Source: an uncultured Gemmatimonadales bacterium (lineage in GTDB: Bacteria; Gemmatimonadota; Gemmatimonadetes; Gemmatimonadales; GWC2-71-9). Taken from it: a stretch of 64,000 nt of DNA. The notes beneath the pieces are model-generated. The model saw only the letters and a program-made list of their open reading frames with translations, was not told the DNA's origin and did no database searches. Of this stretch, positions 1 through 64,000 are shown in pieces; positions within the stretch are counted from its first letter, which is position 1, and the number at the start of each line of letters is the position of its first letter. The position numbers were made by a program, and so were the translations under genes. The stretch is taken from positions 256,001 through 320,000 of the forward strand of contig CAVZZO010000001.1 in NCBI GenBank assembly GCA_963779755.1. Reading direction: 5' to 3'.

Positions 1-761
1 ATCAGCCGGGCGATGGCCCGCTCCAGCCGGTGCTCCCCGGTGGCCTCCCGCAGCCGCCGTAACGAGCCGTGAAACCGGATCCGCCCCTCCAGGAGAAACA
101 CGACGTCTTCCACCAGGTCCTCCAGCTCGCTCAGGACATGCGAGCTAATGAGGACGGTCACGCCCCGCTTCCGGGCGGCCAGGATGTGCTCCTTCAGGAT
201 GCCGCTGGCGATGGGGTCCAGGCCCGCGGTAGGCTCATCCAGCACCAGCAGGGCGGGGCGGAAAAGGAAGGCAATGGCGGCGTTGAGCTTCTGCCGGGTC
301 CCGCCGCTCAGCGCTCGCACCGGCTTGTCCAGGTCGCCCTCGAGATCAAACTCCCGCAGGAGCCGCCGGTCGGGCGTGTCCCGGCGCCCCCGCAGGTCCT
401 GCAGCAGATCCAGCACCTCCCGCCCGGCCAGGTTCTCGGGAAACCGTGCCTGCTGCGGCATGTACCCGATGCGCTCCCGATAGCCGCAGCCTGCGTCCAC
501 CGACTCGCCCCCCACCACAATGCGGCCCCGGTCGGGGCGGGTCAGGCCAAGCACGCACCTGATCAGTGTGGACTTGCCGGCGCCGTTGGGGCCGAGCACC
601 GCGGTGATTCGCCCGGCCGCCAGGGTCAGATCCACACCCTCCAGGGCGGGCCGCCGGCCGAATCGCTTTCGCAGCCCGCTGATTTCCACGGCGGCGGGCG
701 CGCCGGGGTGGGGGGTCACCAGGTGCAGGCCCGCATCCGCCAAGGCCAGGGGCGCATTCAT
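1..761 (-). CDS. nosF: ABC transporter ATP-binding protein NosF (3' end beyond window start)
   Basis: Manual minus-strand translation from ATG 761: MNAPLALADAG...VEISGLRKRFGRRPALEGVDLTLAAGRITAVLGPNGAGKSTL (Walker A). ATGA overlap with the nosD stop. Not in the ORF track because it runs off the window. Confidence 0.88.
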   Translation of the reverse strand, partial: MNAPLALADAGLHLVTPHPGAPAAVEISGLRKRFGRRPALEGVDLTLAAGRITAVLGPNGAGKSTLIRCVLGLTRPDRGRIVVGGESVDAGCGYRERIGYMPQQARFPENLAGREVLDLLQDLRGRRDTPDRRLLREFDLEGDLDKPVRALSGGTRQKLNAAIAFLFRPALLVLDEPTAGLDPIASGILKEHILAARKRGVTVLISSHVLSELEDLVEDVVFLLEGRIRFHGSLRRLREATGEHRLERAIARL

Positions 762-1999
762 GAGGGCCACCGCATGAGCGGCCGGTCGTCGACCAGGGTT
801 TCGGGCGTGAGCACGGGCAGTACCCGTTCGGCGGTATCCAGCAGGTCAATCAGAAAGCTGCGCATGAGGATGAGTGCGGGCTCGTGTTCGGCCACGACCA
901 GCGAGAAGAGCCGGACCGGCCGGTAGGGGACGTCGCCCCGGCCGTCCCGGTCCAGGTCGTACCCGGTGTAGTGGTCCCAGTAGTTGCCGGTGAAGCTGCT
1001 GTGGCTGCTCCGGCTGTTGGTGGCGACGTCGAAACTGTTTCCCAGAAAGGCGTTGCGCCGGAAGGTGTCGTCCAGCGAGCTGGCCGTGATACGTACCGCC
1101 CAGCCGTTCTCCTCGAACCGGTTCCCGCTTACCGTCACCCGGCTCGAGGTCTCCAGCACCAGCCCCACGCTGTTGCCGCGAAAGCGGTTGTCCTCCACCC
1201 GGCTGCCGGTGATCTCCTTGAGCAGCAGTCCGTAGGCCGAGCCGCCCCGGCTCTGCGCGAAGAGATTGCCGGTCATGGTCATGTGGTGGGTGTACATGAC
1301 CGCGACGCCCGCTCCGTTGCCGGTGAAGACGTTGCGATCGTAGCGGCAGCTGTCCGAAAACATGAAGTGCAGCCCGTAGCGCAGGTTGGCCGAGCTGGTG
1401 TTCCCCCGGATCAGCGCGTGGTGCACAAATTCGAAATAGAGGCCGTCGCGGTGGCCGGTGAGCACATTATTCTCGATGACGAAACCGCTGGACGACCAGA
1501 GATGAATCGCATTGCCGGAGCCGGCCTCGCTGCGCGCGCGGCCTTCCACCCGGTTGCCGCGCAGCACGCAGTCGCGCGATTTCGCGGCATAGATGCCGAA
1601 GAAGGTATTGACCAGCCGGTTGTTCTCCAGCCGGCAGCCGCGGACGCCCTCCAGCCGGATCCCGGCCCGGTCCTCCATGTAACTGGTGCCGACGTTTCGC
1701 ACCAGCAGCCCCTGCAGCACCACGCTGTCCGCCCGGACCAGCAGCACGCCGTGCGTCCCGCCGCCGTCCAGCACGGGATAGTCCCGCCCGATGATAGTGA
1801 CGCGCCGATCTACCAGGATGGTCGGTTCCCGGTACACGCCGGGCTCCACCAGGATGGTATCGCCGGGGTGCGCGCGGCTGATCGCCAACCCGAGCGACGG
1901 CAGCGGGCCGCCGGGCGAGACCACCAGCTGCTGCGCCTCCGCCGCGCCCGCCCCCAGCCAGGTCAGGCCCGCGAGCAGGACCGCCAGCCGGCGGATCAT
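758..1999 (-). CDS. nosD: Nitrous oxide reductase maturation protein NosD
   Basis: Signal peptide MIRRLAVLLAGL; beta-helix repeats; motifs GNAIHLW, RDGLY, LRYGLHFMFS, GNYWDHYTGYDLDRDGRGDVPY. Start set at the ATG overlapping the nosL stop. Confidence 0.93.
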   Translation of the reverse strand: MIRRLAVLLAGLTWLGAGAAEAQQLVVSPGGPLPSLGLAISRAHPGDTILVEPGVYREPTILVDRRVTIIGRDYPVLDGGGTHGVLLVRADSVVLQGLLVRNVGTSYMEDRAGIRLEGVRGCRLENNRLVNTFFGIYAAKSRDCVLRGNRVEGRARSEAGSGNAIHLWSSSGFVIENNVLTGHRDGLYFEFVHHALIRGNTSSANLRYGLHFMFSDSCRYDRNVFTGNGAGVAVMYTHHMTMTGNLFAQSRGGSAYGLLLKEITGSRVEDNRFRGNSVGLVLETSSRVTVSGNRFEENGWAVRITASSLDDTFRRNAFLGNSFDVATNSRSSHSSFTGNYWDHYTGYDLDRDGRGDVPYRPVRLFSLVVAEHEPALILMRSFLIDLLDTAERVLPVLTPETLVDDRPLMRWPS

Positions 2000-2472
2000 G
2001 GAGTTCCCCCGGCGGCCTGCATGTGCGGATCGGGGAGCCGCAGGACCGCCTGCCAGCTCAGCACCTCTCCGCCGACCAGGTGCTGCAGGCTGTCCGCCTC
2101 GGCGCCCGGGCGCACGGCGGCGAGCCCGCTCCCCATGGGCGTATGCAGCCGGTCGCTGCGGAGATAGACGGCGCTGTCCGCCGGGAGGCGCCGCTCCGGC
2201 TGGAAGAAATCGTTGACCCAGAGGCCGGCGACGGCCGCCGTGTCGACCCGCCCCCCGCGATAGAATCGCGCCAGGCAACCGGCCTCATCGAAGGCGTAGA
2301 CTTTCCCCCTACGGGTCACCAGCTGCGCCGCATACCGCGGCTCGGCAATGGTCATGTGGCAGTGATCGCAGGCCTGCCGGCCGTATGCAATGGGCGCCGG
2401 TGGAGCGGCGGAGCCGCCGCATCCCTGGAGCACGGCCAGCAGCAGCAACAGGAACACCGGACGCGACCTCAC
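1996..2472 (-). CDS. nosL: Copper chaperone lipoprotein NosL
   Basis: Lipobox-like LQGC; CDHCHMTI (CxxCxM), FDEAGC and TPMGSGL motifs typical of NosL; nos context. Confidence 0.9.
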   Translation of the reverse strand: MRSRPVFLLLLLAVLQGCGGSAAPPAPIAYGRQACDHCHMTIAEPRYAAQLVTRRGKVYAFDEAGCLARFYRGGRVDTAAVAGLWVNDFFQPERRLPADSAVYLRSDRLHTPMGSGLAAVRPGAEADSLQHLVGGEVLSWQAVLRLPDPHMQAAGGTP

Positions 2473-3107
2473 ACCGCCACCGTTTCGGAACGAGCCGGGC
2501 GGACGGAGGAGGCCCGCGCCGGGCCGTTCCCCGCCTTGCGCCGGCGCCCCTCCAGCAGAAAGATCCCCAGGGCAACCGCCACCACGCCAAAGGCGACCCA
2601 GGCGCCCGCCGCCGGCCAGGAGAAGGCGTGGAAGTTCAGCATCTGGCGGCCGCCGAGCAGCGGCGGCTGATACGACATTCCGGGGATCTTGATGGCGGCG
2701 TGCGGGTTGAGATTATGGCCGTAGTCGTATTCCCACTTGTAGAAGTCGGCCAGCCCGCCGGCGGCCAGGGCCAGGAACACGGCCAGCCACACCCCCAGCA
2801 TCCAGCGCCGCCCGCCCGCCGCCGCGGCCAGCCCCAGCAGAATGAGCCCGCGCACGATCCAGGGCATGATACGGAGCTCGGGAATGGCGTCGGGGTCGAT
2901 CGCCTTCATGCCGATGTAGTGGTTGAGGCCGTTGATGCTCTGCAGATCCTGGGGCTTCTCGCCGCGGATGTGATCCATCTCGATGTAGAGCCCCAGGCCT
3001 TCGGGATATTGCGGCGCCTTGAGCGCGATATGCCACAGCGGCAGGGCGTAGAGCAGGCCCAGCGCAAGCACGGCGACGGCAAGCAGGATTCGAGAGGACC
3101 GTTGCAT
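2469..3107 (-). CDS. nosB: Clade II nos membrane protein (NosB-like)
   Basis: About 4 hydrophobic segments; APQYPEGL, INGLNHYIGM, YDYGHNL, PGMSYQPPLLG motifs; directly downstream of nosZ. Start 3107 preferred (GGAG upstream); 3122 is the alternative. Confidence 0.8.
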   Translation of the reverse strand: MQRSSRILLAVAVLALGLLYALPLWHIALKAPQYPEGLGLYIEMDHIRGEKPQDLQSINGLNHYIGMKAIDPDAIPELRIMPWIVRGLILLGLAAAAGGRRWMLGVWLAVFLALAAGGLADFYKWEYDYGHNLNPHAAIKIPGMSYQPPLLGGRQMLNFHAFSWPAAGAWVAFGVVAVALGIFLLEGRRRKAGNGPARASSVRPARSETVAV

Positions 3108-3146
3108 CACATCTTCTCCCATCCAAGACCTGGGACTGAAGACCGG

Positions 3147-3185
3147 GGACTGAGCCGAGACCGTGGAAGCCTCGCTCAGTCCTCA
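3147..3185 (-). promoter_or_regulatory. Intergenic stem-loop between nosZ and nosB (mRNA stabiliser or attenuator)
   Basis: GGGACTGAGCCGAG ... CTCGCTCAGTCCTC inverted repeat built from heptamer-like units; no U-tract. Confidence 0.5.
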
Positions 3186-3199
3186 GCCTCCAGCCCTGG

Positions 3200-5167
3200 T
3201 TACTGCGGAGTGTTGTAGGTGACCGCCACCTGCGAACCCCGCGGCGACACCCGGATGTAGCCCTGCATCTCCTGGTGAAGAGCGGAGCAGAAATCGGTGC
3301 AGTAGAACGGAAAGACTCCGATCTTCTGCGGCACCCAGACCAGGGTCCGGGTCTGCCCCGGCATGATGAGCAGCTCGGCGTTCTGATTCCCCAGCACCGC
3401 GAACCCGTGCGGGACATCCCAGTCCTGCTCCAGGTTGGTAACGTGGAAGTAGACGGAATCGCCCAGCTGCACGCCTTCGATATTATCGGGCATGAAGTGA
3501 CTGCGGATCGCCGTCATATACACGTGCACCTTGCTGCCCTCCCGCACCACCTTCGCGTCCTTTTCGCTCCGGGTGACGAAGGGGTCCTTGCTGTCGGCCA
3601 GGGAGTAGGTCTTGACCTGCTTGTCCTTGATGATGGAGGCCGGCAGCGCCTGCGCGTAATGCGGCTCTCCGATGGTGGGGAAGTCGAGCAGCATCTTCAT
3701 CTTGTCGCCGCTGATGTCGATCAGCTGGGCCGATTGGGTCAGCTCGGGCCCGGTGGGCAGGTAGCGGTCCTTGGTGATCTTGTTGAGCGCCACCAGGTAC
3801 TTGCCCCAGGGCTGATGGCTGTCGCCGCCCGGAATCATCAGATGGCCGATAGAGTAGTACACCGGAATCCGGTCTACCACCTTGAAGTCCTTCAGGCTCC
3901 ACTTCACCACCTCGGAGCTGATGAACATCGAGGTATAGGCGTAGCCCTTGCCGTCGAACTCGGTGTGCAACGGCCCCAGCCCGGGGTTCTGCACCTCGCC
4001 GGCCAGAACGGATTCATACTTCAGCACCGGGATGCCGTCGACCTCGCCCTCGAATTCCCGGTTCTCGATCGCCTTCAGCATCTTCGTGAAGGAATGCACC
4101 GGGATCACCGTGGAGAGCTTGCCCCCCGCCGCAATGAACTCGCCGGTGGGATCCACGTTGACGCCGTGCGGCGACTTGGGGGTGGGAAGGAAGTAAATCA
4201 TCCCCGGGCAGTCCTGGACGTTGAGCACCTTCACGCTGGTGAGCATCTCGCTCCTGGCGCGCTGGTCCTCTCCGATCCAGTTATGCGCGTACCGGGCAGG
4301 CTCCGTCCGCGCCTTGCCCGCGCCGACACACTGTTCAGCCTGTTTCCAGTTCACGGCGGCGACATAATCTTTGTCCTTCTGCGAGGCATTCACCTCCAGC
4401 AGGGTGTGTGCCTGCTCCGAGTTGTAGGAGGTGAAGAAGGCCCACCCGCTGGACGGGCCCTTGCCGGCGCGGGCCAGGTCGTAATCGAAGCCCGGAACCC
4501 TGATCTGAAAGGCGATCGCCATGCGGCCGGTGGAGGAATCCACCTTCGTGAAGGTGATCAGGCCGGCGAATGCTTTGGCATAATCGGCAATGGACACGTC
4601 GCGCTGAGGCGTCGGGACGCTGAATCGGGTCGCGGCCACGGCGTATTCGGTATTCGACGTCACGAAGGGGGACGCATGGTTGCCCGCCGAGTTCGGGATC
4701 TCCAGGATTTCGTCGGTCTCGAACCGGGTCAGGTCCAGCCGGGCGATCCGGGGCGTGTTGTTGCCATTGATAAACAGCCAGCGGCCGTCGGGAACACCGC
4801 CGGTCTGAGACAGTTCGGGGTGGTGGGCATCATCCCACGGCACAAACCCGTAACTGGTCATCAGCATGTTCTTGGTGTCTTCGCTGTATCCGTAGCCGTT
4901 TTCCGCATTCTGCGCGAAGACCGGCACCAGCCGCAGCAGGCGCCCGGAAGGAAGGCCATACACGCCGACCTGGCCGTTGAACCCGCCCGACATGAACGCG
5001 TAGAACTCATCGTACTTGCCTGGGGGGACGTACACCCGCTGGGCCGCATCGCCGGCGCTGGCGACGGCCGGCGTATCGCTCGTGCCGCAACCGCTCAGCG
5101 ACAGCGCGCCGGCGGTGAGGGCCAGCATCCCGAATCCCGAAAGGGGAAACCGCATCCTGCCGAACAT
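3200..5167 (-). CDS. nosZ: Sec-dependent (clade II) nitrous oxide reductase
   Basis: GGAGG RBS before ATG 5167; LSGC lipobox and no twin-arginine motif; CuZ histidines (DAHH, GNH, PHG, GPLH, IGH, EPH); CuA motif H...CTDFCSALHQEM; no C-terminal haem c domain. Confidence 0.97.
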   Translation of the reverse strand: MFGRMRFPLSGFGMLALTAGALSLSGCGTSDTPAVASAGDAAQRVYVPPGKYDEFYAFMSGGFNGQVGVYGLPSGRLLRLVPVFAQNAENGYGYSEDTKNMLMTSYGFVPWDDAHHPELSQTGGVPDGRWLFINGNNTPRIARLDLTRFETDEILEIPNSAGNHASPFVTSNTEYAVAATRFSVPTPQRDVSIADYAKAFAGLITFTKVDSSTGRMAIAFQIRVPGFDYDLARAGKGPSSGWAFFTSYNSEQAHTLLEVNASQKDKDYVAAVNWKQAEQCVGAGKARTEPARYAHNWIGEDQRARSEMLTSVKVLNVQDCPGMIYFLPTPKSPHGVNVDPTGEFIAAGGKLSTVIPVHSFTKMLKAIENREFEGEVDGIPVLKYESVLAGEVQNPGLGPLHTEFDGKGYAYTSMFISSEVVKWSLKDFKVVDRIPVYYSIGHLMIPGGDSHQPWGKYLVALNKITKDRYLPTGPELTQSAQLIDISGDKMKMLLDFPTIGEPHYAQALPASIIKDKQVKTYSLADSKDPFVTRSEKDAKVVREGSKVHVYMTAIRSHFMPDNIEGVQLGDSVYFHVTNLEQDWDVPHGFAVLGNQNAELLIMPGQTRTLVWVPQKIGVFPFYCTDFCSALHQEMQGYIRVSPRGSQVAVTYNTPQ

Positions 5168-5217
5168 GTGGTAACCTCCAAGAAGGCCAGGGGCCGGTTG
5201 GACGTGAGGTGTCGCGC

Positions 5218-5706
5218 TTACTTGCCGGCGGCCGTGGTATCCACGGACCGGAAATACTCCAGCAGATCCCGCGCTTCCTCGCGCGTGAGGTTCAGATTGG
5301 GCATCTGAGTCATGTACTCGCCCAGCAGCTGCCGGGCGGCGGGATGTTTGTTGTACATCCCGTCGGGGTTGAGGATCATGTTCATGACATAGGCGGGAGT
5401 GCGCCGCTCGGTGACCTGCCCCAGGGGCGGCCCCACATAGCGTTGATCCAGTTTGTGGCAGGCGCTGCACTTGCTCTCGAAGAGTTTCTCCCCCCGTTCC
5501 GCCATCTCATGGTCCACCGGCCCCACCTCGACCGCCTGGGTGACCGGCCCAATGCCGTTTTCCAGCTGGAAGGGCGTGAGGCCTGTATCAGCCGCCGCGG
5601 CAGGGGCCTCGGAGTCGCCGGACTGCGAGTCGCCCTTCCCACCACAGCCGGCAGCGAATACCAGGGCAGCCACCAGAGCGAATCTGTTAAATGATTGTGA
5701 AACCAT
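5218..5706 (-). CDS. Monohaem c-type cytochrome lipoprotein (nos-associated, NosC-like)
   Basis: Signal ending AAGC; CSACH haem motif; VGPPL and distal YMTQMPN; first gene of the nos cluster. Confidence 0.88.
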   Translation of the reverse strand: MVSQSFNRFALVAALVFAAGCGGKGDSQSGDSEAPAAAADTGLTPFQLENGIGPVTQAVEVGPVDHEMAERGEKLFESKCSACHKLDQRYVGPPLGQVTERRTPAYVMNMILNPDGMYNKHPAARQLLGEYMTQMPNLNLTREEARDLLEYFRSVDTTAAGK

Positions 5707-5793
5707 AACTTCCTCGGTATGCAGGGAGAGCCATGGGCCCGTGTTCAGGCCGGATCTGGACGTCGGGCTGCCTGAGCCCTACATTGTGGGGGA

Positions 5794-5823
5794 GATATTA
5801 TCATATTCACATGATAATATCAA
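5794..5823. promoter_or_regulatory. Perfect 11-6-11 palindrome (putative Rrf2 operator) overlapping a sigma70-type promoter for the nos operon
   Basis: GATATTATCAT (5794-5804), 6 bp spacer, ATGATAATATC (5811-5821). Minus strand reads TTGATA-N17-TAATAT (5823-5795). Confidence 0.7.
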
Positions 5824-5876
5824 GAACTACCTTTGAAGGGTCCTTCATGGTACTGCCCCAGAAGCCGGAGAATCCC

Positions 5877-6275
5877 GTGCTGTCGCAGACCGCCGAGTAT
5901 GCCCTGCGGACCGTGCTCCACCTCGCCAGCCGCCCCCCCGGGAGCGGGCCCGCCCGGGTAGGCGAGCTGGCCCGCATCCTGGGCATTCCTCAGAACTATC
6001 TCTCCAAAACGCTGCACCTGCTGGCACGGGATGGCATCCTGTCCTCGACTCGCGGCAAGCATGGCGGCTTTCAGCTCGCCCGCCCTGCCGACCGGATCAC
6101 CCTGCTCGATATCGTCGGCCCCTTCGACCGGATGGAGCAGCGCCGGCAGTGCCTGCTCGGCCGTCCCACCTGCAGTGATCTCACCCCCTGCGCGGCGCAC
6201 GGGCGGTGGCGCGAAACGGCCGAGAAGGTGGCCAGTTTCTTCCGCGAAACAACGGTGGCCGATCTGCAGGACTGA
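5877..6275 (+). CDS. Rrf2 family transcriptional regulator, probable Fe-S cluster
   Basis: LSQTAEYALR, YLSKTLHLL, STRGKHGGFQLARPADRITLLDIV; C-X6-C-X5-C-X2-H. GTG 5877 has GGAG upstream; ATG 5847 is the alternative. Confidence 0.92.
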   Translation: MLSQTAEYALRTVLHLASRPPGSGPARVGELARILGIPQNYLSKTLHLLARDGILSSTRGKHGGFQLARPADRITLLDIVGPFDRMEQRRQCLLGRPTCSDLTPCAAHGRWRETAEKVASFFRETTVADLQD

Positions 6276-6368
6276 GCCGGCGGATACCGCCGGGAAGCGG
6301 AATGCCACAGATTAGGGGGCGTTTACCCGTAGAATCGCACTCTTCGCCTCCTCCTGTGGATTTCGATC

Positions 6369-7682
6369 ATGCAGGAAACCGCCCTCACGCCGGTCGAGCT
6401 GTCGGACGCCTGGTCGATACTCTCCCTGGAAGAGCGGCTCGAAGGCTTCCGGCTGCTCCAGCCGGATGACGCCGAGGAGTTCTTCGACGGCCTGAGTGCC
6501 CGCGACCAGGCCGAGCTGATTCTCGCCTTCCCGGCCTCGGAGCACCGCCGCTGGATGCGCATGCTCCCTCCGGACGACGCCGCCGACGTACTGCAGGCGG
6601 CGCCGGAAGAGGAGCGGGGGCGGCTGCTGTCGCTGATCGACGACGGCACCCGCCGCGAAGTCACCGCCCTGCTGGCCTACGCCGAAGACGAAGCCGGAGG
6701 CCTCATGAGCCCCCGGTTTGCGCGGGTGCGGCCGGACATGAGCGTGGACGAGGCGCTGCTCTATCTCCGCAAGCAGGCCGTCCAGCCCGACCAGACCCTC
6801 TATTACGCCTATGTGCTGGACGCGGAACAGCGGCTGCTCGGCGTCATTTCGGTGCGGGGCCTGTTTACCGCCCCCCCGGGCAGGCTGGTGCGGGACACCA
6901 TGGCATCCCCGCCGATCGCGGTGAGCGAGGAAATGGACCAGGAGGCGGTCGCCCGGGTCTTCGCGGAGCACGACCTGCTGGCGGTACCGGTGGTAGACGG
7001 CTACGGCCGCATGAAGGGTGTCGTCACGGTAGACGACATCGTCGAGGTGGTGGAGGAGGAAGCGACCGAGGACATCCAGAAGATCGGCGGCTCGGAAGCG
7101 CTGGATGCGCCCTACCTGCAGGTGGGGCTGGGCGCGATGATCCGCAAGCGGGCCGGCTGGCTGGCGGCGCTCTTTCTGGGCGAAATGCTGACCGCCACGG
7201 CCATGGGGTTCTATCAGCGGGAGATCGCCCAGGCGGTGGTGCTGGCGCTGTTCGTGCCGCTCATCATCAGCAGCGGCGGCAATTCCGGCTCGCAGGCTAC
7301 CACGCTGGTCATCCGCGCCATTGCGCTGCGGGAAGTCCGGCTGCCGGACTGGTGGCGCGTCATGCGCCGCGAGCTGGCAGCCGGCCTCAGTCTGGGGCTT
7401 ATCCTCGCGGCTATCGGCCTGGTTCGCATCCTGGTCTGGCAGGGGGTCGGGGACGCCTATGGGCCGCATTACCTTGCGATTGCGCTGACGGTGGCCATCA
7501 GCCTGGTGGGCGTGGTTCTCTGGGGCACCCTCGCCGGTTCGATGCTGCCGTTCGTGCTGAGGCGCCTCGGGTTCGACCCGGCCAGCGCCTCCGCCCCGTT
7601 CGTCGCCACGGTGGTCGACGTCACCGGACTGGTGATCTACTTCTCCGTGGCCAGCATCATCCTGCACGGTACCCTGCTCTGA
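6369..7682 (+). CDS. mgtE: Magnesium transporter MgtE
   Basis: MgtE N-domain, CBS pair, membrane domain with GGNSGSQA and DPASASAPFVATVVDVTG. Confidence 0.95.
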   Translation: MQETALTPVELSDAWSILSLEERLEGFRLLQPDDAEEFFDGLSARDQAELILAFPASEHRRWMRMLPPDDAADVLQAAPEEERGRLLSLIDDGTRREVTALLAYAEDEAGGLMSPRFARVRPDMSVDEALLYLRKQAVQPDQTLYYAYVLDAEQRLLGVISVRGLFTAPPGRLVRDTMASPPIAVSEEMDQEAVARVFAEHDLLAVPVVDGYGRMKGVVTVDDIVEVVEEEATEDIQKIGGSEALDAPYLQVGLGAMIRKRAGWLAALFLGEMLTATAMGFYQREIAQAVVLALFVPLIISSGGNSGSQATTLVIRAIALREVRLPDWWRVMRRELAAGLSLGLILAAIGLVRILVWQGVGDAYGPHYLAIALTVAISLVGVVLWGTLAGSMLPFVLRRLGFDPASASAPFVATVVDVTGLVIYFSVASIILHGTLL

Positions 7683-7695
7683 CACCCGGGAGGGA

Positions 7696-8733
7696 ATGAC
7701 CAGAAGCCGCGCGCGATCCTACCCCTGGGCCCGCTGGCCCACCGAACGCCTGCTCCAGCTCCGGATGAAGGACCTGGGGCTCACCCTGGCGGGGACCTGG
7801 GTGGAAGACTGTCTCCATCAGCTCTCCGACGAGTTCGCGCTCCGCGGCCTCCGCATGCGGCCGCACGTCTGGCTTTCCGACGAATGGTTCAGCCCGGCCG
7901 ACACGCCCGGCTTCGCGGTGCCGTTCTACCTGGCGCACCCCCGGCTGATGCGTATTGAGCGCAACCGCATGCTGGAAGTTGAGGGGGGCAGCCGGCGCGA
8001 ATGCCTCCGCATCATGCGGCACGAGGCCGGCCACGCGCTGCAGCACGCCTACCAGCTGCACCGGCGGCGGCGCTGGCAGCGGCTCTTCGGCCCCAGCTCC
8101 AGGCGCTATCCCGAGTACTACCGGCCCAACCCGGCGAGCCGGCGCTATGTCCAGCACCTGCGGCTCTGGTACGCGCAGAGCCATCCGGACGAGGACTTCG
8201 CCGAGACCTTTGCGGTCTGGCTCCGGCCCCGCTCCGACTGGCGCAAGCGCTACGCCGGCTGGCCCGCGCTGCGGAAGCTGGAGTACGTGGACCAGCTGAT
8301 GGGAGAGATCGCCCGCGTGCCGATGGCGGTGCGCACCCGGCGGCGCGTCGATCCGGTCTCCCGGCTCACCAAGACGCTGGGCGAACACTATGCCGAGCGC
8401 CAGGCGCGCTACGCCCGGGAGTTTCCGGAGACCTGGGATCGGGACCTGCGCCGGCTCTTCAGCGATGCGCCGCGCCACCGCCATCACGAGGCGGCCAGTG
8501 CGTTCCTGCGTCGCAACCGGGGCGAGATCCGGCGCATGGTGGCCGACTGGACGGGGGAATACCAGTTCACCCTGGATGCCGTGCTCAGCGACATGATCGG
8601 GCGCTGCCGCGAGTTGCGCCTCCGCGCCGTCGGCCCCGAGCGGCAGCTGCAGGTAGACTTCGCCATCGTCCTCACCGTCAATACCATGCACGTGCTCTAC
8701 AGCCGCGGGTTCCGGGACTGGATCGCCCTGTGA
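7696..8733 (+). CDS. Putative zinc-binding metallopeptidase (zincin)
   Basis: HEAGH motif plus YAQSHPDEDFAETFAVWL third-ligand region. Confidence 0.8.
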   Translation: MTRSRARSYPWARWPTERLLQLRMKDLGLTLAGTWVEDCLHQLSDEFALRGLRMRPHVWLSDEWFSPADTPGFAVPFYLAHPRLMRIERNRMLEVEGGSRRECLRIMRHEAGHALQHAYQLHRRRRWQRLFGPSSRRYPEYYRPNPASRRYVQHLRLWYAQSHPDEDFAETFAVWLRPRSDWRKRYAGWPALRKLEYVDQLMGEIARVPMAVRTRRRVDPVSRLTKTLGEHYAERQARYAREFPETWDRDLRRLFSDAPRHRHHEAASAFLRRNRGEIRRMVADWTGEYQFTLDAVLSDMIGRCRELRLRAVGPERQLQVDFAIVLTVNTMHVLYSRGFRDWIAL

Positions 8734-9737
8734 CACGGCGTCTCCGCGTCCTGGTCCTGACCCACCCGGATTACCTCCCCCCCGCACCGCTGGAGGACCT
8801 GGACGCCCGGGCCCGGCACCACTGCAAGACGGAAGTCGATCTGCTGACCCACCTGGGGGCGTTGGGCCACGAGGTCCGGCTGCTGGGAGTGGCCATGGAG
8901 CTGCTCCCCATCCGCGCCGCGCTGGAGGAGTGGCAGCCGCATATCGTGTTCAACCTGCTGGAGGAGTTCCACGGCGAGGCGATGTACGATCAGAACGTCG
9001 TGGCCTACCTGGAGCTGCTCCGGGCCCATTATACCGGCTGCAATCCCCGGGGCCTCACCCTCGCGCGGGGCAAGGCGCTGTCCAAGAAGCTGCTCTCCTA
9101 CCACCGGATCCGGGTACCGGAGTTTGCCGTCTTTCCCATGCACCGGAAAGTGCGCCGTCCATCCCGGCTCCAGTTTCCCCTCATCGTGAAGAGCCTGGTC
9201 GAGCACGCATCGCTGGGTATCGCCCGGGCGTCGCTGGTGGAGTCCGATGAAAAGCTGGCCGAACGCGTAACCTTCGTGCACCAGCGGCTGCATACCGACG
9301 CGATCGCGGAGCAATACATCGAGGGGCGCGAGCTCTATGCCGGCGTCCTGGGCAACGAGCGGCTGCAGGTCTTCCCCACCTGGGAGCTGACCTTCGACAA
9401 CCTCCCCGCCGACGCACCCCGGATCGCCACAGCGCGGGTGAAGCACGATCCGGATTACCAGGAGAAGCGCGGCATCTTCCAGCAGCCGGCGGATCTGGAG
9501 GATGAGGCGGAGGCCCACGTCGCCCGGACCAGCAAGCGGATCTACCGCATCCTGGAGCTGGACGGCTACGCCCGTATCGACTATCGGCTGACCCCGGACG
9601 GCCGGCTCTACTTCCTGGAAGCCAACCCCAATCCCGAGCTGGCGGAGCTCGAGGAGTTCAGCTCGGCGGCCCTGCACGCCGGGGTCGCCTACCCCCAACT
9701 CCTGCAGCGCATCATCAACCTCGGGTTGAGACGGTAA
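8730..9737 (+). CDS. ATP-grasp ligase (D-Ala-D-Ala ligase-like paralog)
   Basis: GTGA overlap with the upstream peptidase; FNLLE, YTG, KALSKK, FPLIVKS, ASLGI, EQYIEGRE, YARIDYR, LEANPNP. Confidence 0.85.
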   Translation: MTRRLRVLVLTHPDYLPPAPLEDLDARARHHCKTEVDLLTHLGALGHEVRLLGVAMELLPIRAALEEWQPHIVFNLLEEFHGEAMYDQNVVAYLELLRAHYTGCNPRGLTLARGKALSKKLLSYHRIRVPEFAVFPMHRKVRRPSRLQFPLIVKSLVEHASLGIARASLVESDEKLAERVTFVHQRLHTDAIAEQYIEGRELYAGVLGNERLQVFPTWELTFDNLPADAPRIATARVKHDPDYQEKRGIFQQPADLEDEAEAHVARTSKRIYRILELDGYARIDYRLTPDGRLYFLEANPNPELAELEEFSSAALHAGVAYPQLLQRIINLGLRR

Positions 9738-9842
9738 GCTGCGTCCTCAGCCCTCATTCCTCGGTCCCCGGTGCTTGCAACGGCTTGCCTTTCCCCCCGC
9801 GCTGGCGCAACTATTCCCTGTTCTCTGATCTGAGAGCTCTCC

Positions 9843-10814
9843 TTGTACCGTACCATCCTGCTGCCGCTCGACGGTTCCCGCTTTGCCGAGCAGTCCCTGC
9901 CGGCCGCCCGGGCCATCGCCCGCCGGACCGGCGCCGAGTTGCGTCTCGCCGTGGTCCACCAGCCCCTGCCCGCGTGGGCGCAGCGGGCGGTGCCCGAGGG
10001 AGCCGAGGCGCAGGCGCGGGAGTCGGAGCAGGCCTACCTGGCCGGCGTGGAGGACGACCTCCGCAAGGAGGGAATCACCCGGGTCGGAACGGTCCTGTTG
10101 CAGAGTCCCCCGGGTCATGGATTCGCCGAATCGGCCGTGCGGCAAGGCTTCACCAGCCACCTGCTGAACCGGCCCACCGGCCAGGCCCTGTCGGAATACG
10201 TGCAGTCCGCCAGAATCGACCTGGTCATCATGGCCACGCACGGCCGCGGGGCCATGAGCCGGTTCTGGCTGGGAAGCGTGGCGGACTACCTGCTGCGGCA
10301 TCTGGAGATTCCGCTGCTGCTCATCCGGCCGGTCGAGGGCCGGCCCCTGCCGTCGTTCGAGCCGCATCGGGTTCTGATCCCGGTCGACCGGTCCGAATCT
10401 TCCCTGCACGCGGTGGATGCCGCCCGGCGTCTGGGCGGTGAGATATCGGTGGAGATCGTCCATGTGGTCGAATCGGTAATCCCGGTGGGCGGGGCCGGAA
10501 TTTTCTATCCGGCGGGGACCGACCTGCAGCTCAACGAGCAGATCCAGCAGGACGCGCAGGTCTTCCTGGACCGAACCGTGGCCGGCTTCCGGCAGCAGGG
10601 GCTGAAGGTCGAGGGCCGTGCCGTCCCGGGGGCCGACGCGGCCCGTACCCTCCTCGACCTGCTGGAGCAGGACGGGTTCGACCTCATCGCCATGACCACC
10701 CATGGCGAGGGCGGCCTGCGCCCCTTCCTGCTGGGCAGCGTTACCGACAAGATCATTCGCGGCTCGGGCGTGCCGGTGCTGGTCTGGCGTCCGCCACCGC
10801 CGCCGGAAGCCTGA
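9843..10814 (+). CDS. Universal stress protein with tandem USP domains
   Basis: ILLPLDGS...MATHGRGAMSRFWLGSVADYLLR and a second domain MTTHGEGGLRPFLLGSVTDKIIR. Confidence 0.92.
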   Translation: MYRTILLPLDGSRFAEQSLPAARAIARRTGAELRLAVVHQPLPAWAQRAVPEGAEAQARESEQAYLAGVEDDLRKEGITRVGTVLLQSPPGHGFAESAVRQGFTSHLLNRPTGQALSEYVQSARIDLVIMATHGRGAMSRFWLGSVADYLLRHLEIPLLLIRPVEGRPLPSFEPHRVLIPVDRSESSLHAVDAARRLGGEISVEIVHVVESVIPVGGAGIFYPAGTDLQLNEQIQQDAQVFLDRTVAGFRQQGLKVEGRAVPGADAARTLLDLLEQDGFDLIAMTTHGEGGLRPFLLGSVTDKIIRGSGVPVLVWRPPPPPEA

Positions 10815-10858
10815 GGTTCGCCCCGACCCGTCCCCGCCCCCCTCACCGGGAGTCTGCC

Positions 10859-12151
10859 ATGTCCAGCCGCCGTGCGTTCGTCGCGTCGCTCTCCGGAGCG
10901 ATGGCGGCGCTGCCCGCGTTCCGCGGGCGCCCCATTCTCCAGCTCATCCGCGCCCGGGACATCGCCGGCGGGCGCTCTCCCCAGGCCGTGGCGGAGGACG
11001 AGACTTACTGGGCCGAGATCCAGCGCGCTTTCGACGCCGACCGCACGCTGATCAACCTGAACAACGGCGGCTGCTGCCCCGCGCCGACGCACGTGCTGGA
11101 GCAGATGATTCGCGACCTGCGCTTCAGCAACGAAATCCCGGTGGACCACATGTGGCGGGTCCTGGAGCCGCGGATCGAAAGCGTCCGCCGGGACCTGGCG
11201 GCGGAGTTCGGCTGCGATCCCGAGGAGATGGCGATCACCCGCAACGCGTCGGAATCGCTGGAGAACATGATCCTGGGGCTCGACCTCAAGCCGGGGGACG
11301 AGGTCATCACCACCAACCAGAACTACCCCCGGATGATTACCACCTGGCAGCAGCGGGTCCGGCGCGAGGGCATCGTCCTGAAGCAGGTTTCCTTCAAGGT
11401 CCCGCCGCCGTCGATGGACTACATCGTGGACCAATACCAGGCGGCGATCACCCCGCGCACCCGGGTGATCGAAGTCGTTCACATCACCAATCTGTCGGGC
11501 CAGATCATGCCGGTACGCCAGCTGATGGACCTGGCACGGCCCCGAGGCATCGAAGTCTTCGTGGACGGCGCCCACGCCTTCGCCCATTTCCCCTTCACCC
11601 GCGACCAGCTGGACTGCGATTTCTACGGCACCAGCCTGCACAAGTGGATGCTGGCGCCGATCGGGACGGGGTTCCTCTATGTCCGCAAGGAAAAGCAGAA
11701 AAAGCTCTGGCCCATGATGGCGGCGCCGGAGTCGATGGACGACAATATCCGGAAATACGAGGAGATCGGGACGCACCCGGCCGCCAACCACAACGCCGTC
11801 GCGGCGGCCATCGCCTTCCACCGCGGGATCGGCGCCGACCGGAAGATCGCCCGGCTGCGTTACCTGCGCGACCGCTGGGCCAAGCGGTTGCTGGCGGCGA
11901 GCCCGCGGGTGAAGATCCTCACGCCGCTGGACAGTCCCTACGGGGGCGGCATCGGCCTGCTTCACATCGACGGCATCGAGGCGCCCAAGCTGGGCACCTG
12001 GCTCTACAACAACGACCATATCGTCACCACGCCGATCGTCCACCCGGAGTTCGAGGGCCTGCGGGTTACCCCGAATGTCTATACCACTCTGGAGGAGGTG
12101 GACCTCTTTACCGACCGGGTCCAGAAAGCGATCAAGCAGGGGATGGCGTGA
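10859..12151 (+). CDS. PLP-dependent class V aminotransferase-fold enzyme (isopenicillin N epimerase-like) with Tat signal
   Basis: SRRAFV twin-arginine signal; LNNGG, VDGAHAF, TSLHKW (PLP lysine). Confidence 0.85.
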   Translation: MSSRRAFVASLSGAMAALPAFRGRPILQLIRARDIAGGRSPQAVAEDETYWAEIQRAFDADRTLINLNNGGCCPAPTHVLEQMIRDLRFSNEIPVDHMWRVLEPRIESVRRDLAAEFGCDPEEMAITRNASESLENMILGLDLKPGDEVITTNQNYPRMITTWQQRVRREGIVLKQVSFKVPPPSMDYIVDQYQAAITPRTRVIEVVHITNLSGQIMPVRQLMDLARPRGIEVFVDGAHAFAHFPFTRDQLDCDFYGTSLHKWMLAPIGTGFLYVRKEKQKKLWPMMAAPESMDDNIRKYEEIGTHPAANHNAVAAAIAFHRGIGADRKIARLRYLRDRWAKRLLAASPRVKILTPLDSPYGGGIGLLHIDGIEAPKLGTWLYNNDHIVTTPIVHPEFEGLRVTPNVYTTLEEVDLFTDRVQKAIKQGMA

Positions 12152-13143
12152 CGCACGAAGGACGGGAAGAGGGAAAAGGGAAAAGGGAACGGGCCGGTTG
12201 CCGTGTCCCCTTTCCCCTTTCCCCCCATCTCCTGGCCGTCCTGCTCTTCCTGGCCGCCTGTCACCCCGTCGCCCGGCCAGCCCCCGCCACGGGCCAGGAT
12301 CCGGTCCTCCAGCGCCGCCTGGAGGATGCCGTCCGCGGCTTCGACGGCGACGTGGGGGTCTACGCGCGGAACCTGCGCACCGGCCAGACCGCCGCCATCC
12401 GCGCCGACGAGCTGTTCCCCACCGCCAGCATGATCAAGCTTCCGATTCTGGTAACCCTCTTCGATTCGCTGGCTCACGGCAGCCTCGGCTACCACGACAC
12501 GCTGATCTACCGGGATTCGCTGCGCTATCCCGGCGATGACATTCTGGGCTCTTTCCGCGACAGCACCCCGGTCGAGCGGAACCGGGTGGTCATGCTGATG
12601 ATCACCATGAGCGACAATACCGCCGCACTCTGGCTCCAGTCCCTGGCCGGAGGCGGCATCGCCATCAATCGCTGGCTGGCCGATCACGGCTTCGATTCCA
12701 CCCGGATGAACTCCCGCACGCCTGGACGGCACGGCGACTGGGAAAAGTACGGCTGGGGCCAGACCACGCCGCGCGAGATTGCCCGGTTACTGGTCATGAT
12801 CCGGCAGGAGCGGGCCGTAAGCCCGGCCGCCAGCCAGCAGATGTATCGTGCCCTGACCCGCATCTACTGGAACGGCGAGGCCCTGTCGCAGCTGCCCCCC
12901 TGGGTGCAGGCCGCGTCCAAGCAGGGAGCCGTCGACCGGGCTCGCTCCGAAGTCGTGCTGGTGAACGCTCCCTCCGGCGACTATGTCTTCTCCGTTCTCA
13001 CCAGGAACCAGCAGGATTCGACCTGGACCCCGGACAACGCCGGCTGGGTCCTGATCCGGAAGGTCTCCGCCCTGCTCTGGCGCTACTTCGAGCCGGACCA
13101 CCCCTGGACGCCGGCGCGGGGGGCCGGGCAATACGCTCCCTAG
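12148..13143 (+). CDS. Class A beta-lactamase-fold serine hydrolase, probable lipoprotein
   Basis: TASMIK (SxxK), SDN, SKQG motifs; LAAC lipobox; GTGA overlap with the upstream gene. Exact start uncertain. Confidence 0.8.
   Translation: MTHEGREEGKGKRERAGCRVPFPLSPHLLAVLLFLAACHPVARPAPATGQDPVLQRRLEDAVRGFDGDVGVYARNLRTGQTAAIRADELFPTASMIKLPILVTLFDSLAHGSLGYHDTLIYRDSLRYPGDDILGSFRDSTPVERNRVVMLMITMSDNTAALWLQSLAGGGIAINRWLADHGFDSTRMNSRTPGRHGDWEKYGWGQTTPREIARLLVMIRQERAVSPAASQQMYRALTRIYWNGEALSQLPPWVQAASKQGAVDRARSEVVLVNAPSGDYVFSVLTRNQQDSTWTPDNAGWVLIRKVSALLWRYFEPDHPWTPARGAGQYAP
12164..12226. repeat. Heptamer-based inverted repeat (GGGAAAA)n ... (TCCCCTT)n
   Basis: GGGAAGA GGGAAAA GGGAAAA GGGAACG followed by TCCCCTT TCCCCTT TCCCCCC. 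Confidence 0.7.
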
Positions 13144-13202
13144 CGGACCCGCAGAGCCGGATGTCACCTGTTCCCACTTCCCCTTTCCCCGTTCCCCGAG
13201 CC

Positions 13203-15464
13203 ATGTCTTCATACCGCCTTGCCACCGTCGCCGCTCTGATCCTGCTGGTGCTGCCTGTGCCGCGCCGCGCCGATATCCCCGGCTTCTCTGCCGCCGCCGC
13301 TCGGGCGGAAGACCAGTGGGAGGCCCGGTTCCGCGCCATCCCCAGCCCCGATTCGTTGCGGGAGCACATGCGGGTGCTCTCGGCTCGCCCGCACCACGTG
13401 GGCTCGGTCTATGACAGCATCAATGCCGAATGGATCCTGCAGCGCTTCCGCGACTGGGGACTGGACGCCCACATCGAGACCTTCCAGGTGCTTTTCCCCA
13501 CGCCGAAGGAACGGATCCTCGAGCTGGTGACGCCCAGCCGCTTCAAGGCGTCGCTGCGGGAGCCCGCGGTCGCGGGCGATCCCACTTCGGCGCAACAGGC
13601 GGAGCAGCTCCCCACCTATAACGCCTACTCGGCCGACGGCGACGTCACGGCACCGCTGGTCTTCGTCAACTACGGCATCCCGCAGGACTACGACCGGCTG
13701 GAGCGGCTGGGGATCTCGGTGAAGGGGGCGATCGTCATCGCCAAGTACGGCCGTTCCTGGCGGGGCATCAAGCCCAAGCTGGCCCAGGAGCACGGCGCGG
13801 TGGGGTGCATCATCTATTCCGATCCGCAGGACGACGGCTACCACGGCGGCGAGACTTATCCCGAGGGGCCGTGGCGGCCGGCGCAGGGCGTGCAACGCGG
13901 CAGCGTGGCCGACATGCCGCTCTTCTCCGGCGATCCGCTGACGCCCGGCGTGGGCGCCACGGCCGGCGCGAAGCGCCTGCCGCGCAGCGAGTCGCCGCTG
14001 CTCATGAAGATCCCGGTGCTGCCCATCTCCTATGCCGATGCGAAGCCCCTGCTGGCTGCCATCAGCGGCGATGTCGCGCCGCGCGACTGGCAGGGCGGGC
14101 TGCCCATTACCTATCACATCGGCCCCGGCGCCGCCCGCGTCCATCTCAAGCTGGCCTTCGACTGGAGCCTCAAGCCCATCCGCGACGTCATCGCCCGGAT
14201 TCCCGGCACCGGGGCGGCCGACGAATGGATCGTGCGCGGCAACCATCATGACGCCTGGGTCAACGGCGCCGACGACCCGATCTCCGGCCAGGTGGCCCTG
14301 CTGGAGGAGGCGCGGGGACTGGCGACCCTGCTCAAGGCCGGCTGGAAGCCGAAGCGTACCATCATCTACGCCGCCTGGGACGGCGAAGAGCCCGGCCTGC
14401 TCGGCTCAACCGAATGGGTCGAGACCCATGCCGATGAGCTGCAGGCCCATGCGGTGGCCTATTTCAACACGGACGGGAACGGACGGGGCTACCTCGGGAT
14501 GGGCGCTTCCCATTCCCTGCAGGCGTTCCTGAACGACGTCGCCCGCGACATTACCGATCCCGAAACCGGGCTACCGGTGTGGAAGCGCGCGCAGCTGCGC
14601 CGGATTCGGAGCGCCCGCTCCGATAAGGACCGTGCCGAGCTGCGGGCCAGCCGGGAGCTCAAAGTGGGGGCCCTGGGATCGGGGTCCGATTACACCCCCT
14701 TCCTCCAGCATCTCGGCATTGCCTCCGCCGACCTGGGCTATGGGGGTGAAGACGGCGGCGGCATCTATCACTCGATCTACGATGACTTTCACTGGTACAC
14801 TACCTACAGCGACACCGCCTTCGTCTATGGCCGGGCCCTGGCCCAGACGGTCGGCACGGCCGTCATGCGCATGGCGGACGCCGACCTGCTTCCCTTCGAC
14901 TTCACCGCCCAGGCCGACACCTATCGCGAGTATCTGAAGGAGCTTCAGGACCTGGCCCAGCATCAGCGGGACAGCCTGGAGGAGCAGAACCGGCAGGTCG
15001 CCGAGGGGGTATTCACCGCCACCAACGACCCCCGGCACCCGGAAGTGGCGCCGGACAGCGAGGCGGTGCCGGCCCATTTCAACTTCGCGCCGCTGGAGAA
15101 TGCCATCGACCGGCTCCAGCAGAGCGCCCACCGCTATCATGCGGCGGTGCAGGCGGCACAGGCTGACAGCGTGCTGGAGCGGGGGGCCGTCGGGCAGGTC
15201 AACGACCTGCTGCGCCAGACGGAACAGGCCCTGGCCCGCGGCCCGGGCCTGCCGGGCCGCCCCTGGTTCCGGCATCTGATCTACGCCCCCGGTTTCTATA
15301 CCGGCTACGGGGTCAAGACGATTCCGGGAGTCCGCGAGGCCATCGAGCAGAAGCAATGGGATCTGATCGACCCGCAGATGAAAGCCGTTTCAGATGCCAT
15401 CAGCACCGAAGCGGAACTGATCGACCGGGCAGCCGCAAGGCTGGAAGCCCTGGAACAGGGGTAA
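13203..15464 (+). CDS. M28 peptidase (glutamate carboxypeptidase II / transferrin receptor-like)
   Basis: PA domain (FVNYG, KYGRSWRGIK); GNHHDAW, GADDPISG, WDGEEPGLLGS, GSGSDYTPF, YHSIYD; TfR dimerisation tail (RHLIYAPG). Confidence 0.93.
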   Translation: MSSYRLATVAALILLVLPVPRRADIPGFSAAAARAEDQWEARFRAIPSPDSLREHMRVLSARPHHVGSVYDSINAEWILQRFRDWGLDAHIETFQVLFPTPKERILELVTPSRFKASLREPAVAGDPTSAQQAEQLPTYNAYSADGDVTAPLVFVNYGIPQDYDRLERLGISVKGAIVIAKYGRSWRGIKPKLAQEHGAVGCIIYSDPQDDGYHGGETYPEGPWRPAQGVQRGSVADMPLFSGDPLTPGVGATAGAKRLPRSESPLLMKIPVLPISYADAKPLLAAISGDVAPRDWQGGLPITYHIGPGAARVHLKLAFDWSLKPIRDVIARIPGTGAADEWIVRGNHHDAWVNGADDPISGQVALLEEARGLATLLKAGWKPKRTIIYAAWDGEEPGLLGSTEWVETHADELQAHAVAYFNTDGNGRGYLGMGASHSLQAFLNDVARDITDPETGLPVWKRAQLRRIRSARSDKDRAELRASRELKVGALGSGSDYTPFLQHLGIASADLGYGGEDGGGIYHSIYDDFHWYTTYSDTAFVYGRALAQTVGTAVMRMADADLLPFDFTAQADTYREYLKELQDLAQHQRDSLEEQNRQVAEGVFTATNDPRHPEVAPDSEAVPAHFNFAPLENAIDRLQQSAHRYHAAVQAAQADSVLERGAVGQVNDLLRQTEQALARGPGLPGRPWFRHLIYAPGFYTGYGVKTIPGVREAIEQKQWDLIDPQMKAVSDAISTEAELIDRAAARLEALEQG

Positions 15465-15486
15465 CCCACAGGGAGGCGATCAGCCC

Positions 15487-15984
15487 CTAGCGCCGGCCGC
15501 CGGATTGGCCGACCGCCAGGCCGCCCACTCCAAGGGCGGCCTGGTAGCGGCCCAGAATGTAAGTCCAGCCCTCGGGGGCCTCGAGCGCCCGGCGATAGGT
15601 CTCGCCGTCTTCGCCGTGGCGCTCGAACCCCCGGTGTTCGAATTCCACCCTGCTGGTCGTGGGTGACTCCTCCGCAAACCTGACCTCCACATCGCTCGAG
15701 CTGACCGGATTGGGGACCGGCTCGCGATGGGGCCCGATCTGCCAGGTGAAGATCAGCCGGCTGGGACGTTCCAGCACCAGCACGCGGCCCCAGTCGCAAC
15801 GGAAGCCGAACGGCCCCACCTCGTGGCACATCCCGTCCACCCGGTGCTCGATGCCGATATGGACCAGCCGGTTGCCCGACCAGGTGTATTCCCTGGGCCA
15901 CCAGCGGTCCAGATCCATGAACGTGTCGAACGCCTCAGACGCCGGAACCGGGAGGCTGAACGAGCGGGTGATGGCGTTCTTCAT
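15487..15984 (-). CDS. SRPBCC/Aha1-like domain protein
   Basis: WWP, WGRVLVLERPSRLIFTWQI, VEVRF, VEFEHRGFERHG, GW pattern. Confidence 0.8.
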   Translation of the reverse strand: MKNAITRSFSLPVPASEAFDTFMDLDRWWPREYTWSGNRLVHIGIEHRVDGMCHEVGPFGFRCDWGRVLVLERPSRLIFTWQIGPHREPVPNPVSSSDVEVRFAEESPTTSRVEFEHRGFERHGEDGETYRRALEAPEGWTYILGRYQAALGVGGLAVGQSGGRR

Positions 15985-16084
15985 GTCGGTGATTCTCCCT
16001 GATTCGCCGGGCGCGGGAACCAGCAGGAGAATGGCGGCTGCCGTGTGCCCGCGCGGTGCGGTGCCTCACAGGACCGGCGGGCGG

Positions 16085-16411
16085 TCAGGCGGGCAGGCGG
16101 TCGCTGTGCTCCAGCACCTCAAAGTGCGATGAGCGGGCATCGAACCGCGCCAGCAGCTTGCGGGCTGCCTCCGGCACCACCGCCGTCTCGTAATCCGCGC
16201 CGGCAAACGCCCGCACGGCGTCCATGGAATCGAGAAACATGACGGTCACGAATTCCACCTCGCCGCCTGCCTCGCGCCGGTAGAGATGGTGGCCGCGGTA
16301 GCCTGCGATGCCGCGGGCGGCGATCCCCGGCAGGATGGTGCCCCGGAGCAGGCGCTCGTACGCATCGGCGTTCTGCGGTGTGGTCCAGCCGTGCCAGACT
16401 CTGCTGATCAT
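16085..16411 (-). CDS. Antibiotic biosynthesis monooxygenase-like (dimeric alpha-beta barrel) protein
   Basis: MISRVWHGWT...YE...FAGADYETAVVP pattern; ATGA overlap with hutF. Confidence 0.75.
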   Translation of the reverse strand: MISRVWHGWTTPQNADAYERLLRGTILPGIAARGIAGYRGHHLYRREAGGEVEFVTVMFLDSMDAVRAFAGADYETAVVPEAARKLLARFDARSSHFEVLEHSDRLPA

Positions 16412-17715
16412 GCCGTCTCCCCGTTTCGAAGATTGGTCCAGTTTCCCCCCACGCAGACCTCGCTCAGCACCTCATCGCCCGCCCCGAAAATAATCGCCTC
16501 GACCACGCCGTCGGGATCTACGCCGGCGAGCGCGGGTGCGCTGAGGTCCACCACGCTGAAGTCAGCCCAGGCGCCGGACGAAATCCGGCCGGCATCCACC
16601 CCCAGGGCGGAGGCGCCGCCCTGGGTGGCTGCCTGAAGCAGCGCGACGGCGGGCCGGCCGTCGCGGCCGCCCAGTATGCCGCGGGATTCGCGGGACAACC
16701 GCTGGCCGTATTCCAGCCAGCGCATTTCCTCCAACATGGAAATGCGGGCGTTCGAGTCGCTCCCCAGGCAGAGTCGCCCGCCCGCCCGGCGCGCGGGAGC
16801 GAGATCAGGAATGCCGTCGCCCAAATTGGCCTCGGTGAGGGGACAGATGCACACCGTCCCGCCTCCCTCGAAGAAGCGGGCCAGGTCGTCCGGCTCGCTG
16901 TGGGTGCAATGCACGGCGGTGACGTTGACGGGGGAACCCAGCACGTTGTTCAACAAGGCCAGCGGACGCTGGCCGTAGGCCTCCAGACTCTCTTCCAGTT
17001 CACGCCGCTGCTCTTCCACGTGCAGGTGCAGCACCATCCCGCGGCGCCGGGCCTCGGTCTGCAGCCCGGCGATCTCCTCCAGACTGGCCGCCCGGATACT
17101 GTGCGCCACTGCGCCGAGCTGCTCCCGCGCCGGATCCAGCCGGGAGGCCAGCCGGTCCATCTGGTCCCAGTACTGGTGGAGCGAAGTCGAGGCAAACCGG
17201 CGCTGCCCTGCCGCCAGCGGCTGCCCGATGCCGCCGGTGCGATAGTACGCCTGGAGCAGAACCAGCCGGATGCCGGCCTCCCGAGCGGCGCCGATCAGGA
17301 CGTCGTCGAGCGCGTAGTCCAGCCGGTCGGCGGAGTGATGGAAGTAGTGAAATTCCCCAACGGTGGTGATGCCGGCCCGCAGCATCTGCCGGTAGGCATC
17401 GACCGTAAGGCGGCGGAACCGCTCGGCATCCAGGCTCTCGGCCAGCTGGTACATGGCGTCCCGCCAGGTCCAGAAGGAGCCGAGCCCCGCGGGGAACCGC
17501 TCGCCCCGGCCCCGGAGGCCGAGCTGAAATGCATGCGAATGGGCGTTGACGAACCCCGGGAGCAGCGCGGACCGGCGCAGCCGGCGGGTGGGCGTGAGCC
17601 CCAGCGCGCCCACCCGGCCGATTCGCCCGTCGGCCTCCACGATCACCTGGACCCCGGTCGCCAGCCCACTGCCGGTCCAGGTCAGGTCGGCCTCGAAGAC
17701 CTCCCGGTCGCTCAT
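16408..17715 (-). CDS. hutF: Formimidoylglutamate deiminase
   Basis: PGFVNAHSHAFQ, SFWTWRDAMY, VGEFHYFHH, AHSIRA, HVEEQ, CPLTEANLGDG, GSDS. Confidence 0.9.
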   Translation of the reverse strand: MSDREVFEADLTWTGSGLATGVQVIVEADGRIGRVGALGLTPTRRLRRSALLPGFVNAHSHAFQLGLRGRGERFPAGLGSFWTWRDAMYQLAESLDAERFRRLTVDAYRQMLRAGITTVGEFHYFHHSADRLDYALDDVLIGAAREAGIRLVLLQAYYRTGGIGQPLAAGQRRFASTSLHQYWDQMDRLASRLDPAREQLGAVAHSIRAASLEEIAGLQTEARRRGMVLHLHVEEQRRELEESLEAYGQRPLALLNNVLGSPVNVTAVHCTHSEPDDLARFFEGGGTVCICPLTEANLGDGIPDLAPARRAGGRLCLGSDSNARISMLEEMRWLEYGQRLSRESRGILGGRDGRPAVALLQAATQGGASALGVDAGRISSGAWADFSVVDLSAPALAGVDPDGVVEAIIFGAGDEVLSEVCVGGNWTNLRNGETA

Positions 17716-18860
17716 GCCTGGCAGAAACGACGGATCAGGGAGCGGACCATGCCGTCGGCCCGTTCGAACTGGGAGGCGGGCAGGCTCTCATTGGGCTTGT
17801 GGGCAACGGCGATGTTGCCCGGGCCGAAGATCACGCATTCGAGCCCGATGGTCTGGAACCAGCCGGCGTCGGTGGCGTAAGCGACGCTGTGGGTTTCGGA
17901 CGAACCGGCGACCTCACCCGCCGCCCGCAGTACGGGCGCATCGTCGCGCAGCAGCATGGGCGGACTCTCGCCGGTAAGCTGGAGCGAAAAGTCGCCGCCC
18001 GCGGCCCGGGCTATGGTGTCGCGGATCCGCTGAACCACCGCCGGAACATCGGTCCCGGGGAGGGTCCGTACCCCGATGTCCACTTCGCAATGGTCGGGGA
18101 TCACGTTGGTGGCCGTCCCACCACGCACCTGCGCCACGTTCAGGGCCAGGAAGGGTACCTCCGGGAAGAGCTCGCCGTTGGCCGGGTGCTCCGCTTCCAG
18201 CTCCGCGCGCAGGTCGCGCAGTGCGGCAATGGCCACCCCGGCGGGCTCGATGGCGTTCCGGCCCAGGTGGGGATAGCCGCTGTGGGCGCCCACCCCCTCG
18301 AAGGAAAGCCGCAGCTTCAGATGCCCCTTGTGGGCCCGGACCACCCGCAGTTCGGTCGGCTCCCCGATCACCGCCTGGACCGGCATGCCGGGCAGCGGTG
18401 TCCAGCCCTGGGCCAGCCGGCGCGCCCCCAGGGTGCCGACTTCCTCGTCGTAGGTGAAAAGCAGCACCAGGGGGGCCGTGAGCGCCGCCGGATCGAACGA
18501 AGCGGCTGCATTCATGGCCAGCGCGAGGAAGCCTTTCATGTCGCAGGCGCCCCGGCCCGTGTACGCGCCCTCGGCCAGCGTCAGCGTGAACGGATCGGTC
18601 TGCCATCCGGCCTCGTCGGCCGGCACGACATCCATGTGGCCCGAGAGGACCAGGCCCTCGCCGTCTCCCCCCTCGGGCCCGACCCGAATGAGAAGATTGG
18701 CCTTTTCGCCGTCCGGCGAGGGCCGGCGGTCGACCTGGATGCCGGGGCGGTCCAGGTAGTCCGCGATGAAATCGGCGATGGGCAGATTGCTGTTGCGGCT
18801 GGTCGAATCGAAGCCGACCAGCCGGCTCAGCAGCTCGGCATTGGTGAGGAGTCCGGGCAC
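17712..18860 (-). CDS. argE: M20 family acetylornithine deacetylase-like deacylase
   Basis: LSRLVGFDSTSRNSNL, LSGHMDVVP, GRGACDMKGF, YDEEVG, IGEPT, AHKG, AHKPNE; GTG start at 18860; ATGA overlap with hutF. Confidence 0.85.
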   Translation of the reverse strand: MPGLLTNAELLSRLVGFDSTSRNSNLPIADFIADYLDRPGIQVDRRPSPDGEKANLLIRVGPEGGDGEGLVLSGHMDVVPADEAGWQTDPFTLTLAEGAYTGRGACDMKGFLALAMNAAASFDPAALTAPLVLLFTYDEEVGTLGARRLAQGWTPLPGMPVQAVIGEPTELRVVRAHKGHLKLRLSFEGVGAHSGYPHLGRNAIEPAGVAIAALRDLRAELEAEHPANGELFPEVPFLALNVAQVRGGTATNVIPDHCEVDIGVRTLPGTDVPAVVQRIRDTIARAAGGDFSLQLTGESPPMLLRDDAPVLRAAGEVAGSSETHSVAYATDAGWFQTIGLECVIFGPGNIAVAHKPNESLPASQFERADGMVRSLIRRFCQA

Positions 18861-18956
18861 GGGAGAAGTCTGCCTCCGATACACCCGCTCAACAAGGGGG
18901 CAGAGCCGGTGTACTATTCGGAGACCCGGACCATCCGACCACATCGCCGACGATCC

Positions 18957-21062
18957 ATGATCCCACTGCTCCGCCGAGCGGCCCGCCCGCTCCGCCTTCT
19001 CACGCCACTGCTGCTTCTGCCGCTCCATCCCGCGGCGGGCCAGGCGCAGCTCTCGCTCATTCCTCAGCCCCGCGAAGTGACGCCGGGAGCAATCGTCCCG
19101 CTGCGCGGCGGCGTCCGCATCCTGCGCGCCGGCAGCAGCCCGGAAGACCGCTTCGCCGGCGGCGATCTGGCTGCCGCGCTCAAGGCGCGCGGCATCGCCG
19201 TTGCCACCAGCGACGGTCCCGGTGTGGTGACGGTCATGCTCTCGCGCCGCGGATCGGGCGTGGGCCGGCGCGCGCTGGCCCGCAACCACCTGGTGATCGA
19301 TTCCGCCATGGGAGAGCAGGGCTACGTATTGGCGGCGTCGGGACACCGGGTCGACATCGTCGGGGGCGGAGCCGCGGGGGTCTTCTATGGGGTGCAGACG
19401 CTCAAACAGCTGATCCAGGGCAGCGGGCGTGCGGCCATGCTGCAGACCGCCCGGATACGTGATTGGCCCGCCCTGCGCTGGCGCGGCGTCCACGACGACC
19501 TCTCCCGGGGGCCGGTGCCCACGCTCGAGTTCCAGAAAAAGCAGATCCGCACGCTGGGGGCCTACAAGATCAACGTCTTCTCACCCTATTTCGAGCACAC
19601 GCTGGCCTATCAGCGCTATCCGCTCCTCGCGCCGCCGGGCGGGGCCATGAGCGAGGCCGATGTCCGCGCGCTGGTGGCCTACGCCCGGGATTATCACGTG
19701 ACCATCATCCCGGAGCAGGAGGCGTTCGGCCACCTGCATCACGTGCTCAAATGGGAGCTCTATTCCTCGCTGGGCGAGACGCCGCACGGGCACGTACTGG
19801 CTCCCGGCGATTCCGGCACCCTCGGGGTCATCGGAGACTGGTTCGACGAAATCGATTCGCTCTTTCCCGGCCCCTTCGTCCATATCGGGGCGGACGAGAC
19901 TTTCGAGCTGGGCCGAGGCCGGACGGCGGAGCTGGTGCGGAGCGAAGGCCTGGGCGCGGTCTATCTCGACTTTCTCCGGAAGATCGAACAGCGGCTGCGG
20001 CCGCGGGGCAAGCGGCTGCTCTTCTGGGGCGATGTCGCGGGGAATTCGCCCGAGCTGGTGAAGTCGCTGCCGCACGACATGATCGCCGTCGCCTGGAATT
20101 ACTGGTCTCACGACCACTTCGACCGGATGCTGCAGCCGTTCATTGATGCCGGCATGGACACCTGGGTCGCCCCGGGGGTCGCCAACTGGAGCCGGGTCTG
20201 GCCCGACTATCACATTGCCCTGCCGAACATCCAGCAGTTCGTGCTCGCCGGGCAGCGCCTGGGCTCGGAGGGTGTCCTGAACACCACCTGGGACGACGAT
20301 GGTGAGGCCCTGTTCAACCAGACCTGGTACGGACTGCTGTTCGGCGCCGCGGCCTCCTGGCAGGCCGGCGAGGCGGACACCGCGCTCTTCGCGCGCAACT
20401 ACGGCCCGGTCTTCCAGGGCGATGCCAGCGGCGAAGTCAACCGGGCTCAGCAACTCCTGATCCAGGCGCATGCGCTGCTCGACAGCGCCGGGGTGGGCGA
20501 CGCCGGCGACTGGCTCTTCTGGCTGGACCCCTGGAGCCCGGCCGGACAGACGGTGACGCCGAAGATCCTGCCGGTGGCCTCGCAGCTGCGCCTGTTGGCG
20601 GAAGGAGCCCTGGTGGCCGCCAGCAATGCCGCCAGGACCGGCGTCCGTGAACCCGATGCCCTCGCCGCGCTGGAACTGGGAGCGCGCCGGATCGATTTCA
20701 TCGGCATGAAGTTCCAGTTTGCGGACGAAATCGCCCGCGCCTACCGTCTGGCGCGGGACACCGCGGATGCCGGCACTCGCGAGCACGAGTTCAGCGACAT
20801 CAACAGCATGAACGGCCGGCTGCAGGACCTGCGCGACGGCTACACTCTTCTGCGCGGGCTGTACCGCGATGCCTGGCTCCGGGAAAACCGGCCCTACTGG
20901 CTCCAGAATGTCCTGGCCCGGTACGACGCCGCCACCGCCCTGTGGCTCCGGCGCATGGACCAGTTCACCGAAGCGCGGCGGCTGGGGCGCAGCGGCGCTG
21001 AGCTCCCCGCCCCCGCGGCGCTGGGCCTCCCCGACACCTCCTCGATGGAGAAGGCTCCATGA
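18957..21062 (+). CDS. GH20-like beta-N-acetylhexosaminidase, secreted
   Basis: Signal peptide; LIPQPRE; IRDWPALRWRGVHDDLSRG; HIGADE catalytic motif; TTWDDDG. Confidence 0.87.
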   Translation: MIPLLRRAARPLRLLTPLLLLPLHPAAGQAQLSLIPQPREVTPGAIVPLRGGVRILRAGSSPEDRFAGGDLAAALKARGIAVATSDGPGVVTVMLSRRGSGVGRRALARNHLVIDSAMGEQGYVLAASGHRVDIVGGGAAGVFYGVQTLKQLIQGSGRAAMLQTARIRDWPALRWRGVHDDLSRGPVPTLEFQKKQIRTLGAYKINVFSPYFEHTLAYQRYPLLAPPGGAMSEADVRALVAYARDYHVTIIPEQEAFGHLHHVLKWELYSSLGETPHGHVLAPGDSGTLGVIGDWFDEIDSLFPGPFVHIGADETFELGRGRTAELVRSEGLGAVYLDFLRKIEQRLRPRGKRLLFWGDVAGNSPELVKSLPHDMIAVAWNYWSHDHFDRMLQPFIDAGMDTWVAPGVANWSRVWPDYHIALPNIQQFVLAGQRLGSEGVLNTTWDDDGEALFNQTWYGLLFGAAASWQAGEADTALFARNYGPVFQGDASGEVNRAQQLLIQAHALLDSAGVGDAGDWLFWLDPWSPAGQTVTPKILPVASQLRLLAEGALVAASNAARTGVREPDALAALELGARRIDFIGMKFQFADEIARAYRLARDTADAGTREHEFSDINSMNGRLQDLRDGYTLLRGLYRDAWLRENRPYWLQNVLARYDAATALWLRRMDQFTEARRLGRSGAELPAPAALGLPDTSSMEKAP

Positions 21063-22696
21063 CCGTTTCCCGCCGCGACTTCGTTGCCGTATCCGGCGGG
21101 GCCATGCTGGCCCTGGCCGCGCCCGCGCTGCACCTCCCCTCCCGGCGGCGCTACGACCTGGTCCTGCGCGGCGGCACCGTCTTCGACGGCTCCGGCGCCG
21201 AGGGGGTGCGTGCCGATCTCGCCGTCAGCGGCGACCGGATCGCCGCGGTGGCGCCGGGCCTGGCGCCGGGCGCACTCGAAATCGATGCCCGCGACCTGGC
21301 GGTAGCCCCGGGCTTCATCGACATCCACTCCCATGCCGACGGAACGCTGTTCGACGATCCAAGGGCCGAATCGGTGGTGCGACAGGGAGTCACCACAGCG
21401 GTCGTGGGCCAGGACGGATCCTCCCATGTGCCCCGCGCCCGCTCGAGCGACGATAACGACGGCCCCGGCTTCGGCTCGATGGCCGACTACTTTCAGTCGG
21501 TCGATCAGGCCGGCCCTTCGATCAACCTCGCCTCCATGGTCGGCCTGGGCAGCGTGCGCGGCGCGGTCATCGGCGACGACGACCGCCCGGCGACCGATGC
21601 CGAGTTGCGGCAGATGACGGCCCTGGTGGCCGATGCCCTCGACCACGGCGCCTGCGGCGCCAGCACCGGCCTCGAGTACACTCCGGGCGCCTTTGCTTCA
21701 CGCGAGGAGCTCATCGCCCTGTGCCGTCCGCTGGCCCCGCGGAAGCTCCCCTACGCCACCCACATGCGAAATGAGGACGACCGCGTGCTGGAAGCGGTGG
21801 ATGAGGCCATCGCAATCGCCGCCGGTGCCGGCTGTCCGCTCGAGATCTCCCACCTCAAGGCCCAGGGGCCGCGCAACTGGGACAAACTGGACCAGATCTT
21901 CGCCCGCATTGCCGCGGCGAAGCTGCGGATGGACATCGCCTTCGATCGCTATCCCTATGTGGCCTATCAGACCACGCTGGCCAACCTGTTTCCCGCCGCC
22001 AGCCGCGACGGCGGCACCGAGGCCTTTCTGGGCCGCCTGAGCGACAGCGCCACCGCGCCCCAGCTGAAGCAGGACGCGCTCGCCAAGGTGGAATCACTGG
22101 GCGGCTGGGATCATGTCATGATCTCCAGTGTCGCCGACTCCAGCGACCGGTCCGCCGAGGGCCGGCGAATGGGAGAGTATGCCCGGGCCCGCGGCGAGGA
22201 CCCCTACGCGCTGACGGTCGCGCTGCTCACCGGGAGCCGCGGCAACGTCGGCATGGTGGGGTTCGCCATGAGTGAGGACAACCTGGAGCGGATCCTGGCC
22301 CATCCGCTGAGCATGGTCTGCAGCGACGGCGGCGCCTTTGCCCTGGAGGGCCCGGCGCACCGGGGCCATCCGCATCCTCGCGGGTTGGGCAGCTTTCCCC
22401 GGGTCCTCGCGCTCTATGTCCGTCAGCGCAAGATCCTGACGCTCGCGCAGGCCATCCACAAGATGAGCGGCTTCGCCGCCGCGCGGCTCCATCTGCGCGA
22501 CCGGGGCCGCCTGGCCGCCGGTGCCGCGGCAGACATCGTAGTGTTCGATCCGGATACCGTGAGCGACCAGGCCACCTTCGCCGATCCGTTCCAGTATCCC
22601 ACCGGTATCAGCGCAGTGATCGTGAACGGCTCGGTCACCATCCGGGAGGGAGAGCATAGCGCGACCGGCGCCGGCCGGGCGCTCCGGCCGGGCTGA
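21059..22696 (+). CDS. N-acyl-D-amino acid deacylase (D-aminoacylase) with Tat signal
   Basis: SRRDFV signal; APGFIDIHSH, GQDG, STGLEYTPG, HMRNE, SHLK, SDGG, HPRGLGSFPRVL. Confidence 0.9.
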   Translation: MTVSRRDFVAVSGGAMLALAAPALHLPSRRRYDLVLRGGTVFDGSGAEGVRADLAVSGDRIAAVAPGLAPGALEIDARDLAVAPGFIDIHSHADGTLFDDPRAESVVRQGVTTAVVGQDGSSHVPRARSSDDNDGPGFGSMADYFQSVDQAGPSINLASMVGLGSVRGAVIGDDDRPATDAELRQMTALVADALDHGACGASTGLEYTPGAFASREELIALCRPLAPRKLPYATHMRNEDDRVLEAVDEAIAIAAGAGCPLEISHLKAQGPRNWDKLDQIFARIAAAKLRMDIAFDRYPYVAYQTTLANLFPAASRDGGTEAFLGRLSDSATAPQLKQDALAKVESLGGWDHVMISSVADSSDRSAEGRRMGEYARARGEDPYALTVALLTGSRGNVGMVGFAMSEDNLERILAHPLSMVCSDGGAFALEGPAHRGHPHPRGLGSFPRVLALYVRQRKILTLAQAIHKMSGFAAARLHLRDRGRLAAGAAADIVVFDPDTVSDQATFADPFQYPTGISAVIVNGSVTIREGEHSATGAGRALRPG

Positions 22697-22806
22697 GGCG
22701 GCCACCCTCAACATTCTTTCAATACAGCTTCAGCCTGGCCTCACGGCCTTCATGGCATAGTGGCGTGGGCGGAGTGCGCTTCGCTCCCGCTGGCCAGGAG
22801 GCTGGT

Positions 22807-23700
22807 ATGGTCGCCATTCAGTTACCCGTCGCGCGCAGAGCCACGCTTACCACCAGGACAGCGCGTACCTACGCGCCCAGGATCGTCACCCGGCCGGAGC
22901 CCCGGCCGGCGGCCCTCCCCGTACCGCGGGTGCAGGGCATGCTGGGGGCCCGCCACCGCTCCCATCCCGTTGCCTCGTTCTTTTCCTCCCTGGGCGCGCA
23001 CCTGATGGTGATCAGTGTGATACTCGTGGCCACCCAGGCCTCCGTGGGCCCGCCGCTCATGGCCACCCCGGACACGACCATGGTCTTTCTGCAGGGCCTG
23101 CGTCCGGTCCCTGCCGAGCGGGTCCCCGCACGGCCGGAGCCCCCACCGGAGCGCGCGCAGGGACCGGGGGGAGGCGCGTTGCTCATCGCCAATCCGCCGC
23201 CCAAGGGGTTTCAGACGGTCATTGCCCCGACCTCCATTCCCGACGGCATCCCGCCCGTCGATCCGGATGAGAAACCCTATGATCCGCGCGATTTCACCGG
23301 CGTCGGCGTTGAAGGCGGCGTCTCCTATGGGTTAGTGGGAGGCACCGGACCGGTGAATCAGGACCTCACCGCGGGACTGGGCGAGGCGCTCTTCACGGCG
23401 ACATCCCGGGAAGCGGAGTTTGCTCCCGCCGAAGTGGTCTTCCAGCCGGCTCCGGTCTATCCTCCGGCGCTGCTCCGCGCGGGCCTGGAGGGCAGCCTCC
23501 GGGTGCGGTTCATCATCGACACCACCGGAAGAGTCGAAGCCGCGTCCTTCCAGGTCCTGGAGGCCAGCCTTCCGGGGTTTGAACCGGCGGTGCGGGCAAC
23601 CATCCTCGGCAGCCGCTTCCGGCCCGCCCGGCTCGGCGCAGTGGCCGTGCGGCAACTGACCGAGCAGCGGGTGAGCTTCGTCCTGGAGGACCGGCCATAG
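22807..23700 (+). CDS. TonB family energy transducer
   Basis: Membrane anchor SLGAHL, Pro-rich linker, C-terminal PVYP...GLEG...FIIDTTGRV...FRPA; AGGAG before ATG 22807. Confidence 0.8.
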   Translation: MVAIQLPVARRATLTTRTARTYAPRIVTRPEPRPAALPVPRVQGMLGARHRSHPVASFFSSLGAHLMVISVILVATQASVGPPLMATPDTTMVFLQGLRPVPAERVPARPEPPPERAQGPGGGALLIANPPPKGFQTVIAPTSIPDGIPPVDPDEKPYDPRDFTGVGVEGGVSYGLVGGTGPVNQDLTAGLGEALFTATSREAEFAPAEVVFQPAPVYPPALLRAGLEGSLRVRFIIDTTGRVEAASFQVLEASLPGFEPAVRATILGSRFRPARLGAVAVRQLTEQRVSFVLEDRP

Positions 23701-23808
23701 TCCGAGCCTGGGCAGGCAGGTCGGTCCGATCCGGCCCAGGTATCCCACCGCAATGGCGCTCTCTGCGAGTCTCCGCGGCGTCGGCGCCCTTCTTGTGAGC
23801 AAGCGTAA

Positions 23809-24939
23809 TCAGGATACCAGCCCGGCCAGCAGCCGGACGCGAATGCCTCCGACGTTGGTCGTAAGGACCGTCTCCAGCGGCAGTGCCAGCTGCCGCTCGT
23901 GCTCCGGATGCGCCAGCAGCAGGGCCGCCCGCCATCCGCGGCAGCGCTCCCGCGCAAACCGCCCCAGCCCGGCATAGAGGTTCCGCAGTTTTTGCCGGTC
24001 GCCGATGCGCACGCCGTAAGGCGGGTTCGTGACCAGCCACCCGGGCCCCCGGGGCGGCTCCTGCGCCGAGAAAGCGCACCGCTCCAGCCTGATCTGCTCG
24101 GCCACACCGGCGCGCTCGGCATTGGACCGGGCGGCGGCGATGGCACCCGCATCGCGATCGGATCCCCACACCGCCTGCGGCGGCCCCGGCAGAACCTCGG
24201 CGGCTGCCGTCCGCCGGATCGCTTCCCAGCCGGCCGCATCGAAGCCGGGCCAGCGCTCGAACCCGTACCCGCGGCGCAGCCCCGGCGGCGCCCGTTGCGC
24301 CAGGAGCGCCGCTTCGATGCAGATGGTCCCCGAGCCGCAGAGTGGGTCCAGGAGCGGGCCCGACCCATCATATCGGGCCGCCAGGAGCATCGCGGCGGCG
24401 ATGGTCTCCCGCAGCGGCGCCTTGGCCGTGGCCGCGCGGTAGCCCCGCCGGTGCAGCAGCGCGCCCGAGCTGTCGGCGCTGATAGTGCATTCATCCCGCC
24501 AGAACCGGACCACGAAGAGCTGGCTCCCGCCCGCTTCATCGGCGCCGGTGGTGACCTCGAGCGACGGATACACCGAATGCAGGACCCGGTGCAGTCGCTC
24601 GGCGATAGCGTCCTGGTGATAGAGGCGCGACTTGCGGCTGGTGATCCGGAAGCGGACCGGCGTGTCCGGATTCACCACGGCCGACCAGTCGAGCCGCCGG
24701 GTTCGCCGCTCCAGTTCGGCGAAGCTGGAAGCATGAAATGAGGCGAGCCGCACCAGGATGCGGTTGGCGGTGCGCAACTGGAGGTTGGCACGGTACATCC
24801 CCCTGCGGTCAGCCTGGAAGGCTACTCCGCCCGGCTCCATCTCGCCCGGGATCAGGCCCAGCGCCCGCAGCTCCGTGGCGGTGATCCCCTCGATACCGGG
24901 TGGGGTAATGGCGTAGCAGTCGAGGAGTGGGGCGGTCAC
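23809..24939 (-). CDS. THUMP-domain RNA methyltransferase (RlmL-like)
   Basis: GGVAF, ANLQLRTANRIL, DSSGALLHRRGYR, APLRETIAAAML, DPLCGSGT, TNPPYG; GTGA overlap with the HAD gene. Confidence 0.88.
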   Translation of the reverse strand: MTAPLLDCYAITPPGIEGITATELRALGLIPGEMEPGGVAFQADRRGMYRANLQLRTANRILVRLASFHASSFAELERRTRRLDWSAVVNPDTPVRFRITSRKSRLYHQDAIAERLHRVLHSVYPSLEVTTGADEAGGSQLFVVRFWRDECTISADSSGALLHRRGYRAATAKAPLRETIAAAMLLAARYDGSGPLLDPLCGSGTICIEAALLAQRAPPGLRRGYGFERWPGFDAAGWEAIRRTAAAEVLPGPPQAVWGSDRDAGAIAAARSNAERAGVAEQIRLERCAFSAQEPPRGPGWLVTNPPYGVRIGDRQKLRNLYAGLGRFARERCRGWRAALLLAHPEHERQLALPLETVLTTNVGGIRVRLLAGLVS

Positions 24940-25700
24940 CCTTTGGCGCCGCCGAGCCACTCGGCAGCCAGCGAAACCAGGGAGGAAGGATCCTGCACCA
25001 GCATCAGACCGGGAGGATGCCCCAGGGCGTCTACCCCGGGGCGGGTGAGCCCCGAAGGCACCGCCAGCACGCGCAGGCCGGCCGCCAGCGCCGACCGGAT
25101 ACCCGGCGCGGAATCCTCCACGGCCATGCACTGCTCCGCCGGCAGCGCGAGACGTGTCAGAGCCACCTGGTACACCTCGGGATCCGGTTTCGGGCGGGTC
25201 ACGTCCTCGATGGTGAGCACCGGATCGAAGACGCCCTCGAGCTCGAGGGCCATGAGGATCTGGTCCACCTGATAGCGGTGGCTCACCGTAACCAGGCCGC
25301 GCGGCAGACCCCGCTGCCGCACATCGGCTACCAGCGCCAGCGCATCGCTCAGGCCCTCATCGCGAATGGCCTGCGGCTCCTCCAGCATGGCATCGTATTC
25401 CCGCAGCCGGAGCGCGATGTACGCCTCGGCCGGGGTTGCCGCATTCAGATCGGCCATGCGACGGCGGGCGGGCTCCTCCAGCTGGAAGCGCTGCATGAGC
25501 CGGTCCGCCACTGCCTGGCGGGCGAGCCCGACGACGTCGCCGAAGGCGCGCACCACGTCGGCCTCGCGCACCTCGGGCCGGAGCGCGGTCGCCGCGCGGG
25601 CATAGGAGATAGCCTTGAGCCGCTCGGTACGGACCAGCGTCCCGTCCAGATCGAACAGCACGGCCCGGACGGGGCGCTCGGGAATCGGGGATATGTTCAC
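24936..25700 (-). CDS. HAD family phosphatase
   Basis: FDLDGTLV, KPDPEVY, VEDSAPGIRSA. Confidence 0.88.
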   Translation of the reverse strand: MNISPIPERPVRAVLFDLDGTLVRTERLKAISYARAATALRPEVREADVVRAFGDVVGLARQAVADRLMQRFQLEEPARRRMADLNAATPAEAYIALRLREYDAMLEEPQAIRDEGLSDALALVADVRQRGLPRGLVTVSHRYQVDQILMALELEGVFDPVLTIEDVTRPKPDPEVYQVALTRLALPAEQCMAVEDSAPGIRSALAAGLRVLAVPSGLTRPGVDALGHPPGLMLVQDPSSLVSLAAEWLGGAKG

Positions 25701-25774
25701 GCGGGAATGATAGTCGGGCGCCGAGCCTCCCGGCCAAGCGGAGGGTCGGTCGCACAGCCGGTGCTGGGGCCGCC

Positions 25775-27055
25775 CTACGGTACACAGGCCGTCGAGTGAA
25801 CCGGCACGCCATCGGCCAGGCCGTCGACCAGGGTCACCGTGCCGTTGGTGCGGATCAGCACGTCGTCGCCGTCGGCGTCGGTGGCCGGGGTGCGACCCTG
25901 CTCCGCGTCGCCCTGGTCGGTGCGATAAATCCGGATGGCAGGGTTGTGGGCGCAGTAGCGCGCCAGCGTGGTGGAATCCGGCAAAAAGCTCCCATGGAAC
26001 GACTTGCGGCCTGAGGACACCACCACGAAGCTGGGATCCACGGCCTGGATGAACGGGAGAGTGCTGGAGGTCTCACTGCCGTGGTGCGCAATCTTCAGCA
26101 CAGTACTATGCAGTCCGGCGGCACCCACCGAATCGAGCAGGATGCGCTCCCCGTAGCGGGCGGAGTCCGGCGGGTCGTCGCGGTCCTTGCCCTCGGCATC
26201 GCCCATGAGCAGGATGCTCTGGGTCCCGTAGACCAGTCGCAGCACGATGGAGGCGTTGTTCTCCAGGGTGTTACCGCTGCCCAGGCCTTCGGGTGAGCCG
26301 GGATAGGAATACAGCACCTGAACCTGCAGTTCGCTGCCCCAGTCCAGTGTGCCGAAGCTGGCGCGCCCCATATGCATCACCGTGGGAGCACCCAAAGCCG
26401 ATTCGGCCCGCACCATGGCCAGAAAGCCGGCATACCTCGCTCCCTCCTTGGGGTACCCCGGATCGTAGTAGTTGCGCACCTCGAAATGCCGGAGGATGCC
26501 CTCGGCGCCGGGATAATGATCGTCGTGCGGATGGGTGAGGATGAGCGCGTCGACCACGGCGTGCTCGTGCGCCCGCGCCAGCACATACCGGAGCAGCGCA
26601 TCGCGCGCATCGGAGGCATCCGGGCCACCATCGATGATGATGTTCCGCCCCTCGTAGATGCCGTTCCCCGGGATGCCGTCGTCGTAGGTATGGATCCAGA
26701 TACCGTCGCCCTGGCCCACGTCCACGACGTGCACCTCCAGCCAGGCATCCGGAATGGACGCGGGCGGACCAGCGGGCTCGCCGACCAGCTCCAGGAACTT
26801 CTTCGCCGCCCAGCCGGTGCGCCCGTCCCCCAGCCGGATCTGCCGCCAGTACGGCGCGGTGCCGATACCGTCGGCCACCGTTCCGGGTGCCAGGCAATCC
26901 TGCCGGGCAGCTCCAGCGGACGGGAGCGCCCGGAACACCAGGCAGGGCGCCGCGCTTTCCCGCACCCGGAAGACAACCGCTCCCTCCTGGCCAGCCAGCC
27001 CGGCGGGCAGCAGGACCAGTAACGCGAATGCCAGCCCCCAGAGACTCCTGCGCAT
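25775..27055 (-). CDS. Secreted ComEC/Rec2-like metallo-beta-lactamase-fold hydrolase with N-terminal SH3-like segment
   Basis: Signal peptide; DVGQGD, IIDGG, THPHDDH, ENNASIVL, LMGDAE, AHHGS; N-terminal WRQIRLGDGRTGWAAKKFL. Confidence 0.82.
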   Translation of the reverse strand: MRRSLWGLAFALLVLLPAGLAGQEGAVVFRVRESAAPCLVFRALPSAGAARQDCLAPGTVADGIGTAPYWRQIRLGDGRTGWAAKKFLELVGEPAGPPASIPDAWLEVHVVDVGQGDGIWIHTYDDGIPGNGIYEGRNIIIDGGPDASDARDALLRYVLARAHEHAVVDALILTHPHDDHYPGAEGILRHFEVRNYYDPGYPKEGARYAGFLAMVRAESALGAPTVMHMGRASFGTLDWGSELQVQVLYSYPGSPEGLGSGNTLENNASIVLRLVYGTQSILLMGDAEGKDRDDPPDSARYGERILLDSVGAAGLHSTVLKIAHHGSETSSTLPFIQAVDPSFVVVSSGRKSFHGSFLPDSTTLARYCAHNPAIRIYRTDQGDAEQGRTPATDADGDDVLIRTNGTVTLVDGLADGVPVHSTACVP

Positions 27056-27060
27056 AGGCC

Positions 27061-27126
27061 TCCCTCGACCCTCTCGACCCTCTCGACCCTCTCGACCCCT
27101 CTCGACCCCCTCGACCCCCTCGACCC
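27061..27126. repeat. 9-mer tandem repeat (CTCGACCCT-like, about 7 copies)
   Basis: ccctcgacc ctctcgacc ctctcgacc ctctcgacc cctctcgacc ccctcgacc ccctcgacc between divergent genes. Confidence 0.85.
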
Positions 27127-27180
27127 AACGTCCAGCCCAAACCGCCTGTCCGCCAGCCCGGAGACGGTTATCCTCCCAGC

Positions 27181-28482
27181 GTGGACGCGGACGTGATCGT
27201 CATCGGCGGCGGATTGGCCGGGCTGGCCGCGGCAGCACGGCTCTGCGCCGCCGGGCGCTCGGTCCTCCTGTTCGAGGCCCGGCCCTGGCTGGGCGGCCGG
27301 GTACGCACCCACTGGCCGGAGGACTTTTCGTGGCCGGTGGAGTTGGGCGCCGAATGGATTTCCCAATCGGGCGAGGTCCGGCAACTCCTGCAGGACGACG
27401 CGGCTCCGCTGGAGCAGGCCGACGGCGTGCGCCGGGTACGGCGCGACGGCCAGCTCCGCAACATGGATGAACTACCGGAAGTCACCGGCGGACTGGAGCG
27501 GCGGCTGGCGGAGCTGGGCAACCAGGACCGCTCGCTCACCAGGGCGCTGGAGGAATGTTGCGCCGAGGAGCGGTTTCGGGAGGAACGCGACCTGCTGCTG
27601 GGATACGTCCAGGGTTTTCACGCCGCCGATCCCGCGCAGCTCAGTGTCCGCTGGCTGCTGACCGTCGAGCAGAATCAACCCGCCGATGCCGCGGAATCCC
27701 GCACCGCCGCCGGAACGGAACGGGTGGTCGAGTTGCTGCGGGCGCAGGCGGGTGAACACTGCCGCTGGCATACCGAGAGCATCGTCCGCGAGATCCGCTG
27801 GCAACCAGGCCGGGTGGAGGCCGCCGTCGATCATCAGGGTACCGAGCTCAGCTGCCGGGCGCGCGCCGCGGTGATTACCCTGCCGCTTCCGTTGCTCCAG
27901 GCCCACCCGGGCACGCCCGGCGTCGTGCGCTTCCTGCCGGCACTCGACGGGAAGACCGCTGCGCTGGGCGGCCTCGCCATGGGGCCCGCCTGTAAGCTCG
28001 TTCTGCGGTTTCGCGAGCCCTTCTGGGAAGCCGATCCAGCCTTGCGGCGGCTCCTGTTTCTCCACGCCTTCGATGCGCCCTTCCCCACCTGGTGGACGCT
28101 CGCGCCCTCGCGCGTACCCAGGCTCACCGCCTGGGTCGCGGGGCCGCAGGCCGCCGCCCTGGGCAGCCGCGACGGCGAGGCGCTGGTCCAGCCCGCGCTC
28201 GATTCGCTCGCCCACGCGAGCGGTATACCCCGGGGCGAAATCGCCGATCAGCTGGCGGGGTGGCACTATCACGACTGGAACGCCGATCCCTACTCCCGCG
28301 GGGCCTACAGCTATGTGCGGGTGGGAGGCATGGAGGCGCACCGGGAACTGGCGAAGCCGCTGGACCGGACACTCTTCTTTGCCGGCGAGGCGACTTGCGG
28401 CCAGGGCTTCAATGCCACCATGGAGGGAGCGGTGCAATCCGGGCGCCGGGCGGCGGCGGAAATCCTGCAGCTTACGGCGTAA
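27181..28482 (+). CDS. Flavin-containing amine oxidase family protein
   Basis: GGGLAGLAAA, EAR..LGGRV, VELGAEWI, DPYSRGAYS, FFAGEAT, TMEGAVQSGRRAA. Confidence 0.9.
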   Translation: MDADVIVIGGGLAGLAAAARLCAAGRSVLLFEARPWLGGRVRTHWPEDFSWPVELGAEWISQSGEVRQLLQDDAAPLEQADGVRRVRRDGQLRNMDELPEVTGGLERRLAELGNQDRSLTRALEECCAEERFREERDLLLGYVQGFHAADPAQLSVRWLLTVEQNQPADAAESRTAAGTERVVELLRAQAGEHCRWHTESIVREIRWQPGRVEAAVDHQGTELSCRARAAVITLPLPLLQAHPGTPGVVRFLPALDGKTAALGGLAMGPACKLVLRFREPFWEADPALRRLLFLHAFDAPFPTWWTLAPSRVPRLTAWVAGPQAAALGSRDGEALVQPALDSLAHASGIPRGEIADQLAGWHYHDWNADPYSRGAYSYVRVGGMEAHRELAKPLDRTLFFAGEATCGQGFNATMEGAVQSGRRAAAEILQLTA

Positions 28483-28493
28483 CAGCGGAAACA

Positions 28494-28566
28494 TGGCCAG
28501 GGACGGAATCGAACCGCCGACACCGTGATTTTCAGTCACGTGCTCTACCAACTGAGCTACCTGGCC
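28494..28566 (-). tRNA. tRNA-Phe (GAA), CCA not encoded
   Basis: Minus strand GGCCAGGTAGCTCAGTTGGTAGAGCACGTGACTGAAAATCACGGTGTCGGCGGTTCGATTCCGTCCCTGGCCA folds to a cloverleaf with anticodon GAA. Upstream promoter TTGGCG-N18-TATATT (28610-28581). Confidence 0.97.
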
Positions 28567-28669
28567 CCCGAAGGGCCGAGAATATAGTGCCGATACACCG
28601 CCCCCGCCAAGGACCCCTCCGGTGGTGGCGCGCTCCGGGTCCAGTGATCTAAGTAGAAGAGATCGAAAG

Positions 28670-28828
28670 GGTTGGGCTCCCAGACCATACCGGCACACAG
28701 AGCGGCCCCGAAGGGTGTTCTCTCCGGGGCCGGCCCTGCTGTCAACTCCCGGACGACCGGCGTCACAGAGGGTGCGTGGTAGAAAAGCTCTGCGCCGCCA
28801 ACCGGCCAGGCACAGCGGGAGACGAGCC
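28670..28828 (-). ncRNA. ssrS: Probable 6S RNA
   Basis: Minus strand folds by eye into a closing stem (CTCCCG/TGGGAG; GGCGGCGCAGAGC/GCTCTGTGTGCC), 5' bubble TTTTCTACCACG, apical arm CCCTCTGT..CCGGTCGTCCGG..ACAGCAGGG and a 3' bubble hairpin GGCCCCG..CGGGGCC. Layout resembles E. coli 6S. Ends approximate. Confidence 0.7.
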
Positions 28829-28894
28829 TGCACCGCCGCCCTGCACAGGAATGGGAGATACCGGGACCACACTCTGGTATCTGGTCCTGGTGCC

Positions 28895-29869
28895 TCAGGG
28901 AAACTTGGGCTTCTTGATCAGACCCTTGAGCTTGTTCTTGGCACTCTCCTTGGCCGCTTCTTTTTCCTGTTCCACCAGGTCGTTGAAGGCCTGCTTGGCG
29001 GCGTCGCTCATCATCTTGCTGAGGCTGAAGTTCTTGAGCGCGTCGCAGGCCTGCTTCCGCTGTTCTTCGGTCATCTGGGGCTGCTGGTCCTGTCCCTGTG
29101 CCTGCCCGGCGGATGCATGTTGTTCCTGCATCTTCTGCCGGGCGGCCGCGATCGAATCGCTCAGCTCCTTGCTCGCCAGGTACAGCACGAATCCGCGTGC
29201 CACGGAGTCGGGGTCCTGGGCCATGGCCTCCGGCTGGAAGGTGATGCCGGCGGGCGGGTCGAAGGCTGACGCCGGCGGCTCCCCCAGAGAGACGGCGGTA
29301 GCCGTCTGCTCGAAGTCCACGCAGAACAGATTTCCCTGGGCATGCAGCGTCACCGGCGGGGACGACATGTTGCAGACCGACCAGCTGCCGAACCGCATCT
29401 CCTCGCAGCTCTGCCCCGCGTAGGTTCGGGTGCCGACCTTCTCCTCGGCCCCCATGATCCCGGTGCCGAATGCCTGGCCCAGCATGTCGGCCATGTCTTT
29501 CATGTTCTGGTGCAGGCGCTGCTTGTCCGACTTGCTCAGGTCGTCATAGGCCCGGGCCATGTGGGGCAACATGTTGGGCTGCCGGGTGCCGGTTTTCTTG
29601 TCGAGATTGGCGGTGTAGAGGGAGTCGGGCGTGAGCAGCGTCCAGCTGTCGGTGGTGCTGGTCTTGCCGAAGAACTTGCCGGTGATGTGGCTGCGGGTGA
29701 CCGACCGGTTGCCGGCCATGGCCTGTTCGCCGGTGCCGGTCATATCACCCCCGTACTGGTAGGTGACCGACACGGGTTTCAGCTTCCTGGGCGACTGAAA
29801 CGGATTCTGCTGGGCCAGCAGCGGAGTGGTGCTGGCCAGGAGGCACAAGACCGGGACGAGGGCGCGCAT
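28895..29869 (-). CDS. Hypothetical secreted protein
   Basis: Signal peptide [20 protein letters not shown]; high-GC3 codon pattern; beta-rich body ending in FDPPAG and a Lys-rich tail. Confidence 0.7.
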
Positions 29870-29998
29870 GGAAGGCTCCAGCCAGGGAGGACCCGCGGAG
29901 CGGGCTGGCGACAATCTGCGCTCCCGTACCACGGACGGCAAGATGGGGCCCCGCATGCGCCCTGCCGCGCCGCCGCCTACCCGTCCATATTACCCGGC

Positions 29999-30646
29999 AT
30001 GGTGCCCCCCTCCGCCTTTCCCAATCTGACGGTCATCCCGCATCCGCTCATCCAGCACAAGATGACGCTGCTGCGCGACCATCGCACCGGCACCCGCGAC
30101 TTCAAGCAGCTGGTCACCGAGATCGCCATGCTGATGGCCTACGAGGTGACGCGGGATCTTCCCACCGATCCGCTTGAGGTCGAGACCCCGCTGGAACGAA
30201 CCACCGGCCTGCAGGTCGAAGGCAAGCGCGTGGCTCTGGTCCCCATTCTGCGGGCCGGGCTGGGAATGGTGGACGGGATCGCGCAGCTGATCCCCGCCGC
30301 GCGCGTGGGACATATCGGCCTCTACCGCGACGAGACCACGCTGCGGCCCCACGACTATTATTTCAAGATCCCCGCCGCCGATCAGATCTTCGAATACTTC
30401 GTGCTCGATCCCATGCTTGCCACCGGCGGCTCCGCCATCGCGGCCGCCGATGCCCTGAAAGAGGCCGGCGCGGCCCGGATCCGTTTTCTCTGCCTGGTAA
30501 CGGCTCCCGAAGGCGTGCAGCGCATGCTGGAGCGGCATCCCGATGTGCCCATCTTCGCGGCCGCACTCGACCGGCAACTCAACCAGAACGGCTATATTCT
30601 GCCGGGCCTCGGCGACGCCGGCGACCGCCTCTTCGGTACCGGCTGA
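29999..30646 (+). CDS. upp: Uracil phosphoribosyltransferase
   Basis: [59 protein letters not shown]. Confidence 0.97.
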
Positions 30647-30650
30647 CACG

Positions 30651-30706
30651 TGCCCACTCTGCACCCTCTGCCCATTCTGCCCACTCTGCCCACTCTGCCC
30701 ACTCCG
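30651..30706. repeat. 9-mer tandem repeat (TGCCCACTC x6, degenerate)
   Basis: tgcccactc tgcaccctc tgcccattc tgcccactc tgcccactc tgcccactc fills nearly the whole gap after upp. Confidence 0.85.
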
Positions 30707-30708
30707 CC

Positions 30709-32094
30709 ATGACCCGACTCACCTTCTGGGGCGCGGCCGGGATGGTCACCGGCTCGATGCACATGCTCGAGTCCGCCGGCGCGACCATTCTCCTGGATTC
30801 CGGCCTGTTCCAGGGGCACCGGGCTCAGGCCCGATCGCTCAACGCCGATCTCCAGTTCGATCCCCGGCGCGTCGATGCGGTGGTGTTGAGCCATGCACAT
30901 ATCGATCATGCCGGCCGGCTCCCGCTGCTGGTGGCCCGCGGCTTCCACGGCCCCATTTATGCCACGCCGGCCACCCGGGACCTCTGCGCCGTGATGCTGC
31001 CCGATGCCGCCCACATCCAGGAAAGCGACTTCGCCTACCTGCAGAGGCACGGGCGGGCCGGCCCCGAAGCGGAGCCGCTGTACCGGATGGCCGATGCCAT
31101 CGGAGTACAGGACCTCATGGTGGGGCTGCCCTGCCGGCGGGTGCATCACATCCGGAAACATCTCAGCTTCGAGTTCACCGAAGCGGGGCACATTCTCGGA
31201 TCTGCCTCGGTGGATCTCCGCATCAGTGAAGGGCCCAACCACCGGCTGGTGTTCTCCGGCGATATCGGCCGCAAGGGCCTGCCCATTATCCGCGACCCGG
31301 CGCCACCCAGCGGCCCCATCGACACGCTGATCATCGAGTCCACCTACGCCAACCGGCAGCACCAGCCGATCGCCTCCACCGAGAACCAGCTGGGCGAGCT
31401 GGTTCGCCGGGTGGCGGGACGGGGCGGGAAGCTCCTGGTCCCGGCATTCGCGCTGGGACGCACCCAGGAACTGGTCTATGCTCTGCACCACCTCTTCCGT
31501 GCCGGCGCCATCCCCGGAGTCCCCATCTACATCGATACGCCGCTCGGCGTCGATGCCACGCAGGTCTTCCGCATGCACCCCGAGCTGTTCGACCGGCGGG
31601 AGAACCTGATGGACCGGGCGGAGACGCTCTTCGATTTCCCGCTGGTGCACTATGTCCGTTCCGTCGAGGACTCCAAGAAGCTGAATTCGCTGCCGGGGCC
31701 GGCCGTGATCATCGCCGCCAGCGGCATGGTCGAATCCGGCCGCATTCTGCACCACCTGCGGCAGGGCATCGGAGATCATCGCAATCTGATCCTGCTGGTT
31801 GGCTACCAGGCCGAACACACCCTGGGACGCCGCATCCAGGAGGGAGCCACCGAGGTCCGCATCTTCGGCGAGACCCTGCCCCGCCGGGCCGAGGTCGAAA
31901 CTCTGGGCGGCTATTCGGCCCATGCCGACCGCGACGAGCTGCGCGCCTGGATCCGCGAGCTGGGCGGTCCCATCCGCCGGGCCTTTCCGGTTCACGGCGA
32001 GTCGGACGCGCTCGAGGCCATGGCCGCCATGCTGCGCGAGGAAGGCGTACAGGAGGTGGTGGTTCCGAAGCTGGGGCAGAGCTTCGAGCTCTGA
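30709..32094 (+). CDS. Beta-CASP metallo-beta-lactamase family ribonuclease
   Basis: GAAGMVTGS, SHAHIDHAGRLP, AGHILGSA, FSGDIG, ESTY, ASGM..GRILHHL, YSAHAD, VHGE. Confidence 0.92.
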   Translation: MTRLTFWGAAGMVTGSMHMLESAGATILLDSGLFQGHRAQARSLNADLQFDPRRVDAVVLSHAHIDHAGRLPLLVARGFHGPIYATPATRDLCAVMLPDAAHIQESDFAYLQRHGRAGPEAEPLYRMADAIGVQDLMVGLPCRRVHHIRKHLSFEFTEAGHILGSASVDLRISEGPNHRLVFSGDIGRKGLPIIRDPAPPSGPIDTLIIESTYANRQHQPIASTENQLGELVRRVAGRGGKLLVPAFALGRTQELVYALHHLFRAGAIPGVPIYIDTPLGVDATQVFRMHPELFDRRENLMDRAETLFDFPLVHYVRSVEDSKKLNSLPGPAVIIAASGMVESGRILHHLRQGIGDHRNLILLVGYQAEHTLGRRIQEGATEVRIFGETLPRRAEVETLGGYSAHADRDELRAWIRELGGPIRRAFPVHGESDALEAMAAMLREEGVQEVVVPKLGQSFEL

Positions 32095-32138
32095 CCCCGC
32101 TTGTCAGCGGTTCCCGGGAGGCTAGGTTCACTGTCCCG

Positions 32139-32729
32139 ATGCGGTTCTCGATTCGTCGCCTGCTGCTCGCGCTCCTGCTCCTCGGCGCCCTGGCCTATCT
32201 GGTCGCCTTCATTGCCGTGGTGGTGGTGAGCCGGCAGGACCAGCGCCGGCCCGCCGATGCCATCGTGGTCCTCGGTGCCGCCCAGTACAACGGCCACCCC
32301 TCCCCGGTCCTGCGCGCCCGGCTGGACCACGCCCGCCTGCTCTACCGGCAGGGCCTGGCCCCGCTCATTATCGTGACCGGCGGCATCGGCACCGGCGACC
32401 GCGAAAGCGAGGCGACCGTCGGCCGCCGCTATCTGGTGGGCCAGGGCGTCCCCGATTCGGCGATCGCGGTACGCCCCGAAGGGCGTTCCACCGAAGCGTC
32501 CATGCATTCGGTGGCCGCCTATCTTCGCGATCGCGACCTGAGCCCCGTCCTGCTGGTCAGCGATCCCTTCCACATGCTGCGCCTGCGGCTCGAAGCACGT
32601 AGCGAACGCCTCGACGCCTACACCTCTCCCACCCGCACCAGTCCCATTTCCGAAAGCCACCGGCTCGAGCTGGGCTACCTGGCGGCCGAAGCGCTCAAGA
32701 CCCCGGTGGCCTGGATCCGGAGCTGGTAG
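32139..32729 (+). CDS. YdcF/DUF218 family protein
   Basis: N-terminal TM; ADAIVVLGA, RLDHA, VTGG, ESEA, VSDPFHMLR. Confidence 0.85.
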   Translation: MRFSIRRLLLALLLLGALAYLVAFIAVVVVSRQDQRRPADAIVVLGAAQYNGHPSPVLRARLDHARLLYRQGLAPLIIVTGGIGTGDRESEATVGRRYLVGQGVPDSAIAVRPEGRSTEASMHSVAAYLRDRDLSPVLLVSDPFHMLRLRLEARSERLDAYTSPTRTSPISESHRLELGYLAAEALKTPVAWIRSW

Positions 32730-32745
32730 TAACCCGGACCGCCCC

Positions 32746-33282
32746 ATGACTCTCGTCGCTTCCCGGCGCGTCTATACCGGCCGCGTCCTCAATCTGGATC
32801 TCGACACGGTGCGCTTCCCCGACGGCTCCAGCGGAGAGTTGGAGATGATCCGGCATTCCGGCGCGGCCGCCGTGCTGCCGCTGCTCGCCGGCCTCGACAG
32901 CTCGGATCCACCGGTGGTGCTGCTGCGCCAGTTCCGCCACGCGGCCGACGGATACGTCTGGGAGATCCCCGCCGGACGCCTGGAACCCGGGGAAGCGCCC
33001 CAGGCCTGCGCCCGCCGCGAGCTGGAAGAGGAAGCCGGCTTCCAGGCCGCTACGCTCACCCCTCTGACATGGATCTACACCACACCAGGATTCACCGACG
33101 AGCGCATCCACCTCTTCGCCGCCACCGGCCTCTCCCCTACCCCGCATCGGCGCGATCCGGATGAGTTCATGGAGGTTCACACCCTGCCCTGGAGCGAGGT
33201 GCTGGAACTCGCGCGGAAGGGAGAGATCCGGGACGGCAAGACTCTGACTGCCATCCTCTTTGTAGAAAGTTTTATGCGCTAA
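32746..33282 (+). CDS. NUDIX hydrolase (ADP-ribose pyrophosphatase-like)
   Basis: EIPAGRLEPGEAPQACARRELEEEAG Nudix box; TPGFTDE; DGKT. Confidence 0.92.
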   Translation: MTLVASRRVYTGRVLNLDLDTVRFPDGSSGELEMIRHSGAAAVLPLLAGLDSSDPPVVLLRQFRHAADGYVWEIPAGRLEPGEAPQACARRELEEEAGFQAATLTPLTWIYTTPGFTDERIHLFAATGLSPTPHRRDPDEFMEVHTLPWSEVLELARKGEIRDGKTLTAILFVESFMR

Positions 33283-33284
33283 CA

Positions 33285-33314
33285 TTGCACATTTCGGTGA
33301 CTCCGATGTAGCTT
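33285..33314 (+). promoter_or_regulatory. Putative sigma70-type promoter for the ECF sigma gene
   Basis: TTGCAC-N18-TAGCTT. Confidence 0.45.
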
Positions 33315-33406
33315 GTCTATCCCGCGCTGCGGCTCCGCCCGCCCATTCTGGGTCAAGCCGAGGCGCCTGTACAAGGCTCTCACTCGTCTCTGGACGGAGG
33401 TTCGCA

Positions 33407-34030
33407 ATGACCGGCTTTTCGACCCGCCCGGTAATGCGGCGATCCGTCCCCGGGGGCGAGGCAAGGGGTGAGGCGGAGCTCGTGGCCGCGCACCTGGCCG
33501 GCGACCCTGCTGCCTTCCCTGCCCTGGCAACCCGCTATCGCCGCCGCCTGCTTCACTTCGTGCACCGGATGATCCACGACCGCGAACGGGCGGAGGACCT
33601 GGTTCAGGAAGCCCTGGTGCGGATGCACCGGCACCTCCATCGCTTCGACCCCAGCCGCAAATTCACCACCTGGGTCTATACCATCGCCTCGAATCTCGCC
33701 AAGAATGAGCTGCGAAACCGGGCGCGTAATCCGCTGGTCTTCCCCGAGTCGGCCACCGCGGCCGGGGAGACGCCCCGCAGCCTGCAACTGGAGGATCCGT
33801 CGTCCCGACCCGATCGGGTGTATCAGCGTCGCTATCTGCGGGAAGCGGTCGAGCGGTGCATTGCGGGGCTTCCCGAACACCACCGGGAAGTATTCGTCCT
33901 GCGGGAAATGGAGGGACGGAGCTATGAGGACATTGCGGACATCACTGGTTGCCGGCTCGGTACCGTGAAGAGCCGGCTGAACCGCGCGCGTCAGGCGTTC
34001 GCGACGGCGGTGGCGCCGTATCTCGATTGA
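33407..34030 (+). CDS. ECF RNA polymerase sigma factor
   Basis: AEDLVQEAL, FTTWVYTIASNLAKNELR (region 2); SYEDIADITGCRLGTVKSRLNRAR (region 4); GGAGG RBS. Confidence 0.93.
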   Translation: MTGFSTRPVMRRSVPGGEARGEAELVAAHLAGDPAAFPALATRYRRRLLHFVHRMIHDRERAEDLVQEALVRMHRHLHRFDPSRKFTTWVYTIASNLAKNELRNRARNPLVFPESATAAGETPRSLQLEDPSSRPDRVYQRRYLREAVERCIAGLPEHHREVFVLREMEGRSYEDIADITGCRLGTVKSRLNRARQAFATAVAPYLD

Positions 34031-34039
34031 TGCCGGGCG

Positions 34040-34807
34040 TCAGGCCACCTCGGCGACCGCCGCCATCAACCGCTCCAGCGCGCCCGGAAGCAGGGTGTCC
34101 ATCCCAGCCGCGGTGGCCGGATCGAGCCCCCAGCCGAAGCCCTGCACACCCAGGGTGCGGAGGCCGCCGGCCCCGGTAAACGCCCGCAGCTCGAGCACGC
34201 CGCTGATATCGTCCCAGGTCGTGGAGATCTCCCGGCCGGTATCGGCCAGGACCTCGCCCGACATCCGCCGGCCATCCCACAACACCAGGTCCGAATACCC
34301 GCCCGGTACTCCCATGCTGCCCTGCTGCACCAGCCAGCGGGACAGTTCCGGTGCCTGCCGGAAGAAAGGATGCAGCCGCTCGAAGGTGAACCGCGCCGTC
34401 CGGAAGCACTGAAACCGCCGAGGTGACTCGCCAAAGTGACCTTCCAGATACACGCGCAGCGCCGCCAGGGCCAGAATCCATCCGGAGCGCACCCCCTCGA
34501 CTTCATCCTGCCGCTGCGGCTCCACCGGCAAGCCGCCTTGAGCCAGCTGGATCCGGGTCCCCCGCCCCGCCGGGCTCAGGTGCACGTCGATCTCTCCCGG
34601 CTCCGGCGTGCTCACCCCCAGCACCAGCCGGTCGAATGGCGTAGCCTCGATGGTGTGCCAGCCGGGGCCCCCACCCGGGGGATCCATCAGCCATTGCCGC
34701 TGCAGCTCCGGCTCGGTCCAGGCGCGCCAGGCCTGTTCGATCGGAGCACGGGCAGTCACTTCCGCCTGAATGGTGCGCCGGGTCGTGACGTCGAGGCGGC
34801 CCTTCAT
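34040..34807 (-). CDS. SRPBCC domain-containing protein
   Basis: APIEQAWRAWTEPE..QW and GW...L..YLE motifs; second repeat of the fold; ATGA overlap with the HTH gene. Confidence 0.75.
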   Translation of the reverse strand: MKGRLDVTTRRTIQAEVTARAPIEQAWRAWTEPELQRQWLMDPPGGGPGWHTIEATPFDRLVLGVSTPEPGEIDVHLSPAGRGTRIQLAQGGLPVEPQRQDEVEGVRSGWILALAALRVYLEGHFGESPRRFQCFRTARFTFERLHPFFRQAPELSRWLVQQGSMGVPGGYSDLVLWDGRRMSGEVLADTGREISTTWDDISGVLELRAFTGAGGLRTLGVQGFGWGLDPATAAGMDTLLPGALERLMAAVAEVA

Positions 34808-35403
34808 GAGTTGTCTCCTCCGGTAGCGGGGGGCGGTCCGGGATCGGCGGGGTACAACGCCAGGATCAGGTTCCAGCGCTCCAGCACCGGACCGGAACCG
34901 GGGGCGGTCGTATGCTTCCGCACCGCAGCCACAATGGCCGCGCCCAGATCCCGCCGGAAGGCGTCACACGCTGCGGCCCTCGCAAAGGCGAGACGCGAGA
35001 GCTGCACATAGGAGGTGCGGCCCTCGGGCAGGCCGGCCAACTCGGCCTGGGCTCGCAGCATCGCGGAACTGGTCGCGGCGACGGTCGCGGAAGTCTCCCG
35101 GGCCTGCGCACCGGAGAGAGGTCCGAGCAGCGACGGGTGCAGGGCATAGCTCCGGGCGCTGGCCTGATAACGCCGCTCCACCAGGTTCCGTCTGCGCCGG
35201 GTGCCGGCGGGCCGGAGGAAGCCCGCCGCCGCCAACGCGCTCACATGATAGTTCACCTTCTGGCGGGAAAGCCCCAGTTTCCGGCCCAGCTCGCTGGCGG
35301 AGACCGGTTGGCGGGCGAGGCTCAGGATGCGGAGCCGCAGCGGCTGGAGCAGCACTACCGCCCGTCGCAGCTCGACGATGTGTTCCAGAGGAGATATCTC
35401 CAT
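34804..35403 (-). CDS. ArsR-like winged helix-turn-helix regulator
   Basis: LQPLRLRILSLARQPVSASELGRKLGLSRQKVNYHVSAL...ERRYQASA. Confidence 0.85.
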   Translation of the reverse strand: MEISPLEHIVELRRAVVLLQPLRLRILSLARQPVSASELGRKLGLSRQKVNYHVSALAAAGFLRPAGTRRRRNLVERRYQASARSYALHPSLLGPLSGAQARETSATVAATSSAMLRAQAELAGLPEGRTSYVQLSRLAFARAAACDAFRRDLGAAIVAAVRKHTTAPGSGPVLERWNLILALYPADPGPPPATGGDNS

Positions 35404-35441
35404 TGACAGACTATTCTGTCTGGAAAAATAATTCTGTCAAT
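35402..35441. promoter_or_regulatory. Nested inverted repeat / probable autoregulatory operator and promoter
   Basis: ATTGACAGA (35402-35410) ... TCTGTCAAT (35433-35441), inner GACAGA-CTAT-TCTGTC; TTGACA present on both strands. Confidence 0.6.
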
Positions 35442-35490
35442 AGACGACCCCGCGCTTTCACCGCCGTCACCGACACGATAGGTTTGTCGG

Positions 35491-36543
35491 ATGCCCGCCC
35501 ATTCCTTTGATGACCTGCAGCGAGCGCTCAAAACCGGAGCTCTGAAGCCGGTCTACTACTTCCATGGGCCGGAAGAGGTGCTCAAGGGCGAGATGGTCCA
35601 GCAGATTATCGGCATCCTGCTCGACCCCTCACTGCGGGATTTCAATCTCGACCAGCGCTCCGCGGCCGGCATGGATCCCGAAGCGCTGCACTCCCTGCTC
35701 AACACCCTGCCCATGATGGCCGACCGGCGCCTGGTCATCCTGGCCGAGATAGACCAGATTCGCCGCAAGCCGAAAACCCGTGCCGTTCTCGAGCGTTATC
35801 TCCAGCAGCCGGCGCAGCAGACCGTCCTGGTACTGGTCCAGCCGGGGGACGCCAAGCCCGATGCCGACATGGTCCGCTCCGCCTGGGCGGTGGAGTTCGC
35901 CCCGCTCCCGCCGGCGCGCGCGCTCCGCTGGCTGGCGCTGCAGGCGGAGCGGCGGTCGCTCGAACTGGAGCCCGGGGCGGCGGAGCATCTGCTGGACGTC
36001 ACCGGCAACGACCTCGCGGCGCTTACCTCGGAGCTGGACAAGCTGGCCGCGCTCGACCGCAGCGGGCCGCTGACGCTCGAGGACGTCGGCCGTCTGCTCG
36101 GCGTCCGTCATGGCGAGACCCTGCAGGATTGGCGTGACGCCATCTTCGACGGCCGGGCCGCCCAGGCGGCGGCCATGATCGGGGCGCTGCTGCAGCAGTC
36201 CGGCATGAGCGGCGTCAGGATGGTGAGCATGGTCGGAACCACGCTGGTGGGCGTAGGACTGGCGCGCGCGCATTTCGACCGCGGTACCCGGGGCCGGGCG
36301 CTGCAGGCGGCGCTTTTCGCCACCCTGCGCCGGCTGCGGCCGTTCGGCCTGCCCCAATGGGGGCCGGAAACTACCCGCTGGAGCAAATGGGCGGAGAGCT
36401 GGCCCGCCCTCCGGATTGCGCGCGCGGTGAGCGATGCCCTGGCCGCCGACCGCCGGCTCAAGGCCACCAGAATTTCCGACGAGCGCGGAGTACTGACGGA
36501 TCTCGTCTTCCGGTTGAGCGCACGAGTGAAGGAGGCAGCATGA
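35491..36543 (+). CDS. holA: DNA polymerase III delta subunit
   Basis: PVYYFHGPE, DFNLD, LPMMADRRLVI, GNDLAALTSELDKL. Confidence 0.9.
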   Translation: MPAHSFDDLQRALKTGALKPVYYFHGPEEVLKGEMVQQIIGILLDPSLRDFNLDQRSAAGMDPEALHSLLNTLPMMADRRLVILAEIDQIRRKPKTRAVLERYLQQPAQQTVLVLVQPGDAKPDADMVRSAWAVEFAPLPPARALRWLALQAERRSLELEPGAAEHLLDVTGNDLAALTSELDKLAALDRSGPLTLEDVGRLLGVRHGETLQDWRDAIFDGRAAQAAAMIGALLQQSGMSGVRMVSMVGTTLVGVGLARAHFDRGTRGRALQAALFATLRRLRPFGLPQWGPETTRWSKWAESWPALRIARAVSDALAADRRLKATRISDERGVLTDLVFRLSARVKEAA

Positions 36544-37376
36544 TGCGGGACGGTCGGGTGACCTGGGCTGGTATGGTACTGGCGCTTGCATTGGTGCTGT
36601 TGTCGGCGACGGGATCACGGCTCCAGGCACAGGAGGACAGCCGCCTGGTGGCGGCGGTGCGCCTGGCGCAGGACGGCCAGGGCGATTCCGCCCGTGCCCT
36701 GGTGCGACAGCTCCTGACCACGACCCCGGCCGCCGACACGCTTTATCCTCAGATCGTCTATACCATGGGGCTGGTGGCGCGGGACGCCGATGAGCGGAAC
36801 CGCGACTTCCGCCGGGTCACCGTCGAGTTCGCCAGCTCCTCCTGGGCCGACGATGCGCTGCTCGGGCTGGCCTGGAGCGAATTCGCCGCGGGCAATGCCG
36901 TGGGCGCCGCGCGCGACCTCGAGCGGCTCAGTGCTGATTACCCCCTGAGTCCATTGCTGCCTACCGCGGCCTATTGGGCGGCCCGGAGCTACTTCGAATT
37001 GAACCAGCCCGATACCGCCTGCGCCTGGCTGGCCCGGGGCCTGAGCGGGGCGGGGAATGATGTCGAGTTGAAGAACCGGCTCGACTTCTACGCCCCGCGC
37101 TGTGCGCCCGGCGCCTCGGCGGGCGGCGCCGCCGCTCCCGGTGCCCCCGCGACGGGCGGGTTCAGCGTGCAGGTCGCGGCGGTGGGTACCCAGACTGCCG
37201 CCGCCACCCTCCTGGCCTCGCTGAAACAGGCCGGCTACCAGGGGCGAATCGTCCACGAGTCCGGCCTGTACAAGGTGCGGACTACCGTCTTTCCCGATCG
37301 GGACAAGGCGCAGGCCGCCCAGGCCCGTATCCGGCAGCAGCTGGGCGGTGCGCCCTTCCTGGTCGAAGAGCCGTGA
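36540..37376 (+). CDS. TPR + SPOR domain exported protein
   Basis: Signal peptide, TPR-like helices (WADDALL, DYPLSP, AAYWAARSY), C-terminal FSVQVAA...YKVR SPOR pattern. Confidence 0.8.
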   Translation: MMRDGRVTWAGMVLALALVLLSATGSRLQAQEDSRLVAAVRLAQDGQGDSARALVRQLLTTTPAADTLYPQIVYTMGLVARDADERNRDFRRVTVEFASSSWADDALLGLAWSEFAAGNAVGAARDLERLSADYPLSPLLPTAAYWAARSYFELNQPDTACAWLARGLSGAGNDVELKNRLDFYAPRCAPGASAGGAAAPGAPATGGFSVQVAAVGTQTAAATLLASLKQAGYQGRIVHESGLYKVRTTVFPDRDKAQAAQARIRQQLGGAPFLVEEP

Positions 37377-39961
37377 CGGCTCGCGCCACCGAGCCGGCCG
37401 GCACGCCCCTGCTGCAGCAGTACCGCGAGATCAAATCGCGGCACCGCGATGCCATCCTGTTCTTCCGGATGGGCGATTTCTACGAGATGTTCTTCGACGA
37501 CGCCGAAATCGCCTCTCGCGACCTCAAGATCACCCTCACCTCCAGGGGCGACGGGGTGCCGCTCGCCGGGGTACCGGTCAAGGCGGCGGCCGACTATCTG
37601 CGCCAGCTGCTGGCCCAGGGCCACCGGGTAGCCATCTGTGAACAGGTCGAGGATCCGCGTCTGGCGCGCGGCATCGTCAAACGGGAGGTCGTGGAGACTC
37701 TCACCCCCGGAGCGCTGCTGGAGGACGCCTTCCTCGCCGGCAGCAGGAACAACTACCTGGCCGCCATGGCGCCGCTGGGCGACCGCATCGGGCTCGCCGT
37801 TGCCGACCTCAGCACCGGCGAATTCGTGCTGGAGAGTCTCGATCCCGCCGACCAGGGCGAGGCCCTGACCCGGTTCGCTCCTGCCGAGCTGGTGCTGCCG
37901 CAGGGCTTCGAGCCGCCGGCCGACTGCGTGGCGTTGCGCACCCCGCGCGAGAGATGGGAGTTCGATCCAGGCCAGGCGGAAGCCGATCTGCGCGAACGCT
38001 TCGGACTTGCCAGTCTGGACGGCCTCGGGCTGGGCCCGGATGATCAGGCGGCGCTGGGGGCCGCGGGGGCGTTGCTGCGGTATCTCTCCGAATTGCAGCC
38101 GGCCGGCATTCCGCATCTCAACCGGCCGGTGCTGCGGCGGGCCGAAGGGCACCTCTGGCTGGACGAGATGACCCGCCGGAACCTCGAGCTGGTAGAACCG
38201 TTGCGCGCCGGAACCCGGGGGGCCACGCTGCTGGAAACCCTGGATCACACCGTTACCCCCATGGGCGCCCGGCTGCTGCGCCGCTGGGTGATGTCGCCCC
38301 TGTGCGACGCGGCGGCGATCCGCTTCCGGCTCGATGCCGTGGAGGTCCTGGCGGGCGACGGCCCCGGCCGCGAGCGCCTGCGCGAAGCCCTGGCGGGTGT
38401 CCGCGATCTCGAGCGCCTGGCCGGCCGCGCGGCGGCGGGGCGGGCGAACCCCCGGGAGTTGGGCGGCCTGCGCGACTCCCTCCAGCGCCTCCCCGACGTG
38501 CTGGAGGCCCTCTCCGGCCTGCGCGTCGGCGAACGCAGCGAGGCGCTGGCCGGCGCCATCGATTCCTTTGACCTCCATGCCGAGCTGGCGAGCCTGCTCG
38601 GCGCCGCTCTCGCCGACCGGCTGCCGGCCACGCTGAGTGAGGGCGAGGTGATCCGGCCGGGCTACGACGGAGAGCTGGACGAGCTCCGCGGCCTGCGCGA
38701 GGGCGGCAAGCAGTACATTGCCGCGCTGCAGCAACGGGAGCGCGACCGCACCGGCATTCCCAGCCTCAAGGTGGGGTACAACAAGGTCTTCGGGTATTAC
38801 CTCGAGGTGACTCACGCGCACAGCGCCCGGGTGCCCGCGGAGTACGAGCGGCGGCAGACCCTGGCCAACGCCGAGCGCTACGTCACGCCGGAGCTGAAGG
38901 AGTACGAGGCCAAGGTACTGGGGGCCGAAGATCGCATCGGGACCCGCGAGGCGGAGCTGTTCCAGGCGCTGCGGCAACGGGCCGGCGGCGTCGCGGCGGC
39001 CCTGCAGCAGAGCGGGCGGACGCTGGCCCGTCTGGATGTCTGGTCATCCCTGGCGGAGGTGGCGGTGGGCCAGGCCTACGTGCGGCCCGAGGTGGACGGC
39101 GAGTTCGGGCTGCGCCTGCGCGCCGGCCGGCACCCGGTGATTGAACGGCTCATGCCCCGCGAGTCGTTCATCCCCAACGACGTGCTCTTCGAGGCCGGGG
39201 CGCGTGTCCTGCTGGTAACGGGCCCCAACATGGCCGGTAAGTCCACCATCCTGCGGCAGATCGGCCTCTGCGTGGTGCTGGCCCAGATGGGCTCGTTCGT
39301 GCCCGCGGCCGAGGCCCGGATCGGCCTGGTGGATCGTCTCTTCACCCGGGTCGGGGCCAGCGACAACCTGGCGCGGGGTCAGTCCACCTTCATGGTGGAA
39401 ATGAGCGAGACCAGCGCGATCCTGCACAACGCTACCGCCCGCAGCCTGGTACTGCTCGATGAGATCGGCCGGGGCACCTCCACCTATGACGGCGTGGCGA
39501 TCGCCTGGGCGGTCACCGAACACCTGCACGACCGCGTAGGCTGCAAGACCATGTTCGCCACCCATTACCACGAGCTCATGCAGCTGCCCGAACGGCTGCA
39601 GCACGCGCGCAACCTGAACGTCGCGGTGCGCGAGCAGGAGGGCAGGGTGGTGTTCCTGCACCGGCTGGAACCCGGGGGGACCGATCAGTCGTATGGCATT
39701 CACGTGGCGCAGCTGGCCGGGTTGCCCGACGGCGTGCTGGCCCGGGCCCGGGAGGTGCTCCACACGCTGGAAGGCGATCACCGGGTCCTGCCGGGCCCGC
39801 CGCCGGTGATCGACCCGGCCCAGCTGCAGCTCTTCCGCCCGCCGGCCGATCCCGATCCCATGCTGGAAGAGCTGCGGGCAATCGACGTGAACTCTCTCAC
39901 TCCGCTGGAGGCGCTCAACCGCCTGGCTGAGCTCACCCGGCGCGCCGGAAAGCGCCCATGA
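37373..39961 (+). CDS. mutS: DNA mismatch repair protein MutS
   Basis: TPLLQQY, FFRMGDFYEMF, TGPNMAGKST, STFMVEM, DEIGRGTST, FATHYHEL, SYGIHVA. Confidence 0.98.
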   Translation: MTARATEPAGTPLLQQYREIKSRHRDAILFFRMGDFYEMFFDDAEIASRDLKITLTSRGDGVPLAGVPVKAAADYLRQLLAQGHRVAICEQVEDPRLARGIVKREVVETLTPGALLEDAFLAGSRNNYLAAMAPLGDRIGLAVADLSTGEFVLESLDPADQGEALTRFAPAELVLPQGFEPPADCVALRTPRERWEFDPGQAEADLRERFGLASLDGLGLGPDDQAALGAAGALLRYLSELQPAGIPHLNRPVLRRAEGHLWLDEMTRRNLELVEPLRAGTRGATLLETLDHTVTPMGARLLRRWVMSPLCDAAAIRFRLDAVEVLAGDGPGRERLREALAGVRDLERLAGRAAAGRANPRELGGLRDSLQRLPDVLEALSGLRVGERSEALAGAIDSFDLHAELASLLGAALADRLPATLSEGEVIRPGYDGELDELRGLREGGKQYIAALQQRERDRTGIPSLKVGYNKVFGYYLEVTHAHSARVPAEYERRQTLANAERYVTPELKEYEAKVLGAEDRIGTREAELFQALRQRAGGVAAALQQSGRTLARLDVWSSLAEVAVGQAYVRPEVDGEFGLRLRAGRHPVIERLMPRESFIPNDVLFEAGARVLLVTGPNMAGKSTILRQIGLCVVLAQMGSFVPAAEARIGLVDRLFTRVGASDNLARGQSTFMVEMSETSAILHNATARSLVLLDEIGRGTSTYDGVAIAWAVTEHLHDRVGCKTMFATHYHELMQLPERLQHARNLNVAVREQEGRVVFLHRLEPGGTDQSYGIHVAQLAGLPDGVLARAREVLHTLEGDHRVLPGPPPVIDPAQLQLFRPPADPDPMLEELRAIDVNSLTPLEALNRLAELTRRAGKRP

Positions 39962-40356
39962 CCCGACGCTGGCTCTGTCTCCTGCTCCTGCTGCCGGCCT
40001 GTGACGGCCGGGCCGATCGCGATGCGGTCTCGGCACGCCCGCCCGACGGCCCGGACAACGCGCCGCCGGTGGCCCTCAACGCCGATAACCCGGTGACCTA
40101 TCCGCCCGACCTCTACGCCCGCGGCGTGGAGGGCGAAGTGAGGCTCCAGCTCTATGTCGACAGTTCGGGGACGGTGGTGCCGGACAGCACGCGCGTCGCG
40201 CAATCCAGCGGCTATCCCGCCCTTGATTCGGCCGCGGTGGCCGATGCCCCCCGGCTGCGGTTTTCGCCGGCGCTGCGGAACGGCAGGCCGGTGGCGGCCA
40301 CCTTCTTGCAACCCATACGCTTTCACCACCCCCAACGGGGAGGAAGCACTCCGTGA
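39958..40356 (+). CDS. Small TonB C-terminal domain protein, possible lipoprotein
   Basis: LLLPAC signal; YPP..GVEGEV, SSGYPALDSAA, FSPA..GRPV. Confidence 0.8.
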   Translation: MTRRWLCLLLLLPACDGRADRDAVSARPPDGPDNAPPVALNADNPVTYPPDLYARGVEGEVRLQLYVDSSGTVVPDSTRVAQSSGYPALDSAAVADAPRLRFSPALRNGRPVAATFLQPIRFHHPQRGGSTP

Positions 40357-41741
40357 GCCCACAGCACCTCGCACCCTATGACTCGGTGCTGGACACCATC
40401 GGGTGGACGCCGCTCATCCGCCTCAACCGGGTGACCGCCGGCCTGCGCACCCCGGTCTACGGCAAGGCGGAATACACCAATCCTGGAGCCTCGGTCAAGG
40501 ACCGGATCGGGCTCCGCATCATCGAAGCCGCCGAGCGCGCGGGGGAGCTGCGGCCCGGCGGCACGGTGGTGGAGGGAACCTCGGGGAATACCGGCGTCGG
40601 CCTGGCGATTGCCGCCGCCATCAAGGGCTACCGCTGCATCTTCACCCTGCCCGACAAGATGTCGCAGGAGAAGGTCCGGCTGCTCAAGGCCTATGGCGCC
40701 GAGGTCGTCGTGGTACCCACCGCGGTGCCGCCCGATCATCCGGACAACTACGTGATGAAGGCCAAACAGATCGTCAAGGACACCCCGGGCGCGGTGTTCG
40801 CCAACCAGTTCTACAACCAGCACAACCCGGAGGCGCATTACGCCACGACCGGCCCCGAAATCTGGGAACAGACCGGCGGCCGGGTGACGCATCTGGTGGC
40901 CGGCGCCGGCACCGGCGGCACGGTGAGCGGGGCAGGGAAGTACCTGAAGGAACAGAACCCCGCCATTCGCGTCATCGCCGGCGACCCGGTCGGCAGTCTC
41001 TACACCGGATACGCGCAGACCCAGACCCTGGGCGAGGGCCATCCGTACAAGGTCGAGGGCATCGGTGGCGACAAGGTCCCCAGCACCATCTGGTTCGATC
41101 AGATCGACGAGTTCCGCCAAGTTCCCGACCGCGACGCCCTGGTGATGGCGCGCCGGCTGGCGCGCGAGGAAGGATTGCTGGTGGGGGGCAGCAGCGGCCT
41201 CAACGTGGTGCTCGCGCTGCAGTTGGCGCAGGAAGCGAACGATGCCGACGCCCTGGTCGTCACCTTCTTCTGCGACACCGGCGAGCGCTACCTCTCGAAA
41301 ATCTTCAATGACGAGTGGATGCGGGAAAACCAGATGCTCGAGGCGCCCCGCACCACCGTGCTGGACCTGATCGGGGCGCGCACCAGCAAGGCCCCTGCGC
41401 TGGTGAGCGTCGCTCCCGCCTCGGCGGTGCGGCAGGCGCTCAACCTGATGCACACCTGGGAAGTCAGCCAGATCCCCGTCATGGACGGCGAGCGTTGCGT
41501 CGGCGGGCTGATCGAAGGAAACCTGATGCTCCACGCCCTGGAGCAGCCGGCCCTGCTGGAGCGCCCGGTGCGCGAGGTGATGGAACCCGCCTTCCCCGTG
41601 CTGGAAGCCGACACGCCGGCGGAACACCTGGGGCCGCTCCTCAGCCGGGAGACGCCGGCCGCTCTGGTCCGGCAGAACGGTAAAGTGGTGGGGATCGTGA
41701 GCCGGTACGACCTGCTGCAGGAACTGATCGCCAGCCGATGA
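40353..41741 (+). CDS. Cystathionine beta-synthase with C-terminal CBS domains
   Basis: IGWTPL, NPGASVKDR, EGTSGNTG, GAGTGGT, YKVEGIG, DTGERYLSK; CBS pair. Confidence 0.92.
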   Translation: MSPQHLAPYDSVLDTIGWTPLIRLNRVTAGLRTPVYGKAEYTNPGASVKDRIGLRIIEAAERAGELRPGGTVVEGTSGNTGVGLAIAAAIKGYRCIFTLPDKMSQEKVRLLKAYGAEVVVVPTAVPPDHPDNYVMKAKQIVKDTPGAVFANQFYNQHNPEAHYATTGPEIWEQTGGRVTHLVAGAGTGGTVSGAGKYLKEQNPAIRVIAGDPVGSLYTGYAQTQTLGEGHPYKVEGIGGDKVPSTIWFDQIDEFRQVPDRDALVMARRLAREEGLLVGGSSGLNVVLALQLAQEANDADALVVTFFCDTGERYLSKIFNDEWMRENQMLEAPRTTVLDLIGARTSKAPALVSVAPASAVRQALNLMHTWEVSQIPVMDGERCVGGLIEGNLMLHALEQPALLERPVREVMEPAFPVLEADTPAEHLGPLLSRETPAALVRQNGKVVGIVSRYDLLQELIASR

Positions 41742-42775
41742 CCATGCGTGTAACGGTCCTGGCCGGAGGGACCTCGTCGGAACGGGATGTATCGCTCGCT
41801 TCCGCCGTCCAGGTTGTTGCGGCGCTGCGGCAGTGTGGCCATCTGGTGTCGGTTGTGGACACCGCTCGCGGTTTCATACCTGAGCGGGAGGAAGCCGGGC
41901 TCCTGCGGGCCTCTGTCGGGGTTACTCCCCCCAACCCGGCGGTCCTGCGTGACCTGGAGCGGGGGGTTCTCCTGTCCAGCCTCCAGGATCTGGCGGTGGT
42001 CCGGGAGGCCGACGTGCTGTTTCTGGCACTGCACGGGGGCCGGGGGGAGGATGGCACGCTTCAGGCTTTGCTGGAGATCGTCGGGGTGCCCTATACCGGC
42101 AGCGGGCCACTGGGTAGCGGCCTCGCCATGGACAAGGACATCTCCAAGCGGCTCTTCACGCTGGCGGGGGTTCCCACGCCGGCATGGCGCATGATCCCGG
42201 TCACAGCAACGGCCGTCGCACGGGAGCTAGAATGGCCGGTAGTGGTCAAACCGTCCCGAGAAGGATCCACGGTGGGTCTTTCGGTCGTTCCAGACGAAGA
42301 CGGGCTCGAGCCGGCCATCCAGCTGGCGGCGCAGTACGATGACGAGGTCATGGTGGAAAAGTTCGTGCCCGGCAGGGAGTTGACGGTCGGTATCCTGGAC
42401 GGGGAAGCCCTCCCTGCGGGGGAGATTATCCCGCGGCACGAGATTTTCGATTATGAGTGCAAGTACACGCCCGGCATGTCCCAGGAGATCTTCCCGGCCG
42501 ACCTGCCGGCGGCGGTTCACCGGGAATGCGGCCGCCTTGCGCTGGCCGCGCATCAGGCTCTGAAACTCGGCAGCTATTCCCGGGTAGATTTCAGGTTGAC
42601 GCCCGACGGCCACCTGTTGTGCCTGGAGGCAAACACCCTGCCCGGCCTGACATCCGCCAGCCTGTTGCCGCAGGCGGCACAGGCGGCCGGCATTTCATTT
42701 CCGGAGTTGTGTCAGCGGATCTGCCGCAGCGCGCGGCGGCCGACCCGGCACCCGCAACGTAGGGGTACGGACTGA
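41738..42775 (+). CDS. ddl: D-alanine--D-alanine ligase
   Basis: GGTSSERDVSL, ALHGGRGEDG, AMDK, KPSREGSTVG, FDYECKY, RVDF, EANTLPG. Confidence 0.95.
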   Translation: MTMRVTVLAGGTSSERDVSLASAVQVVAALRQCGHLVSVVDTARGFIPEREEAGLLRASVGVTPPNPAVLRDLERGVLLSSLQDLAVVREADVLFLALHGGRGEDGTLQALLEIVGVPYTGSGPLGSGLAMDKDISKRLFTLAGVPTPAWRMIPVTATAVARELEWPVVVKPSREGSTVGLSVVPDEDGLEPAIQLAAQYDDEVMVEKFVPGRELTVGILDGEALPAGEIIPRHEIFDYECKYTPGMSQEIFPADLPAAVHRECGRLALAAHQALKLGSYSRVDFRLTPDGHLLCLEANTLPGLTSASLLPQAAQAAGISFPELCQRICRSARRPTRHPQRRGTD

Positions 42776-42779
42776 TCGC

Positions 42780-43625
42780 ATGAACGGCTCGCTCTTCCCC
42801 CGGCCGACGCCATGGGTGACCAGGCTGATCGCCGCAAACGTGGTGATGCAGCTGCTGCTGGCCACCGTGTTTACGGCGCCCGGTGTGCTGGACGGGCTGC
42901 AGTTCGCTCCCGGCTCCGCCCTGACGCAGCCCTGGACGTTCGTGACCTACATGTTCGTTCATGCCGGCCTGCTCCACCTCGCCGGAAACATGCTGGCGCT
43001 GTATTTCTTCGGTACGCCGGTCGAGAGCCGCATGGGCGGCGGGGCCTTCGTGTTCTATTACCTGCTCTGCGGGGTAGGCGCGGCGGTATTCTCCCTCGCC
43101 CTTTCGGGCATCTGGCACGTCAGCCCCTTCCTGGGCGCCTCGGGCGCGGTCCTGGGCGTGGCGCTCGCCTTCGCCATCTACTGGCCCGATGCAGAAGTCT
43201 ACATCTTCCCCATCCCCTTCCCGATCCGGGCCAAGACCCTGGTGGCGGTGCTGGCGCTGGCCTCGGCGTTCTTCGGACTGGTTCTGCGGAACACCGAAGC
43301 GGGGCACATCGCGCACCTGGCCCACCTGGGCGGCATCATCTTCGGCTATCTCTACTTCCGCTTCCACGCCCTGGCCCAGCGGGCTCCGGCGGCCTCGCCG
43401 CGCCAGGTGGAGCACGTGGTCATGGTCCAGTCGCCCGCGCGCGACGCCGAGCGGGCGCCCGCCAACCAGATCCATCGGCCAGAACCGAACGACGGTGAGC
43501 TGCTGTCGGCCGAGCTGGACCGGGTGCTGGACAAGATCAGCGAACGCGGCCTGGGCGGCTTGACGCCCGAAGAGCGCCGCTTCCTGGACGAGATGGCCCG
43601 GCGAAAGCGGCGCGGCCACTCCTGA
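42780..43625 (+). CDS. Rhomboid family intramembrane serine protease
   Basis: TYMFVH..LHLAGNM, GASGA, AHLAHLGG; C-terminal LDRVLDKISERG..L domain. Confidence 0.92.
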   Translation: MNGSLFPRPTPWVTRLIAANVVMQLLLATVFTAPGVLDGLQFAPGSALTQPWTFVTYMFVHAGLLHLAGNMLALYFFGTPVESRMGGGAFVFYYLLCGVGAAVFSLALSGIWHVSPFLGASGAVLGVALAFAIYWPDAEVYIFPIPFPIRAKTLVAVLALASAFFGLVLRNTEAGHIAHLAHLGGIIFGYLYFRFHALAQRAPAASPRQVEHVVMVQSPARDAERAPANQIHRPEPNDGELLSAELDRVLDKISERGLGGLTPEERRFLDEMARRKRRGHS

Positions 43626-43675
43626 TCTCCGCTTTCCCGCTTGCGCCTGGTGCGGCCCGGTGAATATTTGGCCGC

Positions 43676-44620
43676 GTGCTGATCAATCTCCTGCCGGCAT
43701 TCCTCTCCGTTCTCGACGCCGCCGACCCTGCCGCGGCCTACCGTCAATACCTCGATAATCACGCGCCGGTCCTGCGCGCCTACTGGCACAACTACGTGAT
43801 GGACCCGGACAGCCAGCCCGCGGGAGACCTGATACGCCAGACGATCGAGGCCGACCGGTCGGATCTCTGGGCGCTCATCGCATCGAGAGATATCCCGGCA
43901 CTGGCTGAAGACGCCCTGGCGCGGGCCCAGGAGACCCTCGGCATGGACCGGCCGGTCGACTGCTACCTCATGGTCGGCATGGGAGCGGCCAATGCGGGCG
44001 AGCTGGTGGTGGCAGGACAGGGTGCGCTCTTCATCGCACTGGAGCACTTCACCGGCCGGGCCAACCCCGAGACCTTCGGCCTGGGGCTCTCTCCAGAGCT
44101 GATCCCGCTCTGGATCGCTCACGAGTGCGCTCATCTCGTGCGCTACACCTCAGCCGAAAGCCGGAGCCCGCTGCGCGAGCTGATTGCCGCCATGGGCGGC
44201 TATTACGACTACTGGGAGACGGGGAGCCGCGCCTGTCTGCGCGAGCTGCTGCTCAACGAGGGCCTGGCGGTACACGCCAGCCAGGCCGTGTGCCCGGGCC
44301 TGCCGGCGCCGGAGTACTTCGGTTACGGGCGGCGGCAATATCATCGCCTGCGCGAAATGGAAGCGTTCCTCCTCCGGACCGCTGAACCGGAGCTGGACCG
44401 GGCCGCTCTGGGACTGAGACTGCGCTATCTCTCCGGGGGGATGAGCTCGCAGGCCCGGCTGGTAGGGGGGCGGGTGCTGCCGGAGCGCTCGGGCTATTAC
44501 CTGGGCTACCGCATGGCGGAGGCGCTGGTGGCCGAGCGCGGCGTCCCGGCGGCGCTGCGGGCGGAGACGAATGAGTTCCAGAGGGCACAGGGGGTGATCG
44601 AAGACCCGCAGAGCGCCTGA
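43676..44620 (+). CDS. Putative Zn-dependent protease-like protein
   Basis: WIAHECAHLVRY (HExxH), NEGLA, GYYLGY. Confidence 0.65.
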   Translation: MLINLLPAFLSVLDAADPAAAYRQYLDNHAPVLRAYWHNYVMDPDSQPAGDLIRQTIEADRSDLWALIASRDIPALAEDALARAQETLGMDRPVDCYLMVGMGAANAGELVVAGQGALFIALEHFTGRANPETFGLGLSPELIPLWIAHECAHLVRYTSAESRSPLRELIAAMGGYYDYWETGSRACLRELLLNEGLAVHASQAVCPGLPAPEYFGYGRRQYHRLREMEAFLLRTAEPELDRAALGLRLRYLSGGMSSQARLVGGRVLPERSGYYLGYRMAEALVAERGVPAALRAETNEFQRAQGVIEDPQSA

Positions 44621-44648
44621 GAGATCTTCCCGCCGAGGCTTCGGTTGC

Positions 44649-45233
44649 TCACGGGCCGATCTCGAAGACATCGGCGTGCGTCCACCACCGGCTTTCGGGA
44701 AATCTCCTTCCCAACTCCTTCCAGTAGCGCCGCAGATAGTCCAGGTCCGCCTTGTCCCGGTAATACCCGGCGACCCCCGCCCAGTAGAGCGCCTCGGCAC
44801 TGACCGGCGCCGGCGGCTCCAGATCGGCGACCGCCCGGAAACGCTCGTGGGCCTCGGCGTTGCAGCGTCGCAGCAGTTCCACCTTCCCCAGCGCCACCTG
44901 CAGCTCGGCCAGGAAATCGCGCGGAGGCTGGTAGCCCAGGAACCGCCGGACCTCCTGTTCCCGATGATCCAGCACCACGAACCCGGGAGACCAGAGGACC
45001 CGATAACGGCGTAGCACGGGCAGCACGGCCGGGTCGCGATCGGCCAGGCTCAGCGAGACGGGCACAACCTCCCGTGAGAGGAACCGCCGGACTGCATCGT
45101 CAGGATACGTCACGGTATCCATCGCCCGGCAACCCATTCACCCGGGTGCCGTAAGGGCGATGACCATGGGGCGTTCGTCGCGCACCGCCAGCTCCCGCGC
45201 GCTCTCGAGCCGTGAATGCCAGGGGATCGTCAT
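44649..45233 (-). CDS. Thioredoxin-fold + TPR-like protein with in-frame TGA (U-M-G-C): probable selenoprotein, 194 aa
   Basis: GGAGG RBS then ATG 45233: MTIPWHSRLESARELAVRDERPMVIALTAPG-TGA(45140-45138)-MGCRAMDTVTYPD... The TGA occupies the first Cys position of CxxC; downstream WSPGFVVLD and GYQPP fit the fold. Confidence 0.85.
45090..45137 (-). promoter_or_regulatory. Putative bacterial SECIS element
   Basis: Upper stem GGATAC-loop CGTGAC-GTATCC (45120-45103) starts 17 nt after the UGA; possible lower stem GGTTGC/GCAGTC; G at second loop position followed by U. Confidence 0.6.
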
Positions 45234-45269
45234 GGTCCGTCCTCCCTCCCGTCTTTCTCCCGCCCTTCT

Positions 45270-46592
45270 CTACTTCCCCACACAGAAGCTCGAAAACAAC
45301 CGGTCCAGCACCTGCTCGATATCTACGGTGCCGATCAGCGCGGCCAGATGCTCGGTTGCCTCGCGCACCTGATGGGCGGCGAGCACGGCGTCCCCACCCG
45401 GCTCCAGATGCGGCGCGGCGTGGTCCAGTGCCTGAGCGGCCCGTTCCAGGCCGACCCGGTGCCGCTCCCGGGTGAGCACCGGCTCGAGATCCAGATACTG
45501 CCCCGGTTCGGCGAACAGCAGCTCCACGCAGCGCCGCCGCAGCCGGTCCAGACCGTTCCCGCTCACCACGGAGACGCCGAGCTCGCCGTCCGGAACGGCG
45601 GCGAGGTCCGTCTTGGTCCGCACCAGCAGCGTCCGCGGGCCCAGCAACGCCCTCTCCGCCTCCTCGGGAGCGCGCCCGCTCTCGACGCAGAGCAGGACCA
45701 GGTCGGCGCCACCCAGAAAGCGGCGGCTCATGGCCACCCCCATCCGGTCTACTTCCTCGCTGAACTCCGCCAGCCCGGCGGTATCCACCAGCCGGACCGG
45801 CCAGCCGGAGAAATCGGTGTCACTCTCCACGGCGTCGCGCGTGGTGCCCGGCGTGGCGGACACCAGCACCCGGTCGCTCCCCAGCAGGGCGTTGAACAGC
45901 GAGGACTTGCCGGCATTGGGCCGGCCGGCGATCACCACGACGGCGCCTTCCCGTACCCGCTGGCCCGCCGGAGCGGTCCGCAACAGCCCGGCAACGCTCC
46001 CGCGGACCTCCCGCCAGGCCGCTCGCAGGCGATCGGCGGAGACCGGCCCGTCGTCCTCTTCGGGGAAATCCACGTCGTAGCTGAGGAGTGCCTGCAACTC
46101 CACCAGTTTCAGCCGCAACTCCTCCAGGCGCCGCGAGAGTCCTCCGTCGAGCTGGTGCAGGGCCAGCCTGGCCTGGGCGGGCGCGCCGGCATCGATCAGA
46201 TCCCCCACCGCCTCGGCCTGCACCAGGTCCAGCTTGCCGTTGAGAACCGCGCGGCGGGTGAACTCGCCCGGGGCGGCGGCCCGGGCACCGGCGGCCTGGA
46301 GTGCGGCCAGCACGGCTGCCGGCGCGACCGCTCCCCCATGGCAGATCAGCTCCACCATGGGCTCGCCGGTATAGCTCGCCGGGGCCCGGTAGGCCAGATA
46401 GATCCCCCGGTCGATCGCCTGGCCGGCCGGGGTGCGGAAACCGGCCAGCCGGGCCGTGCGCGGCGGGTCGGGGGAGAACCCCTCGATGACCCGCGCGGCG
46501 ACGCCGAAGGCGTCGGCGCCGGAGAGGCGCACGACCGCAAGCGCAGACCGCCCCGGCGGGGTTGCCAGGGCGGTAATCGGGTCGGAGAGCAT
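45270..46592 (-). CDS. mnmE: tRNA modification GTPase MnmE
   Basis: ATPPGRSA, SYTGE, CHGG, PGEFTRRA, GRPNAGKSSL, GTTRD, DTAG, FSSFCVGK. Confidence 0.97.
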   Translation of the reverse strand: MLSDPITALATPPGRSALAVVRLSGADAFGVAARVIEGFSPDPPRTARLAGFRTPAGQAIDRGIYLAYRAPASYTGEPMVELICHGGAVAPAAVLAALQAAGARAAAPGEFTRRAVLNGKLDLVQAEAVGDLIDAGAPAQARLALHQLDGGLSRRLEELRLKLVELQALLSYDVDFPEEDDGPVSADRLRAAWREVRGSVAGLLRTAPAGQRVREGAVVVIAGRPNAGKSSLFNALLGSDRVLVSATPGTTRDAVESDTDFSGWPVRLVDTAGLAEFSEEVDRMGVAMSRRFLGGADLVLLCVESGRAPEEAERALLGPRTLLVRTKTDLAAVPDGELGVSVVSGNGLDRLRRRCVELLFAEPGQYLDLEPVLTRERHRVGLERAAQALDHAAPHLEPGGDAVLAAHQVREATEHLAALIGTVDIEQVLDRLFSSFCVGK

Positions 46593-46602
46593 GGGTGGGC
46601 CT

Positions 46603-48264
46603 CTACCCCTTCGGGTTCGGCGGCTTGGGTGGCTGCTTCCGCAGCCGTTCCTGGGAGATCCACCACTGCTGGGGGATGCTCACGAGGTTGCTGACCGAAT
46701 AATACAGGTTGAGTCCCGACGCGAAGTTGGCGAACAGCACGGTCATGACGACCGGCATCGCGTAGAGCATGATCTTGGTCTGCGGGTTGGGCTGCATGCC
46801 GCGCTGGGCGATCTTGTTCAGCACGTACATGGAGACGCCCATGATGACCGGGATGATGTAGTACGGATCCCGGCCCGACAGATCGTGCAGCCAGAGGAAA
46901 GGCGTGCCGCGCAGCTCGATGGTGGAGTCGAAGACGAAGAACAGCGCGAAGAGCACCGGGAGCGGGATGAACAGCGGCAGGCATCCCCCCAGCGGATTCA
47001 CGTTGTGTTCCTTGTACAGCTTGAACATCTCCTGCTGCAGCTTCTGCGGATTCTCCTTGTATTTGTCCTGGATCGCCTTCAGTTCGGGCTGGATGGCCTG
47101 CATTGCCATGCTGGAACGCATGGCCTTCTGGTTGAGGGGCCAGAGGACGACCCGCACCACGATGCCGAAGATGATCAGCACGATGCCGTAGGCGATGTGC
47201 AGATGCTGGTGCATCCAGACCAGCGTCCAGCGAACCGCCAGCGCCACCGGACGGATGACCGTCCGGAACCCGGGCCAGCCGTAGGGGTTCACATCGTCGA
47301 AGTCGTGACCGATCTGGCCCAGCCGGGAATACTCCATCGGCCCCGCATAGGCGCTGTAATGGAACGCGCCGGCGGGCCCGATCGGCATGCTGAGCTCGAC
47401 ATCGGCCTTGGAAGGCTGCTTGCCGGCGTTGGGCGCGGGGGTGGCCGTGACGCCGGTGATCCGCGGCTGGGTGCTGTCCAGCGCGAAGATGGCGGTGACG
47501 AAGTACTTGGACTTCACCGCGACCCATTCGAACGGCCCGTCCAGGGTCTTTATTTCCCCGGCTTTGAGCTTGGAAAACGGCGTGGCCTGGGTGCCGCTGG
47601 CCTTGGTCACCACCGCGAGCGAGCGATGCAGCTGGGAGGAGTCCGCCTCGGTGTTCCGGATGCCGGGCCCGAGGCCGATCAGCAGGACGCCGCCGTTGGG
47701 GCCCAGGCCATGTACGGTGCCTTCGACATCGAAGAGGTAGCGGTCGGGCAGGAAACGGTAGGTCAGCTCGGCCGAGACGCCCTGGCGGGAGGCGGAGAGC
47801 CGCAGGGTGGCCGGCGCGGTGACGTTGAGCTGCGTCGTGGACGGCGTAAAGGTCCATCGGTCCAGCCGCAGCGTGTCCTTCCCCACCAGCAGCTTGAGCC
47901 CGAGGAGATCGCTGTCGGGGTGCAGCAACTGCACCGCCGAATCGGCCCGCCCCGGGGCCATGGAGCGGAACTGGGGCAGCACGGCACGGATCAGGCGCCC
48001 GCCCAGCGTGCTCACGTCGTACTGGTAGAGCTGGCTGCTGGCGTGGACCGTGTCGGCCGGAACGGTATCGGGCGCGCCCGGCGTGGAGACCGGAGCCGGC
48101 GCACTGACCTGCGGAGCCGGGACAGCGACCGGGACCGTCGCATTGGTGTCCGGAGCCGCCGCAGCCGGCGGCCGGACCGGACGCGACGTGGGCTTGAGCA
48201 GGAAGGTCGGTACGATCGCGATGAGCATCATCAACACGATCGCCCAGATAATACGACGGTCCAT
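46603..48264 (-). CDS. yidC: Membrane protein insertase YidC
   Basis: N-terminal TM, periplasmic domain, YKEHNVNPLGGCLP, FLWLHDLSGRDPY, GLNLYYSVSN. Confidence 0.97.
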   Translation of the reverse strand: MDRRIIWAIVLMMLIAIVPTFLLKPTSRPVRPPAAAAPDTNATVPVAVPAPQVSAPAPVSTPGAPDTVPADTVHASSQLYQYDVSTLGGRLIRAVLPQFRSMAPGRADSAVQLLHPDSDLLGLKLLVGKDTLRLDRWTFTPSTTQLNVTAPATLRLSASRQGVSAELTYRFLPDRYLFDVEGTVHGLGPNGGVLLIGLGPGIRNTEADSSQLHRSLAVVTKASGTQATPFSKLKAGEIKTLDGPFEWVAVKSKYFVTAIFALDSTQPRITGVTATPAPNAGKQPSKADVELSMPIGPAGAFHYSAYAGPMEYSRLGQIGHDFDDVNPYGWPGFRTVIRPVALAVRWTLVWMHQHLHIAYGIVLIIFGIVVRVVLWPLNQKAMRSSMAMQAIQPELKAIQDKYKENPQKLQQEMFKLYKEHNVNPLGGCLPLFIPLPVLFALFFVFDSTIELRGTPFLWLHDLSGRDPYYIIPVIMGVSMYVLNKIAQRGMQPNPQTKIMLYAMPVVMTVLFANFASGLNLYYSVSNLVSIPQQWWISQERLRKQPPKPPNPKG

Positions 48265-48279
48265 TTACCGGATCACAGA

Positions 48280-48543
48280 TCAGGGAACAGGGTCAACACC
48301 GCCGGGGTGCCACGGATGGCAGCGCGCCAGGCGTCGCACGCCCAGCCACCCGCCCCGCAGGACTCCGTAGCGCCGCACCGCTTCCAGCGTATACTGCGAA
48401 CAGGACGGCGTGAAGCGGCAGCTGGGGGGCAGGAGCGGCGACAGGACTACCTGATACGCCCGGATCAGCAGGGCCACCGCCCGACGCGGCAGCAGCACCA
48501 GTCGCCGCACGCTCAGCGGCCCGGCGATACGATCCGGCTCCAT
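48280..48543 (-). CDS. yidD: Membrane protein insertion efficiency factor YidD
   Basis: [10 protein letters not shown]...[10 protein letters not shown]...[14 protein letters not shown]. Start uncertain. Confidence 0.93.
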
Positions 48544-48863
48544 GACTCCAGCTCATTCCGCAGCGCTCCGAATCCGGCCTGGTAGGCCGGCGGACGCGCG
48601 CGGATCACGACATCCCGGGCCGGCTGCCGGCTCTGGAGATTCCGCCGCCAGATTTCCCGCAGACGCCGGCGCAAACGATTGCGGGCCACCGCGGAGGACT
48701 GATAGCGGGGAACGATCAGTCCGATCCGAGGGTGGCCCGCCGCGTTGTCCGCCCAGATCACGTCGAGGTGCTCCGTCCGGTGCCGCCGGCCGCCAGCCAG
48801 AACCCGCCGGATGTCCGAGGCCCGCGCGAGCCGCCAGGCCCGCGGAAGCCTCTCCGGCGTCAG
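48513..48863 (-). CDS. rnpA: Ribonuclease P protein component (probable CTG start)
   Basis: [25 protein letters not shown] (RNR motif), DVVIRAR. RnpA-like N-terminus [21 protein letters not shown] extends upstream of GTG 48761 to CTG 48863, which overlaps the rpmH stop. Confidence 0.88.
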
Positions 48864-49021
48864 GCGCCTCCGTGCTTCGACGGCAGCGAGATCGCGAGCC
48901 GCTTCCGGCCCTTCTTGCGGCGACGGGACAGGACCTGCCGGCCCCAGCGATCCGCCATCCGGGCTCGAAAACCATGCTTGTTGATGCGCCGCCTGTTGCG
49001 CGGCCGATACGACGGTTTCAT
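48860..49021 (-). CDS. rpmH: 50S ribosomal protein L34
   Basis: Manual translation [61 protein letters not shown]; too short for the ORF track. Confidence 0.96.
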
Positions 49022-49050
49022 GCGTTCCGTTATCCTCCCAAGAGCCCGGG

Positions 49051-49111
49051 AAGCTACCTACCAGACGCGGTTTCGGTCAAGGTTGACTTTTCCACATGGA
49101 GCCCGTACTAT
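49051..49111. promoter_or_regulatory. Back-to-back promoters for dnaA and rpmH with a DnaA box
   Basis: Plus: TTGACT (49083-88)-N17-TACTAT (49106-11) containing TTTTCCACA (49088-96). Minus: TTGACC (49080-75)-N18-TAGCTT. Confidence 0.75.
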
Positions 49112-49151
49112 CGTGCGCCCTTGCGAAGCCTCCCACCGTCATCCGAGTACG

Positions 49152-50538
49152 ATGCAGTTGTCCGCCAAAGAGGCATGGAAGCGTATTCTGGAAGACGCAC
49201 ATCGCGAACTTCCCGAGCATACGATCCGAACCTGGCTGGAGCCCACCGAACCGATCGCGCTGGACGACGATCGGCTGGTGCTGGGCGCCCCCGATCATTT
49301 CGCCGCCGAGTGGAATGAGTCGAAGCATGCGGGGCTGCTCGCCAAGCTCGCCGAGCCGGTCCTGGGACGGCCCACCAAGGTGGTCTTCCAGGTGCAGGAA
49401 GACCGGCAGCGCCGCCCCCAGATGGATTTTTTTGTGGCCCCCCCGCCCCCGGCGGGGGGCAGGCACGGCGCAGCGCTCCCGCACGCAGCCGCTCAACGAG
49501 CGCTACACCTTTGACACGTTCGTCATCGGCAAGTCCAACGAGTTGGCCGCCGCCGCCGCCCATGCCGTAGCCCAGGCGCCGGGCAAGACCTACAATCCCC
49601 TGTTCATCTACGGCGCCACCGGGCTGGGCAAGACCCACCTGATGCAGGCGATTGCCCATGCGGTGACCGAGCGGACACCGGGGACCCAGGTGCTCTACGT
49701 AGGCGCCGAGCAGTTCATCAACGAAGTCATCGAGAGCATCCACAGCCGGACCATGCCGGAGTTCCGGCGCCGCTACCGCACGGATGTAGACCTCTTCCTG
49801 GTGGACGACGTGCATTTCCTGGAAGGCAAGGAAATGACCCAGGAGGAGTTCTTTCATACATTTAACGCGCTGTACGAGGCCAAGAAGCAGATCGTCCTGA
49901 CCTCCGACCGCCCGCCCAAGGAAATTCCCGGGCTGGAGGCGCGCCTGGTCAGCCGGTTCGAATGGGGCATGGTGGCCGATATCGGCCAGCCCGACCTGGA
50001 GCACCGGATTGCCATCCTGCGGAAGAAGCAGGAACAGGACCATCTGGAGCTGACCATTCCCGACGATGTGCTTCGCTTCATCGCGGGACACGTCCGCTCC
50101 AGCGTGCGGGAGCTCGAGGGCTGCATCATCAAGCTGCTGCTCTACGCCTCGCTGAAGCACCGGGAAGTTTCCATCGAACTGGCCCGCGAGGCGCTGGCAG
50201 ATAAGATTAGAGTGGGCGAGGATGGCGCCGGCGCCGCGTCGCGGGCGTTGCCCACGATCGACAAGGTCCAGGAGGTCGTCGCCCGCCGCTGGGGCGTCAC
50301 GCCCGAGGGACTGCGCTCAAAGGCGCGGATCAAGTCGCTGACGGTGCCGCGCCAGATCGCCATGTTCCTGGCGCGCGACCTCCTGCAGATGCAACTGGTG
50401 GAAATCGGGATGGCGTTCGGCGGCCGCGATCACTCCACTGTGATTCACAGTGTGGACAAAGTCCAGCGGCAGATGGCCCGGGATCGCGGCCTCCGCGAGC
50501 GAATCGAGCTTGCGCGACAGGAGTTGTCCGCGCCATAA
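49152..50538 (+). CDS. dnaA: Chromosomal replication initiator DnaA (split by a +1 frameshift near 49427-49459)
   Basis: Domain I MQLSAKEAWKRIL...TWL in one frame; LNERYTFDTFVIG, YNPLFIYGATGLGKTHL, QEEFFHTFN, FGGRDHSTVIHS in the +1 frame; junction contains T7, C7 and G6 runs. Confidence 0.93.
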
Positions 50539-50762
50539 TCGCCGCGGCGTATGTGTACGGCTGGGGAGATGGGGAGAACCGCAACAACGCCCCCCGCTTT
50601 TCCAGACCCGCCCACACGCCGTCGACACGGTCGGAACGAGTCAGCCGTTGCAGGGGCCGGCAGTTGGCGCTGCCGTCCACATATCCAGAGCCTCTACTAC
50701 TATTACTAGTCTTTTCTAATAGAGTATTAGTAGTTAGTTCTCGCGCCGCGCAGAGGAGCCGC
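50539..50762. other. Probable replication origin oriC (degenerate DnaA boxes, DnaA-trios, AT-rich unwinding element)
   Basis: Lies between dnaA and dnaN. Box-like 9-mers at 50552, 50570, 50598, 50608, 50619, 50673, 50681, then GCCT, CTACTACTATTACTA (50694-50708) and an AT-rich tract to about 50740. Confidence 0.85.
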
Positions 50763-51875
50763 ATGAAGTTCACGATTACCCGTGAGCAACTCCAGGAAGG
50801 TCTCGTCGCCGTGGCAGCCAGCGTCCCGGCCAAGACCACACTGCCCGTCCTCAGCAACATCCTGGTCGAGGCCTCGGGCGACGGACTGCGCCTCTCCGGA
50901 ACGGATCTCGATATCGGGGTGAGCACGACCGTGCCCGCCAGCGTGGACCAGGAGGGCGCGATCACTCTCCCGGCCCGCAAGCTGGTCGAGATCGTCCGCG
51001 AGCTCCCCAGCGCCGCCATCCGCTTCACCAGCTCGGGCGAGCAGCGTGTCACCATCGAGTGCGGCCGGACCAAGTTCCGCCTGCTGGGGCTTCCGCGGGA
51101 GGAATTCCCCGCCTTTCCCTCGGTCAAGTTCGAGAACGCCTGGCGCAGCTCGGCCGGCGACCTGCAGAAACTGATCAGCCATGTCGCTTTTGCCGCGAGC
51201 ACCGAGGAAAGCCGCCCCATCCTGAACGGCGTGCTCTGGGAGCTGCGCCCGGAGCGCATGCGCATGGTTGCCACCAACGGCCACCGGCTGGCCCGGATGG
51301 ACGTGCCCGCCAGGTCTTCCGGCACCGAGCAGTCGGATCTCATCGTGCCCCCCAAAGCGCTGGAGCAGATCCGGCGGCTCTTCCCGGCCGAGGACGACAT
51401 CGAGATCGCCCGGAGCGAAAACCACCTCGGGTTCCGCTCCACCAGCACCCAGGTCTATACCCGGCTCATCGAAGGGCCCTATCCCAACTATGAGCAGGTC
51501 ATCCCCCGGGAGAATGACAAGGCCGCGACGGGCGACAAGGCCGCGCTCTCCAGCGCCCTCCGCCGCATGAGCATCGTGGCCAGCGACCAGACCCACCGCA
51601 TCCGCATGCAGTTCGCCAGCGGCAGCTGCAAGCTGTCGGTGCAGACTCCGGACCTGGGCGAGGCGCAGGAAGAGGTGAACGTCACCTATGAAGGCGATCC
51701 GCTCGAGATCGGCTTCAATGCCGCCTATATGCTGGAGATCATGAAATTCATGCCCACCGATGAGGTCCGGCTGACCTTCAAGGGGCCCGAGCGCGCCGCT
51801 ACCTGCGAGCCGGTGGGCTGGGACGATCCGGCGAGCTACCTGACACTGGTGATGCCGCTCAGGCTGGTGGACTAG
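50763..51875 (+). CDS. dnaN: DNA polymerase III beta sliding clamp
   Basis: MKFTITREQL, LPVLSNIL, GTDLD, SRPILNGV, ATNGHRLA, RLIEGPYPNY, IGFNAAY, VMPLR. Confidence 0.97.
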   Translation: MKFTITREQLQEGLVAVAASVPAKTTLPVLSNILVEASGDGLRLSGTDLDIGVSTTVPASVDQEGAITLPARKLVEIVRELPSAAIRFTSSGEQRVTIECGRTKFRLLGLPREEFPAFPSVKFENAWRSSAGDLQKLISHVAFAASTEESRPILNGVLWELRPERMRMVATNGHRLARMDVPARSSGTEQSDLIVPPKALEQIRRLFPAEDDIEIARSENHLGFRSTSTQVYTRLIEGPYPNYEQVIPRENDKAATGDKAALSSALRRMSIVASDQTHRIRMQFASGSCKLSVQTPDLGEAQEEVNVTYEGDPLEIGFNAAYMLEIMKFMPTDEVRLTFKGPERAATCEPVGWDDPASYLTLVMPLRLVD

Positions 51876-52842
51876 TCGAGGAATCAGGAACGCGGGAATC
51901 GGGAATCAGGGTGTCAGGGCGGCCTTCCGGAGATGGAGGGCCGTTTTCACTCCCCTCCATTCCCGAATCCCGATTCCCCGCCCCTTCCGGACTCGGTACG
52001 GAATCCGGAGACGGCAGAACCTCCGGAATCGCTTCAACATCCGGCACGAACTCCAGATCGGGGGCCGGCGGAATTTCCACCTGCTCCCCCCGCATCCGTC
52101 GCAGAATCAGATTCTGCCGCCAGCGCATCCGGCCGGGGTGAAAGTCGGGGTTGGATCGCAGCGGAAACGGCAGCTCTCCGGCCAGCGCCGCCGCCTGTTC
52201 CTGGGTCAGCCTCGAGGCCGGCCGGTGGAAGTAGTACCGGCTGGCGGCCTCGACGCCCCAGATGTCCGCCCCCAGCTCGGCGCTATTGAGATACAGCTCC
52301 AGGATCCGCGGCTTGTCGAGGGCCGCCTCCAGCCGGAGGGCGGTGACCGCCTCCTTCACTTTCCGCAGCGGATTACGTGAGGGCGACAGATAGAGATTCT
52401 TCGCCAGCTGCTGGGTGATGGTGCTGGCGCCCCGCAGAGCGTCGCGATGCTCCCAGGCGTGGTCCACCAGCCGGCGCAGCGTCCGGCGGTCGCGGGGAGA
52501 GTTCCAGCTGAAGCTGTCGCGCTGATAACCGATGGCGTGGAGAATGGCGAGGTAGTCGATCCCATGATGCTGCCAGAACCGGTCGTCCTCGCCCGTGGTG
52601 GCGGCCTGCCGCATTGCGGGGGCGATCGAGTCCAGCGGGATCGGCTGGTAAAGCCGCGGCCCCTCGCGGCCCATTTCGCCCCGGGCCGGCTCTTGTCCGC
52701 TCCGCATGGCCATGAACGCGGTTTCTGCCGGCCAGTGCGAACGGAACCAGACCGGGGGAGGCCAGACTGCCAGCAGCCAGAGGAGAAAAATCAGGACGGC
52801 GGCGCCGAGGCCGCGCGCGGCCAGGGACAGCGCGCGCCGCAC
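51859..52842 (-). CDS. mtgA: Monofunctional peptidoglycan transglycosylase (GT51)
   Basis: EDDRFWQHHGID, GASTITQQLAKNLYL, RKVKE, KPRILELYLN, GVEAASRYYF. Confidence 0.9.
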   Translation of the reverse strand: MRRALSLAARGLGAAVLIFLLWLLAVWPPPVWFRSHWPAETAFMAMRSGQEPARGEMGREGPRLYQPIPLDSIAPAMRQAATTGEDDRFWQHHGIDYLAILHAIGYQRDSFSWNSPRDRRTLRRLVDHAWEHRDALRGASTITQQLAKNLYLSPSRNPLRKVKEAVTALRLEAALDKPRILELYLNSAELGADIWGVEAASRYYFHRPASRLTQEQAAALAGELPFPLRSNPDFHPGRMRWRQNLILRRMRGEQVEIPPAPDLEFVPDVEAIPEVLPSPDSVPSPEGAGNRDSGMEGSENGPPSPEGRPDTLIPDSRVPDSSTSPPA

Positions 52843-52846
52843 GGGA

Positions 52847-53719
52847 TCAGGGCAGGAGGGTCAGCCGGGCGCGGCCGCGGATCTGCGCCGGGACGGTCTG
52901 GCCCACATCGGGAAGCGTCAGCGTCAGGGAGGCGGAATCGGCCACGGATGCCTCTACCAGGCGCCCATCCAGGGCGACGGAATGGGTGCCGGCGACGTGC
53001 CCCCGGCCCTCGACCGTCATGTCCTGGCCGAACCAGTTGCCGCTACCTGTAACGGCATAGTCTCCCTGGCTTTCGATCTGCAGGGCCGGCGCGTCGGCGA
53101 CCGCCAGGTACCCCTGCGCCGTGAACCGGCTCTGCCGGACCTCGGTGGCATCGAAGCGGGCCAGAGCGCGGAAGGGAATCTCCAGCGAGTCCTGCCAGGT
53201 CATCCCCGGCCGCGCGCCCTCCGGCGGCAACACCGGGAAGAGCGTATACAGCAGCGGCTCCAATTGCTCGACCATGAGGGAGGAGCGATCGGCCGTCAGC
53301 CCGGAGAGCCGGCCCCACCTGGTCATCTGGCCGGTCCAGGCCGCTCCCACGGCGCTGTCGGCCAGCGCCTGGAGGGCGCTGTCCGGTTGGGTCAGGCTGA
53401 CCGAATCGAGGCTCAGCCGGAGGTTCATGGGCGCGCTGCCGGCCTCCCGCAGCGTCACATAGCTGGTCCGGACGATGGTCTGGTTCTGTGTGGTGCCGTC
53501 CGGCATGCCCAGGGAGAGACTGTCGGTGGTATCAATGCGATACCGGGCCTCGACCGGGCGATAAAGAATCACCACCCGGTCGGGCACGGAGATCTCCGGT
53601 CGGGGCGCCGGGCCGCCGGCGGGGCGCTCGCCGGTCCCCCCGCTGGAGGACGAGGCGGCACACCCAGCTACCAGGCAGAGCGCCGTGATGACCGGCGCGA
53701 TACGGAAAGGCAAGGGCAT
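52847..53719 (-). CDS. Hypothetical lipoprotein
   Basis: Lipobox VAGC; beta-rich; LFPVLP..G.TW.D motif shared with the adjacent gene. Confidence 0.7.
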   Translation of the reverse strand: MPLPFRIAPVITALCLVAGCAASSSSGGTGERPAGGPAPRPEISVPDRVVILYRPVEARYRIDTTDSLSLGMPDGTTQNQTIVRTSYVTLREAGSAPMNLRLSLDSVSLTQPDSALQALADSAVGAAWTGQMTRWGRLSGLTADRSSLMVEQLEPLLYTLFPVLPPEGARPGMTWQDSLEIPFRALARFDATEVRQSRFTAQGYLAVADAPALQIESQGDYAVTGSGNWFGQDMTVEGRGHVAGTHSVALDGRLVEASVADSASLTLTLPDVGQTVPAQIRGRARLTLLP

Positions 53720-53724
53720 CGGAG

Positions 53725-54504
53725 CTACTGGAGCAGCGTCACCGTGGAGCTGGTGGTGGTCTTCATGGGAATATTCTGGGGGAACTGCGGCGAGCTCAGC
53801 TGCAGGTCCGCGCTGCCGCTGGCTTCACCGCCCAGATACCGCCCGTCGCTGGCGACATAATAGGTGGCGGTGCCCTGGCCCGTGCCCGACATGGTGATGC
53901 CGCCCTGCAGCTCGCCGGTGTACGCCTGGCTCGCCGCCGTGAGCACCTTCAGAGCCTGGGTGCCCTGCACCGTCTCCCGGCCCGCCACGCTGAAGTTGGT
54001 GATGGTCCGGACCGCCAGGCTGGAGTTCTCGTCCTGGAAGGTATGGTCGGTGGTGTCGGTCCAGGTGTCGCCCGACTTGGCGCCGTTCTTCACCCGGGGG
54101 AGGAAATTCGCCACCATCTGCTGCAGCTGATCGGGAGCCCCGGAATCGCCCACCGCGGTGAGCCCGGTGGTCTTTCCGTCGGGCGTCAGCAGGCCGTGCC
54201 AGCTCGCGCCCCAGGCGCTGTCCAGCGTCTCTCTGGCCTGCGGCGGCGGCGGCGTGGTGCTGTCGAACGTGATCGAATCGATGGTGATGGTGATCGCCTT
54301 GCCGCCGGTGGTGTCTTCCTGCACCAGGGTCATGAAATAGGAGGATTTCATGCTGTTCCGCTGCTCCGGCTGGCCCACCGGAGAGAGGTCGATGACCTGC
54401 TCCACCGAGGTGTCCACCCGGTAGTGCGAGGTTGCCGGCGCGGACCGGGAAGAGCCGAACAACACCAGCCCGCCGAAGAGGGCCAGCAGGGAACGAGAAG
54501 CCAT
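53725..54504 (-). CDS. Hypothetical secreted protein
   Basis: Signal peptide; Thr/Ser- and beta-rich; FLPRV..G.KSGDTWTD motif. Confidence 0.72.
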   Translation of the reverse strand: MASRSLLALFGGLVLFGSSRSAPATSHYRVDTSVEQVIDLSPVGQPEQRNSMKSSYFMTLVQEDTTGGKAITITIDSITFDSTTPPPPQARETLDSAWGASWHGLLTPDGKTTGLTAVGDSGAPDQLQQMVANFLPRVKNGAKSGDTWTDTTDHTFQDENSSLAVRTITNFSVAGRETVQGTQALKVLTAASQAYTGELQGGITMSGTGQGTATYYVASDGRYLGGEASGSADLQLSSPQFPQNIPMKTTTSSTVTLLQ

Positions 54505-54540
54505 GATACCTGCCTTGAGTAGAGGGCCGACCGGGCCTCC

Positions 54541-54762
54541 TCAGGAGGCCTGGTGATTCCTGGTCTTGCCGAAGACGGCGACGATCTCGTCGGCGTCGCT
54601 GGTAATGCGCAGCAGCTTCCATCCGCGGCGCAGCATGTCCGTGCGCCAGCCGGCCACCTTCTGCCATTCATCGGCGCCGGCGCGGAATACCCGCAGGTGA
54701 GCTACCTGCTCCCATTCCGCGGGATACGGCTGCGCGTCTCCCTTGTCTCTGCCTTCAGTCAT
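54541..54762 (-). CDS. Small hypothetical protein (73 aa)
   Basis: GC3-biased codons and a globular-looking sequence; same strand as neighbours, downstream of rnpB. Confidence 0.6.
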   Translation of the reverse strand: MTEGRDKGDAQPYPAEWEQVAHLRVFRAGADEWQKVAGWRTDMLRRGWKLLRITSDADEIVAVFGKTRNHQAS

Positions 54763-54844
54763 GGCCGGACGCCGTGAGATCGCCGGGGAAAGTTACCGGG
54801 CGGCCCGGTGGGAGCAACCCGGGCCGCCGGTATGAGGGGGAAAC

Positions 54845-55260
54845 GGAGGGCAGGGCCGTAAGCCGAGTTCTGTTCCTCCGGGCAGGAGCCCGAAAGGATG
54901 GTCATCTCTCTGGGATGGCTGTCGCCAGCCACCTCTAGCAGCCTACCCGCGGCTGCCGCCAGGCTCGCGCCTGGCGGGGGTCGGTGCGGGCCGCACCTCG
55001 CCGCCTATTTGGCCTTGCTCCGGCTGGGGGTTACCCTGCCACCGCTGTTGCCAGCGGTGCGGTGGGCTCTTACCCCACCTTTTCACCCTTACCCCGCCCC
55101 CGTGCCTCGCGGCCCGGGTTAGAGGCGGTATGTTTTCTGTGGCCCTTTCCGTCGCCTGATCGGCGCCCAGGCGTTACCTGGCAGCCTTGCCCTGTGGAGC
55201 TCGGACTTTCCTCGAGCCCCCGCCGAAGCGGGGGCCCGCGACCATCGCACCCTGCCTTCC
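54845..55260 (-). ncRNA. rnpB: RNase P RNA (type A)
   Basis: Minus strand contains GAGGAAAGTCCGAGCTC, GGAAAGGGCCACAGAAAAC, GGGGTAAGAGCCCACCGC and ACAGAACTCGGCTTAC; P1 GGAAGGCAGGG/CCCTGCCCTCC; upstream -10 TATATT. Confidence 0.97.
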
Positions 55261-55285
55261 GTGTGGGGAAATATAGCGGCCGGGC

Positions 55286-58200
55286 CTATCCGGCGCCGGT
55301 GGTGCGGGCCAGGCCCAACTGAGCCTGGCGCAGATACAGCCGGTAGGCGGGATCCGCCGATTTCCACTGGGCCAGGGCGGCGCGATACTCGTCGGCGGCG
55401 GCGTTCCGGCGCCCCAGTTCCTCGTAGGCCCGGCCCCGGATCAGATGCACCCGTCCCAGCAGGCCCCAGCGGGAGTCGAACCCGCGGGTAGAGAGGGCGG
55501 CGGGCTCGAACCCCTGCAGGATATCCAGGGTGCGCTGGTAATCGCCCAGTCCCAGATAGACGAGGCCCAGCAGGGGCCGCTGGTCGCCGAGGCCCATGCC
55601 CTTGGTACTGGCGGAGTCCGCCTCCGCCAGTACCCGGCGGGCGCTGTCGCGCGCTCCCTGGCTCAGGGCCAGCAGGGCCCGGATGACCCGGGGCAGTGGC
55701 TCTCCCGACAGCGCCTGCAGCTCGCTGAGCGCGGTCGGGTCGTCGGCGCCCACCAGCAGTTCCACCGCCGCCGGGGTGCCGGCCTGCGCGATCTCCCCCC
55801 GTCTGGGCCGCGGGGCGGAACGCGCCTCCTCGGCCGCCGTCTGCCAGAGGGTCCGTAACTGGGCGGCCGGGCCGCCGGCATTGGCGTACAGTGCCGAGAC
55901 CGCCAGCAGGTGATAGTGCTCCATGTCCATCCCGGCGCCCGGATGATAGAGCATCCGGCGGACCTCATCTCCCAGGTTCAGGGCGCGCCGGGCATACCGC
56001 AGGTCGCCCAGGTAGGCAAAGACATTGGCGGCCGAGTTGACGTCCACGAAGCTGGCGGGCGAGGCGCCCGCGAAATCGGCGCTCCGCACCGAATCGAGCG
56101 CCGCCCGCAGCAGCCGGGCTGCGGCATCGATATCCCCCGCCTGGAACCGGATCCGGCCCTCGACGAACTGCAGTTCGGGATGCGGGCCGGGATCCAGGGT
56201 TCGGACCCGGCTTAGCTCATTCAGCGCTGCCTCGGAGTTGCCGGTGGCCGCCAGGGCCTCCATGAGCGCCAGGTGCGCCCGCGGCGTCTCCGGCTGCCGC
56301 GCCACCCAGGTGCGGCCCCGGGCCACCGCCTCGGCCCCGGCCCGGCGGACGGCCTCGCTCAGTCGCGAGCTGTCCAGTAGCGCCCGCCCCGAGGGTTCCC
56401 GGGCGGGAACGAACGAATCGGGGGTGACCAGCGCATACGGCGAGTAGGGGCGGCCGGCGGTGGTCAACATCGTCATGATGTGATCGTACGCCAGCGAATA
56501 TCCCGGATCGAGAGTCAGCGCCCGCTCGAAGGCCCGGAGCGAGTTGGTCCAATGGGTCACCGGAGCCGCCGTGCTGGTGTCGTGGAACCAGGCGTCACCC
56601 AATCCGTACCAGGCGTCGGCATCCCGGCTGTCGCGGGAGAGCAGCGCCTGGTAGAGCCCGCGCGCGGTGGTGTAGTCTCCTTCGAGGAAGGTGCGGTACG
56701 CGTCCACCATGGTGCGCTCCCGCTGGGGCAGCCGGTCGCTGAAGCGGGTCGCGGCCTGGATGGCGGCGGAGCCGGCGGAGTCGTTCTGCCCCACCATCCA
56801 GCCCCGGGTCAGTGCCAGGCGATAGTATGCCAGCGCAAAGGTGCTGTCGGCGGCGATCGCCCGGCGCAGTTCCTGGTCGGCGTCTTCCAGACTCCACTGG
56901 TTGAGGGCATCGATGCCGCGCAGGTAGGCCCGGTAAGCCTCCAGCGATGAGGTGGTCATCTGTGCCAGGCCGGCCCGCACTCCTCCGGGCGCGCCGGAGA
57001 GATCCAGCAGGCGGCCGGCCAGCCGGTCGAACAGGGGCCGGACATCCTCGCCCGGCGTGCCGCTCACCTCCGCCACGTCGATCCGGCGCCCGGTGGCCAC
57101 GTCGAAGACCCGCGCCGCCAGGAAGAGCGAATCGCCGGCCGCGGTGTAATTCCCCAGCACCACCGTCGCGGCTCCCGCCTCGCGGGCCAGCTGCCGGGCG
57201 CGATCCAGCCCGATATCGTCTGCCACCCGGAGTCCCGCGTGGGACAACAGGTCATGCATGCGCTCGTGGTCCACCACGCTGAGGTCGTTCCACTGGGACA
57301 TCGTGAGGGAAAGCATGTTCACGCTTCCCTCGCGCAGCCATTCGAGCGAGGGCTGCTCTCGCAGATTGTCGAACGGCAGGATGAGCAGGGAACGACGCGC
57401 GTCGCCCTTGCCGGCAGCGGCCGAGCGGAAGCGGAGCCAGCCCAATCCGCCCGCCAGCAGCAGCAGGACTACCGCCATCGCCGCCAGCAGCGCGCCGCGC
57501 CGCGGGCGCTGCGGTACCCGCGTCTGCCGCAGCGCCTCTGACATTTCCAGCCCGCTCTGCCAGCGCTTGCCGGGCGCTTTCTCCAGCGCCCGCATGATCA
57601 CCGCGGCCAGAACGGGGGGTGTGCCCGGCCGGACCCGGCTCAAGGGGCGGGGCCGGTCGTTGAGCTGCATGGAGATGACCGCGGCGCTGGAGGGGCCCCG
57701 GAAAGGCGGAAATCCGGCGATGGATTCGTAGGACACCAGCCCCAGACTGTACAGGTCGCTGCGGGCATCCACCGCTTCTCCCGCCGCCTGTTCCGGACTC
57801 ATGTAGGTCGGTGTGCCCACGGCCACGCCCTGGCCAGTATCGGGGGAGCCCGGATCGGCTTCCAGAAACCGGGCAATGCCGAAGTCCGCCAGCAGGGCCC
57901 GCCCGGTCGCGCTCTCCAGCAGGATGTTCTCGGGCTTGACGTCCCGGTGGACCAGGCCGGCCGTCCCGGCGGCATGGAGCGCTTCGGCGATCTGACCGGT
58001 GATCCGCGCCGCATCGCCGGGTGGCAGCCGCCCCTCCCGGTTCAGCCGCTGGCGCAGGCTCTCCCCGGGTACGTGGTCCATTACATAGTAGAGGAATCCG
58101 GTCGCCTCGCCCGCAGCATGGACGGCCACGATGTTGGGGTGGCGCAGCCGGGCGATCATCCTGGCCTCGGCCAGGAACCGGTGGGTGATCGACGGATGGA

Positions 58201-58363
58201 CCGCCAGGTCGGGGTGCATCACCTTGACGGCGACCTGACGGTCCAGGGTCAGGTCCCGGGCCAGGAACACCAGCCCCATACCCCCGCGCCCGAGCTCGCG
58301 CTCGATCCGGTAATTCGGACCCAGCGCCGCTCCCAGTCGAGCCGCCAGTTCGCTGTGTTCCAT
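55286..58363 (-). CDS. Hanks-type Ser/Thr kinase with TM segment and TPR-rich C-terminal region
   Basis: Start MEHSELAARL; LGRGGMGLVF, VAVK, HRDVKPENIL, DFG, GTPTYMSPEQ; TM; ILPFDNL domain; TPR repeats. Confidence 0.93.
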   Translation of the reverse strand: MEHSELAARLGAALGPNYRIERELGRGGMGLVFLARDLTLDRQVAVKVMHPDLAVHPSITHRFLAEARMIARLRHPNIVAVHAAGEATGFLYYVMDHVPGESLRQRLNREGRLPPGDAARITGQIAEALHAAGTAGLVHRDVKPENILLESATGRALLADFGIARFLEADPGSPDTGQGVAVGTPTYMSPEQAAGEAVDARSDLYSLGLVSYESIAGFPPFRGPSSAAVISMQLNDRPRPLSRVRPGTPPVLAAVIMRALEKAPGKRWQSGLEMSEALRQTRVPQRPRRGALLAAMAVVLLLLAGGLGWLRFRSAAAGKGDARRSLLILPFDNLREQPSLEWLREGSVNMLSLTMSQWNDLSVVDHERMHDLLSHAGLRVADDIGLDRARQLAREAGAATVVLGNYTAAGDSLFLAARVFDVATGRRIDVAEVSGTPGEDVRPLFDRLAGRLLDLSGAPGGVRAGLAQMTTSSLEAYRAYLRGIDALNQWSLEDADQELRRAIAADSTFALAYYRLALTRGWMVGQNDSAGSAAIQAATRFSDRLPQRERTMVDAYRTFLEGDYTTARGLYQALLSRDSRDADAWYGLGDAWFHDTSTAAPVTHWTNSLRAFERALTLDPGYSLAYDHIMTMLTTAGRPYSPYALVTPDSFVPAREPSGRALLDSSRLSEAVRRAGAEAVARGRTWVARQPETPRAHLALMEALAATGNSEAALNELSRVRTLDPGPHPELQFVEGRIRFQAGDIDAAARLLRAALDSVRSADFAGASPASFVDVNSAANVFAYLGDLRYARRALNLGDEVRRMLYHPGAGMDMEHYHLLAVSALYANAGGPAAQLRTLWQTAAEEARSAPRPRRGEIAQAGTPAAVELLVGADDPTALSELQALSGEPLPRVIRALLALSQGARDSARRVLAEADSASTKGMGLGDQRPLLGLVYLGLGDYQRTLDILQGFEPAALSTRGFDSRWGLLGRVHLIRGRAYEELGRRNAAADEYRAALAQWKSADPAYRLYLRQAQLGLARTTGAG

Positions 58364-58603
58364 AGACTTGGCGCCGCCGGTCACAGGCTCGTGCCCGCCC
58401 GTCGGGGGCGGGGGTGATCTTCTGATAAAATAGGGCCCGGCCGCGGGGCGGCCAGAGCCAGTACTCGATAGATGATGGATACGACCCGAAGGTTGCCCGC
58501 GCGCCGGCGCACCAGGATGCGCGTTTCGTACTGCTGGGGACGGTTGAAGGGGAGTTGACACGCACGGGCTAGCGTCGCCCAACCCTCTCACCCCCTTCGT
58601 CCC

Positions 58604-59515
58604 ATGGGCCACTATGCCAATCCCGCAGCCGGACACCCGCCAGCCCGGTATGTCGCCGCGGTCCTGACCCCCGCCGAGCGCGCCCGGGTGGATGCCGCCG
58701 GGCAGGGGTGCTTCCGGGTGCTCCATCGCGATTCCATCCCCGAAGCCATCCGGGCCGTCCGGGAGCGCGCGGTGGCCGCTGTCCTGGTATCCGTACACCA
58801 CCGGGACGGCTCCCGCCCCGATGCGCTTACCAGCCTGGTCCGGGATTTTCCCGGCCTGCCGACGCTGGCTCTGGTGAGTCGCCAGGATGCCGTCGCCTCG
58901 GAGGCGCTGCTCCGGTTCGGAGCATCCGGCTGCCGCGACGTGATCGACGTGACCTCCGCGGCCGGCTGGCAGCGGCTGCGGGAGCTGATCGCCCAGCCGG
59001 GTACCGCTTCCAGCGCCCGGATTCAGGCTCCGCTCTTCGAAGCGGCCCCGCTGACCGCCGATGGCCGGGTGTTCTTCGAAGCGATGATCCGGCTGGCTCC
59101 TTCGGTGGTCACGGTCCGGCAGCTGGCGCGGCGGGTGCACATCCGGCCCAGCACGCTCATGTCGCGCTTCGTCCGCAGCCGGCTGCCGTCGCCCAAGAGC
59201 TACCTCGCGGGCATTCGCCTGCTGCACGCCGCGCTGTTGTTCGAAACGCCGGGCCTCTCGGTGGCGGATGTCGCCTACCGGCTGGAGTACTCCTCACCCC
59301 AGAGCTTCGGACGCCATCTCCGGTCCATGCTGGGGCTCACCTCCACCGAGTTCCGGCGGCGGTTTCCCTTTCCGGTGGCGATCCAGCGGTTCCTGTCGCT
59401 GATGATCCGTCCCTATGGGGCCGTCCTGCGGGAATTCCATCCTCTGGCGGGCACCCGGCCGGCGCCGGGGCGGGAGATGCGGATCAGCGGAGGCCCAGGC
59501 TGCTCGCGGTCGTGA
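58604..59515 (+). CDS. AraC family transcriptional regulator
   Basis: C-terminal TVRQLARRVHIRPSTLMSRF...SVADVAYRLEYSSPQSFGRHLRSMLGLTSTEFR; receiver-like N-terminus. Confidence 0.85.
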   Translation: MGHYANPAAGHPPARYVAAVLTPAERARVDAAGQGCFRVLHRDSIPEAIRAVRERAVAAVLVSVHHRDGSRPDALTSLVRDFPGLPTLALVSRQDAVASEALLRFGASGCRDVIDVTSAAGWQRLRELIAQPGTASSARIQAPLFEAAPLTADGRVFFEAMIRLAPSVVTVRQLARRVHIRPSTLMSRFVRSRLPSPKSYLAGIRLLHAALLFETPGLSVADVAYRLEYSSPQSFGRHLRSMLGLTSTEFRRRFPFPVAIQRFLSLMIRPYGAVLREFHPLAGTRPAPGREMRISGGPGCSRS

Positions 59516-60029
59516 GGGCATGCACCGCGTAGCCGGCTTCCACCAGCCGGCGGCGTCCGCCTTCTTCCCGATCGACCACCGCGAGCACGCCCAGCACCGT
59601 TCCCCCGGCGGTTTCCAGGGTCGCGATGGCTTCCAGGGCGGAGCCGCCCGACGTGATGACATCCTCCACCACCACCACCGCGTCGCCCGGGCGGAAATTC
59701 CCCTCGATCCGGCGGCCGGTTCCGTGGTCCTTGGGAGCCTTGCGTACACTGAAGGCGTCGATGGGGGTTCCGGCGGCGGCGCTGGCGCCGGCAATGGCGT
59801 AGGCGACCGGATCGGCGCCCATGGTGAGCCCACCGATCACCCGGGGTGCCCACCTTTCCCGCGCCAGCGCCTCCAGCCCCAGCCGCCCGATCAGCTGCTG
59901 CCCCTCGGCCGACATGGTGGCGAGCCGGGCGTCGATGTAGTAGGGGCTGCGCGCCCCCGAGGCCAGCACGAAATCTCCCCGGCGGACGGAGCGTTCCAGC
60001 AGCAGAGCCTCGAGCGCCCCGGCGCTCAC
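59484..60029 (-). CDS. pyrE: Orotate phosphoribosyltransferase
   Basis: GDFVLASGARSPYYIDAR, GGLTMGADP, RKAPKDHGT, VVEDVITSGGSA, VDREEGG. Confidence 0.95.
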   Translation of the reverse strand: MSAGALEALLLERSVRRGDFVLASGARSPYYIDARLATMSAEGQQLIGRLGLEALARERWAPRVIGGLTMGADPVAYAIAGASAAAGTPIDAFSVRKAPKDHGTGRRIEGNFRPGDAVVVVEDVITSGGSALEAIATLETAGGTVLGVLAVVDREEGGRRRLVEAGYAVHALTTASSLGLR

Positions 60030-60922
60030 GGGCGGCGGCGGAACAGGCCGGAAAACAACCCGCTCTTTGCTCCCTTGTCGTCGCGGATGGCTGTGCAGAG
60101 CGCCTGGACAAACGCGTCTATCGATTTGTAGCGCCTGGACAAATCGCGTTCGAGGCCCTGCATGATGGCCGCCTCGACCTCCGGCGCGAAGCGGAGCCCT
60201 TTCGCCGCCTGGTTGAGCGGCAGGGGCGGCTGGGTGAGCAGCTGCTGAAACAGCTCACGGGGCGAGCGGCCGGTGTACGGCAGGACGCCCACCAGGAGAT
60301 AATACGCGATCGTCGCCAGGCTGTAGACGTCGGCCTGCTCATTGACCAGTTCGCCGCTTAGCGCTTCGGGCGCGACGTACTGCAGCGTTCCGACGAAAAA
60401 CCCGGTTCGGGTGAGCCGCTCTTCGGGGGCGGCATCGGCGTCCCGGGCGATGCCGAAATCCAGCAGCTTGGCCGTCCGGGTGGCCGGGTCGTACATGATG
60501 TTGGCCGGCTTGAGATCGCGATGAATGATCCCGCGGCCGTGCGCCGAGCTGAGCGCCGCGCCCAGTTGCTCGATGATCGACGCGACCAGCTCCGGCGCCA
60601 GCTGCCCCGAGCGGGTGGCGAAGGTGGCGAGGGGCTCGCCCGGCGCCCACTCGAGCGCCAGATAGTAGATCCCGTCCGTCTCGCCGAAATCGAAGGTGCG
60701 GACGATATTGGGGTGATCCACCCGGGCACCGTACTCGGCCTCGCGCAGAAACCGCTTGACGGCCGTCGGATCCTGGCTCAGCCGGGGGCGCAGCACCTTG
60801 ACCGCCGCCACCCCGCGCTGGGGGTGCTCGGCACGATAGACGGACGCCGTCCCTCCCTCGCCAACGTGCTCGAGAAGACGATATCCTGAGATGGTCCGGC
60901 CGACCAGATTCTCTTGCGCCAT
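60026..60922 (-). CDS. Stand-alone Hanks-type Ser/Thr kinase
   Basis: GEGGTASVY, AAVK, HRDLKPANI, DFG, GTLQYVAPE, DVYSL; no TM or sensor domain. Confidence 0.92.
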   Translation of the reverse strand: MAQENLVGRTISGYRLLEHVGEGGTASVYRAEHPQRGVAAVKVLRPRLSQDPTAVKRFLREAEYGARVDHPNIVRTFDFGETDGIYYLALEWAPGEPLATFATRSGQLAPELVASIIEQLGAALSSAHGRGIIHRDLKPANIMYDPATRTAKLLDFGIARDADAAPEERLTRTGFFVGTLQYVAPEALSGELVNEQADVYSLATIAYYLLVGVLPYTGRSPRELFQQLLTQPPLPLNQAAKGLRFAPEVEAAIMQGLERDLSRRYKSIDAFVQALCTAIRDDKGAKSGLFSGLFRRRP

Positions 60923-61045
60923 GGGAATTGGCCAAGGTACTCTCTGCCGGTGGCCGCAGCAAGGCGCCGTCGGGTTGACGCCCCCGAAGGCGGACCGCTA
61001 ACGTTCCACGTGTTGCGAAAATGTGACAATCCACCCGGGGGAGCC

Positions 61046-62395
61046 GTGTTCCGTCGTTGGGCAGCGTGCGCCGCACTCGGCGCGGTAGTCGCGGGGTGCG
61101 GCAGCTGGCAGCGGGTCGGCAGCAATCCTCCGCCCGATGTGACCGCGTCCGTCACCCAGTTGTTCGATATGGCTTCGGTATATCACCGCCTGGGCCGTCT
61201 GGCCGTGGGCGGTGCCCTGCCGTTTGTCGGCACCGTGGTCTACGCCGCCGGCCCGGGCGATACCACCATGGCCCTGCTCGGGCTCTCGCTGGAAAACCGG
61301 GTCCTCAGTTTTACCCGCGACAGCACCGGCTTCGTCGCGCACTACCACGTCGATATCCACGCCACCGGCCGCGATTCCAGTACCGTGAGCTCGGCGCGCG
61401 ACGAAACCGTCCGGGCGCCGACCTACAACGAAACGCTGCGCAACGACGAGAGCGTGGTTTTCCAGCAGGAGCTGCACCTCACGCCGGGCGACTACCACCT
61501 GAGCGTTCAGGTGCGCGATCTCACCTCGTCACAGCACAGCGAGGCCGCGCTCGACCTCACCGTCCCGGCGTACTCGTCCGGTACCACCTCCGAGCCGATC
61601 GTCGCCTACGCGGTGACCGGCCGGGAGCGCCAGTCCGATTCGCTGCAGATCATTCTCAACCCCCGCGGCACCGTCTCCTACGGCAGCGACACGCTTCTGG
61701 CCTACATCGAAGGCTACCAGATGCGGCCCAACCAGGCCGTGCCCATGGAAATCAGGGACCAGAACGACGACCTCATCTTCCGCGATTCCCTTCATTTTGC
61801 CGGCGGGCAGGAGGTCGAGGGCCAGGTGGTGCGGCTGACCCCCGACAGCGCCCCGCTGGGCGAGCTCAAGCTGGTGGTAGGCAGCGGCGACGCACGGCGG
61901 GAAACCTCGGCCATCGTCTCCCTCTCGTCGGACTGGGTGGTCACGAACTACGAGGACATGATCAGCCTGCTACGCTACTTCGGACATCAGGACGAGCTCA
62001 AGGCGCTGCGCGACGCGCCCCCGGCCGACCGGGCCCGGCTCTGGCGGGAGTTCTATCACAAGAGCGATCCCCTTCCGACCACGCCCGGCAACGAAGCGCT
62101 CGATCTCTATTTCTCCCGGCTCGCCGTGGCCGACCGGCGGTTCCGCGATGAAGGGGTGGCCGGCTGGCGCACCGACCGGGGCGAGGTCTACATCCAGCTG
62201 GGGGAGCCGGACGAAGTCTACGATGCCAGCGCCACGGTGCAGGGGTTGGGCCGGGTCATCCGCTGGGTCTACGTGGACGAGCGGCTCTCGCTCATCTTCC
62301 AGGACGAGACCGGCTTCGGACGGTTCAGGCTCTCCACCACCTCGCGCGCGGAGTTCGAGCGGGCCGTGGACCGGCAGCGGCGGCGGACGGGTTAG
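61046..62395 (+). CDS. GWxTD domain-containing lipoprotein
   Basis: VAGC lipobox; DPLPTTPGNE, GWRTDRGEVYIQLGEPD; upstream promoter TTGACG-N18-TAACGT (60975-61004). Confidence 0.88.
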   Translation: MFRRWAACAALGAVVAGCGSWQRVGSNPPPDVTASVTQLFDMASVYHRLGRLAVGGALPFVGTVVYAAGPGDTTMALLGLSLENRVLSFTRDSTGFVAHYHVDIHATGRDSSTVSSARDETVRAPTYNETLRNDESVVFQQELHLTPGDYHLSVQVRDLTSSQHSEAALDLTVPAYSSGTTSEPIVAYAVTGRERQSDSLQIILNPRGTVSYGSDTLLAYIEGYQMRPNQAVPMEIRDQNDDLIFRDSLHFAGGQEVEGQVVRLTPDSAPLGELKLVVGSGDARRETSAIVSLSSDWVVTNYEDMISLLRYFGHQDELKALRDAPPADRARLWREFYHKSDPLPTTPGNEALDLYFSRLAVADRRFRDEGVAGWRTDRGEVYIQLGEPDEVYDASATVQGLGRVIRWVYVDERLSLIFQDETGFGRFRLSTTSRAEFERAVDRQRRRTG

Positions 62396-62404
62396 CCGCC
62401 CGCC

Positions 62405-64000
62405 ATGGCGAACCACGATCCACCGCAGTTCTTCCTGATCGATGGCTACGCGCTGATCTACCGCGCGTTCTTCGCCATGATCGCCCGTCCGCTCAAGACC
62501 TCGCGGGGCGAGAACACCTCGGCGGCCTGGGGCGTGGCCAACTTCCTCCTGCGGCTGCGGGAGAAGTATCGCCCCGATTATCTCGCCTGGGTCAACGACG
62601 CGGGCGATTCGTTCCGCACCGAGGTCTACCCCGAGTACAAGTCCACCCGCGAAAAACTGGATGACGAGTTGCAGGCCGACTTCGACCGCTCGGTGGAGCA
62701 CATCCGCGAGCTGCTCGAGGCCTTCCGCGTGCCCCTGGTGGCGCTGGAAGGCTATGAGGCCGACGACGTGATCGGCTGCCTGGCGCGCGAAGGCGCCGGC
62801 CGCGGCTGGCAGGTGGTCATCGTCTCCGGCGACAAGGATTTCTATCAGTTGATCGGGCCCCGCGTCGCGCTGCTCAATCCGGGCCGGGGCGGCCCGGCCG
62901 GCGTGGACGAACAATGGGTGGATGAATCCAACGCGGTCGAGCGGCTGGGCGTGCCGCCGTCCCAGGTGGCCGATTACCTGGCTCTGGTAGGCGACAGCTC
63001 GGACAACGTGCCGGGCGTGAAGGGGATCGGGGCCAAGGGCGCCGTCACCCTGCTGCGGGAATACGGCGATCTGGAACAGCTGCTGGCACACGCCGCGGAG
63101 ATCAAGGGGAAACGCCCGCGCGAAGCCCTGCTGGCCCAGGGCGACGCCGCCCGCCTGTCACGGCGGCTGGTGACGATCCAGTGCGATCTGCCGGTAGGGG
63201 TCGAGCTGGATACGCTGGCGGTGCAGCCGCCGGACCAGACAGCCGCGGCACGGGTGCTGTCGGAGCTGGAGTTCTACACCCTGGTGCCTCAGGTGGGCCT
63301 CCAGGAGGCGGAGCCGGCTCCGGTGGTGGCGGGGCAGCCCGAACCCCGGGTGATCACCGACCCCGCCGAGCTGTTCGGCCTGGCCGCGCGGCTGCGGCAG
63401 GCCCCGGTGGTGGCGCTCAAGACGGAAGGATCCGCCCCCGACCCCCGCGAAGCCGACCTGCTCGGCCTGTCGCTGGCGGTCTCGCCCGGGGAGAGCTGGT
63501 ATCTCCCGTTCGGGCACCGCCAGCCCGGAGAGCTGCTCGACAGCGGCGCCACCCTTCTCAACCTGCCGCCGCTGGGCACGGCGGCCTGCCGGCCGGTGGC
63601 CGAAGTGCTGCGCGACGCCGCGGTGCCGAAAGCGGGGCACGATCTCAAGTATGACTGGCAGGTCCTGCGCGGCCAGGGCGTAGAGCTGGCCGGCGCGAGC
63701 TACGATGCGCTGCTCGCCAGTTTCGTCCTCGATCCCGGCCGCCGCTCCCATACCATCGACACGCTCAGCCTGGATCATCTGGGCCGTCCGATTCGCTCGC
63801 TGAGCGATGTCATCGGGCGGGGGCGGTCGCAGGTCCCCTTCGCCGAGCTGCCGGTGACCGATGCCGCCGCCTATGGGTGCGCCTGCGCGGCGACGGTCCT
63901 GGCGCTGCGGGAGCATTTCGCCCAGCCGCTGCGGCAGCAGGAACTGCTGCCGCTGCTGGAGGAGATCGAACTGCCGCTCATCGAGGTGCTGGTCGATATG
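62405..64000 (+). CDS. polA: DNA polymerase I (3' end beyond window)
   Basis: Manual translation MANHDPPQFFLIDGYALIYRAFFAM...YPEYKSTR...GYEADDVIG...SGDKDFYQL...GDSSDNVPGVKGIG...GHDLKYD. Confidence 0.96.
   Translation, partial: MANHDPPQFFLIDGYALIYRAFFAMIARPLKTSRGENTSAAWGVANFLLRLREKYRPDYLAWVNDAGDSFRTEVYPEYKSTREKLDDELQADFDRSVEHIRELLEAFRVPLVALEGYEADDVIGCLAREGAGRGWQVVIVSGDKDFYQLIGPRVALLNPGRGGPAGVDEQWVDESNAVERLGVPPSQVADYLALVGDSSDNVPGVKGIGAKGAVTLLREYGDLEQLLAHAAEIKGKRPREALLAQGDAARLSRRLVTIQCDLPVGVELDTLAVQPPDQTAAARVLSELEFYTLVPQVGLQEAEPAPVVAGQPEPRVITDPAELFGLAARLRQAPVVALKTEGSAPDPREADLLGLSLAVSPGESWYLPFGHRQPGELLDSGATLLNLPPLGTAACRPVAEVLRDAAVPKAGHDLKYDWQVLRGQGVELAGASYDALLASFVLDPGRRSHTIDTLSLDHLGRPIRSLSDVIGRGRSQVPFAELPVTDAAAYGCACAATVLALREHFAQPLRQQELLPLLEEIELPLIEVLVDM

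Follow-up and report, generated by a model that had tools for sequence, protein, structure and literature searches.

The intergenic region between a clade II nos operon and a divergent gene for an Rrf2-family regulator contains a 28-bp palindrome (positions 5794-5821 of the window, the 64-kb stretch of DNA analysed here) that is a conserved control site across soil Gemmatimonadota, through which the regulator probably turns the consumption of N2O on or off. We propose that the product of the divergent gene, a predicted iron-sulfur regulator, has its operator in this AT-rich box. As the preliminary description of this DNA had stated, the palindrome is exact, with 11-nt arms GATATTATCAT (5794-5804) and ATGATAATATC (5811-5821) on either side of the hexanucleotide ATTCAC (5805-5810), and it sits in an AT-rich patch of GC-rich DNA (GC content 0.35 in 5790-5849, compared with 0.58-0.82 in the flanks). 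With up to three mismatches allowed, the pattern matches once in the window and in none of 100 dinucleotide shuffles. The same description had called each half near-palindromic in its own right. This holds for the right arm together with one flanking base (TGATAATATCA, 5812-5822), but only approximately for the left arm, where position 5793 is A rather than T; in relatives the half-site symmetry is not kept, the outer three motif positions being weak. A reading of the palindrome as a hairpin or terminator was rejected: its fold as DNA (-7.1 kcal/mol, z = -4.1) is a trivial consequence of the symmetry, and the element lies between divergent genes. A scan around the box found no terminator-like site, and the region 5400-6400 gave no Rfam match at E-values up to 1.

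The nos operon is encoded on the minus strand. Its first gene (5218-5706) specifies a mono-haem c-type cytochrome with a lipoprotein-like N-terminus (PF00034, 4.7e-11); a c-type cytochrome also lies upstream of nosZ in 38 of 43 nos-linked loci among the best 80 of 578 confirmed genome loci, which served as our sample of related Gemmatimonadota. NosZ (3200-5170; TIGR04246, PF18764) is a Sec-dependent (clade II) nitrous-oxide reductase, scoring 934.9 bits against TIGR04246 (1.4e-281; cutoff 625) and 375.7 bits against the TAT-type TIGR04244. Downstream of nosZ, in the NosB position, 2469-3122 encodes a conserved membrane protein that has no Pfam or NCBIfam match and is 54-72% identical to the product of the same-position gene in related nos-linked loci; it is a candidate NosB. 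The remaining genes are those for NosL (1996-2472; PF05573), NosD (758 to about 2000; PF05048) and a NosF-like ABC ATPase that runs off the window (3-770; PF00005). A crude gene caller kept 53 ORFs in the window (at least 70 aa, GC3 >0.74). None of these 53 encodes a CRP/FNR-type or NosR-type protein, in agreement with the earlier statement that the window lacks FNR, DNR and NosR genes.

The divergent gene (5847-6275, plus strand) encodes a winged helix-turn-helix protein of 142 residues if translation begins at ATG 5847. The start is ambiguous, as GTG 5877 is the counterpart of the MLSQT start of most homologues. The protein matches PF02082 over profile positions 1-130 of 132 (6.4e-30) and TIGR00738 with 109.3 bits (cutoff 73.3), the NCBIfam match being at superfamily level only. 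Its AlphaFold2 model, with a mean pLDDT of 90.1, shows the fold of winged helix-turn-helix and dimerisation helix typical of the family, and Foldseek returned RsrR, CymR, IscR and NsrR with a probability of 1.00, RsrR being ranked first. These data bear out the earlier assignment of an Rrf2 protein with the pattern C-X6-C-X5-C-X2-H, formed here by C102, C109, C115 and H118. All four residues are invariant in 81/81 proteins compared (best 80 of 578 loci). The regulator thus has the three C-terminal cysteines that mark the Fe-S subgroup of the Rrf2 family, and it is predicted to carry a cluster. Residues P48, N50, Y51 and K54 of the recognition helix are likewise invariant in all 81 proteins from the best 80 of 578 loci, both nos-linked and oxidase-linked (see below), which points to one DNA specificity across the two contexts.

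De novo palindromic motif discovery by EM, applied to the 160 nt upstream of 79 Rrf2 genes from the best 80 of 578 loci, returned the motif ..taTtatCAT.t..a.ATGataAta.. (taTtatCAT-N6-ATGataAta). It scores at least 16.6 bits in 77 of these 79 upstream regions, and the copy in the window has the top score of all (39.9 bits). Conservation at related Rrf2-nos loci, which the preliminary description had proposed as a check, is complete in this sample: the box is present in 44/44 nos-linked rows, as well as in 33/35 other rows (best 80 of 578 loci). The core kept among relatives is ATCAT (5800-5804), N6, ATGAT (5811-5815). Exact matches to this core number 28 in 24.4 kb of upstream regions and none in 569 kb elsewhere in the best 80 of 578 loci. 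In the same loci, only two matches to the position weight matrix (PWM) exceed 8 bits outside the Rrf2 upstream regions (about 570 kb), both before an oxidase-SCO1-Rrf2 operon in one locus (L056). A PWM scan of the 64-kb window found no second copy above 14.3 bits. Because the box is conserved in 77 of 79 regions and almost absent from the other ~570 kb, we regard it as real and as tied to the regulator. These counts mark the palindrome as a cis element that is conserved, highly specific and linked to the Rrf2 gene, and that follows the regulator, not the neighbouring operon.

The range of neighbouring operons became apparent from the 37 loci among the best 80 of 578 that have no upstream nos cluster. 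At least 25 of these 37 flank a CuA heme-copper oxidase without the catalytic tyrosine. In 19 of 19 neighbouring oxidases from the best 80 of 578 loci, the sequence GH[AS]SQQI stands where ba3 oxidase has HPIVY (HPIVY aligns with HASQQ), so the catalytic tyrosine has been lost; their best PDB matches are ba3-type oxidases, in keeping with a relation to the B family, and 18 of 19 subunit II proteins have the CuA motif. Loss of the cross-linked active-site tyrosine is used as a criterion for putative NO reductases (PMC11214002), and we regard the tyrosine-less enzymes as putative NO reductases. In one further locus (L043), the gene divergent from Rrf2 is ScdA/RIC-like. The view that the regulator is dedicated to nos must therefore be abandoned: the same subfamily, box and recognition helix occur beside tyrosine-less oxidases in at least 25 of the 80 loci, and the ScdA/RIC-like neighbour also contradicts a nos-only role. 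A possible NO regulon would consist of nos only in the window, and of the tyrosine-less CuA oxidase, NosZ and one ScdA/RIC-like gene in relatives (best 80 of 578 loci); hmp, hcp and nnrS were seen in neither. The oxidase neighbours suggest sensing of NO or of redox state. In a quick tree, 43 of the 44 nos-linked rows (best 80 of 578 loci) fall into one 49-row clade with an SH-aLRT value of 87. The proteins of the two contexts may thus be paralogues that respond to different effectors. A beta-propeller protein in L056 was considered as a clade III lactonase-type NosZ and rejected (42.4 bits, cutoff 700).

The two neighbourhoods also bear on the question of which protein binds the box. TGATAAT is the Fur-box heptamer, and the box arm contains it; copper and iron are the metals of NosZ and of the oxidases beside the regulator, and a TonB-dependent receptor gene follows the Rrf2 gene in three loci (L016, L025 and L035). 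All this would suit a regulator other than the adjacent Rrf2 protein, for example a Fur-family metalloregulator. However, the heptamers of the box are everted and 8 bp apart, unlike the 7-1-7 order of a Fur box, and the box accompanies the Rrf2 gene in both types of gene neighbourhood. In ~634 kb (best 80 of 578 loci plus the window) every copy has an Rrf2 gene nearby, even though this sequence includes TonB-related genes of the window at 22765-23700 and 39958-40356. Binding by another regulator is thus improbable in our view.

The box coincides with a sigma-70-like promoter on the minus strand (5795-5823), which consists of TTGATA (5823-5818), a 17-nt spacer and TAATAT (5800-5795), with a TG before the -10 element. 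This pair is the only sigma-70-like match in 5650-5900 (9/12 positions; shuffle mean, 0.3) and predicts a transcription start site (TSS) near 5788, directed into the cytochrome c-nosZ genes. The same architecture lies over the box in L001, L045 and L003. By a strict sigma-70 rule, whose consensus may not be that of the phylum, a promoter covers the box in 11 of 44 nos-linked rows. The promoter described earlier is therefore present in the window, but as a minus-strand sigma-70-like element it appears to be conserved only in close relatives; so few strict matches leave a conserved promoter neither supported nor excluded. In oxidase-linked loci, the right arm of the box ends 4-14 nt before the start codon. 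Repression is favoured as the sign of regulation, because the box overlaps the sole sigma-70-like match and ends so close to the oxidase-linked starts.

Read outward, each arm of the box gives TG-N-TAATAT on its strand, so that the two resemble back-to-back extended -10 elements, and part of the conservation may reflect promoter rather than operator function. Taken to its conclusion, the box would be mainly a pair of divergent core promoters (extended -10 TGnTAAnAT on each strand) rather than a regulator site, conserved because both transcription units need them. Each arm indeed reads A-TG-A-TAATAT outward, in the sole promoter match the -10 element, with the TG before it, is supplied by the left arm, and the distance of 4-14 nt to the oxidase-linked start codons resembles that of a -10 element in leaderless or short-leader mRNAs. 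On the other hand, the strongest motif positions are C-A-T and A-T-G (0.87-0.98), while the -10-like positions are weaker, the last base reaching only 0.45, which is not the usual -10 pattern. A generic element should also recur at several hundred other genes, and the PWM finds it at none of them in 570 kb plus the 64 kb of the window. Promoter and operator roles are not mutually exclusive, and we consider it unlikely that the box is mainly a promoter pair rather than a regulator site.

The sequence features with their conservation and specificity, the gene contexts, and the conservation of ligand and recognition-helix residues are observations; Rrf2 binding to the box, the sign of the regulation, the effector and the identity of a second factor discussed below are our inference. 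A dimer of the regulator, with a cluster on C102, C109, C115 and H118 and possibly also on E17 of the partner subunit, would occupy the box. The box would overlap the -10 and -35 elements that drive cytochrome c-nosZ and also the promoter from which the regulator itself is transcribed, so the bound dimer would repress both units. Damage to the cluster, or its loss, would release the DNA and de-repress N2O reduction; NO is the most likely trigger, with O2, redox state or Fe-S status less likely. We judge this scheme, in which a dimer on 5794-5821 represses nos and its own gene until the cluster is damaged, most likely by NO, to be reasonably probable. The same-box subfamily would operate throughout the sampled Gemmatimonadota, elsewhere controlling the operon of the tyrosine-less CuA oxidase, the putative NO reductase.

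Several characterised Rrf2 proteins invite comparison. NsrR is an NO-sensing [4Fe-4S] repressor (E. coli, Neisseria, Bacillus, Streptomyces), IscR is a [2Fe-2S] regulator of Fe-S biogenesis, and RsrR of Streptomyces venezuelae is a redox-sensing [2Fe-2S] regulator with the ligands Glu8, His12, Cys90 and Cys110. The closest solved relatives of the regulator by sequence are RsrR (5e-11) and IscR (1e-9), with NsrR weaker (3e-6), and the equivalog cutoffs for NsrR, IscR, RirA and CymR are all failed. The protein would be an Fe-S repressor akin to NsrR and IscR that acts on an operator of a new type. It resembles NsrR in having the Rrf2 fold and three conserved cysteines, a candidate operator that is palindromic, AT-rich and placed over a promoter, probable autoregulation, and adjoining genes of NO and N2O metabolism. 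It differs in scoring only 44.9 bits against the NsrR equivalog (NF008240, cutoff 182; residues 14-96 only), in having an extra invariant histidine after the cysteine triad and a first spacing of X6, not X5, and in its presumed target, a clade II nos operon in Gemmatimonadota. From an alignment by eye, we take the acidic residue E17 (in 76 of 81 proteins, best 80 of 578 loci) to occupy the position of Asp8 in NsrR. Asp8 is a ligand in NsrR (PMC5411485).

The operator also differs from that of NsrR, as had been claimed: the box ATTATCAT-N6-ATGATAAT has a CAT-N6-ATG core in an 11-N6-11 palindrome, not the NsrR consensus gATGyAT-N5-ATrCATc (PMC1274295), which the preliminary description had called an 11-1-11 box. 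NsrR-type control is documented for nor and nir and predicted for nos: in Neisseria and Photobacterium profundum, norB, nirK and nos are preceded by predicted NsrR sites (PMC1274295). Solved Rrf2-DNA complexes have operators of 23-29 bp with a central 7 bp free of base contacts (PMC9338935), a geometry that the 28-bp box with its weakly conserved centre fits. The long operator is a likeness to IscR, whose site in the solved complex spans 29 bp (PMC9338935). The regulator differs from IscR in reaching only 62.7 bits against one IscR equivalog (TIGR02010, cutoff 207.55) and 49.3 bits against another (NF008110, cutoff 275), in its first cysteine spacing, again X6 rather than X5, and in the lack of isc or suf neighbours. 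RsrR is autoregulatory and has an inverted-repeat operator (PMC5015018). It is the best match of the regulator both by sequence and in the Foldseek search of the PDB, but the sequence match is limited to the N-terminal DNA-binding half (residues 16-103). Rrf2 genes adjoin clade II nosZ on marine-sediment scaffolds as well (mostly of the CFB group); the available part of that account contains no operator, promoter analysis or Gemmatimonadota case.

The choice of NO as effector is a guess from gene context rather than from the protein, because RsrR and IscR are closer and the ligand set is IscR-like. A minor but real possibility is that the regulator binds the box and senses O2, redox or Fe-S status instead, tying N2O reduction to oxygen. 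The order of the solved relatives, by sequence and in the Foldseek ranking, agrees with this, as does the three-Cys-plus-His pattern, in which H118 aligns with the IscR histidine in 4hf0, 4hf1 and 4hf2 (Cys triad mutated). N2O reduction by Gemmatimonas aurantiaca is reported to be oxygen-sensitive, yet possible with O2 (10.1101/2022.10.27.514152). However, neither in the window nor at any of the best 80 of 578 loci is the regulator flanked by isc or suf genes. Arg21 aligns with the His12 ligand of RsrR. The recurrent neighbours (tyrosine-less oxidase, NosZ, ScdA/RIC-like protein) have typical NO-regulon functions (PMC1274295).

Once the AT-rich box had been masked, a second palindrome was found de novo. 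In the window it reads TTGAAGGGTCCTTCAT (5833-5848), with the core TGAA (5834-5837), N6, TTCA (5844-5847). It overlaps the possible ATG start at 5847, and its centre lies 33 bp from that of the box, at about -52.5 relative to the predicted TSS. TGAA-N6-TTCA is present in 39 of 44 nos-linked rows, the window included, and in 0 of 25 oxidase-linked loci (best 80 of 578). The exact core occurs in 29/43 nos-linked loci against 1/37 others, and PWM matches of at least 14 bits number 42 in 25.9 kb of upstream regions compared with 11 in 567 kb elsewhere (both for the best 80 of 578). A distal TGAA site is missing from the window, and in 5 of the 44 nos-linked rows there is no TGAA site at all. A second conserved palindrome implies a second regulator, so the Rrf2 protein would not be the sole input; given the distribution of the motif, the nos promoter probably integrates this second factor, which is probably an activator.

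Crp/Fnr-type control of nos is exercised by DNR, FnrP and NnrR and by the Nss regulators of Wolinella, and CRP-family sites have a 5-6-5 or 16-bp palindrome geometry. TGAA-N6-TTCA shares this geometry, but is unlike CTTGATnnnnATCAAG (PMC1274295). DNR boxes are found before nosZ in proteobacteria (PMC1274295). Crp/Fnr genes were looked for beside the TGAA sites and rejected as candidates, as there are none in the window, the neighbour clusters or the extra ORFs scanned. In L060, L063 and L074, extra high-scoring copies of the motif directly precede the gene for an OmpR-type response regulator. The pair formed by this protein and a GAF histidine kinase, the only nearby regulators with a TGAA site, may be the second factor; all its occurrences belong to one clade and so amount to one evolutionary observation.

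These extra copies also speak against TGAA-N6-TTCA being the cognate Rrf2 site at nos promoters, with the AT-rich box belonging to something else. Such an assignment could draw on the strong enrichment of the motif beside nos-linked Rrf2 genes and on the overlap of the window copy with a possible start codon (5847). However, the motif is missing from every oxidase-linked locus despite the invariant recognition helix, and it spans 14-16 bp, compared with 23-29 bp for the sites in solved Rrf2 complexes (PMC9338935). We consider this assignment very improbable and retain the AT-rich box as the candidate Rrf2 operator. A broader and tentative suggestion, which we would not press, is a phylum-specific two-input circuit over the last two steps of denitrification (NO->N2O->N2). 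In it, one Rrf2 subfamily, acting through a hitherto undescribed 11-N6-11 site, would repress the operons of the tyrosine-less CuA NO reductase and of clade II nos, and the TGAA factor would be needed at nos promoters specifically. If this were so, NO would gate how these abundant soil bacteria consume N2O, in place of the FNR/NosR logic known from clade I organisms.

Gemmatimonadota and other organisms with clade II NosZ are under discussion as sinks of N2O, and to our knowledge the way in which they turn on nosZ has been little described. In the literature searched, no regulator or operator is described for Gemmatimonadota nosZ, and no Rrf2 or NsrR operator was found for clade II nos. The locus supplies a testable 28-bp cis element whose CAT-N6-ATG core is invariant, a named candidate regulator in which the cluster ligands are conserved, and a further candidate site; the PWM of the box can be used for regulon prediction in genomes and metagenomes.

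A 'GAACA-spacer' variant of the box was also observed; it goes together with regulators whose residues 37-38 are Gly-Ala instead of Arg-Val. As it occurs in one clade only, we give it no weight as evidence.

The GC content of the window, calculated in 60-nt bins, is about 0.6-0.8 and falls to 0.35 in the bin 5790-5849. This patch contains GATATTATCAT (5794-5804) and ATGATAATATC (5811-5821), separated by ATTCAC, which form a perfect 11-N6-11 inverted repeat (hereafter the AT box). With up to three mismatches allowed, the 11-N6-11 pattern is found at one place only in the 64 kb; 100 dinucleotide-preserving shuffles yield no match. To the left of the palindrome, all on the minus strand, lie genes for a c-type cytochrome (5706-5218) and a clade II, Sec-dependent NosZ (5170-3200), the latter scoring 934.9 bits with TIGR04246 (cutoff 625). 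Next come genes for a conserved membrane protein that matches no family model (3122-2469) and for NosL, NosD and a NosF-like ATPase. To the right, an Rrf2-family gene on the plus strand (PF02082, 6e-30) ends at 6275 and starts at either ATG 5847 or GTG 5877; the latter agrees with the MLSQT beginning of most homologues. The perfect palindrome that the preliminary description had placed between nos genes and a divergent Rrf2 gene is thus borne out by the sequence, the shuffles and the family models.

The chromosomal replication-origin neighbourhood (45270-51875) comprises minus-strand mnmE, yidC, yidD and rnpA, then dnaA (49096-50538) and dnaN (50553-51875); the position of dnaA puts the nos cluster about 43 kb from it. 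A few kb separate a tandem universal-stress-protein (Usp) gene (9843-10814) from the Rrf2 gene; at one related locus, L077, a tandem Usp gene (2825-3724) is immediately upstream of the Rrf2 gene. A class-V aminotransferase gene (NifS/IscS-like family by Pfam; 10859-12151) is located 4.6 kb downstream of the Rrf2 gene. It is not adjacent to that gene, nor does it recur as a conserved neighbour in the 80 loci compared (the best of 578), and for these reasons we do not count it as an isc/suf link.

The Rrf2 protein features a cluster-ligand-like pattern, C102-X6-C109-X5-C115-X2-H118. It passes the superfamily model alone and misses the equivalog cutoffs of IscR, NsrR, RirA, CymR and the SUF regulator: its neighbours are NsrR-like and its ligand set is IscR-like, but neither model accepts it. 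Many relatives share 58-71% identity, every named one being from Gemmatimonadota. The AlphaFold2 model (mean pLDDT 90.1) has structural matches to RsrR, CymR, IscR and NsrR. The closest solved protein by sequence is RsrR (5e-11, N-terminal half only); the match to IscR (1e-9) is full-length and pairs H118 with the His of IscR, and that to NsrR is at 3e-6.

An alignment of 34 Rrf2 relatives was used for a genome search, and the best 80 of 578 confirmed loci were compared; all counts of loci, rows and proteins below refer to these 80, rows and proteins including the window itself. All 80 are from Gemmatimonadota MAGs. The upstream divergent gene is cytochrome c and/or nosZ in 43 loci (nos-linked) and another gene in 37. 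Invariant in all 81 proteins are P48, N50, Y51 and K54 of the recognition helix, R69, G70, G73, G74 and F75 of the wing, and the putative ligands C102, C109, C115 and H118.

A palindrome-constrained EM search applied to the 160-nt upstream regions of 79 Rrf2 genes (two loci with too short upstream sequence were omitted) returned the motif ..taTtatCAT.t..a.ATGataAta.., with C-A-T/A-T-G conserved at 0.87-0.98 and the central six and outer three positions weak. The motif reaches at least 17.6 bits in 44/44 nos-linked rows, so that the conservation with Rrf2-nos loci on which the earlier proposal had been made to depend is indeed found. Of the 35 other rows, 33 have it at 16.6 bits or more, L056 and L061 being the only exceptions. 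The window has the top-scoring site of the 79 upstream regions (39.9 bits); its next non-overlapping match scores 3.7 bits. A scan of 593 kb of loci with the position weight matrix (PWM) gave two matches above 8 bits beyond the Rrf2 upstream regions, both in L056, in tandem ahead of an Rrf2-containing operon. The upstream regions (24.4 kb) contain 28 exact copies of ATCAT-N6-ATGAT, the other 569 kb of the loci none. We consider that this comparative evidence amounts to strong phylogenetic footprinting, and that the AT box is very probably a functional, Rrf2-linked cis element.

Group B, one clade of about 23 rows (L009-L080), has a shifted or degenerate box with TTCACAT or TGATCAT as left arm and GAACAW as spacer. 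To its left, at 8-10 nt, there is a conserved AGTAT(A/C), whose reverse complement (TATACT or GATACT) resembles a -10 for the nos operon. At the N-terminal end of helix 2 of the Rrf2 protein, residues 37-38 are Gly-Ala instead of Arg-Val. In L056, a tandem duplication of ~95 bp (330-470) carries two AT-box copies (349, 445) and one TGAA-N6-TTCA site (415) upstream of an operon for an oxidase, SCO1/SenC, Rrf2 and a beta-propeller protein, the only case among the 80 loci of an Rrf2 gene inside the regulated operon.

The minus-strand promoter of the preliminary description was recovered: TTGATA (5823-5818), 17 nt and TAATAT (5800-5795), with TG ahead of the second hexamer, is the only sigma-70-like match in 5650-5900. 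The same arrangement is present in L001, L045 and L003, the box variants nearest the window's, and a strict sigma-70 rule finds a minus-strand promoter over the box in just 11 of the 44 nos-linked rows. Where the Rrf2 gene stands beside CuA heme-copper oxidase genes (oxidase-linked loci), many loci have a TTGCG-like hexamer 16 nt ahead of TAWCAT within the box spacer, and in these the box ends 4-14 nt before the start codon. Conservation of the AT box could therefore be partly due to promoter function, given that it overlaps guessed core promoter elements and that both arms read TG-N-TAATAT outward. However, conservation is highest on CAT/ATG, not on the hexamer, and no other promoter in the roughly 634 kb of loci and window has the box, which argues against a pure promoter.

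An operator is the preferred reading, as the box tracks the Rrf2 gene across two different neighbourhoods, a pattern typical of the operator of a factor that regulates itself. Solved Rrf2-DNA complexes contain fragments of 23 bp (NsrR), 29 bp (IscR) and 39 bp (RsrR), with no base contacts in the central 7 bp (PMC9338935); a 28-bp box with an uninformative centre would fit these dimensions. The Rrf2 protein probably binds the AT box, and this predicted pairing of operator and regulator is well supported by the comparative evidence. In every case where core promoter elements can be guessed, the box overlaps them, which favours repression, and we lean slightly towards the Rrf2 protein being a repressor of nos. 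Of the dedicated Rrf2 repressor initially proposed, the pairing stands; neither "dedicated" nor "sole" is supported.

"Sole" is unsupported in view of a second conserved motif, unnoticed in the preliminary description, in 39 of the 44 nos-linked rows; it was not found in the other five. With the AT box masked, EM on these rows gave.TGAAg....cTTCA., represented in the window by TTGAAGGGTCCTTCAT (5833-5848), which shares bases with ATG 5847. The EM search found it in 0/25 oxidase-linked loci; the output obtained there was coding sequence. The exact core is present in 29/43 nos-linked loci versus 1/37 others. Centre-to-centre distances between a proximal copy and the box are 33 bp in 11 rows (the window among them), 25-26 bp in 19 and 50 bp in one; a distal copy, 55-132 bp away on the cytochrome c side, is present in 21 rows, eight of them without a proximal copy. 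The centre of the window's copy lies at about -52.5 from the minus-strand start site near 5788, a distance that rests on a predicted start and is uninformative by itself. CRP-family factors have sites of 16-bp palindrome geometry, which TGAA-N6-TTCA resembles. Its sequence is not that of the DNR box CTTGATnnnnATCAAG (PMC1274295).

At a threshold of 14 bits, the PWM of this second motif has 42 matches in the upstream regions (25.9 kb) and 11 in 567 kb elsewhere. In three of the 11 cases, an OmpR-type response-regulator gene, itself preceded by a GAF-domain histidine kinase gene, begins 45-60 bp downstream of the site (L060 5574-7611, L063 5279-7339, L074 5708-7708); a fourth match is just downstream of the homologous kinase ORF in L053 (6951-8063), as far as the gene call reaches. 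The pair lies 1.5-3 kb beyond the nos-linked Rrf2 gene on its downstream side, and the TGAA site there scores 20 bits. All four loci belong to one clade, so that the pair, a candidate second regulator of nos, is a lead and not proof. The ORFs called in the window include no such pair and no Crp/Fnr protein.

"Dedicated" fails because the Rrf2 subfamily and its box also stand in non-nos loci, at least 25 of which (out of 37) have a common layout. Genes for a small protein of uncharacterised function and a fusion protein are divergent from the box; on the other side follow the Rrf2 gene, a CuA-type subunit II and a COX1-family subunit I (L010 4562-6894, downstream of the sister Rrf2 gene, and 18 other loci). 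The same oxidase is carried by L069 (4652-6940) and L056 (991-3030). In a quick tree, 43/44 nos-linked Rrf2 proteins fall into one 49-row clade (SH-aLRT 87), with the oxidase-linked proteins outside; the context labels need 8 changes versus 26.7 in shuffles. The fusion protein (24 loci; L010 2337-3908, minus strand) has 520-600 aa, with an N-terminal cytochrome b domain, two [4Fe-4S] ferredoxin motifs and an MvhD/FlpD domain; an unusual membrane electron-transfer module, it possibly donates electrons to the tyrosine-less oxidase.

Subunit I is nearest to ba3 (B-family) oxidases, whose HPIVY motif (cross-linked His-Tyr) aligns with HASQQ in L010. GH[AS]SQQI, with Gln replacing the catalytic tyrosine, is present in 19/19 subunit I members, and the CuA motif C-x3-C-x3-H-x2-M is retained in 18/19 subunit II proteins. 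Murali et al. use tyrosine loss in B-family-related, CuA-bearing enzymes as a criterion for putative NO reductases (PMC11214002); by their sequences, the tyrosine-less CuA oxidases of Gemmatimonadota are putative enzymes of this kind. Since the Rrf2 subfamily would then be associated with NO-to-N2O and N2O-to-N2 enzymes, an NsrR-like, NO-responsive role is the most economical guess, and we tentatively name NO as the signal. The IscR-like ligands and RsrR-like sequence leave room for O2, redox or Fe-S status.

Repression of denitrification genes by Rrf2 proteins is established: NsrR sites precede norB and nirK, and NsrR control of nos has been predicted in Neisseria and Photobacterium profundum (PMC1274295). 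Rrf2 genes beside clade II nosZ, with nosR missing, occur in marine sediment scaffolds (PMC6264515). PMC6264515 and PMC10653820 describe no NsrR/Rrf2 operator at clade II nosZ, and a search of the main texts of non-subscription papers found nothing on NsrR with nosZ in Gemmatimonadetes. The predicted Fe-S Rrf2 repressor would thus have a new operator (CAT-N6-ATG core, 11-N6-11), and this would be the first time that such a regulator is connected with a defined cis element at the promoter of a clade II nos operon.

L043 (3230-7651) is arranged differently: an 80-aa protein with a ScdA/RIC-like N-terminal domain and a COX1-like ORF are divergent from the box, and one strand carries Rrf2, a cupredoxin, a Sec-NosZ of a second type, which shares just 47% identity with that of the window, and a NosB-like gene; a TGAA site lies at 4433, between the Rrf2 and cupredoxin genes. 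The best NosZ tblastn segment is partial or of lower identity (60-61%) in L042, L050, L053, L064 and L079, where frameshifts, assembly errors or merely split alignments could be responsible.

Follow-up and report, generated by a model that had tools for sequence, protein, structure and literature searches.

A predicted thioredoxin-fold selenoprotein with a helical tail, shortened in gene calls, from an uncultured Gemmatimonadales bacterium

In the window analysed here, a 64,000-nucleotide stretch of DNA from an uncultured Gemmatimonadales bacterium, an in-frame TGA at positions 45140-45138 is almost certainly the codon for an active-site selenocysteine in a redox protein resembling thioredoxin. 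The complete gene would encode a cytoplasmic selenoprotein of 194 residues, with selenocysteine (Sec) directed to position 32 by a SECIS hairpin, a DsbD-gamma/DsbH-type domain followed by a TPR-like tail, and a role in thiol-disulfide exchange, and it would be a Gemmatimonadota member of a known selenoprotein family; we put the probability of this reading as a whole at roughly 0.93. The pairing of TGA with Cys codons in homologues, the conserved RNA helix, the Sec machinery of the genome and the fold are directly observed, and we infer that Sec is inserted into the 194-residue protein.

Gene model and the codon at the redox motif

The gene lies on the minus strand, where it reads, in order, ATG at 45233, 31 sense codons, the TGA, and ATG-GGT-TGC, giving U32-M-G-C35. 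Features of the gene and its surroundings are listed below.

44649..45233, minus strand: complete predicted selenoprotein coding sequence, 194 codons, Sec as codon 32, stop TGA 44649-44651
45241..45250, minus strand: Shine-Dalgarno-like GGGAGGGAGG, 7 nt 5' of the ATG, read directly, with a putative function
45231..45233, minus strand: ATG start codon, the point at which homologue N-termini align
45138..45140, minus strand: in-frame TGA, predicted Sec32 and first position of U-M-G-C, from TGA/Cys pairing in homologues
45129..45131, minus strand: TGC, predicted resolving Cys35 of UxxC, in a column nearly invariant in alignment A1
45103..45120, minus strand: SECIS hairpin, from the fold, covariation, synonymous-codon bias and the published bacterial SECIS model
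45120-45115, 45114-45109 and 45108-45103, minus strand: hairpin 5' arm GGAUAC, loop CGUGAC and 3' arm GUAUCC
44901..45182, minus strand: thioredoxin-fold domain (Pfam Thioredoxin_2, residues 18-111), in a fold that starts at residue 1
44673..44924, minus strand: C-terminal helical TPR-like tail, from predicted secondary structure, with a conserved E-A-L-Y-W-A-G motif
45270..46592, minus strand: mnmE, upstream on the same strand and 36 nt away (NF003661, 386.7 bits; stop TAG 45272-45270)
43676..44620, plus strand: DUF2268 gene (predicted Zn protease), downstream and convergent, ending 28 nt from the selenoprotein stop

The ORF listing under translation table 11 holds only 44649..45137, a frame of 162 residues. 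The original prediction had extended this frame by 31 in-frame codons to ATG 45233 behind GGGAGGGAGG, had read those codons as a thioredoxin N-terminus, and had placed the TGA at the first Cys of the redox motif. All of its coordinates hold on the minus strand; the upstream codons are in frame and conserved at the protein level, and the TGA falls exactly at the position where homologues pair TGA with Cys. Full-length homology continues through the TGA in tblastn comparisons with homologous loci, and the read-through protein exceeds the Pfam cut-offs for both Thioredoxin_2 (38.4 bits against 27) and Thioredoxin_7 (32.2 bits against 27). The predicted 194-residue length with a TPR-like tail also stands: the frame ends at 44649, and the structural model comprises a thioredoxin domain and a helical tail.

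Alignment of homologues at residue 32, a check proposed with the original prediction, showed 143 loci with TGA and nine with a Cys codon (TGC in six, TGT in three) among 152 distinct loci, which come from many phyla. Kinship among the sequences, which are not independent, inflates raw counts of this kind. The 152-locus count is de-duplicated and leaves out L058 (the same protein as L059), the distant CxxC thioredoxins L064-L067, which have no tail, the fragments L043 and L044, the unpublished genomes L031 and L032, the unclear L171, and L183, L218, L220 and L221, which gave no tblastn hit. Other samplings were similar: 22 TGA and two Cys among the first 24 loci (two of the 22 from unpublished genomes), 66 TGA, three Cys and one unclear among 70 scored loci, and 76 TGA and four Cys among the best 80 of 468 genome loci. 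The recoded TGA was always aligned with Cys and never with Trp or Gly, and the Cys forms, including proteins P0054, P0058 and P0061, are single unbroken ORFs.

These counts bear directly on whether the gene is a pseudogene or a sequencing error in which the first active-site Cys codon of this genome became a stop. The frame is indeed broken under table 11, and read-level support for the TGA comes from one contig at a depth of about 3, in a run that is possibly the source sample. Public contigs of this run (X1) cover only 44500-44627 and 45003-45176 of the region; the second differs nowhere listed at the TGA, which is weak corroboration of the codon in reads. Set against this reading are 142 further distinct loci with TGA at this codon, the conserved upstream codons, an RNA helix with compensatory changes at a fixed distance 3' of the TGA, and the full Sec machinery in the genome. 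As judged from the alignments, the 143/152 conservation effectively refutes a pseudogene or error, and we regard its probability as negligible.

The ATG that directly follows the TGA in this gene, and that gene callers pick as the start (45137), could instead suggest two products, a 31-residue leader ending at the TGA and a 162-residue protein, perhaps translationally coupled. The downstream ATG is not conserved, however, because in most relatives the codon after the TGA is CTG, CTC, GGG, GGC or another non-start codon. A protein of 162 residues would be missing both strand 1 of the thioredoxin fold and its nucleophile, the AlphaFold model for the read-through sequence (pLDDT 94.8, pTM 0.91) is confident from residue 1, and the Cys forms run uninterrupted through the same position. 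Two separate products are thus very improbable, and a single Sec-containing protein is the reading that we carry forward.

The downstream hairpin and the selenocysteine machinery

A 6-bp hairpin had been predicted 17 nt 3' of the TGA; its position is exact, and it proves to be the conserved element of the family. The published bacterial SECIS model specifies a loop of 3-9 nt, a stem of 4-16 bp, a G at loop position 1 or 2, a distance of 16-37 nt between the UGA and the loop, and a folding energy no higher than -7.5 kcal/mol. The hairpin combines a 6-bp stem with a 6-nt loop whose second and third letters are G and U, and this apical loop begins 23 nt after the UGA; at -7.2 kcal/mol, the isolated 24-nt hairpin is slightly short of the model energy. 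Folding energy was dropped as evidence for the hairpin: the 71-nt context that contains it (-24.6) did not exceed shuffled sequences in stability (z 0.04), the post-TGA window ranked at the 61st percentile of windows from its own gene, and the stability signal across the family was modest (mean percentile 0.34, n=141).

The reality of the hairpin rests on comparative evidence, in which covariation and synonymous constraint both support the helix. Across 102 distinct sequences the 6-bp helix was paired in 99.8% of cells, as compared with 21-46% for slid-partner controls. Pair 23-36 changed from A-U to G-C in six sequences (and to G-U in two), and pair 22-37 changed from G-C once to A-U and once to C-G. 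Among 104 Sec forms with the peptide [ML]-D-[AT]-V-T-Y, the codons were GAT in 103, ACG in all 104 and TAT in all 104, against usages of 37%, 41% and 32% for the same codons elsewhere in those genes. Rare synonymous codons thus hold the hairpin in place, and in three Cys forms with the same peptide just 3-5 of the 6 pairs are formed.

The genome encodes the machinery that such an element would require. Profile matches identified selA (526 bits), selB (325 bits) and selD (378 bits), all over curated cut-offs, and a tRNA-Sec with anticodon UCA was matched twice at 69.7 bits, also over its cut-off. The search for selA, selB, selC and selD suggested along with the original prediction has in this way turned up every component, so that on each of the three grounds for refutation named with that prediction (Sec genes, reads and homologues) the outcome favours it. 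The selD gene is itself Sec-containing, with one in-frame TGA and a hairpin after it, and the Sec trait of this genome would be in use beyond selD.

UGA has been reassigned in some uncultured bacteria, and a reassignment or read-through that was genome-wide or independent of context, with UGA decoded for example as Trp, Gly or Cys, would also carry translation past codon 32 with no need of a SECIS. The gene in the window terminates with TGA, as do 11 of 24 family genes, and the exclusive alignment of the recoded TGA with Cys, the presence of tRNA-Sec, SelA, SelB and SelD, and the in-frame TGA and hairpin of selD all argue against such a reassignment, which we consider extremely improbable. Since the terminator of the same gene is also TGA, discrimination between the two UGA codons rests wholly on the hairpin under the preferred reading of SECIS-directed Sec insertion.

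The hairpin is encoded in the peptide M-D-(A/T)-V-T-Y-P and hardly varies in its letters among Sec forms of more than 10 phyla. Where Asp is replaced by Gly, Asn or Arg, or Pro by Ala or Ser, the replacement is always paired with a compensating base on the opposite arm. Within the same phylum, a sister clade carries another hairpin, CUCGGC-UGGAU-GCCGAG, positioned 6 nt nearer the UGA, and its stem letters are those of the selD hairpin of this genome. Tentatively, the recoding signal could be a portable dual-coding module that was swapped for another hairpin in the sister clade, a proposal against which we judge the odds to lie somewhat. If true, the family would record either a SECIS conserved to an extreme degree or a gene that spread horizontally together with its SECIS, as well as one clear SECIS turnover within a single protein family, and it would be usable as a natural test set for SelB recognition across phyla.

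Fold, proposed chemistry and gene neighbourhood

We confidently predict from the AlphaFold model a thioredoxin domain of the DsbD-gamma/DsbH type joined to a helical TPR-like tail, the helices of which span residues 104-121, 125-136, 145-160, 164-177 and 182-187. The TPR_16 family matched the tail below threshold (E 0.028), and TPR Pfam families are precomputed on homologues. Two tail residues, E147 and W151, are invariant in alignment A1, as is P83, which would fit the conserved cis-proline of thioredoxin folds. The location is expected to be cytoplasmic because the fold begins at residue 1, with neither a signal peptide nor a membrane helix.

The closest structural matches were 3f9u (Z 17.4), 2lst (16.7), DsbH 2ju5 (16.2) and DsbD-gamma 1vrs (15.3), and the top Foldseek match was DsbD-gamma 1uc7; for 1uc7, 2ju5, 1vrs and 3f9u as a group, Z was 15-17 and the rmsd 2.1-2.3 over 111-122 residues. 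The best NCBIfam alignments of the protein were likewise to the C-terminal domains of DsbD and TsoB. The protein differs from DsbD and DsbH in that it is stand-alone and soluble, without a membrane domain or signal peptide, and in its helical tail and the Sec in place of the first Cys. DsbD proper, an exported protein in which the gamma domain is joined to a membrane domain, was ruled out by the length of 194 residues and the start of the fold at residue 1; with the NCBIfam DsbD model, whose cut-off is 330 bits, the score was 27.4 bits and the alignment covered just the C-terminal domain of DsbD.

In the mechanism that we propose, UGA at codon 32 would be recoded by SelB and Sec-tRNA(Sec) as directed by GGAUAC-CGUGAC-GUAUCC, so that helix 1 would carry a U-x-x-C redox centre at its N-terminus. 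The Sec32 selenolate would attack a disulfide or sulfenate of an oxidised partner, Cys35 would resolve the selenenylsulfide so formed, and the oxidised U-C pair would be re-reduced by a cellular reductase. The chemistry is most likely thiol-disulfide exchange, and the tail probably selects the protein partner.

The gene had been placed at the end of an rpmH-rnpA-yidD-yidC-mnmE operon run, and the upstream genes are confirmed as mnmE, yidC, yidD (91.4 bits), the RNase P protein (84.9 bits) and L34 (63.8 bits). With the convergent DUF2268 gene ending so close to its stop, the selenoprotein gene closes the series of genes on its strand. The 36-nt gap between the mnmE stop and the ATG and the common strand suggest co-transcription with mnmE; a scan of 44300-45400 on both strands found no promoter or terminator. 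Both the mnmE adjacency and the DUF2268 arrangement are kept only in the close Gemmatimonadales clade. Pfam searches of 104 flanking ORFs at 53 loci revealed no common neighbour partner and no conserved neighbour gene that would hint at a substrate, the neighbourhoods being otherwise unrelated.

A real selenoprotein with another role, as a dedicated reductant of methionine sulfoxide reductases (Msr), as a factor for some other client held by the tail, or as a holdase of the CnoX/YbbN type, is an unlikely alternative that draws on two observations. MsrB or MsrA-MsrB adjoins the family gene at three of the 53 loci, in three phyla (L081, L090 and L144), the other 50 being without an Msr neighbour. 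The layout, with a thioredoxin fold at the N-terminus and helical repeats after it, also recalls YbbN/CnoX, found at Foldseek ranks 16-17; however, the superposition is poor for the whole chain (rmsd 10-11 A, TM 0.38-0.41), the VIA alignment with YbbN 3qdn (Z 11.9) is limited to the thioredoxin domain, residues 1-116, and the tail, at about 85 residues, is much shorter. Exchange of thiols and disulfides with a partner probably selected by the tail is the role that we favour.

A described family and its public annotation

The gene does not represent a new family but belongs to the "thiol:disulfide interchange protein" selenoproteins, which are already described and were reportedly first predicted by Kryukov and Gladyshev in 2004. 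The original prediction had called the selenoprotein hidden, which stands for its annotation, in which gene calls are cut short, and does not stand for the family, which is already in print. Zhang et al. 2006 (PMC1794560) lists the family, and its supplement file 4 prints three founders from Geobacter and Syntrophus. The family is named "Trx-like 2" (cd02953) in the GOS study (PMC2398784) and is entered as PF13098 / UxxC / WP_011366075.1 in Table 1 of a 2026 review (PMC13188914).

The protein in the window resembles this family in exceeding the PF13098 cut-off, in the position of UxxC and in length (194 residues compared with about 187-190 for the founders), and differs in coming from Gemmatimonadota. 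By eye, the founders as printed (PMC1794560) are colinear with the protein in the window and share its motifs; for family loci L117, L149-L152 and L214, this colinearity extends from the N-terminus through the C-terminal tail. Their block D-F-F-N-P-[GN]-U-I-G-C-K-x-M-D-A-V-[AT]-Y-P, which includes the hairpin-encoding peptide M-D-A-V-[AT]-Y-P, also occurs in Desulfomonile and Syntrophales loci, and is followed in both by W-T-P, A-P-E-A-x-Y and Y-P-D-S-x-W in identical order, again by eye. Neither Geobacter nor Syntrophus aciditrophicus appeared among the 79 relatives listed or the best 80 of the 468 loci, which were found with narrow peptide patterns. The main text of the BSepDB paper mentions neither Gemmatimonadota nor this family.

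No NCBIfam model reached its cut-off on the read-through protein. TsoB, the VPGUxxT type 2 and the Trx7/PDZ selenoproteins share a thioredoxin fold with Sec in the redox motif, and their models scored 36.9 against 805, 11.6 against 275 and 11.2 against 300, respectively, which rules out assignment to these groups.

The original expectation that standard annotation would truncate the gene is borne out well beyond this genome. In public gene calls, most of 66 and most of 63 protein matches span only about 72-81% of the query, and go by the names "hypothetical" or "TPR repeat protein"; in a table counted by eye, about 62 of the 150 top cluster representatives start just past the Sec codon. Because truncation at the Sec codon by public gene callers is nearly universal, the family is undercounted in selenoproteome censuses and in the annotation of these phyla.

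What is new is modest: a Gemmatimonadota member of the family, the systematic shortening of the family in public gene calls, the near-invariance of its SECIS across phyla, and the sister clade with a different, shifted hairpin. The gene leaves the understanding of selenocysteine decoding unchanged. A genome scan with peptide patterns matched 468 species-level loci, and the 143 distinct TGA loci found here compare with three Sec-bearing organisms in the 2006 census (PMC1794560), so that a family described from three deltaproteobacteria is common in uncultured soil and sediment lineages. The near-invariant hairpin offers a simple nucleotide signature with which such genes can be found and repaired, and the gene model in the window is corrected here from a 162-residue "hypothetical protein" to a predicted 194-residue selenoprotein.

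Structure of the gene and its predicted product

The candidate selenoprotein gene lies on the minus strand and is composed of the following elements:

45250-45241, minus strand: Shine-Dalgarno-like sequence GGGAGGGAGG, 7 nt before the ATG
45233-45231, minus strand: ATG start, followed by 31 sense codons
45140-45138, minus strand: in-frame TGA that opens the redox motif U-M-G-C, followed by ATG-GGT-TGC
45120-45103, minus strand: hairpin GGATAC-CGTGAC-GTATCC, starting 17 nt past the TGA
44651-44649, minus strand: terminal TGA of the frame, giving a read-through product of 194 residues

The original prediction had described this locus exactly, from the start, the 31 codons and the TGA that gives U-M-G-C on read-through to the position of the hairpin and the end of the frame. 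Under the standard code the sole ORF listed is one of 162 codons from ATG 45137. Judging from the comparisons that follow, TGA 45140-45138 very probably encodes selenocysteine (Sec), with a probability of about 0.93.

Against Pfam, the read-through product matches Thioredoxin_2 (38.4 bits, residues 18-111) and Thioredoxin_7 (32.2 bits, residues 5-88), both with a gathering cut-off of 27, and has a sub-threshold TPR_16 match at residues 125-157. An AlphaFold2 model built from a 24-row alignment, unpublished rows omitted (pLDDT 94.8, pTM 0.91), places the thioredoxin fold at residues 1-103, with Sec32 and Cys35 at the beginning of helix 33-42, and five helices across residues 104-187. The top VIA structural match is 3f9u (Z 17.4, rmsd 2.1 Å, 122 residues), and others include the Thermus thioredoxin 2lst (Z 16.7, 3.5 Å, 127 residues), DsbH 2ju5 (Z 16.2, 2.1 Å, 117 residues) and DsbD-gamma 1vrs (Z 15.3, 2.3 Å, 111 residues). 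DsbD-gamma 1uc7 is the leading Foldseek match; YbbN, also returned by Foldseek, superposes poorly on the window protein globally. Invariant columns of the family alignment include U/C32, P83, G100, E147 and W151, of which P83 is presumably the cis-proline. Because the fold starts at residue 1, the selenoprotein is predicted to be cytoplasmic. Judging by the fold, SECIS-directed insertion of Sec would most likely yield a U-x-x-C thiol-disulfide oxidoreductase, and the helical tail may select its partner.

Conservation of the TGA and family membership

A protein search returned 66 relatives, mostly of 150-163 residues and named, if at all, "hypothetical protein" or "TPR repeat protein". Most cover only ~77-81% of the query and so begin right past the TGA position. 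Four full-length relatives among the matches carry C-x-G-C, except for one with C-G-G-S. At the DNA level, the aligned codon in the first 24 loci is TGA in 22 (two from unpublished genomes, omitted from later counts) and Cys in 2. A profile scan of species-representative genomes gave 468 loci, the best 80 of which comprise 76 TGA and 4 Cys. Of 74 new loci from another scan, started from the Desulfomonile branch, 4 had no match; the 70 that were scored split into 66 TGA, 3 Cys and 1 unclear. When the 171 pooled entries are de-duplicated to 152 distinct loci, unpublished rows omitted, the codon is TGA in 143, TGC in 6 and TGT in 3, although these loci are mutually related and represent fewer separate events than the counts suggest. 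The pairing of TGA with Cys expected at residue 32 is therefore borne out, and conservation of the TGA among homologues excludes a pseudogene or sequencing error. A leader peptide followed by a separate shorter protein is contradicted in two ways: relatives do not keep the ATG that follows the TGA, and the shorter protein would be a beheaded thioredoxin fold. General reassignment of UGA is likewise contradicted, since the selenoprotein gene itself terminates at TGA and the recoded TGA is paired with Cys only.

By record title, TGA forms, nearly all from metagenome-assembled genomes (MAGs), occur in Gemmatimonadota, Planctomycetota, Acidobacteriota, Bacillota, Methylomirabilota, Desulfobacterota, Nitrospirota, Chloroflexota, Eremiobacterota, Verrucomicrobiota, Binatia, Eisenbacteria and others. 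Cys forms are found in Chitinophagaceae, one Longimicrobiaceae MAG, one Frigoriglobus MAG, two metagenome contigs and two MAGs labelled Methanocellaceae. The last two (loci L170 and L186), with C-S-G-C and C-T-G-C, bear an archaeal label in an otherwise bacterial family and may reflect real transfer or a binning error. A weak second relative of the thioredoxin domain (G000:C1:1021868-1022062, minus strand, E 2.8e-5, on contig C1 of the window's genome) opens a 694-residue ORF without a TGA; long ORFs of this type recur throughout the phylum.

In the parts consulted of Zhang et al. (PMC1794560), the "thiol:disulfide interchange protein" selenoprotein family was recorded in 2006 from Geobacter metallireducens, G. 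uraniumreducens and Syntrophus aciditrophicus; the GOS study, likewise consulted in part, names it "Trx-like 2", cd02953 (PMC2398784). The three founding sequences in supplement file 4 of PMC1794560 are ~187-190 residues long, with a first block L-L-D-F-F-N-P-[GN]-U-I-G-C-K-x-M-D-A-V-[AT]-Y-P followed in order by W-T-P-[TS], G-F-x-P-P, A-P-E-A-[IV]-Y and Y-P-[DE]-S-x-W...R-A-x-P-Y. Compared by eye with these sequences, the Desulfomonile, delta-proteobacterial and Syntrophales loci (F-F-N-P-N-U-[IM]-G-C-K-K-M-D-A-V-T-Y-P) have the same motif series, as does the window protein in more diverged form, and on this basis we assign the window gene to the known family. The 2006 supplement and the table of a 2026 review (PMC13188914) favour reading it as a family dating from 2004 over one absent from the 2026 catalogue. 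Modestly new are the Gemmatimonadota member, the spread far beyond the three organisms of 2006, and the systematic shortening of family genes in public gene calls. Such truncation had been anticipated for standard annotation: in ~62 of the best 150 cluster representatives (table counted by eye), the protein's own residue 1-2 falls at profile positions 35-52. No NCBIfam model reaches its cut-off for the window protein, which fits the shortened annotations.

The hairpin and the Sec machinery

The hairpin downstream of the TGA is, by comparison of sequences, a conserved RNA element. Among eight sequences of the close clade the stem codons are fixed (GAT 7/8; GTG, ACG and TAT 8/8), and off the stem a single codon is kept in only 6 of 52 invariant-residue columns. 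Across 104 distinct Sec forms with the peptide [ML]-D-[AT]-V-T-Y, GAT is used in 103 and ACG and TAT in all 104, against 37%, 41% and 32% in the remainder of the same genes, and all six pairs are intact in 103; the three Cys forms with this peptide keep just 3, 4 or 5 pairs, with TAC in two. In 114 aligned Sec forms, of which 102 are distinct, 99.8% of the cells of the 6-bp helix are paired, compared with 21-46% when the 3' partner is slid by 1-3 columns. Pair 23-36, usually A-U, is G-C in six sequences and G-U in two, Asp-to-Gly there being accompanied by a synonymous TAT-to-TAC change. One sequence has A-U and another C-G at pair 22-37. At seven loci (L165, L172, L176, L177, L179, L079 and L169), the peptide that encodes the hairpin has Asp replaced by Gly, Arg or Asn, or Pro by Ala or Ser, and each change is matched by a compensating base on the opposite arm. 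Protein and RNA constraints are traded off within this peptide, and a hairpin near letter-identical across phyla and written into a conserved peptide is a further modestly new point.

The window hairpin fits the published bacterial SECIS model in its 6-nt loop, 6-bp stem, G and U at loop positions 2-3 and UGA-to-loop distance of 23 nt. In isolation it folds at -7.2 kcal/mol, narrowly short of the -7.5 kcal/mol limit stated in the portion consulted of a 2026 review (PMC13188914). In this GC-rich gene, folding energy gave no signal above shuffles (z 0.04) or the gene's own windows (61st percentile), so the case for the element is comparative.

A sister clade, ~30% identical and of the same layout, has the motif A-A-P-[MA]-U-x-G-C-A-R-L-[DE]-A-E-V and, beginning 11 nt past the UGA, a hairpin of its own, CUCGGC-UGGAU-GCCGAG, also modestly new. 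It comprises loci L033-L042, L063, L107, L113, L114, L120, L121, L123-L128, L132, L133, L135, L137, L141, L144 and L147, and genome G259 holds two copies. In 29 sequences, unpublished rows omitted, the hairpin codons CGG, CTG and GCC are fixed (29/29), GAG is kept in 28 and GCT in 24, against a 9% background for GCT.

The window's assembly (4 contigs, 97% complete) contains the anticipated Sec genes above curated cut-offs: selA (526 bits), selB (325 bits), selD (378 bits) and two tRNA-Sec matches (69.7 bits each), both assigned by ARAGORN as tRNA-SeC with anticodon UCA. By its gene content, the genome should be able to decode Sec. The two tRNA genes (C3:5596-5689, plus strand, and C4:2521-2614, minus strand; the L016/L017 pair) lie close to contig ends and may be a true duplication or a single region assembled twice. 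The selD gene (L001; G000:C1:921618-922538, minus strand, outside the window) carries one in-frame TGA of its own, in ...S-H-G-A-G-U-A-C-K..., with an 8-bp hairpin AGCUCGGC-GCC-GCCGAGCU 9 nt past it, and is itself a selenoprotein gene. The stem letters of the sister-clade hairpin are those of this selD hairpin.

Genomic neighbourhood

The strand run rpmH - rnpA - yidD - yidC - mnmE was confirmed, with the selenoprotein gene 36 nt downstream of mnmE and probably co-transcribed with it; a simple promoter and terminator scan around the gene found none. A convergent DUF2268 gene lies 28 nt past the selenoprotein stop. Both neighbours, mnmE and DUF2268, are retained in 19 close Gemmatimonadales loci (three contigs counted twice), and this synteny is absent outside the close Gemmatimonadales loci surveyed. 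At 53 other loci the neighbour genes are unrelated, with small recurrences only: PhzF in three, and in three the adjoining end of an aminoacyl-tRNA-ligase gene with Anticodon_1 and DUF5915 domains, which we take to be isoleucyl. MsrB or an MsrA-MsrB fusion is convergent beside the selenoprotein gene in 3 of the 53 (L081, L090 and L144, in three phyla), a weak lead towards a more specialised function, for instance as a reductant of methionine sulfoxide reductases.

Within the upstream run, a Pfam Ribonuclease_P match (84.9 bits) begins at residue 9 when the rnpA frame is read stop to stop. The first ATG/GTG/TTG of this frame is GTG 48761, which would cost the first 37 residues, and the sole plausible start is CTG 48861-48863 (minus strand), overlapping the rpmH stop (C-TGA read as CTG-A); this suggests a non-canonical start translationally coupled with rpmH. 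Divergent from rpmH, in the usual spot beside it, ORF 49096-50538 (plus strand) has in its translation a Walker-type G-x-x-G-x-G-K-T block and reads like DnaA, in which case the window would hold the chromosomal origin region.
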